From the IMG/VR virus record IMGVR_UViG_3300028571_002018: a DNA stretch of 20,000 nucleotides; one strand, 5' to 3'. The notes under the pieces were generated by a model that was given only the letters and a program-made list of their open reading frames with translations, made no database searches and had not been told where the DNA came from. This stretch comes from an uncultured virus (IMG/VR IMGVR_UViG_3300028571_002018) (lineage: Duplodnaviria > Heunggongvirae > Uroviricota > Caudoviricetes). Shown here in pieces: positions 1 to 20,000 of this stretch. The position numbers and the translations under genes were made by a program. How positions within the stretch are numbered: the stretch's first letter is position 1; every line of letters begins with the position of its first letter.

Positions 1-2
1 GC

Positions 3-353
3 CCCATCAACCCCAACCGCGTCTTCATCGAGTCGCGCATCGCCTACAAGATGCAGGAGGAAGCCTTCGGCGGTCTGGCGCACAACACGCGCCAGCGCCT
101 GGAGGCCATCGGTGCCAAGCATTCCAAGATCAAGCTGCGGGCTCGCCCGCGCGACACCAACTTCGCGCCCGGCACCGTGCTGCTGCGCGAATGGGGCGAC
201 CGCGAGCACAAGGTGGCGGTCACCGCCGAAGGTCTGTTCGAGTACGAGGGCAGCACCTTCAAGAGCCTGACAGCCGTGGCCCGGCAGATCACCGGCACGC
301 ACTGGTCGGGGCCACTGTTCTTCGGCCTGACCGGCAAGGCAGGTGCGCAATGA
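3..353 (+). CDS. DUF2924 domain-containing protein (5'-truncated by window edge)
   Basis: The frame is open from position 3 (PINPNRVFIESRIAYKMQEEAFGGL). It carries the motifs PGTVLLREW and FKSLTAVARQITGTHWSGPLFFGL and lies directly before a serine recombinase. Confidence 0.85.
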   Translation, partial: PINPNRVFIESRIAYKMQEEAFGGLAHNTRQRLEAIGAKHSKIKLRARPRDTNFAPGTVLLREWGDREHKVAVTAEGLFEYEGSTFKSLTAVARQITGTHWSGPLFFGLTGKAGAQ

Positions 354-1738
354 GCGACGCCACCCAAATCGCCTCTCCCAAGGCGCGCAAACGCTGCGCC
401 GTCTACTGCCGGGTGTCGTCGGACGAACGCCTTGACCAGGAGTTCAACTCCATCGACGCGCAGAAGGAAGCAGGCCACGCCTACGTCGCCAGCCAACGCG
501 CAGAAGGATGGATTCCGGTGGCCGACGACTACGACGACGCCGGCTTCTCCGGCGGCAACACGGATCGTCCAGGGCTGAAACGCCTGATGGCCGACATCGA
601 GCGCGGCCAGATCGACATCGTGGTGGTCTACAAGATTGACCGCCTGACGCGCAGCCTTGCCGACTTCTCCAAGATGGTCGAGGTGTTCGAGCGCCAGGGC
701 GTGTCGTTCGTGTCGGTCACGCAGCAGTTCAACACCACCACCTCGATGGGACGGCTGATGCTCAACGTGCTGCTGTCCTTCGCCCAGTTCGAGCGCGAGG
801 TCACCGGCGAGCGCATCCGCGACAAGATCGCCGCCAGCAAACGCAAAGGGATGTGGATGGGTGGCGTGCCGCCGCTCGGCTTCGATGTCGAGAACCGCCT
901 GCTGGTCATCAACGACACCGAGGCGGCGGTGGTGCGACGCATCTTCGAGGAGATGCTGACCATCGGATCGCCCACCCAGATTGCCGCCAACCTGACGCTG
1001 GATGGCATCACGACCAAGGCGTGGACGACACAGGACGGCCAGACGCGGGCGGGCACGCGCATCGACAAGAAGTACCTGCACAAGCTGCTGCGCAACCGCA
1101 TCTACCTCGGGGAGTTGTCGCACAAGGGCAGTTGGTACCCGGGTGTGCATCAAGCCATCATCGATCCCGGGCTGTGGGGCCGGGTTCACGAGGTGCTGGC
1201 CAAGGATGGCCACACTCGGTCGGTGGAAACCAAGATCAGGTCGCGCACCGACGCCTTGCTGCGCGGCCTGCTGTACGCACCCTCAGGCGAGCGGATGTAC
1301 CCGACCTACTCGCGCAAGAACGGGCGCAAGTACCACTACTACGTGTCCAAGTCGGAAGCGCGGTTCGGCGCGCCGGGCAAGGGCTATGAGCGCCTGCCCG
1401 CGCCGGAGATCGAGGGGGCGGTGGTGGCCCAGATCCGCACGGTGCTGACCAGCCCGGAGACCGTAGCGTCGGTGGTGCGGCACATCCAACGCAACGGGGC
1501 CCAGATCGATGAGGCCACCACCGTGATGGCGATGGGACGGCTCAACAACGTCTGGGATCAACTGTTCCCGGTCGAGCGCCACCGCATCGCCAATCTGATG
1601 ATCGAGCGCATCGACCTCGTCCACACGGGCGAGGTTCAGGGGATCAAGGTGAAGTGGCGTGAGGTGGGTTGGAACGCGCTGATCAAGGAGTTCGCCCCGG
1701 ACAGCATCGGTGCCGAACTGTTGGAGGTCGAAGCCTGA
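350..1738 (+). CDS. Large serine recombinase (resolvase + recombinase domains), 462 aa
   Basis: Motifs are catalytic YCRVSS, DDAGFSGGNTDRPGL, VYKIDRLTRS, FAQFEREVTGERIRDK, GGVPPLGF and HQAIID. The ATG at 350 overlaps the upstream TGA; the longer start at 191 in the track is unlikely. Confidence 0.95.
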   Translation: MSDATQIASPKARKRCAVYCRVSSDERLDQEFNSIDAQKEAGHAYVASQRAEGWIPVADDYDDAGFSGGNTDRPGLKRLMADIERGQIDIVVVYKIDRLTRSLADFSKMVEVFERQGVSFVSVTQQFNTTTSMGRLMLNVLLSFAQFEREVTGERIRDKIAASKRKGMWMGGVPPLGFDVENRLLVINDTEAAVVRRIFEEMLTIGSPTQIAANLTLDGITTKAWTTQDGQTRAGTRIDKKYLHKLLRNRIYLGELSHKGSWYPGVHQAIIDPGLWGRVHEVLAKDGHTRSVETKIRSRTDALLRGLLYAPSGERMYPTYSRKNGRKYHYYVSKSEARFGAPGKGYERLPAPEIEGAVVAQIRTVLTSPETVASVVRHIQRNGAQIDEATTVMAMGRLNNVWDQLFPVERHRIANLMIERIDLVHTGEVQGIKVKWREVGWNALIKEFAPDSIGAELLEVEA

Positions 1739-2109
1739 TGGACGAGTCGATGGAAACCTTCGTGCCCCTGACGTTCCGACGCCGGGGCGTCCAGCGCGTG
1801 GCCACCGACGAGCGTAGCGTCCACGACGTGACCCTGCTCGACGGTGTGGCACGGGCCTTTTACTGGCAGCACCTGCTGGACACCGGCGCGATGCAGAGCG
1901 GGTCGGCCATCGCCCGCGCCGAGAAGCTGCACCACTCGGTGGTCAACGAACTGCTGCGCCTGACCCTGTTGGCCCCCGACATCATTGAGCAGTTCATGGC
2001 GGGCAAGCAGCCACGGCGGCTGACGCTGATGTGGTTTCAGCGAAACCGCCTGATGGTCGACTGGCACGCCCAGCGCCAGCTCATGGCCACCTTCGAGGAG
2101 GACGTATGA
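1738..2109 (+). CDS. Recombinase-associated HTH-like protein, paralog 1 (123 aa)
   Basis: TGATG coupling to the recombinase; ARAFYWQHLLDTG...SAIARAEKLHHSVVNELLRLTLLAPDIIE. Similar to the next gene. Confidence 0.8.
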   Translation: MDESMETFVPLTFRRRGVQRVATDERSVHDVTLLDGVARAFYWQHLLDTGAMQSGSAIARAEKLHHSVVNELLRLTLLAPDIIEQFMAGKQPRRLTLMWFQRNRLMVDWHAQRQLMATFEEDV

Positions 2110-2585
2110 GCAAAAAGCATCGTGGCCACGCCAAGGGCGACCCAGTGACGTATCAGACGCCGCTGCCTGCTGGCGGCGTGCAGATGGAAACATTCCTGCC
2201 CTGGACGCTGGTGCGCCGGGGTTTGAAGAAGCAGGTCATCACGCCGCTGGACGCGCCGCAGGAGTTCCTGGACGAGGCCCGCCGTGAGCGGCAGGTGCGG
2301 GAGATGGCGCAGGACACTCCCTTGATCCGGGCGCTCGGCCTCGCGCACCACTGGCAGCGCCTGCTGGACGAAGGACGGTTCAGTTCAATGACCGAGATCG
2401 CGGCGGCCGAAGGCATCGACCTCGGCCAAGCGAGCAAGATGAGCCGACTGGCACAACTGGCCCCCGACTTGATCGAAGCCATCGCCCTGGGACGCCTCGA
2501 TGTGGGCGTCAGCCAGTTGCTGCGCGGCAAGTTGACGGCGTCCTGGCTGGCGCAACGCGAGGCGCTGGTGGCAGGCTCGCGCTGA
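2106..2585 (+). CDS. Recombinase-associated HTH-like protein, paralog 2 (159 aa)
   Basis: ATGA overlap at 2106; LGLAHHWQRLLDEG...TEIAAAEGIDLGQASKMSRLAQLAPDLIE. Confidence 0.8.
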   Translation: MSKKHRGHAKGDPVTYQTPLPAGGVQMETFLPWTLVRRGLKKQVITPLDAPQEFLDEARRERQVREMAQDTPLIRALGLAHHWQRLLDEGRFSSMTEIAAAEGIDLGQASKMSRLAQLAPDLIEAIALGRLDVGVSQLLRGKLTASWLAQREALVAGSR

Positions 2586-2605
2586 CATCCGTGCCGCAGC
2601 GACAC

Positions 2606-2627
2606 GCCGCCGCAAGGCGGCTTTTTT
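2606..2627 (+). terminator. Rho-independent terminator of the recombinase operon
   Basis: GCCGCC-GCAA-GGCGGC followed by TTTTTT, 20 nt after the stop at 2585. Confidence 0.85.
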
Positions 2628-2850
2628 GTGCCTTTCGCTGTCTCGGTCGCGCGCTCCCGAGCAAGCGAAGAAGCAAACCAATGGCCCGCAAACCCGCGCC
2701 AACACACGACTTCTGGCCTTGAATGCTCAAGAGGGCAGCAGAGAACAGAGAGAGAAAAACGGCGGAGTGCGCGCCTGCAACGGCGACTTCCGGAGGGGCG
2801 TGCTCAAGAGGACAAGGCCGGAAACCGCGCAAACACAGGGGGAACGGGCG

Positions 2851-2881
2851 AAAAAAAACCAACCGAGAACGGTTGGTTTTT
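2851..2881. terminator. Bidirectional terminator-like hairpin
   Basis: AAAAACCAACCG-AGAA-CGGTTGGTTTTT is a perfect 12-bp inverted repeat, with A8 on the left and T5 on the right. Confidence 0.7.
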
Positions 2882-3148
2882 CAAATAGTGGTGGTGGGGC
2901 CGCACCCCCTGTCAAACCCAGCGAACTGGGCTCCTTTTTGCTGCCAATGGCTGCATCGAATAGCTGCGGAAACCTCCAACATAACTGGCAGTCTATCAGA
3001 GGCCGATGGTCGACCCCATCGAGAACTGTGGACGCCAGTTCAAATCCGTATTTCGCACTTGAACCGCCGTCCGCATTTTTTCACCTCTTGGCTTTGGGCT
3101 GAAAACACGCCTTCATGGAGTACCACCAACTCATTCGGAAGGAAACCC

Positions 3149-3361
3149 GTGGAAACCAAACATCTGGGACAAAAACAGCTCGCAGCCCGTTGGAGCATCA
3201 GCGAGGCCAGTCTTGAGCGCTGGCGCAGCGAGGGCATTGGCCCGAAGTTCCTAAAACTCCCCGGCCGCGTCCTCTACCGCCAGGTCGACATCGAAGCCTT
3301 CGAAGAGTCTTGCCTGTCAACATCGACAAAGGCCCTGGCTGGGCCGGTTAGATTCGAATGA
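3149..3361 (+). CDS. Small AlpA/excisionase-like HTH DNA-binding protein (70 aa)
   Basis: GTG at 3149 follows an AAGGA RBS; HLGQKQLAARWSISEASLERWRSEGIGPKFLKLPGRVLYRQVDIEAFE. Confidence 0.8.
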   Translation: METKHLGQKQLAARWSISEASLERWRSEGIGPKFLKLPGRVLYRQVDIEAFEESCLSTSTKALAGPVRFE

Positions 3362-3554
3362 AAATGTTGCGTTTTGTCGGCATTTCTGCACAAGTGCCGA
3401 CGTTCTAGATTGGACCCAAACGAAGCAACTAACCAAAAACACACCCAATTGCACCCAATTGTTGAAATGAAGCGCCTATCCGCGAACTGGGAAAACACCG
3501 GGAACCACTCACCTCCGGTGGCGTATCAAACACTCCGTTGCTTGTCTTGCGGGC

Positions 3555-4400
3555 TCAGATGACCCCGACAGCTTGAAACTTACCGCGCAGTCTTTTCACC
3601 ACATCGACCAGCACAATTGGATCAAGCTGGTTCTTTTTCAAAAATGCCTTCCACTGAGTTTGCTTGGTTACATCTCCTGCAAAGGCGTCTGTAAAGCCGA
3701 CGGGCACCGTGATCGGCATGGGCATTTTGCGGCGCTCAAAAGTTGCTTCAATGGCACGGCGCACTTCGGATGGGTCAAGCGTGGTGTCATCCAGTAGCAC
3801 CCACAAATCGAAGTAATCCTTCATTCGTGTGTTGGCCAGCCCCAGCAGGCACACGGCATGGAATTTCTCGGCGACGACCGTGTATTTCGGATATGCCCGC
3901 AGCTGCGGTGCCGGAAGATCTTCCAACAGTACCGGATAACTGATCGCCTGTGGTGCCGGAGTCACCGCGTCACCGAACCCGATGTCAACTTGCAGAGCAA
4001 TGCGCGCACCATCTAGCTTTGCCTGAATGTCGATCCGCACTCCGCCATAGCCAGCCTCCTTGCGGATGACTGAACCCTTGACTGAATCGGGGTCAAACAC
4101 CACCCCGTCTTCCGATGGGGTCAGGCAAATTTGGCGGAAAGTCTTGACTGCTGTTTCAACGTCGTCCGGGCCAAAGCCCAAAAGATCAGCATCACGGGTG
4201 GGCCGGTGCGCGACGTCATACCAAAGCGTAAACAGCAGCGCCCCTTTGAGCAGAAAATTTGAGGCGTGCTCGGAAACGGACAGTCGGTACAGCAGACGCT
4301 CCAGACCGTAATGCGTGAGCGTCAAATTGAAGTCTTGCTTGGTCGCATCAGCGTGTTGCTTCAAACGCGCCCGGACCGATGCAGCCAGATTTCGACTCAT
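3555..4400 (-). CDS. abiEii: AbiEii/AbiGii-family nucleotidyltransferase toxin (type IV TA)
   Basis: Motifs FLLKGALL, RPTRDADL, VDIGFGD, VVAEKFHA and TRMKDYFDL; ATGA overlap with the upstream antitoxin. Confidence 0.9.
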   Translation of the reverse strand: MSRNLAASVRARLKQHADATKQDFNLTLTHYGLERLLYRLSVSEHASNFLLKGALLFTLWYDVAHRPTRDADLLGFGPDDVETAVKTFRQICLTPSEDGVVFDPDSVKGSVIRKEAGYGGVRIDIQAKLDGARIALQVDIGFGDAVTPAPQAISYPVLLEDLPAPQLRAYPKYTVVAEKFHAVCLLGLANTRMKDYFDLWVLLDDTTLDPSEVRRAIEATFERRKMPMPITVPVGFTDAFAGDVTKQTQWKAFLKKNQLDPIVLVDVVKRLRGKFQAVGVI

Positions 4401-5014
4401 GTTGTCACGCTTTCCAGGTATGGGCGCATGACATTGGCCACGCGGTCAACCGTCGCGAAATGCCAGATTTCGTCCATTGTGAATTTTCGTTGCGCCCAGC
4501 CATCGCGTAGGGCTTCCAGGGCAACGTCCAGCCCAATTTTGTTGCGGTATTTGAAGCAGTCCGCCACTGTCTTGGCAGCGTTAAACACCCGCACGCTCAC
4601 GCCATCAACCTGCAGTTGTTCAATGCCATCTGTGAAAGCCACCCCTGACATGCGCACGGCGCGAATTTTGGGCTGGTCAAGCCTTGGAATGGGTGCCCGA
4701 TGTTCAATGGCAAGCCAGACCTCAAAAGGTGCCTGTGTCCCGATGCCATGCACCCGCAGTGCCGAAAGCAGGCAAACAACTCCGTGCGGTACACGCAGCG
4801 CCACTTCCGCCAGGGACCGGTGCTCGCTGATTGCCTGCCCTGGCAGGCCATAAACTCCTCTGGCAACTCTTTCGAGCTTCCCTGCGGCGACCAGTCGGCT
4901 GAGCACTATGGTTGGCAGTTGCTGCTGCGCTAGGTCCCGAGCACGCAGCAGCGGTCTTGCCCTGGCAAGTTCAAGGACAGCCTGCTCATGCGTCGGATTG
5001 GGCCGAAAATTCAT
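4397..5014 (-). CDS. abiEi: AbiEi-family antitoxin / transcriptional regulator (type IV TA)
   Basis: N-terminal wHTH (GKLERVARGVY), VVCLLSALRVHG and AKTVADCFKYRNKIGLDVALEAL. ATG 5014 is preferred over the track's TTG at 5032, which lies inside the promoter. Confidence 0.88.
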   Translation of the reverse strand: MNFRPNPTHEQAVLELARARPLLRARDLAQQQLPTIVLSRLVAAGKLERVARGVYGLPGQAISEHRSLAEVALRVPHGVVCLLSALRVHGIGTQAPFEVWLAIEHRAPIPRLDQPKIRAVRMSGVAFTDGIEQLQVDGVSVRVFNAAKTVADCFKYRNKIGLDVALEALRDGWAQRKFTMDEIWHFATVDRVANVMRPYLESVTT

Positions 5015-5020
5015 AGTGCA

Positions 5021-5075
5021 AGTATGTTGCAATATCTATGCATTTGTCAATAAATTACACGCTATAGCAACAAAC
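5021..5075 (-). promoter_or_regulatory. Sigma70-like abiE promoter overlapped by an inverted-repeat operator
   Basis: On the minus strand, TTGACA (5050-5045), an 18-nt spacer, then CATACT (5026-5021). The inverted repeat is GTATGTTGCAATA (5022-5034) / TATAGCAACAAAC (5063-5075), an 11/13 match. Confidence 0.7.
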
Positions 5076-5133
5076 ATGCTTACTTGATCATCCATTCTTC
5101 CTGACTTTGTACAAACGTCTGACTTGCGGTGAC

Positions 5134-6078
5134 TCAAGATAGTGAGGCATCGACTTCGTTCAGCAATTCACGTGTCAGTCGGTATATGCCCGGTCGTTTG
5201 CTTTCTCGCGGGCCAGCGACATTCAGGGTCTTGATTTCGTGCTGACGCAGCCATTCGAGAACGCACTTCGCCGATTCCCCGCTAACGCCCTGATCGGCCT
5301 GAACCACAAGGAACGGCTTGTTCAATCGCTCAGCGAAGACCTGGGTGGCAAGTGTCCCCCCATCCATTTCACCGCAATTAACAATCAGCGTGCCATCACT
5401 CTCCTCAACATTACGGCGTGTACGCTGCCGGTAGCCACCGTGATCCAACTCAACCAGCTGATACTTCATGGGAATCTTGCGGTCCTCGGCTTCGCGACCC
5501 TGAGGTGCCCATCCACCGTGCGTGTAACCGTGCTCAATGGCAAAATCCAACGCGCCACGATCCGCCCCAGTCTGGCCGCCTGAAATAATATGCTGGCAAA
5601 AGCGAACTGCCTCGAAGTTTGATCCGCGAAACGTCGGCAAATGCATCAACGCGCCATCAGCAAGGACTTCTGTGCGCTCGGCGAGTCGATGGTTAGGGTC
5701 TTCACAGGGTTTGTCGTAAACGACGCGATAGTCTTCACCAACCTCATCCTTCAGCAAACGCGCCAGGTGGACACCACGCGCATGAAACTCAAGCCAATCC
5801 CAATCACTTGCATCGAAATCTTCAGAGTAAAACCGCGTGCGGTCAAAGGCGACGGCCCAGTCTGCAAACTTTCTCCAAAGAACTTCCGACATTGGACATG
5901 ATTCATCCCAGCCGGTGCCATCGCATATATTGCCGCCGATGCCCAATTCATTAGGTGCATCGACAAGCCACAAGAATGGCGCATTGCCATAGTCCACCAT
6001 CACGGTGAGGACGGGAATAAAGGGCAAATTTTCAGCATTCATGATGGCGGGCTTTACGTTTTGGAGATACCAATTCAC
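5134..6078 (-). CDS. Unknown N-terminal domain fused to cpYpsA SLOG ('putative molybdenum carrier') domain
   Basis: The C-terminal half has IISGGQTGADRGALD, GGWAPQGREAED, YRQRTRRNVEESDGTL, GGTLAT and LNVAGPRESKRPGIY. The start is uncertain (GTG 6078 or ATG 6042). Confidence 0.85.
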   Translation of the reverse strand: MNWYLQNVKPAIMNAENLPFIPVLTVMVDYGNAPFLWLVDAPNELGIGGNICDGTGWDESCPMSEVLWRKFADWAVAFDRTRFYSEDFDASDWDWLEFHARGVHLARLLKDEVGEDYRVVYDKPCEDPNHRLAERTEVLADGALMHLPTFRGSNFEAVRFCQHIISGGQTGADRGALDFAIEHGYTHGGWAPQGREAEDRKIPMKYQLVELDHGGYRQRTRRNVEESDGTLIVNCGEMDGGTLATQVFAERLNKPFLVVQADQGVSGESAKCVLEWLRQHEIKTLNVAGPRESKRPGIYRLTRELLNEVDASLS

Positions 6079-6114
6079 TTTCTAATTGCAGTCTCCTCTT
6101 TGAGCTAGAAGTGA

Positions 6115-6933
6115 TCACCGAATGATCTCGATGATTTCCCATGCATCTTTGTTGTAGATAGGTGACGGGTGGTACTTAAATTTCACAGCAGTCTTACGGC
6201 CAATGTCTTCCCGCAATGCTCGACAAAATGAACGTCCACTTTGCAGATACGCTAGGTAAGCAGGAATCTCCGACTCACTATTTGGAAACACACCGATCGA
6301 CTTCCACGCCAAATACGCTTCCATTAGTTCGGCTTCAAGATTGAGGTCTTCCATTTGGTATCCAACCCCGCCAACAGTGACAAAGCCATGGTACGCATCA
6401 ACCACCACTTGACAAGCCAAAATTCGCCGATCAGGCTCCATCGTATGCGCAGAAAACGGTCGTGTTTCCAGTGCCAATACCTGTTCGAGTTCGACACCAT
6501 GAACTTGGAACTCACACGGAATCGGTGCTGATATGGCCAGCGATTTGATTTGCTTGATGCCCGAGTCAATTGCATCTATGTATTGCTCAGGCTCAAAAAC
6601 GAAGTGCTCAAACGTCGTTACACCATGCTCCCACAGGTCAGGGGTGTCCTCATTGACTGAAAGCGGATCTGGACTTTTCCACGTGATCTCTTTATGAGAG
6701 TGTCCGACTTCAATGCCTTGAAAGATACCTGCGCACCCGGGTTGACCGCATCCGCAGGTGAAAATGTCAAGCTCGCCTGACCACTGACAACTTTTGACAA
6801 GACTGGTTAAGTCCAATGGATGCTCTGGGTGAAACTCGACACCATTGATTTTTAGTCCGTAATCAACAACAGACCCCGAGTACCCTGGTGAATCGACCAT
6901 GACTACTTCTAACTCGATGGTGTCGTACTTCAT
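6115..6933 (-). CDS. Hypothetical protein with CxCGxxGC motif (272 aa)
   Basis: Long ORF co-oriented with its neighbours and closely spaced. IFTCGCGQPGCAG is a putative metal-binding motif. Confidence 0.75.
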   Translation of the reverse strand: MKYDTIELEVVMVDSPGYSGSVVDYGLKINGVEFHPEHPLDLTSLVKSCQWSGELDIFTCGCGQPGCAGIFQGIEVGHSHKEITWKSPDPLSVNEDTPDLWEHGVTTFEHFVFEPEQYIDAIDSGIKQIKSLAISAPIPCEFQVHGVELEQVLALETRPFSAHTMEPDRRILACQVVVDAYHGFVTVGGVGYQMEDLNLEAELMEAYLAWKSIGVFPNSESEIPAYLAYLQSGRSFCRALREDIGRKTAVKFKYHPSPIYNKDAWEIIEIIR

Positions 6934-6952
6934 ATGAGTCCTGAATGATCAA

Positions 6953-7726
6953 TCACATCCGATAACGCATCGGAGCAGATTGCCGCTCTTTAATCATCTT
7001 TGAAATTAGCTGTCCGGTTACATCATCCTTTTTGATGTCCATCGATGAAATCAATAATTCAGCCTCGTCAAATCGTCCTTGCTCCCTAAAAAGATCGACT
7101 AGATCGATGACATACCCCTTGCGAGAAGTTTCCCAGCGGTCAAATAGAACTTTGCTGAGACGCTGCATGTTTTGAAGTTGCACATCCGTTGGATCGAAGG
7201 CCGGATAAGTGAACGGACTGTTTTGTGGACGTCTGTATTCCGGTGGTTTTCGACGAAGGAACTTGTCCCACCAGGTTCTGCGATCTGGATTTGCTACAAC
7301 CCATGCCGTTTTGGTTGCGGCCTCTTCAGCATCCCTGTGCTGACGGTATCTATCACGGTACTCGTGATTGAGATGTCTCCAGTAACCCAGCCTAGCCGCG
7401 ACCTCCATGTCCTCACTGCTCGCCTTTGAGATGCACTCGGGCAAAAGATCGTCGGGCACATGATCCATAAATGGCAGTTCATTGGACTCATCGTCGTCCG
7501 CACTGGGTGCTGCTGGTCTCTCGATTGAGACCATGTCCTTTATCAGGACAAACCGCCCACATTTGCACCGTCGCAAGCCTTCGTCGTTCGGCATGAGTGA
7601 CCACTCGCGCCAACCATCCGTCCAGTATTCAAATGCCGAAAAATTCATCGACACGTATCTTGGGAAGGCATATTGCGCACCACAGCACGGCGCTGCCATG
7701 ATTCGAACACCACGAACGATGGTCAT
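6953..7726 (-). CDS. Hypothetical protein with N-terminal Cys pairs and C-terminal TPR-like helix (DUF2225-like architecture)
   Basis: APCCGA ... RRCKCG is a candidate zinc ribbon and LVDLFREQGRFDEAELL is TPR-like. The family assignment is tentative. Confidence 0.7.
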   Translation of the reverse strand: MTIVRGVRIMAAPCCGAQYAFPRYVSMNFSAFEYWTDGWREWSLMPNDEGLRRCKCGRFVLIKDMVSIERPAAPSADDDESNELPFMDHVPDDLLPECISKASSEDMEVAARLGYWRHLNHEYRDRYRQHRDAEEAATKTAWVVANPDRRTWWDKFLRRKPPEYRRPQNSPFTYPAFDPTDVQLQNMQRLSKVLFDRWETSRKGYVIDLVDLFREQGRFDEAELLISSMDIKKDDVTGQLISKMIKERQSAPMRYRM

Positions 7727-7842
7727 GCTGCATTCTGCTTTCTCAACTCATGCCAGCCGTGAACGGATGTTTGACAACGTGCATTGGTCAAGGTTGACCA
7801 TGCCGTATCGATGTGATGTTCGATCATCCTATTGAGTTGCCG

Positions 7843-8376
7843 TCAGAGCAGTTCTGACTGTCTGGCAAACAGACCATCGAAGGTTGCTTCAAGTCCAGGG
7901 TGAATGCCACGTACACCAGCCACCACGCGAGCCGCCCAATCAAAATAAGCTTTCTTTCGCTCCGCAGTCCAATCCGCCGGTGGCGATGCCAGGATGTCTC
8001 TCAAATTACAAATTTTGTCAGCCAGCTTGACCAATTTGGCTTCGGAGGACATAAGAGGCGCGTGCCGCACCTGTTCCTCTTTTCGAACTGCCTTTTCCAA
8101 GCTTTTGTCATCGGTCACTTCCAGCACGATGCTCGTGACCTTGTCTCCAAAAATATCTGCCAACTCTTTTGCGGTCGTATCGGTGTCTTCAACGGTGTCG
8201 TGCAGCATCGCTGCACAGATCACATCCGGGTTTTCGACACCGCCCTCAACGGCAAGAACGCTGGCCAACGCCAACGGGTGGTTGATGTAGGGCGAGGCAT
8301 CGACATCTTTGCGACGCTGATTTTTGTGCTTCTCGGCTGCAAATTGGGCGGCTTTCACGATTGCTGCAACTGTCAT
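7843..8376 (-). CDS. Mesh1-like HD-domain small alarmone hydrolase ((p)ppGpp-type 3'-pyrophosphohydrolase)
   Basis: Motifs FAAEKHKNQRRK, PYINHP, AAMLHDTVEDT, VLEVTDDK and VKLADKICNLRD. The ATG at 8376 follows an AAAGGGAA RBS-like sequence. Confidence 0.9.
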   Translation of the reverse strand: MTVAAIVKAAQFAAEKHKNQRRKDVDASPYINHPLALASVLAVEGGVENPDVICAAMLHDTVEDTDTTAKELADIFGDKVTSIVLEVTDDKSLEKAVRKEEQVRHAPLMSSEAKLVKLADKICNLRDILASPPADWTAERKKAYFDWAARVVAGVRGIHPGLEATFDGLFARQSELL

Positions 8377-8459
8377 AATTTTCCCTTTCTGTATTTCATC
8401 CCTTGACACGCACCGCCGAAATCACGGTGTTCGATTTTTCATTCCGACATATTTCAGTC

Positions 8460-8641
8460 GGACAGCCCTGCGGATTCGAACCGCAGTCAGTTGAAAGATT
8501 GGCCTCCTTTTCAGCACCGGTTGCCTGGTTTCCCAACCATCCAGCGGCTTCGTAGATAAATGACAAAGGTGCCCAACCATCCCCTTGCCCTCTCAAACGT
8601 AGCGAGCACTTTTCACCATGCTTCCAATACATCAGGCTGTC
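8460..8641 (-). ncRNA. tRNA-like RNA with ~114-nt insertion replacing the anticodon loop
   Basis: Acceptor stem GACAGCC/GGCTGTC, D-arm ATGT-ATTGGAA-GCAT, stem TGAAA/TTTCA and T-arm CTGCGG-TTCGAAT-CCGCAG. No CCA is encoded. Confidence 0.7.
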
Positions 8642-8645
8642 TACT

Positions 8646-9842
8646 TCAACCTTTGACGCAGACGACTTGCTTGAGCGTGTGCAGAATCTCCGTCAGGTCA
8701 GCCTGATTGGCCATGACCTGATCGATGTCTTTGTAGGCACCCGGAATCTCGTCAATCACATCCTTGTCCTTGCGGCAGATCACACCTTGGGTTAGCGCCA
8801 CCATGTCAGCTACCGTAAATTGCTTCTCGGCGGCGGTTCGACTCATCTTGCGTCCGGCACCATGGGCGCTGGAACAAAAGCTCTCAGGGTTACCAAGGCC
8901 GCGCACAATAAAACTGCGCGCACCCATGCTGCCTGGAACAATTCCCAGGTCACCGGCACGGGCACGAATGGCACCCTTGCGGGTCACCCAGACGTTTTCG
9001 CCGTAGTGGTGCTCTTGCGCAACATAGTTGTGGTGGCAGTTCACAGCCTCGGTCGTGACAGTAAAGGGGGGCAGATGGCGCTGTAAGGCAGCCAGCACCA
9101 GTTCTAACATCGACGTGCGGTTCTGCATCGCGTAATCCTGCGCCCAGTGAACCGCTTCCACATAATCTGCAAAGTGTTCAGAGCCTTCAGGGAAATAGGC
9201 CAGATCGCGGTCGGGCAGCTGGATCATCCAGCGTTCCATGTCCTTGCGCGCCAAAGCAATGAAGTAACTGGCAATCGCGTTACCAATGCCACGGCTGCCC
9301 GAATGCAACATAACCCACACCTGGTTAGTCTCATCTAGGCAGACTTCAATGAAGTGGTTTCCACCACCGAGCGTGCCCATCTGGTTGGCCCACTTGGAGA
9401 ACTTACCAAACGCTTTGAGCAGTTCGGGGTGGCGATCAGTCAACGATTTAAGGCCTGGCTCAAACGGTTTGGAGGCATCGACCAGTACCCGCTCATCGCT
9501 ATGCTGGGCACGACCGACCGGCACATCTCGACTGATCTGGTCAAAGACTTTTTGCAGCGCTTTTTCGTCGATTTCATTGGCCGTCAGCGACAAACGTGCC
9601 GCCACCATGCCACAACCCAGGTCAACACCGACCGCAGCTGGAATGATGGCTTTATGGGTGGCAATCACCGACCCGATGGTGGCACCAATACCCAAATGGA
9701 CATCGGGCATCGCCGCCACATGATGGTGAATGAATGGCAAACTTGCAATGTTGGTCAGTTGCTCAATTGAGCGCTCGTCCACATCGTCAGTCCATATCTT
9801 GACCGGAACTCGCTGGTCCGCAATAACTTTTTTTATGGGCAT
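8646..9842 (-). CDS. rtcB: RtcB family RNA 2',3'-cyclic phosphate/5'-OH ligase
   Basis: Motifs MPDVHLGIGATIG, AVGVDLGCGM, GTLGGGNHFIE, MLHSGSRG, NCHHNY, TRKGA, IVPGSMG, SSAHGAGR and DEIPGAYKDI. Confidence 0.97.
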   Translation of the reverse strand: MPIKKVIADQRVPVKIWTDDVDERSIEQLTNIASLPFIHHHVAAMPDVHLGIGATIGSVIATHKAIIPAAVGVDLGCGMVAARLSLTANEIDEKALQKVFDQISRDVPVGRAQHSDERVLVDASKPFEPGLKSLTDRHPELLKAFGKFSKWANQMGTLGGGNHFIEVCLDETNQVWVMLHSGSRGIGNAIASYFIALARKDMERWMIQLPDRDLAYFPEGSEHFADYVEAVHWAQDYAMQNRTSMLELVLAALQRHLPPFTVTTEAVNCHHNYVAQEHHYGENVWVTRKGAIRARAGDLGIVPGSMGARSFIVRGLGNPESFCSSAHGAGRKMSRTAAEKQFTVADMVALTQGVICRKDKDVIDEIPGAYKDIDQVMANQADLTEILHTLKQVVCVKG

Positions 9843-9860
9843 AAATTTTTCCCTCGCTTT

Positions 9861-11105
9861 TCATTGGTCCAGCAATGGCAGCTGTTCTGCCTTCGCTGCT
9901 GTGAATTCGGCAAACGGCTTGTCCCAATCTTCATAGGGAAATGCGTCGCGAACTTTTTTCTGAAAATCGCCACTGGCCAAAGTTTCGTAGGTCACACCCT
10001 TGCGAACGCACTCCAGCTTCATATCTCCAACGACACTCTCTGCAGTTGGAAAAACCTCCTCAAGACGCTTGGTCAAATAGAGCGTCACATGATCGACCGT
10101 TACTTTTCCAGTAACTTGATCAATCAGGTCTTGCGGCGGCTTCTTCTTGAGTGCGGGAGTCAGTCCCTCCACTAATTTGTTCCTCGACGAAGCAATTTCC
10201 TTCGTAAGTCGCTCGACCACAGATTCACGAAACTTTTCAATGTCGGCCCGAATCGCTTCAATCAGCGAATCGACCTCCTTGCGCTTGCTGCGAAGAGTTA
10301 TGGCACCAATGTCACCAATCGGACGGACAAATCGATCACGCAACTTGCGCACTCTGACTTCGACGGCATCAGCATCCTGACCAACTTTGCTTTTTCCATC
10401 CAACAAGTTGAAACTTGTGCGCAATCGCTTTGACGTGGCTTCGTCGCGCAAGGCCAGGATCAAGTCTTGCGGTAATTTGACGGTGTGGCGGGTAATTTGC
10501 AGGCCAGTCAGCCGCAGCTCAATGAACTCGACGTATGCGTTGAATACTGTCAGAGTGCGTGTAAGGTCAAATCGTTGCGGAGGATTCTTCACCATCTCAG
10601 CTTCCACAGCCTTCACATGGGCATCGGTTAACGGCTCCTTACCGATTTGTGGAGGGGTTGGCTTTATCGTTTCTTCGCTCGGACTACTTTTCACGTAGTC
10701 AGGGGCGACCGTGGCGAGCACACCATCAACTTGCTCTCGCGAAAGAATTAAGGCATTTGGACCACGCGGCAGATTTGGGTCTTCCACCATCATGGCAGGA
10801 AGCATGAAAACCATCGCCAGATCATCCACCACCAGAAGACTCATGCGCAAGCCCTGCTCGACTCGCACATCGACATCGTGCTCCAACAACATCGGCATGG
10901 GGTCAGTCTGGCCATACCCCAAACGCAGGGCGTTGGCACTGCCGTCAAGTACGACCCTAACGCGGCTTTTCACGAGACGTTTTCGAACTTCAATGAGCGC
11001 CCCTGCCACCGTGTCAGTTACCCCTGGACCAGCATAGACAGCACGGACTTTTGCCCCACGAATCATCTCTGCCACATCGTCATCTTTGATTACTTTAAGT
11101 TCCAA
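9861..11105 (-). CDS. Hypothetical protein: degenerate PLD-like N-terminal domain + helical C-terminal region (~414 aa)
   Basis: The pattern IRGAKVRAVYAGPG ... RVRVVLD ... GLRMSLLVVDD resembles a PLD fold with the HxK motif replaced. TTG at 11105 has GGAGG 8 nt upstream (the track start is 11120). The gene ends 18 nt before rtcB. Confidence 0.7.
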   Translation of the reverse strand: MELKVIKDDDVAEMIRGAKVRAVYAGPGVTDTVAGALIEVRKRLVKSRVRVVLDGSANALRLGYGQTDPMPMLLEHDVDVRVEQGLRMSLLVVDDLAMVFMLPAMMVEDPNLPRGPNALILSREQVDGVLATVAPDYVKSSPSEETIKPTPPQIGKEPLTDAHVKAVEAEMVKNPPQRFDLTRTLTVFNAYVEFIELRLTGLQITRHTVKLPQDLILALRDEATSKRLRTSFNLLDGKSKVGQDADAVEVRVRKLRDRFVRPIGDIGAITLRSKRKEVDSLIEAIRADIEKFRESVVERLTKEIASSRNKLVEGLTPALKKKPPQDLIDQVTGKVTVDHVTLYLTKRLEEVFPTAESVVGDMKLECVRKGVTYETLASGDFQKKVRDAFPYEDWDKPFAEFTAAKAEQLPLLDQ

Positions 11106-11468
11106 GTTGTGTCCCTCCAAACGCTGATCTAGTAAAAGTCACCTTGGCGTTGAGGGAATCCAGATTTGGACTTTGTGTACCAAAGCGGCCGGAATGATCA
11201 GCCGGCATAGTTGCAACGTCGTTGCAAATAAATGGCAAACTAGTGTCTTCGGCAATTCGAAACCACGAGCGCAATTCGCGATCGTCCATCCAAGCACTGG
11301 CGAGACAGCCTTGATTTGACTTCTGCTGAAGTAGTTTTACACCCATGGCGGAATCCCATTGGTGAGTCCGTTCGGCAAAAACCTAGGCATAGACGAATTT
11401 TTGTTGAAGCGCATCGAAATTCATTTCAGTTTGTTCACCAACTGTAGGACTTTCAACGGGCGTAGACG

Positions 11469-11484
11469 AAAATTCCCCTACTTT
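11469..11484. promoter_or_regulatory. Recurrent motif AAAATTCCCCTACTTT, copy 1
   Basis: Identical 16-mer at 16839-16854 and an 11-bp core at 13951-13961. Confidence 0.5.
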
Positions 11485-11498
11485 ATTGAGATCACACC

Positions 11499-12182
11499 AT
11501 GTGGCCATTTTTTAGTAAACAAAAGCAATCGTCGGGTATCACTGAGGTTCATACTGAATCTCGTACCCGACCGATGAAATTTTCACAACTCCTAGATGGC
11601 ATGGGAGACTTTAGTGATCTGGGCAACCACGACACAGCGATGAAGTTTTGGCTGCCCGAGCCCGCCCTTGAAGCTCTCAAGGAGATAAGCAATTTGAATG
11701 GCGACTCTGTTAGTGAAGCTTTGCGCCAGTTTTTTGCTCATCATTGCTACGGCATCTATGCGTTTCAGATGATGAACGCAAAAATTCCAGGGATTTTCAA
11801 AGACCCTGGACCTATTATGTTTTCAAGGGGTCCCAGCAATGATCCTGTAGGTAAAAAGCGTGTTCACACCTATTGGGTTCCCGAGTTGGGTAAAAACGTT
11901 ATGCCGATCAAGGTGTGGGTGCCTGCCCGAATCCGAAATGATCTTCAATTGCTCGCAACCCACGTTGAGTTGAATTTGTCTCAATATGCCAGAGAGATTG
12001 TCATTTCTCGACTACTCGGGCATGGAACACTTCCTTACCGGCCAGAAATGCTGGCGGCCAATCCATTACCTGCGGCACACGACTGGTGCGAGGGAAAAGA
12101 CGTACCGTTACGCCAATTATGTGATGGTGAAAAAGTTCTCCACGATGAAGTGAAGACAGTTTCCGAATGGGTCGATGCGTGA
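11499..12182 (+). CDS. Putative tandem ribbon-helix-helix DNA-binding protein (227 aa)
   Basis: Two RHH-like units: MKFWLPEPALEALKEISNLNGDSVSEALRQFF and IKVWVPARIRNDLQLLATHVELNLSQYAREIV. Confidence 0.65.
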   Translation: MWPFFSKQKQSSGITEVHTESRTRPMKFSQLLDGMGDFSDLGNHDTAMKFWLPEPALEALKEISNLNGDSVSEALRQFFAHHCYGIYAFQMMNAKIPGIFKDPGPIMFSRGPSNDPVGKKRVHTYWVPELGKNVMPIKVWVPARIRNDLQLLATHVELNLSQYAREIVISRLLGHGTLPYRPEMLAANPLPAAHDWCEGKDVPLRQLCDGEKVLHDEVKTVSEWVDA

Positions 12183-12205
12183 TCTTGATCTGGCATTGAT
12201 AACGT

Positions 12206-13933
12206 TTACAGTTCAAACAAATCTGGTTCAGCGTCGACAACGGGCATTCGTTTTTCGCCCAAGTGCTCAGAATATTTTCTGTTGACTTCTGCTACAGCCT
12301 GCTTGGCATACTTCCGAACTGCCAATTGCACTGGCTCGTTGCAAGGACCTGCAATCTCGTCCAGCGACCAGTGTCGGACACGCCGGACAGCAGAGGCCAA
12401 CGCTATCCTTCGGCCTGTGCTCTTATCGCGCAGGCTAATAAGCAACTCATTGCCCTGACGGCATCGGGAAATGTAACTATCCGCGCAATTGTGCAATGCC
12501 GTCGCCTCGGTAATCAATGCGTTTGGGGAAAGTAGTGGCACAACCATTAGCTTGCCCGATGTATCCCATTGCGCCGATTGAACCCACAAGGCCCAGGCTG
12601 GAGCGTCCTGCGTATCCTCTGCTTGTTCCAATTTTTCGTGAAATTGCACCGCCTCACGCAACCAAGAGCAACCGCGGCGTCGCTGATTCTTGTCTGGGCG
12701 AAAGGCGTACTTTCTAACCAGCCATGCCCAGCGTGGAACGCTATCAAAGAGTTCCTGATATGCCACGGCGTCCCCGCGCCTATCAGAAGCCTCGTTGCAG
12801 ACAATTTGCCAAAACCAACCCGGAACACCTGCACTGGACGTTTCAAATGTGTCGGGCCGACCCGCTGAATCGTGCAACAAACGTATAAAACCACGCGGAG
12901 CCAATGTTGGCCACCGTGATGCATCCAGAGCCTTCAGGCTCAAAATGAGCGATTCCCATGGAGAACGGTTAAGTTGGCTTGGCAGCAAGCGGTTCATTCC
13001 CTTCTCGGCCAATACACGCCAAGCCTTTTGCGACAGACCCGATGCCAGAATGTCATTCATCATCGCTGGAATGGCATCTGCCGTTTGGGAAAGATCGTTA
13101 GGTCTAGCGTACGAAAGCCACGCGGTCAGCGCAACCAACAGTCGTGGGTTTTCTCGATCCATGGTTTGAAACACGCGAAGGTTTCTCCACACCAAGTTCA
13201 AATGCTGTGCCGTGAGGCTTGCCTTACCTGGATAGAGCCGAGCACGCAATGCGGTATCCACGAGATCTGAACCTATGTACAAAGTCAACATGGCGGCCAA
13301 GCGATGCCGAACTGCCGCCATTGCGCCACATCTTTTCAATCGCGCGCCAACCAAATCGATAACGTCATTGAGCGCCGAATCCATCGCGTCAAAGCTCGTA
13401 AAGAGTTGACCTTGATCCTGTTCACCAAGCTTTTTGGTGTAAGAAAACCAGCCTGGCCGGGCTGCGATATAGACAAGCCAAGTCGACTTGCAAAGTGGAT
13501 TGAGTAGATCAACATTGTCCAAGCGCGAATCGACACAGTGCTTCCATGGCGGACTTTGTTTGCTGGCCTTTTCTCGACGTGAAATGGGAGATGGTTCAAC
13601 CCAGACTGCCTGCTCTGACCGATCAATTACATAGTCCAACGCGCCAAAGATTCGAATCCGCAATCGACTGCCAACCGAAGACATAACGCGTATGGGGTCG
13701 GCATATAAGTGTTGCATCACATGTCCCAGCAATGCCGAAGCGCCTAAGGAAACGGTGTCCTCATACACATCCCCAGTCAAAACTGGATGTGCGAGGTGGT
13801 CACTGGTGCATTCCTTAGCCGATCGCATTCTCTGGCGAACTGCCGCATTTATCAACCGCGCCCCAATGCCGTTGTCTATCAAATATTGGATCGGTACAAG
13901 GTGTGCTTCTCTCATGTACGGCAGGTTAGCCAA
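12206..13933 (-). CDS. PcfJ domain-containing protein (~575 aa)
   Basis: The C-terminal VVPLLSPNALITEATALHNCADSY...LISLRD...EIAGPCNEP matches the PcfJ-like E...HNC..SY / G..N pattern. The start codon is uncertain. Confidence 0.8.
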   Translation of the reverse strand: MANLPYMREAHLVPIQYLIDNGIGARLINAAVRQRMRSAKECTSDHLAHPVLTGDVYEDTVSLGASALLGHVMQHLYADPIRVMSSVGSRLRIRIFGALDYVIDRSEQAVWVEPSPISRREKASKQSPPWKHCVDSRLDNVDLLNPLCKSTWLVYIAARPGWFSYTKKLGEQDQGQLFTSFDAMDSALNDVIDLVGARLKRCGAMAAVRHRLAAMLTLYIGSDLVDTALRARLYPGKASLTAQHLNLVWRNLRVFQTMDRENPRLLVALTAWLSYARPNDLSQTADAIPAMMNDILASGLSQKAWRVLAEKGMNRLLPSQLNRSPWESLILSLKALDASRWPTLAPRGFIRLLHDSAGRPDTFETSSAGVPGWFWQIVCNEASDRRGDAVAYQELFDSVPRWAWLVRKYAFRPDKNQRRRGCSWLREAVQFHEKLEQAEDTQDAPAWALWVQSAQWDTSGKLMVVPLLSPNALITEATALHNCADSYISRCRQGNELLISLRDKSTGRRIALASAVRRVRHWSLDEIAGPCNEPVQLAVRKYAKQAVAEVNRKYSEHLGEKRMPVVDAEPDLFEL

Positions 13934-13934
13934 C

Positions 13935-13962
13935 GAGGGGAATCATTACCAAAATTCCCCTC
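13935..13962. promoter_or_regulatory. Inverted repeat containing recurrent motif core (copy 2)
   Basis: GAGGGGAAT-N10-ATTCCCCTC; CCAAAATTCCCCT (13949-13961) also occurs at 16837-16849. Confidence 0.5.
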
Positions 13963-14034
13963 AAATTTCGCAAACCTTCGAACCGCTAAAACCTCCCACA
14001 TCGCCATGAAGTTCAATACACTACCGATGTGCCA

Positions 14035-14103
14035 GGGCCGGTGGTCATAGAGACGTGCAGTGAGTAGCTGCAAGATGTCTGGTTCAAATCCGGGCCTGAC
14101 CCT
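14035..14103 (+). ncRNA. Compact pseudo-tRNA / tRNA-like element (nominal anticodon AGT)
   Basis: Acceptor stem GGGCCGG/CTGACCC (6/7 pairs), D-arm GTC-ATAGA-GAC, anticodon arm TGCAG-TGAGTAG-CTGCA and T-arm GTCTGG-TTCAAAT-CCGGGC. It has G33, no D-loop GG and no CCA. Confidence 0.65.
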
Positions 14104-14174
14104 GGCGCACCGTCGTAGAAGGTGATGTTGACGGCTGACCGATAGATGATCTGGCTATTTGATGTCGTTTCGCG

Positions 14175-15050
14175 TTAACCGATATACACCCGCACACAAG
14201 CCCGCATCGTGTTGTCGTGCAAGTCTAGTACCGGTCGAATCCCATGCATATCATCCCGCTGATAACCACCAGCCAGATTCCATGCAACCGGGACTTGCAT
14301 CGCTTTACATTCTTGAAACACCAGTTCGTCGCGCCGAAGCATTTGCTCCGTTGTCATGACACCCCCCAGCGGATCATTGATATGGGGATCGGCACCCGCC
14401 TGGTAGAGGATGAGATCACATCCCGACATGCCTTTAAGCACACTGGGCAAATGCCTGAAAAGTTCCTCCGACTTTTCAACCGTGGTGTAGGGCTGCTCCC
14501 CAAACGTGTAGTGTTGCAGCCAATTTCCCAGCTCAAGCAATTCAATGAGCGAAGCAGTCCCATCCCCGAAGTGCACATCGCAGTCCACAATGCCCACCCG
14601 ATCCACAAGGCCCGCACTTTTCAAGGCTCGTGCTGCGATGACCAAACCATTAAAAGTACAGAATCCTGCACCCTTTGCATAGCGAGCATGGTGGAACCCT
14701 GCGACAGGTGCCACAGCTACTTTGCCATTGGCAACAGCCTCGCGTCCGGCATCAATCATTGCACCGACGGTGTACCTGCAGGTTTCAGCTATCGCCACAT
14801 CTTTGTTCATAAAGCCATTGGCTTGCTGGCCTGAGAAAATCTTCCTCACGTAGTCCATCGAGTGGGCCAGGCACAGCACTTCGTCGTCGGCTGGACAAAC
14901 GTCGTGTACCGAGATTGGTGCGCCCATGGCCAGCCAAGAGTGCACAACTGGTTTGGGCTTTGCTGCGCTGGGCGAAAATCCACCGCTGTCTGCGACCATC
15001 TGATCACAGTAGAAGACCGGCAGCGTTGACAGCGTTTCGTTAGTTGTCAT
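14175..15050 (-). CDS. Zn-dependent histone deacetylase family protein (HDAC/AcuC/AphA)
   Basis: Motifs GFHHA, GFCTFN, VDCDVHFGDGT, YQAGADPHINDPLG and LAGGY. The ATG at 15050 overlaps the end of the Sir2 gene. Confidence 0.92.
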   Translation of the reverse strand: MTTNETLSTLPVFYCDQMVADSGGFSPSAAKPKPVVHSWLAMGAPISVHDVCPADDEVLCLAHSMDYVRKIFSGQQANGFMNKDVAIAETCRYTVGAMIDAGREAVANGKVAVAPVAGFHHARYAKGAGFCTFNGLVIAARALKSAGLVDRVGIVDCDVHFGDGTASLIELLELGNWLQHYTFGEQPYTTVEKSEELFRHLPSVLKGMSGCDLILYQAGADPHINDPLGGVMTTEQMLRRDELVFQECKAMQVPVAWNLAGGYQRDDMHGIRPVLDLHDNTMRACVRVYIG

Positions 15051-15912
15051 GACCACGCCCCTTCACTTCATCCAGTGCGGATTGAATGCCCAGCAAGCCC
15101 TCGAGCGCGCTCTTAGGAATGCTGACGTCAGCACTCCCTGGCACCTGACTTTCTTGGGGATTAATACGAATCAAGCGCCCGTCGTATCGGCTGATGATGC
15201 TGTGGCTGAAATGGCGGACCGATGGTATCGCGGTTCCAGCCCCCAACTCAACGATTACCACTCGGGCTCGCGCTGATTCAACCGTGTAAAGCCACTGGTC
15301 TTCCCGGCGGGACTGAGCCCGTGTTCTGGATTCCAGCCAATTCCAATCTCCAAACATCAATATGTTCGGACGGGCAAGACTGCCGCAGGCTGAGCAGGTC
15401 GGAGGTCCATTGGTGAGGTGACAAGCATCTTCGTTGATGTGGGGCATAAATCCGTCTGCACTCCACACCGTGCGCTCGCATCTCTCCTTGCACTGGAAGT
15501 GGTGGATCGAGCCATGGCATTCATGAATCTGGTCGTCTGCAAACCCGGCCTTTTGAAACTGTCCATCCACATTGCTCGTGAATATCCAGCTACCAAACAT
15601 CATCTCCTCGCTCCACTTGCGAAGAATTTGAAACCCTTCATGCGGCACGGTCTTGCGGTACAAGTCCAATCGGTGACCGTAGAAGCCCCAAGCGAGCATT
15701 GGGTCCTTCTCGAATGTCGCCGGGTTCGCCACTTGAGTAAAGTCCAACTTGGCTCGTGCCAATGCGGGGTAGGCATTCCAGAAGCCCTCACGCCCCCGAA
15801 AATCAGGCAAGCCGGAGTCCACGCCCATGCCCGCTCCCGCCCCGATAACCAAGGCATCTGCACCAGCGATGAGCTCAGCAGCCCTGTAAAACGATGTTGT
15901 CAAGTCGGTCAT
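15040..15912 (-). CDS. Sir2 family NAD-dependent deacylase
   Basis: Motifs GAGAGMGVDSGLPDFRG, FTSNVDGQF, ECHGS, CxxxC...CxxC zinc site, RPNILMFGD, ELGAG and RINP. Confidence 0.92.
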   Translation of the reverse strand: MTDLTTSFYRAAELIAGADALVIGAGAGMGVDSGLPDFRGREGFWNAYPALARAKLDFTQVANPATFEKDPMLAWGFYGHRLDLYRKTVPHEGFQILRKWSEEMMFGSWIFTSNVDGQFQKAGFADDQIHECHGSIHHFQCKERCERTVWSADGFMPHINEDACHLTNGPPTCSACGSLARPNILMFGDWNWLESRTRAQSRREDQWLYTVESARARVVIVELGAGTAIPSVRHFSHSIISRYDGRLIRINPQESQVPGSADVSIPKSALEGLLGIQSALDEVKGRGHDN

Positions 15913-16784
15913 TTTTCAAAAACCTCGTTGGCATCTGGTGAAACGACCACAAGGTCGATGATTTTTGCGCAATCTGGGAACACCGCTTGCAGCCTCTCAC
16001 CAAGGTGATCCCACAGAGCGACACACTCATGGACGCACTGACGATGCAACGTTATGAGGTGGCTTTCGTCCAGCGCGTTCAACCACTGTGCGGCACGAGC
16101 AATCTGGGCACTGCCACGCGGTGTCTGATCCAAGCTCGGCCATTCGCCAAGGGGCGGGATTTCGTCCCGATACACAGCCCAAATTGCCCGAAGCCGCATT
16201 CTGTCGTTCAACAGTGGACTTTCCAGATCCATCAAGTTGAGAAACGTAAGCATCTGCCCCAGGGCAGCGAGCATGTCATAGGTGTCCCAAATGGGAAGTT
16301 CCCCTTCCTCCACTGCGTAGCCCTCCTGCGCCGGGTGCACCCCAGCATCCCACCACAAAACCATGAGTTTGGTGGTACCCGTGGCCTTTTCTCGAAGGAG
16401 TTTTTGCGTGCTGACGGCCGACTGAAGTGCCTCACTTAACAGCGGATCGGACCGAACCAAAATGAAGTCCCAAAGCGACTTCTTGTCCTCCAGACTCCAC
16501 TGTGCAGCAAAGTCTTCGAACTGGTTCAATCGGAATCCGCTGCGCACAGGAACCAATCCTGGCGGTCTTGGCAGAGAACCGTCCAGGAACGCGTTGCTTA
16601 CCTGCTCCTCTGATGCCTGCTCTTCTGGTACGAGCCAGAGGACCTCTGCAAATCGGTGCAAATCCTTTTTGTGCTGAATGCCCAAAACTTTATGCACATT
16701 TATGACGTTGGCCGCGTCAGACAACAGATCGTGCAAGGGCTGAAAGAGAATTGCGACGTGACGGCCGCTCGGGAGCATAGGCAT
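15909..16784 (-). CDS. Hypothetical protein (291 aa)
   Basis: Long ORF with a GGA RBS-like sequence and an ATGA overlap with the Sir2 start. No family recognised. Confidence 0.7.
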   Translation of the reverse strand: MPMLPSGRHVAILFQPLHDLLSDAANVINVHKVLGIQHKKDLHRFAEVLWLVPEEQASEEQVSNAFLDGSLPRPPGLVPVRSGFRLNQFEDFAAQWSLEDKKSLWDFILVRSDPLLSEALQSAVSTQKLLREKATGTTKLMVLWWDAGVHPAQEGYAVEEGELPIWDTYDMLAALGQMLTFLNLMDLESPLLNDRMRLRAIWAVYRDEIPPLGEWPSLDQTPRGSAQIARAAQWLNALDESHLITLHRQCVHECVALWDHLGERLQAVFPDCAKIIDLVVVSPDANEVFEK

Positions 16785-16838
16785 TGGAGTTCCTTGGGAC
16801 TTGAACCCAGAGCTTATGTAAGCGTCTGCCTTGTCGCC

Positions 16839-16854
16839 AAAATTCCCCTACTTT
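16839..16854. promoter_or_regulatory. Recurrent motif AAAATTCCCCTACTTT, copy 3
   Basis: Identical to 11469-11484; lies in a divergent intergenic region. Confidence 0.5.
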
Positions 16855-16979
16855 TTAAGATTGAAGTCACTCTTGCAGTGGCGATGGACCCATCCAACCT
16901 ATTTTTTTCGGCCACTACCAAATCACCGGAAGTTACTGCCAAAATAGGCCAATTTTGACAAATCTGGATGTTTCTGCTC

Positions 16980-17210
16980 ATGGCTAAGCCCACATCGGAC
17001 ATTCTTACTATCACAGAAGTTGCAGAGTATTTGAAGGTCGCAGAACGGACGCTTTACCGGTTAGCCGCAGCAAGAAAGGTCCCCGCCTTCAAGGTTGGTG
17101 GTACTTGGCGGTTTTCTCGCGCGGATATTGATAAGTGGATCAAACAACAGTCCCTGGTTGCCCAGGAAAACGATATCCACGTCGTAACAAAAGGGAGTGG
17201 ACTGAAATGA
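16980..17210 (+). CDS. Excisionase-family (HTH_17) DNA-binding protein
   Basis: ILTITEVAEYLKVAERTLYRLAAARKVPAFKVGGTWRFSRADIDKWI; alternative start at 16968. Confidence 0.88.
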   Translation: MAKPTSDILTITEVAEYLKVAERTLYRLAAARKVPAFKVGGTWRFSRADIDKWIKQQSLVAQENDIHVVTKGSGLK

Positions 17211-17286
17211 ATAAATTCTGGAAAGATGGCAACACAGACCATCATCAAGTCTTCGCACATGTTGAAACTGAGTCGGGAAGCTGCGA

Positions 17287-20000
17287 ATGACTGGCCGCTG
17301 GAAGACGATTTCGCCGTCCCAGTTTCCGTGGGAGCAGGATGCACTCGACTTTGTGCAGCGCGCGTTGCCCAACCGCGAGCCCTTCCGGGCCTACAGTAAC
17401 TTCGAGTTTGTCGCCGACGACGGGAGCATTAACGAAGTCGATTTGCTGATCATTTCGCGCTACAGCATTTTCCTCGTTGAGATCAAAAGCCGCCCTGGGG
17501 AAGTAAGTGGCGATTCGCACACCTGGATCTGGCGCGACGGCGCCCGGGAATACTTTGACGACAACCCCTTGCTGCTCACAAACCGGAAGGCAAAAAAGCT
17601 CGCGTCGCTGCTGCGAAAGCAACTGACCGTTCAGAAACGTCGCACACCCTACATCCAGTCGCTGGTCTTCCTGTCCGACCCTGCGCAACGTTGCAAGCTC
17701 ACCGGTCCTGCTCGGGAAAATGTCCATTTGCGGGCCGACATTGCCAGCAAATTGTTCGATGAAGCGGCTCCTGTTGCCAGCGCGCAGCCGATAGACCGTG
17801 ATCTGGCCACGTCACTCAATCGGGCGCTGGAAACGATCGGCATCCGTCCGCCGCAGCAAAGCCGGCGCGTTGGCGACTACCAGCTCGAACAAGTTCTGGC
17901 TGAGACCGACTTTCACCAAGACTGGCTTGCCAAGCACGTATCGCTCACCAACCTGCGCCGACGTGTTCGTCTGTACACCGCCAAACGCACGCTCAACGCT
18001 GCACAGCGCTCCATGCTCGCCGACGCAGCTCGGCGCGAGTTTCAGTTGCTTGAGGGCATCCGCCACCCAGGTATCCTGCGCGCTTCAGACTTCATCGACA
18101 GCGAGCACGGGCCTGCCCTGATCTTTGAGTACGACGAAGGACTCCAGCGACTCGACCACTTCATCCGGGCGCAAGGGGAACACCTCGATCTCTGGCAGCG
18201 GTTGAAGCTTGTCCGCGCCATTGCCGAGGCGCTGGATGCTGCTCACCGCTACCGCCTCTACCACCGAGGCCTGTCGCCGCAGACCATTATGGTTAGGACT
18301 GTTGGTGCCAATTCGTTCGATGTCACCATCTTCGACTGGCAGATCGCCACGCGCCAGTTGCAAGAGGCCGAAGGTGAGACAACCGGAACGCTGCATGTCG
18401 AGATGCTTTCGGACCGTGTAGCTCAAGAGATCTACCTCGCCCCAGAAGCTCGCATTGCGCCCAGACCCGACTCCATCAAGTTGGACCTGTTTTCGCTCGG
18501 AGCCATCTCCTATTTTGTGCTTGCGGGCGAACCTCCCGCCATCAGCGGTGATGAGCTGGTCACCAAGTGCGAACAAGGGCCCGGCCTCACTTTGTCATCC
18601 ATGGTCAACGGATGCCTGGCCGAGATAGAGGAACTCATCCAGTTCGCCACCTGGCCCTCTCCTGATGATCGGTTCAGCTCGACCAACGAATTCTTGGCCG
18701 CCCTCGACAAGGCAGAAGAAGCCCTCGAGGATGCCCTGACCGCACCCGCTTCACCGCTGACGTCCCCGCTGGAGGCCAACACAGGCAACGAACTCAATGG
18801 CTTTGAAGTCATTCGCCGACTTGGCAAGGGCGGCACAAGTTTGGCCCTTGAAGTACGCCGCCAAGGATCTGGGCAACCGCGCCAGGGCGTATTCAAGATC
18901 GCGTTGGAACCAGAGTACAACGAGCGGCTCAAGCGCGAAGCTGAAACGCTCGTGCGGCTGCAGCCCCACCAGAACATCGTCCAGTGCTTTGAACGCTTCG
19001 AAATTGCGGGGCTGGCGACTTTGTTCCTGTCCTCCGCAGGAGATGAAACGCTGGGCGAACGTCTCCGTCAAGAGGGTCGACTGGGTTTGGACCTACTGCA
19101 GCGGTTCGGTGAGGAGCTGATATCGGTTGTGGAATACCTCGAACGCGAGGGCGTACCGCACCGCGACATCAAGCCAGACAACATCGGCATACGCCCGGGG
19201 ACCGGCAAACGACTCACCCTCACGCTGTTTGACTTCTCGCTGGCAGGAGTTCCGGCCACCGATCTGAATGCGGGTACGCGGGTCTACATGGATCCGTTCC
19301 TGCGCAAACGCGGTATGTGGGACGGGTATGCCGAGCGCTACTCCTGCGCGCTGACCTTGCACGAAATGGCCACCGGGACTTTGCCCGAATGGGGTGACGG
19401 CAGCGCAGACCCGGCGACCCTAAAAACAGAAATCGTTCTGGACTCAGAGCGTTTTGATGCGTCGATTCGCAAGCAAGCACTCGACTTTTTTGTCCGTGCA
19501 CTGTCACGCGATCACCGGAAACGCTTTGACAACGCTGAGCAGATGCTGCGTCAGTGGCGCAAAGTGTTCGAGAACGTCTCGCGGCCAGTTACCTCCCATT
19601 CCACCAAAACACCACAAACCGATCTGCCCTTTGGAGATGAGCCAGCGGCCAGCGAAGGAGGCATCACACCAGCCACACCTCTCGGCTCGCTGGAACTGGA
19701 TTCTCGACATCTCGAACTGCTCGATCGAATTGGCCACGATGAACTGGCCACCGCAGGGGATTTGGCCGACTTGCCGCGCAATCGCCTTTACCGACACCGA
19801 GGCATTGCGCTGGCTGTGGCGCGTGAATTGCACCAAATTGCTGACCGACTGCGGCAACAGTTCAGCGGTGGCGCGGCCAAAGACGATCAGCCCGCAGACA
19901 CCACAGTTGCCAAGCTGTCGGTGGATGCTGCAGCCGCGCTGCTCGTGCCAAAGAAAGGCGACGACGCACAACTCCAGGCTCTGGAGGCTTGGCTTGGCTT
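17287..20000 (+). CDS. pglW: BREX type 2 (Pgl) serine/threonine kinase PglW, 3'-truncated by window
   Basis: Absent from the track, consistent with a frame open to the window end. Hand translation gives MTGRWKTISPSQFPWEQDALDF...NFEFVADDGSINEVDLL...LVEIKS (NERD domain), a degenerate kinase (HRGLSPQTI, FDWQ) and an intact kinase (LGKGGTS, VFK, HRDIKPDNI, DFSL). Confidence 0.9.
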   Translation, partial: MTGRWKTISPSQFPWEQDALDFVQRALPNREPFRAYSNFEFVADDGSINEVDLLIISRYSIFLVEIKSRPGEVSGDSHTWIWRDGAREYFDDNPLLLTNRKAKKLASLLRKQLTVQKRRTPYIQSLVFLSDPAQRCKLTGPARENVHLRADIASKLFDEAAPVASAQPIDRDLATSLNRALETIGIRPPQQSRRVGDYQLEQVLAETDFHQDWLAKHVSLTNLRRRVRLYTAKRTLNAAQRSMLADAARREFQLLEGIRHPGILRASDFIDSEHGPALIFEYDEGLQRLDHFIRAQGEHLDLWQRLKLVRAIAEALDAAHRYRLYHRGLSPQTIMVRTVGANSFDVTIFDWQIATRQLQEAEGETTGTLHVEMLSDRVAQEIYLAPEARIAPRPDSIKLDLFSLGAISYFVLAGEPPAISGDELVTKCEQGPGLTLSSMVNGCLAEIEELIQFATWPSPDDRFSSTNEFLAALDKAEEALEDALTAPASPLTSPLEANTGNELNGFEVIRRLGKGGTSLALEVRRQGSGQPRQGVFKIALEPEYNERLKREAETLVRLQPHQNIVQCFERFEIAGLATLFLSSAGDETLGERLRQEGRLGLDLLQRFGEELISVVEYLEREGVPHRDIKPDNIGIRPGTGKRLTLTLFDFSLAGVPATDLNAGTRVYMDPFLRKRGMWDGYAERYSCALTLHEMATGTLPEWGDGSADPATLKTEIVLDSERFDASIRKQALDFFVRALSRDHRKRFDNAEQMLRQWRKVFENVSRPVTSHSTKTPQTDLPFGDEPAASEGGITPATPLGSLELDSRHLELLDRIGHDELATAGDLADLPRNRLYRHRGIALAVARELHQIADRLRQQFSGGAAKDDQPADTTVAKLSVDAAAALLVPKKGDDAQLQALEAWLG

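Follow-up and report, generated by a model that had tools for sequence, protein, structure and literature searches.

A patchwork of RNA-repair and chemical-tag-removing genes with two tRNA-shaped RNA genes in an uncultured virus record

Genes and boundaries of the locus

The window, by which we mean the entire 20,000-nt stretch of IMG/VR record IMGVR_UViG_3300028571_002018 that was analysed, carries a cargo between positions 5134 and 16784 in which 10 of 11 intact genes lie on the minus strand and several stops and starts overlap, an operon-like layout that argues against accretion. The gene identities given in a preliminary description of the region are established here directly with Pfam, PADLOC and NCBIfam, and the PcfJ-like gene at 12206-13933, overlooked there, is added to them; activities are predicted from these families.

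The operon leader is an unnamed helical protein of 291 aa (15909..16784; 75 homologues; 29 loci compared; structure model with pLDDT 87.8), for which a family or fold match was not found. It is followed by a sirtuin (Sir2; 15040..15912) recognised by Pfam and scoring under all NCBIfam deacylase cut-offs, a Zn-dependent HDAC-family deacylase (14175..15056; PF00850, E 4e-31) and a 575-aa PcfJ-domain protein (12206..13933; PF14284 in 39 of 50 family members) whose single-sequence structure model was unusable (pLDDT 38.5). The one plus-strand cargo gene (11499..12182) encodes a 227-aa protein with a weak ribbon-helix-helix hint (RHH_1, E 0.022, below cut-off). Beyond it, on the minus strand, lies the decayed 5' end of a second rtcB (11188..11319; 39% over 44 aa, RtcB residues 8-51, E 5e-7), with nhmmer matches to rtcB starts in other loci. 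Because this decayed start is present, we conclude that the region has been rearranged.

The remaining minus-strand genes begin with a 419-aa protein of a widespread family (9861..11120; 1048 representatives at E<=0.001), for which a candidate PLD-like N-terminus (Atlas feature match to PLDc_2 at 0.92) is a lead only, with no Pfam support in 21 homologues. Full-length RtcB RNA ligase (8646..9842; PF01139, E 6e-131) is 93-96% identical to RtcBs in Rhodoferax-like genomes, and no rtcA or rtcR was found beside it in the window by Pfam or NCBIfam, so that an RtcR-regulated rtcBA operon was rejected. The next protein (7843..8409; HD_4) is a Mesh1-type small alarmone hydrolase with an intact HD motif; it matches human MESH1 (3nr1) with a phmmer E of 1.5e-48, against 1e-13 to 1e-16 for Rel/SAH structures, and, judged from sequence, is a true Mesh1, with a stand-alone HD domain closest to MESH1 and an intact metal motif. 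It is followed by a 257-aa protein of a large unnamed family (6953..7726; 416 clusters at E<=0.001), whose gene follows mesh1 in L162 too, a 272-aa protein without a Pfam match (6115..6933), partial homologues of which immediately precede rtcB in L006, L035 and L079, and an unknown N-terminal domain fused to a cpYpsA SLOG domain (5134..6078; PF12694, E 1.8e-56), the whole fusion being 71-72% identical in L166 and L170.

Downstream on the minus strand lies an AbiEi-AbiEii pair (3555..5032; PADLOC E 4e-105 and 9e-85), with AbiEii at 3555-4400 and AbiEi at 4397-5032, adjacent as in AbiE type IV toxin-antitoxin systems; we regard AbiEii not as a repair factor but as the toxic partner in a standard type IV system. 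An HTH_17 excisionase-like gene (3155..3361, plus strand) converges on the cargo as in L003. On the other side, a MAD1-like HTH protein and a PglW kinase starting at 17287 (16968..20000, plus strand; PADLOC and NCBIfam) begin a BREX-type system, in divergent orientation to the cargo. AbiE and BREX type 2 PglW are clear members by profile; elsewhere they are unlinked to the rest, AbiEii and PglW each occurring in 1 of 80 RtcB loci and AbiE being near RtcB in 1-2 of 80. The PADLOC check proposed earlier returned models for AbiE, MAD1 and PglW only: none of the 11 proteins between 5134 and 16784 matched PADLOC 2.0 (2023 library) at E<=0.01.

The far end of the window (51..2585, plus strand) holds the terminal module of a neighbouring integrative element, with DUF2924, a large serine recombinase (350-1738) and two phrog_14161 proteins; G001 and virus record G002 carry this module at 95-99% identity but have none of the cargo. 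At 2886..2925 (minus strand) we observed an att-like scar, a degenerate copy of a tmRNA 3' end that marks the end of the recombinase element; at this position the tmRNA gene that follows in G001 (L082) and L012 is intact. The region is flanked by a recombinase module and pglW as previously described, but the module is severed from the cargo by the scar, belonging to a neighbouring tmRNA-targeting element that ends near 2900. The host locus of the tandem island array is most likely a tmRNA locus.

Two tRNA-shaped RNA genes without a usable anticodon

E1 (8461..8641, read 8641-8461 on the minus strand; 181 nt), identified by a structural descriptor and folding, begins 4 nt past the rtcB stop. 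It has a 7-bp acceptor (7/7 Watson-Crick pairs), U8, a 4-bp D stem with A14, G18G19 and A21, a 6-bp T stem and a canonical T loop, the acceptor and T pairs having probabilities of 0.93-1.0, and a helix at the anticodon-stem position closes an insert of ~115 nt. E2 (14035..14102, plus strand; 68 nt), found in the same way, is a cloverleaf antisense to the operon and opposite in strand to all its neighbours, with a 3-bp D stem and 5-nt loop, a 6-bp T stem, an acceptor of 6/7 pairs with one C-A mismatch, and ends sealed by a further helix; folding of 14021-14120 gave z-scores of -3.6 on the plus and -2.6 on the minus strand. The descriptor (T loop, 6-bp T stem, 7-bp acceptor, U8 and D stem), which was composed after the elements had been seen, finds exactly these two elements in the window, compared with a mean of 0.003 matches per window, and none with two, in 300 block-wise dinucleotide shuffles.

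As described earlier, both elements are real and encode no CCA after the stem, but beyond the 7+6 frame they are unlike each other. The 13-bp arm is likewise present, a branch as in tRNA-Sec or G-1 tRNA-His. It reads equally as 7+6 and as 6/6 plus G-1:C73, the latter being the reading we prefer, in which E1 is one base short of CCA (CGA).

E1 and E2 are tRNA-shaped RNA genes unable to read codons; any transcription or role of the RNAs is conjectural. ARAGORN and Rfam found nothing in the window, and no Rfam score in three intergenic stretches came near gathering, so neither element is recognised as a canonical tRNA (RF00005). A 7-nt anticodon loop with U33 is lacking in E1 (115-nt insert) and E2 (G at 33), whereas the elbow residues (U8, A14, G18G19 and T loop) are all found in E1; E2 has U8 and the T loop without the D-loop GG. 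YrlA Y RNA was rejected, with no RF02553 match at E<=10 in the window versus 71 bits for L002, and E1 and E2 are in normal, not permuted, tRNA order; no Ro60/TROVE gene was found among the 20 window proteins. A tmRNA was rejected as well: E1 has C3-G against the required G3-U70, ARAGORN reported none, and only the T arm matched (7.6 bits). Allo-tRNAs share the shifted acceptor/T junction, and inactive irregular tRNAs have been reported beside TA systems (PMC5389517). However, these have an 8/4 or 9/3 branch with a longer acceptor and shorter T stem, whereas in E1 and E2 it is the T stem, at 6 bp, that is lengthened; allo-tRNA/tRNA-Sec, requiring an 8/4, 9/3 or 8/5 branch and an anticodon, was rejected for a branch of 7/6 or 6/6 without a usable anticodon.

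T4 rnaC/rnaD and anticodon-less phage tRNA mimics, like E1, join the upper half of a tRNA to a long middle part that does not decode; according to PMC3014915, rnaC/rnaD-type RNAs have no known function. Unlike these, E1 is found outside a tRNA array, within an operon of a bacterial island, and rnaC, with its 5-bp T stem, shares only T-loop letters with it. Membership of the T4 rnaC/rnaD group was rejected, the similarity being confined to 11 nt of the T loop and the E1 model giving 7.7 bits. The same model gave 25 bits for phage RNA L120 and 20 bits for L122, both preselected by a T-arm pattern (2 of 5 matches); they are candidates for an uncatalogued class of anticodon-less phage mimics with a 6-bp T stem and a variable middle.

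These relationships bear on whether E1, E2 and E3 are mere remnants of tRNA genes, devoid of function, that repeated insertion of islands or the decay of a tRNA array left behind, which we consider possible but rather doubtful. E3 (16785..16848, read 16848-16785 on the minus strand) is a weak tRNA relic that overlaps the ribosome-binding site, with a 4-bp T stem, a D arm that we take to be Leu-type and a clearly broken acceptor; it was not found upstream of 291-aa homologues with upstream DNA. Relics would also be consistent with the missing CCA, the mismatch in E2, the weak folding of the E1 insert (z -1.1), the resemblance of its D arm to that of a phage tRNA-Arg, the tRNA arrays carried by close RtcB relatives, a possible source, and the failure to find full-length relatives of E1 or E2 in the places searched. 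Against decay, E1 retains every elbow residue and 13 stacked pairs; integration scars retain the 3' end only, whereas the E1 ends pair across 181 nt, and E1 and E2 have the 6-bp T stem in common. L120 and L122 share the frame, D-loop letters and CCA position of E1 with different acceptor pairs, which may point to a class.

Recurrence of the gene families across loci

We compared 80 loci anchored on RtcB, 29 on the leader gene and 17 on HDAC, many of them on short contigs. Pairs of these gene families turn up together much more often than the background would predict, in RNA-repair operons and in defence islands, where recurring neighbours are tRNA arrays, YrlA, Ro60, RtcA/RtcR, KptA, Nudix and HAD repair genes, and R-M or BREX genes. 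For example, cpYpsA (11 occurrences in a single genus, in 8 of its 159 genomes) was seen near RtcB 6 times versus ~0.02 expected in 1.09 Mb of flank, a rough estimate as kin are not independent. Among the 80 RtcB loci, SLOG was found in 6, Mesh1 and Sir2 in 4 each, and HDAC, PcfJ and AbiEii in 1 each; RtcB was found in 0 of 29 leader-gene loci, only 5 of which had a 10-kb flank. The same set was found nowhere else: none of the 80, 29 and 17 loci had more than two core partners, within the limits of short contigs.

We therefore favour, with moderate confidence, the reading that the region is cargo accreted within a tandem array of islands, with genes drawn from a loose guild, rather than one conserved machine. 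This is because 65 of 80 RtcB loci have no core partner, 11 have one and 4 have two; because L079 repeats the layout, with the same divergent pglW (fragment 90% identical), cargo with rtcB and SLOG, and recombinase module, but with different other cargo genes; and because G412:C30 has guild genes in a different order (rtcA-rtcB-SPFH-rtcR, tRNA array, Sir2, HDAC, HAD repair domain and SLOG fusion). Arguing against accretion, the block is nearly unchanged in other metagenomes, where one contig covers 10427-17325 with 26 differences; a second covers 7163-8729 with 28 differences from the window.

The preliminary description had proposed a coordinated tRNA-centred kit. The pairwise recurrence upholds part of this idea, but the full set is in no other locus, and the neighbourhood check suggested with it came out against a conserved set. 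That the genes form one counter-toxin or anti-phage system, in which every enzyme undoes one type of attack on tRNA and the RNAs serve as decoys, appears very unlikely to us. The RNA-repair and defence theme of the neighbours and the operon-like layout are consistent with it, as are the closest RtcB relatives, which adjoin tRNA arrays and YrlA, and the proposal, in the accessible part of PMC7790460, that uncut YrlA is a possible anticodon nuclease inhibitor. However, E1 and E2 were absent from all homologous blocks scanned; in L003 rtcB and mesh1 adjoin without E1; E2 lies antisense to the operon; one of the genes, AbiEii, itself encodes a toxin; and aminoacyl-tRNA deacetylation by sirtuins/HDACs and tRNA-end repair by Mesh1 are putative only.

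A sub-block is more fixed than a loose guild predicts: five apparently common contigs (of equal size) hold 291-aa and PcfJ homologues. In 16 of 29 loci (~12 once obvious duplicates are merged) the leader gene adjoins Sir2 or HDAC, with Sir2 in 10, HDAC in 6 and SLOG in 5 of the 29; it adjoins type III R-M, Eco57I-type or BREX genes in L094, L092 and L110, and probably also travels with PcfJ, which adjoins the HDAC clade in 3 of 17 HDAC loci (L184, L188 and L189). Possibly, although we would not expect it, 291aa-Sir2-HDAC-PcfJ is its own undescribed defence-island module, an acylation switch on proteins, not tRNA, with PcfJ, presumably a GNAT fold, writing or sensing the acyl mark, HDAC and Sir2 erasing it, and the RNA-repair genes as a separate neighbour. 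These linkages and the neighbouring defence genes favour such a module, which is compatible with accreted cargo; against it, partners change from locus to locus, 11 of 17 HDAC loci have no core partner, PMC5512222 does not mention PcfJ, and the PcfJ profile matched no PDB sequence at E<=10.

Relation to known RNA-repair neighbourhoods and implications

In rsr-yrlBA-rtcBA RNA repair operons, which include Ro60 and YrlA (PMC4201824 and PMC7790460), RtcB adjoins a non-decoding tRNA mimic as in the window, and YrlA or Ro60 genes lie upstream of its closest RtcB relatives; the window differs in having no RtcA, RtcR or Ro60. Burroughs, Iyer and Aravind described RtcB and sirtuin/NAD-linked RNA-repair neighbourhoods (PMC6514570; PMC9503650, section 3.7.3), including accretion of accessory genes around RtcB (PMC6514570). 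In the portions available, these are, as here, sporadic and horizontally spread, gain accessory genes and place sirtuins beside RNA ligases; the relatives in our comparison adjoin KptA, Nudix, ARG, RlaP, HAD_SAK and VIT-vWA. The same portions include no Mesh1, HDAC, PcfJ, 291-aa protein or E1/E2, some of which their supplements and the 2016 survey may include. On our best reading, the accreted cargo derives from an RNA-repair and nucleotide clean-up guild that is loose and already known, with E1 and E2 added as orphan tRNA mimics.

Under the accreted-cargo reading, at least three blocks would have come together, namely 291aa-Sir2-HDAC-PcfJ, AbiE, and rtcB-mesh1-257aa along with the SLOG fusion. 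Bacteria may keep such guild genes beside their own defence systems for clean-up after conflict: RtcB would reseal RNA cut by metal-independent nucleases, Mesh1 would remove 3'-pyrophosphates from alarmones, and Sir2, HDAC and the SLOG fusion would handle or remove acyl and ADP-ribose products. E1 and E2 would be tRNA-derived, non-decoding elements that this lineage has acquired. E1 most likely shares a transcript with rtcB and mesh1, and its tRNA elbow may be a processing or stabilising handle, or a weak decoy. A bolder reading, which we regard as quite unlikely, is that E1 is a processed, nuclease-proof tRNA mimic, its anticodon replaced by a 115-nt domain, which together with RtcB and Mesh1 substitutes for the Ro60-Y RNA pair, that 291aa-Sir2-HDAC-PcfJ is the undescribed acylation switch, and that they jointly let the host survive collateral damage from its own BREX/AbiE or from phage tRNA-modifying toxins.

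The region, part of a bacterial genomic island, brings together as a patchwork genes for RNA repair and for the removal of chemical tags; such genes are often neighbours, but no fixed set of them was found. Should it be accreted cargo and nothing more, it would be an ordinary case of a type of neighbourhood already known. If the bolder joint reading is true, it would represent a bacterial-island use of a mainly phage class of anticodon-less RNAs. The compact operon of RtcB, a true Mesh1 by sequence and a tRNA mimic, without Ro60, is a simple construct with which to test decoy, processing handle and relic, and the 291-aa family, with its steady tie to deacylases within defence islands, is a candidate in its own right for a defence-associated module not yet described.

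Composition and setting of the cargo

The ORF map and family scans bore out the gene identities proposed in the preliminary description for the cargo at 3555-16784, to which they added five unnamed proteins and one with a PcfJ domain. From 16784 down to 5134, minus-strand genes make up 10 of the 11, and the AbiE pair comes after them; the genes for a MAD1-like HTH protein and PglW diverge from the cargo start. The cargo has a G+C content of 47-56%, below the 63-65% of the recombinase module. By sequence the HD-domain protein is a true Mesh1, and close relatives of the RtcB come from Rhodoferax-like betaproteobacteria. Near-identical DNA is present in metagenomes of lakes, wastewater, sludge and sediment from 15 studies, with no RNA run among the sequencing runs listed as carrying it. 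Long contigs matching the window were found in the four metagenome runs examined. At 11319-11188, the decayed start of a second rtcB records a rearrangement. A promoter and terminator scan gave no excess over shuffled sequences.

The recombinase module is common to a comparison genome (G001) and a virus record (G002), and the cargo is absent from both. In G001 and in comparison locus L012, the end of this module runs directly into a tmRNA gene, and the window counterpart near 2886-2925 is a degenerate tmRNA 3' end in the same place. The module thus forms the end of a neighbouring element, with the cargo lying outside it in a tandem array. Locus L079 has the same layout, with a pglW fragment, a divergent cargo carrying rtcB and a SLOG gene, and a converging recombinase module, around a different cargo. 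The DUF2924/large serine recombinase element itself (350-2925 in the window; also in L082, L012 and L007) has an intact tmRNA at its end in two loci and appears to target the tmRNA 3' end; tRNA or tmRNA targeting is unusual for serine recombinases.

Two further features of the cargo were recorded. The 419-aa protein (9861-11120) belongs to a family of more than 1000 representatives that lacks a Pfam name and is PLD-like by language-model features alone. A short G-rich motif occurs at 16849, 13961 and 11479 (minus) and at L093:1158, where it precedes the 291-aa gene, its homologue in L093, the gene for PcfJ and the block with the decayed rtcB. The copy at 13961 makes a hairpin, and the motif may be an operator or promoter common to these sites, with the 227-aa protein as a possible ligand.

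Gene neighbourhoods of RtcB, HDAC and the 291-aa protein

Using the best 80 loci of 591 RtcB relatives (with at least 10 kb of flank in 58), we counted partners within 11 kb and discarded Mesh1 matches below 50% identity as RelA/SpoT-like. Among these 80 loci, the partners were SLOG (6), Mesh1 (4), Sir2 (4), the 272-aa protein (3), AbiEi (2), and AbiEii, HDAC, PcfJ and PglW (one each), and 65 were without any core partner. The background for the SLOG (cpYpsA) family, taken from 159 genomes of a single genus, was 11 matches spread over 8 genomes; by rough arithmetic on this one-genus background, ~0.02 SLOG genes would be predicted near RtcB versus the six seen, four of the six loci being of one island type. 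Gene pairing around RtcB is far above background. The preliminary description had proposed a single coordinated, tRNA-centred damage-reversal and defence kit with the RNAs as decoys; the recurring pairs agree with part of this proposal, but no RtcB locus among the best 80 of 591 held more than two core partners, and we consider a single kit improbable. We lean instead towards a cargo of independent clean-up enzymes gathered next to AbiE and BREX genes.

The nearest RtcB relatives adjoin tRNA arrays, and L002 also carries YrlA. One contig has the genes in another order, namely rtcA, rtcB, SPFH, rtcR, a tRNA array, Sir2, HDAC, HAD_SAK and the SLOG fusion. A Pfam scan of 85 selected neighbours from 19 RtcB loci identified RlaP, Ro60 vWA, VIT-vWA with MerR, KptA, ARG, Nudix, WYL and PcfJ. 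Separately, L073:7365-13364 is a single run of PcfJ, a tubulin/FtsZ-family gene, RtcB, a Sir2 fragment and KptA.

Anchoring on the HDAC clade (17 loci), we found PcfJ adjacent in three, SLOG near in three and RtcB in two, and 11 of the 17 were without a core partner by tblastn. With the 291-aa leader protein as anchor, 29 metagenome loci, several of them duplicates, had Sir2 in 10, HDAC in six, SLOG in five, and Mesh1 and PcfJ in one each; neither RtcB nor AbiE was present in these 29 loci, only five of which have 10 kb of flank. The long 291-aa loci adjoin R-M or BREX genes, and the recurrence of five contig sizes in both the 291-aa and PcfJ homologue sets suggests that these two genes are linked. 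These counts bear on the reading that the first block (291-aa protein, Sir2, HDAC, PcfJ) is an acylation-switch module of its own, which is compatible with independent clean-up enzymes and which we hold as possible but rather doubtful. The window sirtuin scores under every curated deacylase cut-off. For the 291-aa protein, Foldseek gave nothing at E<=0.001, the best Z being 5.9 across 66 residues, and there was no Atlas match; samples of 401 and 301 genomes, viral contigs and plasmids did not contain it. An assignment of the PcfJ protein as a GNAT was not confirmed.

Two tRNA-like elements in the cargo

ARAGORN and Rfam recognised no tRNA-like RNA in the window. A T-arm scan of the window returned three sites with 0.18 expected, and at least three sites occurred in one of 300 shuffles. 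The first element, E1 (8641-8461, minus), lies between rtcB and mesh1, and begins 4 nt past the rtcB stop. Its acceptor consists of seven Watson-Crick pairs, U8 is present, and the 4-bp D stem comes with A14, G18G19 and A21; a canonical T loop caps a 6-bp T stem, and at the anticodon-stem position a short helix closes ~115 nt. On folding, pairs of the acceptor and T stem reach probabilities of 0.93-1.0. The minimum-energy structure does not contain the D stem, and ~11 kcal/mol is needed to force the frame; folding of the insert is weak (z -1.1), and none of the insert's 11-mers is repeated elsewhere in the window. E2 (14035-14102, plus), between the PcfJ and HDAC genes, is a 68-nt cloverleaf antisense to the operon. 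Its acceptor contains one C-A mismatch, it lacks the D-loop GG and U33, and its ends are held in a longer helix. A descriptor for both, built on E1 and E2 themselves, matched 0.003 times per shuffled window. The weak third site, E3 (16848-16785), is a broken relic covering the first ribosome-binding site.

The atypical arm described earlier for both elements, a 7-bp acceptor on a 6-bp T stem, was seen again, but it can also be read as 6+6 plus a G-1:C73 pair. This register follows two phage RNAs (in L120 and L122) that have the same frame and CCA directly after position 73; both came from the search with the T-arm pattern, and one has U-U as its extra pair. In the 6+6 register, the E1 3' end is CGA, one base off CCA.

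Full-length relatives of E1 and E2 were sought by nhmmer over 80, 38, 53 and 17 loci, by blastn (E1 against plasmids and phages, E2 against plasmids), among the inspected matches of viral pattern scans, at the DNA level in 159 genomes from a single genus, where the 11 weak matches inspected were all short chance matches, and with single-sequence covariance models on 151 genomes plus 75 and 89 sources; none emerged. In L003, rtcB (87%) directly adjoins mesh1 (82%) without an RNA between them, and one metagenome contig weakly links part of sir2 to the beginning of E2. We regard the RNAs being functionless relics as a tentative, minority reading, which is likewise compatible with a cargo of independent clean-up enzymes.

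E1 and E2 had no Rfam match as tmRNA, YrlA or C4 antisense RNA. A DUF3800 gene in L008 prompted a comparison with DUF3800 RNA motifs, which gave no Rfam match either; published passages on these motifs do not call them tRNA-like. Comparison with parts of PMC5389517 set E1 and E2 apart from allo-tRNAs; the same passages record inactive irregular tRNAs next to toxin-antitoxin genes. T4 rnaC was rejected on direct comparison.

Several other tRNA-like RNAs were seen in the comparison loci. In phages, short RNAs that combine CCA with a 6-bp T stem lie at L120:358-430, L122:391-463 and L123 near 414; where the anticodon would be, the L120 and L122 RNAs carry a closed loop of 5 nt, and that in L123 is barely more than acceptor plus T arm. 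L225 near 400 has a phage Leu-framed RNA with an insert, and in L119 a T-arm RNA stands directly ahead of a tmRNA-like gene. L166 near 2968 (minus) has an unrecognised element with a CCA end, located in an rtcBA-tRNA array island within its HAD_SAK region. In L034 (6946), L072 (947) and L163 (9091), RNAs with a T arm that lie between rtcB and a Ro60-like gene fall under the YrlA gathering score and are likely divergent Y RNAs. Repeated degenerate elements near rtcB of a second RtcB clade (L143, L145, L146, L152, L153) share a motif upstream of the T arm.

Proposed workings of the cargo

Mesh1 removes 3'-pyrophosphates, and HDAC and sirtuins remove acyl groups. RtcB ligates 2',3'-cyclic or 3'-phosphate ends to 5'-OH, according to passages of PMC7790460, and some sirtuins have been proposed to act in RNA end clean-up (part of PMC9503650, section 3.7.3). 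As independent clean-up enzymes, each would limit damage by toxins or by the cell's own defences. The cargo resembles RtcB and NAD-linked repair neighbourhoods, which are described as sporadic and accreting in parts of PMC6514570 and PMC7824862; it is unlike the RtcR operon, and the window also lacks Ro60 and YrlA, in comparison with portions of PMC4201824. Literature searches for this gene combination listed no paper on it, and a 2016 RNA-repair survey and its supplements may already list parts of it.

Overall, the observation behind the preliminary description is partly confirmed and its interpretation finds partial support. E1 would probably be made on the rtcB-mesh1 transcript and, having no anticodon, could neither decode nor be cut as a tRNA; it may be a processing or stabilising handle, or a decoy, the latter like the role proposed for YrlA in passages of PMC7790460. 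E1 and the block of the 291-aa protein are the leads worth keeping.

Follow-up and report, generated by a model that had tools for sequence, protein, structure and literature searches.

In animals and archaea, tRNA-intron circles are described as products of a tRNA-shaped precursor whose inner piece is joined head to tail by an RtcB-type ligase (PMC4536317; PMC12558985). In the account of bacterial Y RNAs cited here, the 5' and 3' ends of Yrn1 (D. radiodurans) close the structure and a stem-loop between the D-like and T arms occupies the position of an anticodon arm; in YrlA the T arm comes first, followed by an acceptor-like hairpin and then the D arm, and its Ro-binding terminal stem bears GNCGAAN0-1G (PMC4201824). 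Ribozyme-flanked circular RNAs such as retrozymes and viroid-like RNAs are reported to start from a DNA-encoded precursor, whose core ends suit RtcB and are sealed into a rod-like circle (PMC7229834). An association of rtcB with spare tRNA arrays has been published for the L-arrays of cyanobacteria (PMC8421152). For the natural substrates of bacterial RtcB, damaged tRNA, tmRNA and rRNA are among the proposals in the reports cited (PMC7790460; PMC9650030; PMC11090510).

Here we analyzed a 20,000-nt stretch of DNA filed as an uncultured virus (IMG/VR IMGVR_UViG_3300028571_002018; hereafter the window), in which a 182-nt tRNA-like RNA element lies directly behind an rtcB gene. To our knowledge, no dedicated, co-encoded RtcB substrate has been known so far. 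The features used below are as follows (nt numbers count along the element).

8646..9842, minus strand: rtcB, 398 aa, a 3'-phosphate/5'-OH RNA ligase (Pfam PF01139, E=6.1e-131; PHROG match to tRNA splicing ligase, 2.1e-145)
8460..8641, minus strand: the whole 182-nt tRNA-like RNA element (nt 1 = 8641, nt 182 = 8460)
8632..8641, minus strand: 5' flank, nt 1-10, with the acceptor 5' strand (7 nt) and the 3-nt linker UGA; this segment is not part of the joined piece, the boundary 8632/8631 being taken from an RNA-library contig (X18 record 11)
8489..8631, minus strand: 143-nt core, nt 11-153, with 8489 joined to 8631 in an RNA-library contig
8584..8588, minus strand: internal five bases, nt 54-58, pairing with nt 152-153 and 11-13 in the minimum free energy (MFE) fold
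8572..8582, minus strand: first copy of an 11-nt direct repeat, in the 5' strand of the long helix, pairing with nt 140-145
8513..8549, minus strand: GAAA-loop hairpin, nt 93-129
8532..8542, minus strand: second copy of the 11-nt direct repeat, within the GAAA hairpin
8509-8503, minus strand: AAGGAGG, element positions 133-139
8460..8488, minus strand: 3' flank, nt 154-182, with the 2-nt linker GA, the T arm, the acceptor 3' strand and one C (from sequence and pairs)
8377..8459, minus strand: 83-nt spacer that separates the element from the HD gene; it holds two small hairpins and the ribosome-binding site of the HD gene
7843..8376, minus strand: HD_4/SpoT-like small hydrolase gene (Pfam HD_4, 3.5e-18; TIGR00691, 3.3e-23)
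6953..7726, minus strand: 257-aa protein (78.6% identity in L084, the metagenome locus used for comparison; family of 416 clusters, with relatives at 77-97%, P0005-P0017)

A preliminary description of the locus had placed the element on the strand of rtcB, 4 nt past its stop codon, and bases 8645-8642 indeed separate the rtcB ORF from the element. The perfect acceptor stem was recovered in the pair listing (7/7 Watson-Crick, nt 1-7 with 175-181), and the sequence contains U8, A14, GG in the D loop and TTCGAAT as the T loop, as well as both copies of the direct repeat and AAGGAGG at the positions first given. Other parts of that cloverleaf need correction. The D stem has three Watson-Crick pairs and one G-U pair, and two bases rather than one separate it from the stem that had been read as an anticodon stem; all five pairs of the latter can form (5/5), but its ensemble probability is 0.0. 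In the T arm, the canonical loop TTCGAAT sits on a 6-bp stem (6/6 pairs) rather than a 5-bp stem, so that the acceptor and T stack comes to 13 bp and not 12. Chance resemblance to a tRNA was ruled out by scanning 160 RtcB loci and the window, on both strands, for a T arm with a 7-bp acceptor 100-450 nt upstream: 27 matches were found, and only one of the 27, the element itself (8460-8641), has the D arm too. A 9-nt inverted repeat (8699-8707 and 8631-8639) was also seen; our estimate of the chance expectation for the stretch is about 0.4 such repeats.

The comparison with L084 covers two diverged lineages only, window/L085 and L084. Between the window and L084, rtcB differs at 155 of 1197 sites, 129 of them at codon position 3, whereas the element differs at 5 of 182 (97.3% identical; Fisher p=2e-18 when set beside rtcB third positions and p=9e-6 when set beside the full CDS). 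The flanks and arms are unchanged (68/68 identical, 0/68 changed) and the 114-nt insert is 109/114 identical (95.6%). For the flanking genes, identity is 89.7% over the last 300 nt of rtcB and 78.6% at the HD start. The spacer at 8377-8459 is 76/83 identical with one 1-nt deletion, and the element compared with this adjacent spacer (5/182 against 7/83 changes) gives a borderline p=0.054. All five substitutions in the element fall at bases unpaired in the MFE fold (53/143 unpaired; hypergeometric p=0.006). The overlapping 78-aa ORF (8396-8632, no Pfam match) is not the source of the constraint, because 5/5 changes are nonsynonymous in it and a 1-nt deletion shifts its frame in L084; a coding circle, with a junction-made TTG 13 nt after AAGGAGG opening a 60-codon frame, was rejected in the same way. 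Taken at the level of sequence, these comparisons demonstrate strong purifying selection on the RNA rather than on a protein, and they bear out the view that a structured RNA on a tRNA-like scaffold is real and selected here. No covariation was found in any stem between the window and L084, as expected from only five substitutions, none in a stem, in two lineages.

The element is present in RNA-library contigs of two runs, X16 and X18, and 14 DNA runs contain the region. The contig X16 record 9 (202 nt, depth 5.5, one other letter) runs unbroken over 8504-8705, and since it spans from 8705 in rtcB to 8504 in the element, the co-transcription with rtcB proposed earlier is probable. X18 record 11 is a metatranscriptome contig of 173 nt (depth 3.1, 0 other letters), in which letters 1-23 match 8489-8511 and letters 24-166 match 8489-8631, both on the minus strand; read through, it runs from 8511 to 8489, continues from 8631 to 8489 and ends with seven more letters. 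A length of 173 equals 143 + 30, which is the length printed for a closed cycle of 143 words at k=31, the value we take the assembler of the X16 and X18 contigs to have used. This joint, seen in one contig of one run, with one side of 23 letters that is below the 31-letter mapping rule and unlisted among joints, and in a library type where contigs carry neither strand nor ends and DNA can occur, hints that the inner 143 nt is excised and joined into a circular RNA. From runs X15 and X20 came only fragments of rtcB genes from other organisms, mostly <95% alike, and for X16 and X18 the evidence is drawn solely from the covered parts of the stretch. The earlier suggestion of an RtcB substrate thus survives in part: the head-to-tail form fits an RtcB-type ligation product, but a protein-spliced tRNA does not fit.

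The predicted fold places the boundaries of the core at structural borders. The MFE structure is a four-way junction and the core forms two helical domains of it, ending exactly at the junction boundaries (linker UGA/domain 1 and domain 2/linker GA). In the linear ensemble the pair probability is about 0.99 for the acceptor and T arms, with 0.93-0.99 over the 3' flank; within the core, the GAAA-loop hairpin is the best-supported helix (0.97-1.0). Because nt 54-58 pair with both ends of the core, the two ends would meet as a nick in a 5-bp helix. These five bases are invariant in L084, and their pair probability rises from 0.11-0.41 for the linear precursor to 0.97-1.0 for the circle. The 143-nt circular fold is predicted to be rod-shaped (-43.5 kcal/mol, 6/300 shuffles as good), with fold statistics that are weak throughout (z = -1.79, -0.95 and -2.36 for the whole element, the insert and the circle, respectively).

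The element is not a tRNA. ARAGORN with default settings reports 0 genes and no tmRNA on it. With introns enabled, the tRNA resemblance noted at first is picked up, but only at 95% of threshold and as an unconvincing tRNA-Ala model. No register or intron position allows a 7-nt anticodon loop with U33. The D arm fits in sequence (A14, G18 G19, A21) and enforcing it costs only 0.9 kcal/mol, its ensemble probability being about 0.1. The element has no Rfam match, either at the gathering score or at E<=10, and no family of known ribozymes appears at E<=10 within 8300-8800. Other classes were considered and rejected. Group I introns have a 5' exon ending in U and end in G themselves, and the smallest known are about 200 nt; here A precedes the 5' cut, the piece ends in U and measures 143 nt, and there is no Rfam match. 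For a tmRNA, pair 3:70 is C-G and not G-U. A Y RNA fails on gene context and on arm order, which is D then T with the ends forming the acceptor stem; no TROVE/Ro protein occurs among the 18 long ORFs scanned, in agreement with the absence of Ro from the window reported before. The motif nearest to GNCGAAN0-1G in the element reads U where the first G would stand, and A92 within it is variable in L084 and X16. A host tRNA copy or integration-site remnant was also set aside, as the nearest genome (G001) has no match to the T arm and acceptor with <=3 mismatches.

The reading we prefer, although we give it slightly less than even weight, is that the minihelix serves as a processing handle and that the core is cut out and then closed into a rod-shaped circular RNA, with the adjacent RtcB as the probable ligase. 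The element would be a functional RNA gene, cargo of a mobile island directly downstream of rtcB and probably transcribed with it. Its ends would fold into a tRNA-like acceptor/T-arm minihelix acting as the handle, and each of the two strands leaving the minihelix would be cut where linker and helix meet, one behind nt 10 and the other behind nt 153. The new ends would then lie side by side on the internal 5-nt splint (nt 54-58) and be sealed to give a rod-shaped, exonuclease-resistant circular RNA, of which we infer both the circularity and the end chemistry; the likely ligase would be the RtcB encoded 4 nt upstream. As a guess at its role, such a stable RNA might bind or distract a host factor aimed at tRNA or structured RNA, which would be in keeping with the surrounding repair genes for RtcB and the SpoT-like hydrolase. 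More tentatively, a bacterial mobile element may encode a dedicated RtcB substrate in this way, with two minihelix-directed cuts and a 143-nt core sealed by RtcB. No candidate was found for the nuclease that would excise the core. The 257-aa protein adjoins the element in L084 and also occurs without it in L088/L089, so the link between the two is loose; its structural model (pLDDT 79) has a beta N-terminus and a TPR-like helical part, matches TPR-like proteins only (E>0.2) and shows no nuclease fold. The 419-aa protein upstream of rtcB was rejected as a partner, since it is not kept in L084; a PLD-like atlas row at 0.92 is the single lead to its nature, and it has no PDB relative.

The element is cargo on a mobile island that also carries AbiE, SIR2 and the BREX kinase PglW. 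These defence genes would suit a linear tRNA-mimic decoy or sensor, in which the RNA acts in one piece, its tRNA-like top half draws a tRNA-directed nuclease or modifying toxin from the host or a competing element, and the joint is a by-product of re-sealing by RtcB. The neighbors are of tRNA-repair type (RtcB and the SpoT-like hydrolase), the tRNA-like arms are the most conserved part (68/68), and relatives of this rtcB sit in spare-tRNA arrays, for which a sponge role is among the proposals of the cited report (PMC8421152). We nevertheless consider a decoy unlikely: the element is without the anticodon loop that is the target of most known tRNA nucleases, and the insert is conserved too (109/114). 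On either strand the cut coincides precisely with a helix boundary, and the ends come to lie on a built-in splint, a layout that looks designed and not accidental.

The position of the element, 4 nt past the end of rtcB and 83 nt ahead of the HD gene, would also be that of a cis-acting processing or stability element of an rtcB-HD transcript, serving as punctuation for RNase P or 3' processing or as a stabilizer uncoupling rtcB from the HD gene, with no product acting in trans. No sigma-70-like promoter or terminator was found on the element strand at 7700-11400, one RNA-library contig is continuous from rtcB into the element, and a Y RNA with a 7-bp acceptor-like stem is described as an RNase P substrate (PMC4201824). 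Punctuation, however, would need the minihelix only, and yet the 114-nt insert is conserved at 95.6%. In L084 the element is kept though the HD gene is deleted down to 30 codons, and in another locus (L003) the HD gene directly follows rtcB, 19 nt apart, without the element, an arrangement that marks it as an inserted unit. Nor would this reading account for the head-to-tail contig, and we regard a purely cis-acting element as improbable.

The element is rare: none was found in 160 other rtcB loci or about 770 related genomes. The 160 loci (80 genome and 80 viral) gave 0/160; blastn against the 80 genome rtcB loci gave nothing at E<=1e-3, with 13-16-nt chance matches only at E<=10. There was no element match in the plasmid and phage collections, and exact-pattern searches of viral sequences returned 0, 0 and 1 match, the last a chance match inside a phage gene (L086). 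The 371 family genomes held no real match (one 28-nt match at E=0.009) and the 401 order genomes 0 matches. A model of the element (R1) run on 90 sources retrieved only the three known copies, the next best at 19 bits being L033 2044-2171, which overlaps an ARAGORN tRNA-Gly at 2100-2173. Lack of conservation at homologous loci had been named as a point against a functional RNA, and to the letter the 0/160 count is such a lack. The window/L085 and L084 copies are conserved all the same, and the absence is outweighed by the strong purifying selection between these two carrier lineages.

This rarity in the 371 family and 401 order genomes and the near-threshold call of ARAGORN in intron mode are what a decayed tRNA gene might show, that is, a functionless leftover of a former tRNA array broken by an insertion, with copies alike through recent transfer. 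Genes of the same rtcB lineage do lie among tRNA genes at 14/80 genome loci and 20/80 viral loci, with arrays of 16 tRNAs in L033 and up to 18 in L041. Recent transfer, however, would leave a uniform block, and here the flanks have diverged (89.7% and 78.6%) while the element is 97.3% identical with its changes at unpaired bases; RNA-library contigs in two runs also contain it. Judged by this pattern of divergence the element is not a relic, and a decayed tRNA gene seems to us quite improbable.

An intron-containing tRNA, cut by a protein endonuclease and rejoined by RtcB into a working tRNA, would account for the adjoining rtcB and for an inner piece joined head to tail like the excised tRNA introns described in archaea and animals (PMC4536317; PMC12558985), but it is very improbable given that the D arm and the entire anticodon region go with the joined piece, that the flanks sum to 39 nt, that a U33 loop is impossible with any intron position, that the central 4-bp helix of a bulge-helix-bulge (BHB) cannot form at the cut sites, and that no EndA-like family occurs among the ORFs scanned. 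The flanks outside the joined piece (10 + 29 nt) hold the minihelix of acceptor and T arm only, and since the D arm leaves with the joined piece, a spliced tRNA cannot result. In the BHB inspection, cuts at 10/11 and 153/154 were set at the position that the cut has within the bulge of this motif, and the central helix was unpaired (nt 12-15 with 155-158, or shifted by 1). Pfam and NCBIfam scans of 18 window ORFs found no splicing endonuclease of the EndA type. The protein-spliced tRNA of the preliminary description is therefore abandoned, there being no BHB, no anticodon loop and a joined piece (nt 11-153) that takes everything from the D arm down to the variable region.

In the literature we found no account of a bacterial tRNA-like circular-RNA precursor beside rtcB, and one may exist. 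If the preferred reading is true, a conserved RNA 4 nt behind rtcB would offer a defined, testable RtcB substrate and an uncommon instance of a circular-RNA gene in bacteria, and would point to a nuclease whose cuts lie next to the tRNA top half. On the more tentative reading, it would be the first gene-encoded, protein-ligated circular RNA system in bacteria and a natural counterpart of the tRNA-intron circles of animals and archaea and of engineered circular-RNA cassettes, with a new cutting rule. The repair and counter-defence cargo of mobile elements would also gain an RNA component, and compact natural designs for circular RNA production in bacteria may be suggested by it. If the circle is an assembly artefact, there is still a new, rare and selected family of tRNA-like non-coding RNA without an Rfam match.

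Among the known systems near to it, tricRNAs and the archaeal circular tRNA and rRNA-spacer introns share with the proposed pathway a precursor shaped like a tRNA, the head-to-tail joining of an inner piece and a ligase of the RtcB type. In those systems EndA/TSEN cuts at a BHB in the anticodon arm and the exons yield a real tRNA; here the cuts would fall next to the acceptor/T minihelix and the D arm would go with the circle, the host is bacterial and no splicing endonuclease is seen. Like YrlA and Yrn1 in rsr-rtcBA loci, it is a non-coding RNA beside rtcB that mimics the T and D arms of tRNA, but the window has no Ro60/Rsr gene and the element has neither GNCGAAN0-1G nor an Rfam match. We know of no circular form described for bacterial Y RNAs. 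With tmRNA it shares an acceptor stem and T arm made from the two ends of the RNA and a large insertion in place of the anticodon arm, and it differs in having no tag reading frame, no pseudoknot series and half the size. Unlike retrozymes and viroid-like RNAs, it has no hammerhead, twister or HDV-like match, and its 10- and 29-nt flanks form a tRNA-like minihelix. The engineered Tornado design is a ribozyme-flanked circular RNA of the same kind as these. Finally, spare tRNA arrays and phage tRNA clusters share the rtcB lineage with the element (L033, L041 and 20/80 viral loci), but such arrays hold decodable tRNAs, whereas at this locus one non-decoding tRNA-like RNA stands alone, and its 114-nt insert is conserved.

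A tRNA-like element of 182 nt, with nt 1 at 8641 and nt 182 at 8460, starts four bases past the stop of rtcB.

8646-9842, minus strand: rtcB ORF (Pfam RtcB, E = 6.1e-131)
8641-8460, minus strand: tRNA-like element (182 nt)

The acceptor, T-arm and D-arm-like sequences claimed at this place in the preliminary description are present. Bases 1-7 are fully paired with 175-181 in a perfect 7-bp acceptor, a 6-bp T hairpin with the loop TTCGAAT lies just inside the acceptor 3' strand, and a 4-bp D-arm-like hairpin lies inside the 5' strand, its 7-nt loop carrying A14 and GG at the tRNA D-loop places. The 11-nt direct repeat (8582-8572 and 8542-8532) and AAGGAGG (8509-8503) reported in the 114-nt insert (8610-8497) were also found. 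On both strands of 160 rtcB loci and of the window, we looked for T arms that have a 7-bp acceptor partner lying 100-450 nt upstream. Of the 27 cases obtained, one has a D arm as well, and this is the element itself; the observation thus holds and is not due to chance.

The element is not a tRNA. With default settings, ARAGORN reported neither a tRNA nor a tmRNA for the window, and its intron mode at the default threshold called a false tRNA within rtcB. Of the tRNA-finder check suggested in the preliminary description, a positive result came only from intron mode with the threshold lowered to 95%, where the element region was modelled, implausibly, as a tRNA-Ala that has a long extra arm and contains an intron of 83 nt. 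Rfam, also suggested there, gave no match at gathering score and, across 8300-8800, no relevant hit at E ≤ 10. Between the D stem and the anticodon stem drawn previously lie two bases. Thermodynamic ensemble probabilities are ~0.99 for the acceptor and the T arm (a stem of six pairs), ~0.1 for the D stem and 0.0 for that anticodon stem. Position 33 is never U, whichever part of the insert is removed.

A scan of metagenome contigs with a 24-base stretch from the D-arm region returned two records, L085, which is 99% identical to the window across 1.6 kb, and L084, a diverged relative.

Differences between the window and L084
rtcB: 155 of 1197 nt (20, 6 and 129 at codon positions 1, 2 and 3)
element: 5 of 182 nt
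two flanks (arms): 0 of 68 nt
insert: 5 of 114 nt
downstream spacer: 7 of 83 nt and a 1-nt deletion
HD gene, first 56 nt: 78.6% identical

The element is far more conserved than the third codon positions of rtcB (Fisher p = 2e-18) and than the whole rtcB coding sequence (p = 9e-6), and its contrast with the adjacent spacer reaches only p = 0.054. In the minimum-energy fold, 53 of the 143 bases of the core (nt 11-153) are unpaired, and the five changes are all found among these (p = 0.006). Judged from this comparison, the element is under selection as an RNA. Conservation, whose absence the preliminary description had set as a refutation, is strong between the window and L084; no stem base has changed, and therefore there is no covariation evidence for or against. 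A 78-codon ORF overlapping the element was rejected as the conserved unit, since 5/5 changes are nonsynonymous in it and the L084 deletion shifts its frame.

The element is rare. It is absent from the 80 closest rtcB loci of species genomes (blastn and a covariance model built from three copies), from 80 viral rtcB loci, from plasmid and phage collections, from 401 genomes of the order and from 371 genomes of the family, the last giving one 28-nt match (E = 0.009). Window 1-3075 alone, which also carries an HTH gene, is shared with the nearest genome (G001, at 95%) and with the nearest virus record (G002, at 99%). On these alignments, window 3076-20000 is a variable island, and the element sits in mosaic mobile DNA.

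Features of the shared segment and the island
191-1738: large serine recombinase (shared segment)
3555-4400: AbiEii, AbiE toxin-antitoxin
4397-5032: AbiEi, AbiE toxin-antitoxin
5134-6078: cpYpsA SLOG protein
6953-7726, minus strand: 257-aa protein, paired cysteines near the N-terminus
9861-11120, minus strand: 419-aa protein, 18 nt upstream of rtcB
12206-13933: PcfJ-like protein
14175-15056: deacetylase-like gene
15040-15912: SIR2
17287-19998: BREX kinase PglW, running past the window end

The gene neighbours of rtcB are shuffled from locus to locus. At one of them (L003) the same HD gene lies 19 nt past rtcB with the element absent between, and the element is therefore regarded as a unit that was inserted. 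The HD (SpoT-like hydrolase) gene of L084 is cut to its first 30 codons (L084:2711-2800 versus window 7741-8321), and both the element and the gene for the 257-aa protein are retained despite this deletion. At least one tRNA occurs within the flanks taken at 14 of 80 genome and 20 of 80 viral rtcB loci. rtcB of this lineage is often found near tRNA genes, within or directly past arrays of up to 18 of them (L033:446-2345 with 16; L041:987-4726 with 18; L002:2292-2754; L001:6-167), and viral loci L122, L124, L125, L159 and L164-L166 likewise have tRNA arrays. In L001, L002 and L033 the last tRNA before rtcB is tRNA-His(GTG), which ends ~250-850 nt upstream. Another gene follows rtcB at L002:4200-4560 and L072:2400-2760; the start of its product appears to resemble RlaP-type nucleotidyltransferases, which accompany RNA ligases (the name as in the title of PMC12776372). 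The association of rtcB with tRNA arrays is already known for cyanobacterial arrays, as described in PMC8421152.

The region is present in 14 DNA metagenome runs (lake water, sludge and wastewater), and small parts of it in 6 RNA runs. RNA runs X15, X16, X18 and X20 were compared with the region; X17 and X19 are equal in size to X16 and X18 and may be identical data. X15 and X20 yielded nothing but pieces of other organisms' rtcB. Record 9 of X16 (202 nt, depth 5.5, one other letter) spans 8504-8705 and passes unbroken from rtcB through the stop into the element, its sole difference being A92U, as in L084. Record 11 of X18 (173 nt, depth 3.1, no other letters) consists of two minus-strand pieces.

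letters 1-23: 8489-8511
letters 24-166: 8489-8631
last 7 letters: unplaced

Its order is 8511 to 8489, 8631 to 8489 and the seven letters, thus 8631 comes after 8489. The length of 173 equals 143 + 30, which is the printed length for a closed cycle of 143 words from a de Bruijn assembler with 31-letter words, presumably the word length used here. A tandem duplication within a longer molecule should add flank words and break the cycle; the record is therefore read as circular or concatemeric, and it probably represents such a form of element nt 11-153 (8631-8489). The joint comes from one contig in one run and has 23 letters on one side, below the 31-letter rule of the tool, which does not list it as a joint; contigs carry no strand or end information, and RNA libraries may hold DNA.

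The minimum-energy fold of the 182-nt RNA is a four-way junction (-65.6 kcal/mol).

nt 1-7 with 175-181: acceptor stem
nt 8-10: three free bases
nt 11-56: domain 1
nt 57-153: domain 2
nt 154-155: two free bases
nt 156-174: T arm

The contig joint links nt 153 to nt 11, precisely where domain 2 ends and domain 1 begins. The uninterrupted stretch nt 54-58 pairs with both of these ends, which are thereby brought together as a nick within a helix of 5 bp. For the closed circle the predicted fold is rod-shaped with a loop at either end (-43.5 kcal/mol, z = -2.36, matched by 6 of 300 shuffles). The junction pairs have probabilities of 0.97-1.0 in the circle versus 0.11-0.41 in the linear precursor; because of these low linear values, and because the D-arm fold is only 0.9 kcal/mol worse than the minimum-energy fold, the inner structure is tentative. 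At the cuts no bulge-helix-bulge motif can be drawn, and ribozyme families gave no Rfam match (E ≤ 10, 8300-8800).

Two further observations concern these ends. A 9-nt perfect inverted repeat links the end of rtcB (8699-8707) and the acceptor 5' strand (8631-8639), and the rtcB copy could pair with that strand exactly up to nt 11 as a rival to the acceptor stem; the number of repeats of this kind expected by chance in the stretch is estimated at about 0.4. The circle joint 8489-8631 would create a TTG 13 nt past AAGGAGG, opening a 60-codon frame across the junction, and 5/5 nonsynonymous substitutions speak against coding.

We concluded that the element is a real, selected and rare tRNA-like RNA gene coupled to rtcB; one contig and ends that match the fold suggest its conversion to a circular RNA. 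We propose that the tRNA-like minihelix would act as a handle, that both strands leaving it would be cut at the linker/helix boundary by a putative nuclease, and that RtcB, whose gene ends 4 nt upstream, would join the presumably ligatable ends of the nicked rod to give a circle. Neither neighbouring protein provided a nuclease candidate. The 419-aa protein has no family in Pfam, NCBIfam, PHROGs or PADLOC, gives a weak PLD-like lead (PLD-type phosphodiesterase clusters from rank 13 only, score 0.92, in a language-model search), and is missing upstream of rtcB in L084. The 257-aa protein is a member of an uncharacterised family, which has at least 416 clusters and lacks a Pfam model, and also occurs without the element on viral or mobile contigs (L088 and L089), beside ParB-methylase, DUF6362, DUF3987 and RepB; its predicted structure has a beta N-terminus and TPR-like helices (pLDDT 79), with TPR-like matches only (E > 0.2). 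The loops vary, the stems are constant and tRNA-repair-type neighbours lie on a defence/counter-defence island; our guess for the role of the circle is therefore a stable RNA that might bind or distract a factor targeting tRNA or structured RNA.

A linear decoy with the circle as a by-product of repair is unlikely, and a cis processing element is less likely still. A decayed tRNA is improbable. The T arm and acceptor are not copies of any tRNA in the nearest genome. The protein-spliced tRNA of the preliminary description is the least credible reading, with no bulge-helix-bulge, no resulting tRNA and no splicing endonuclease among the ORFs scanned.

A literature search of main texts found no such element described, and the element does not belong to tmRNA, group I introns or ribozyme-flanked circles. 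Bacterial Y RNAs (PMC4201824) resemble it as a tRNA mimic beside rtcB, and the element differs from them in Ro60, arm order and motif. Unlike the tRNA-intron circles of animals and archaea, it has no bulge-helix-bulge, no resulting tRNA and no endonuclease among the ORFs scanned; these circles are nevertheless the closest in working, sharing a tRNA-shaped precursor, a head-to-tail inner piece and RtcB, as set out in PMC4536317 and PMC12558985.
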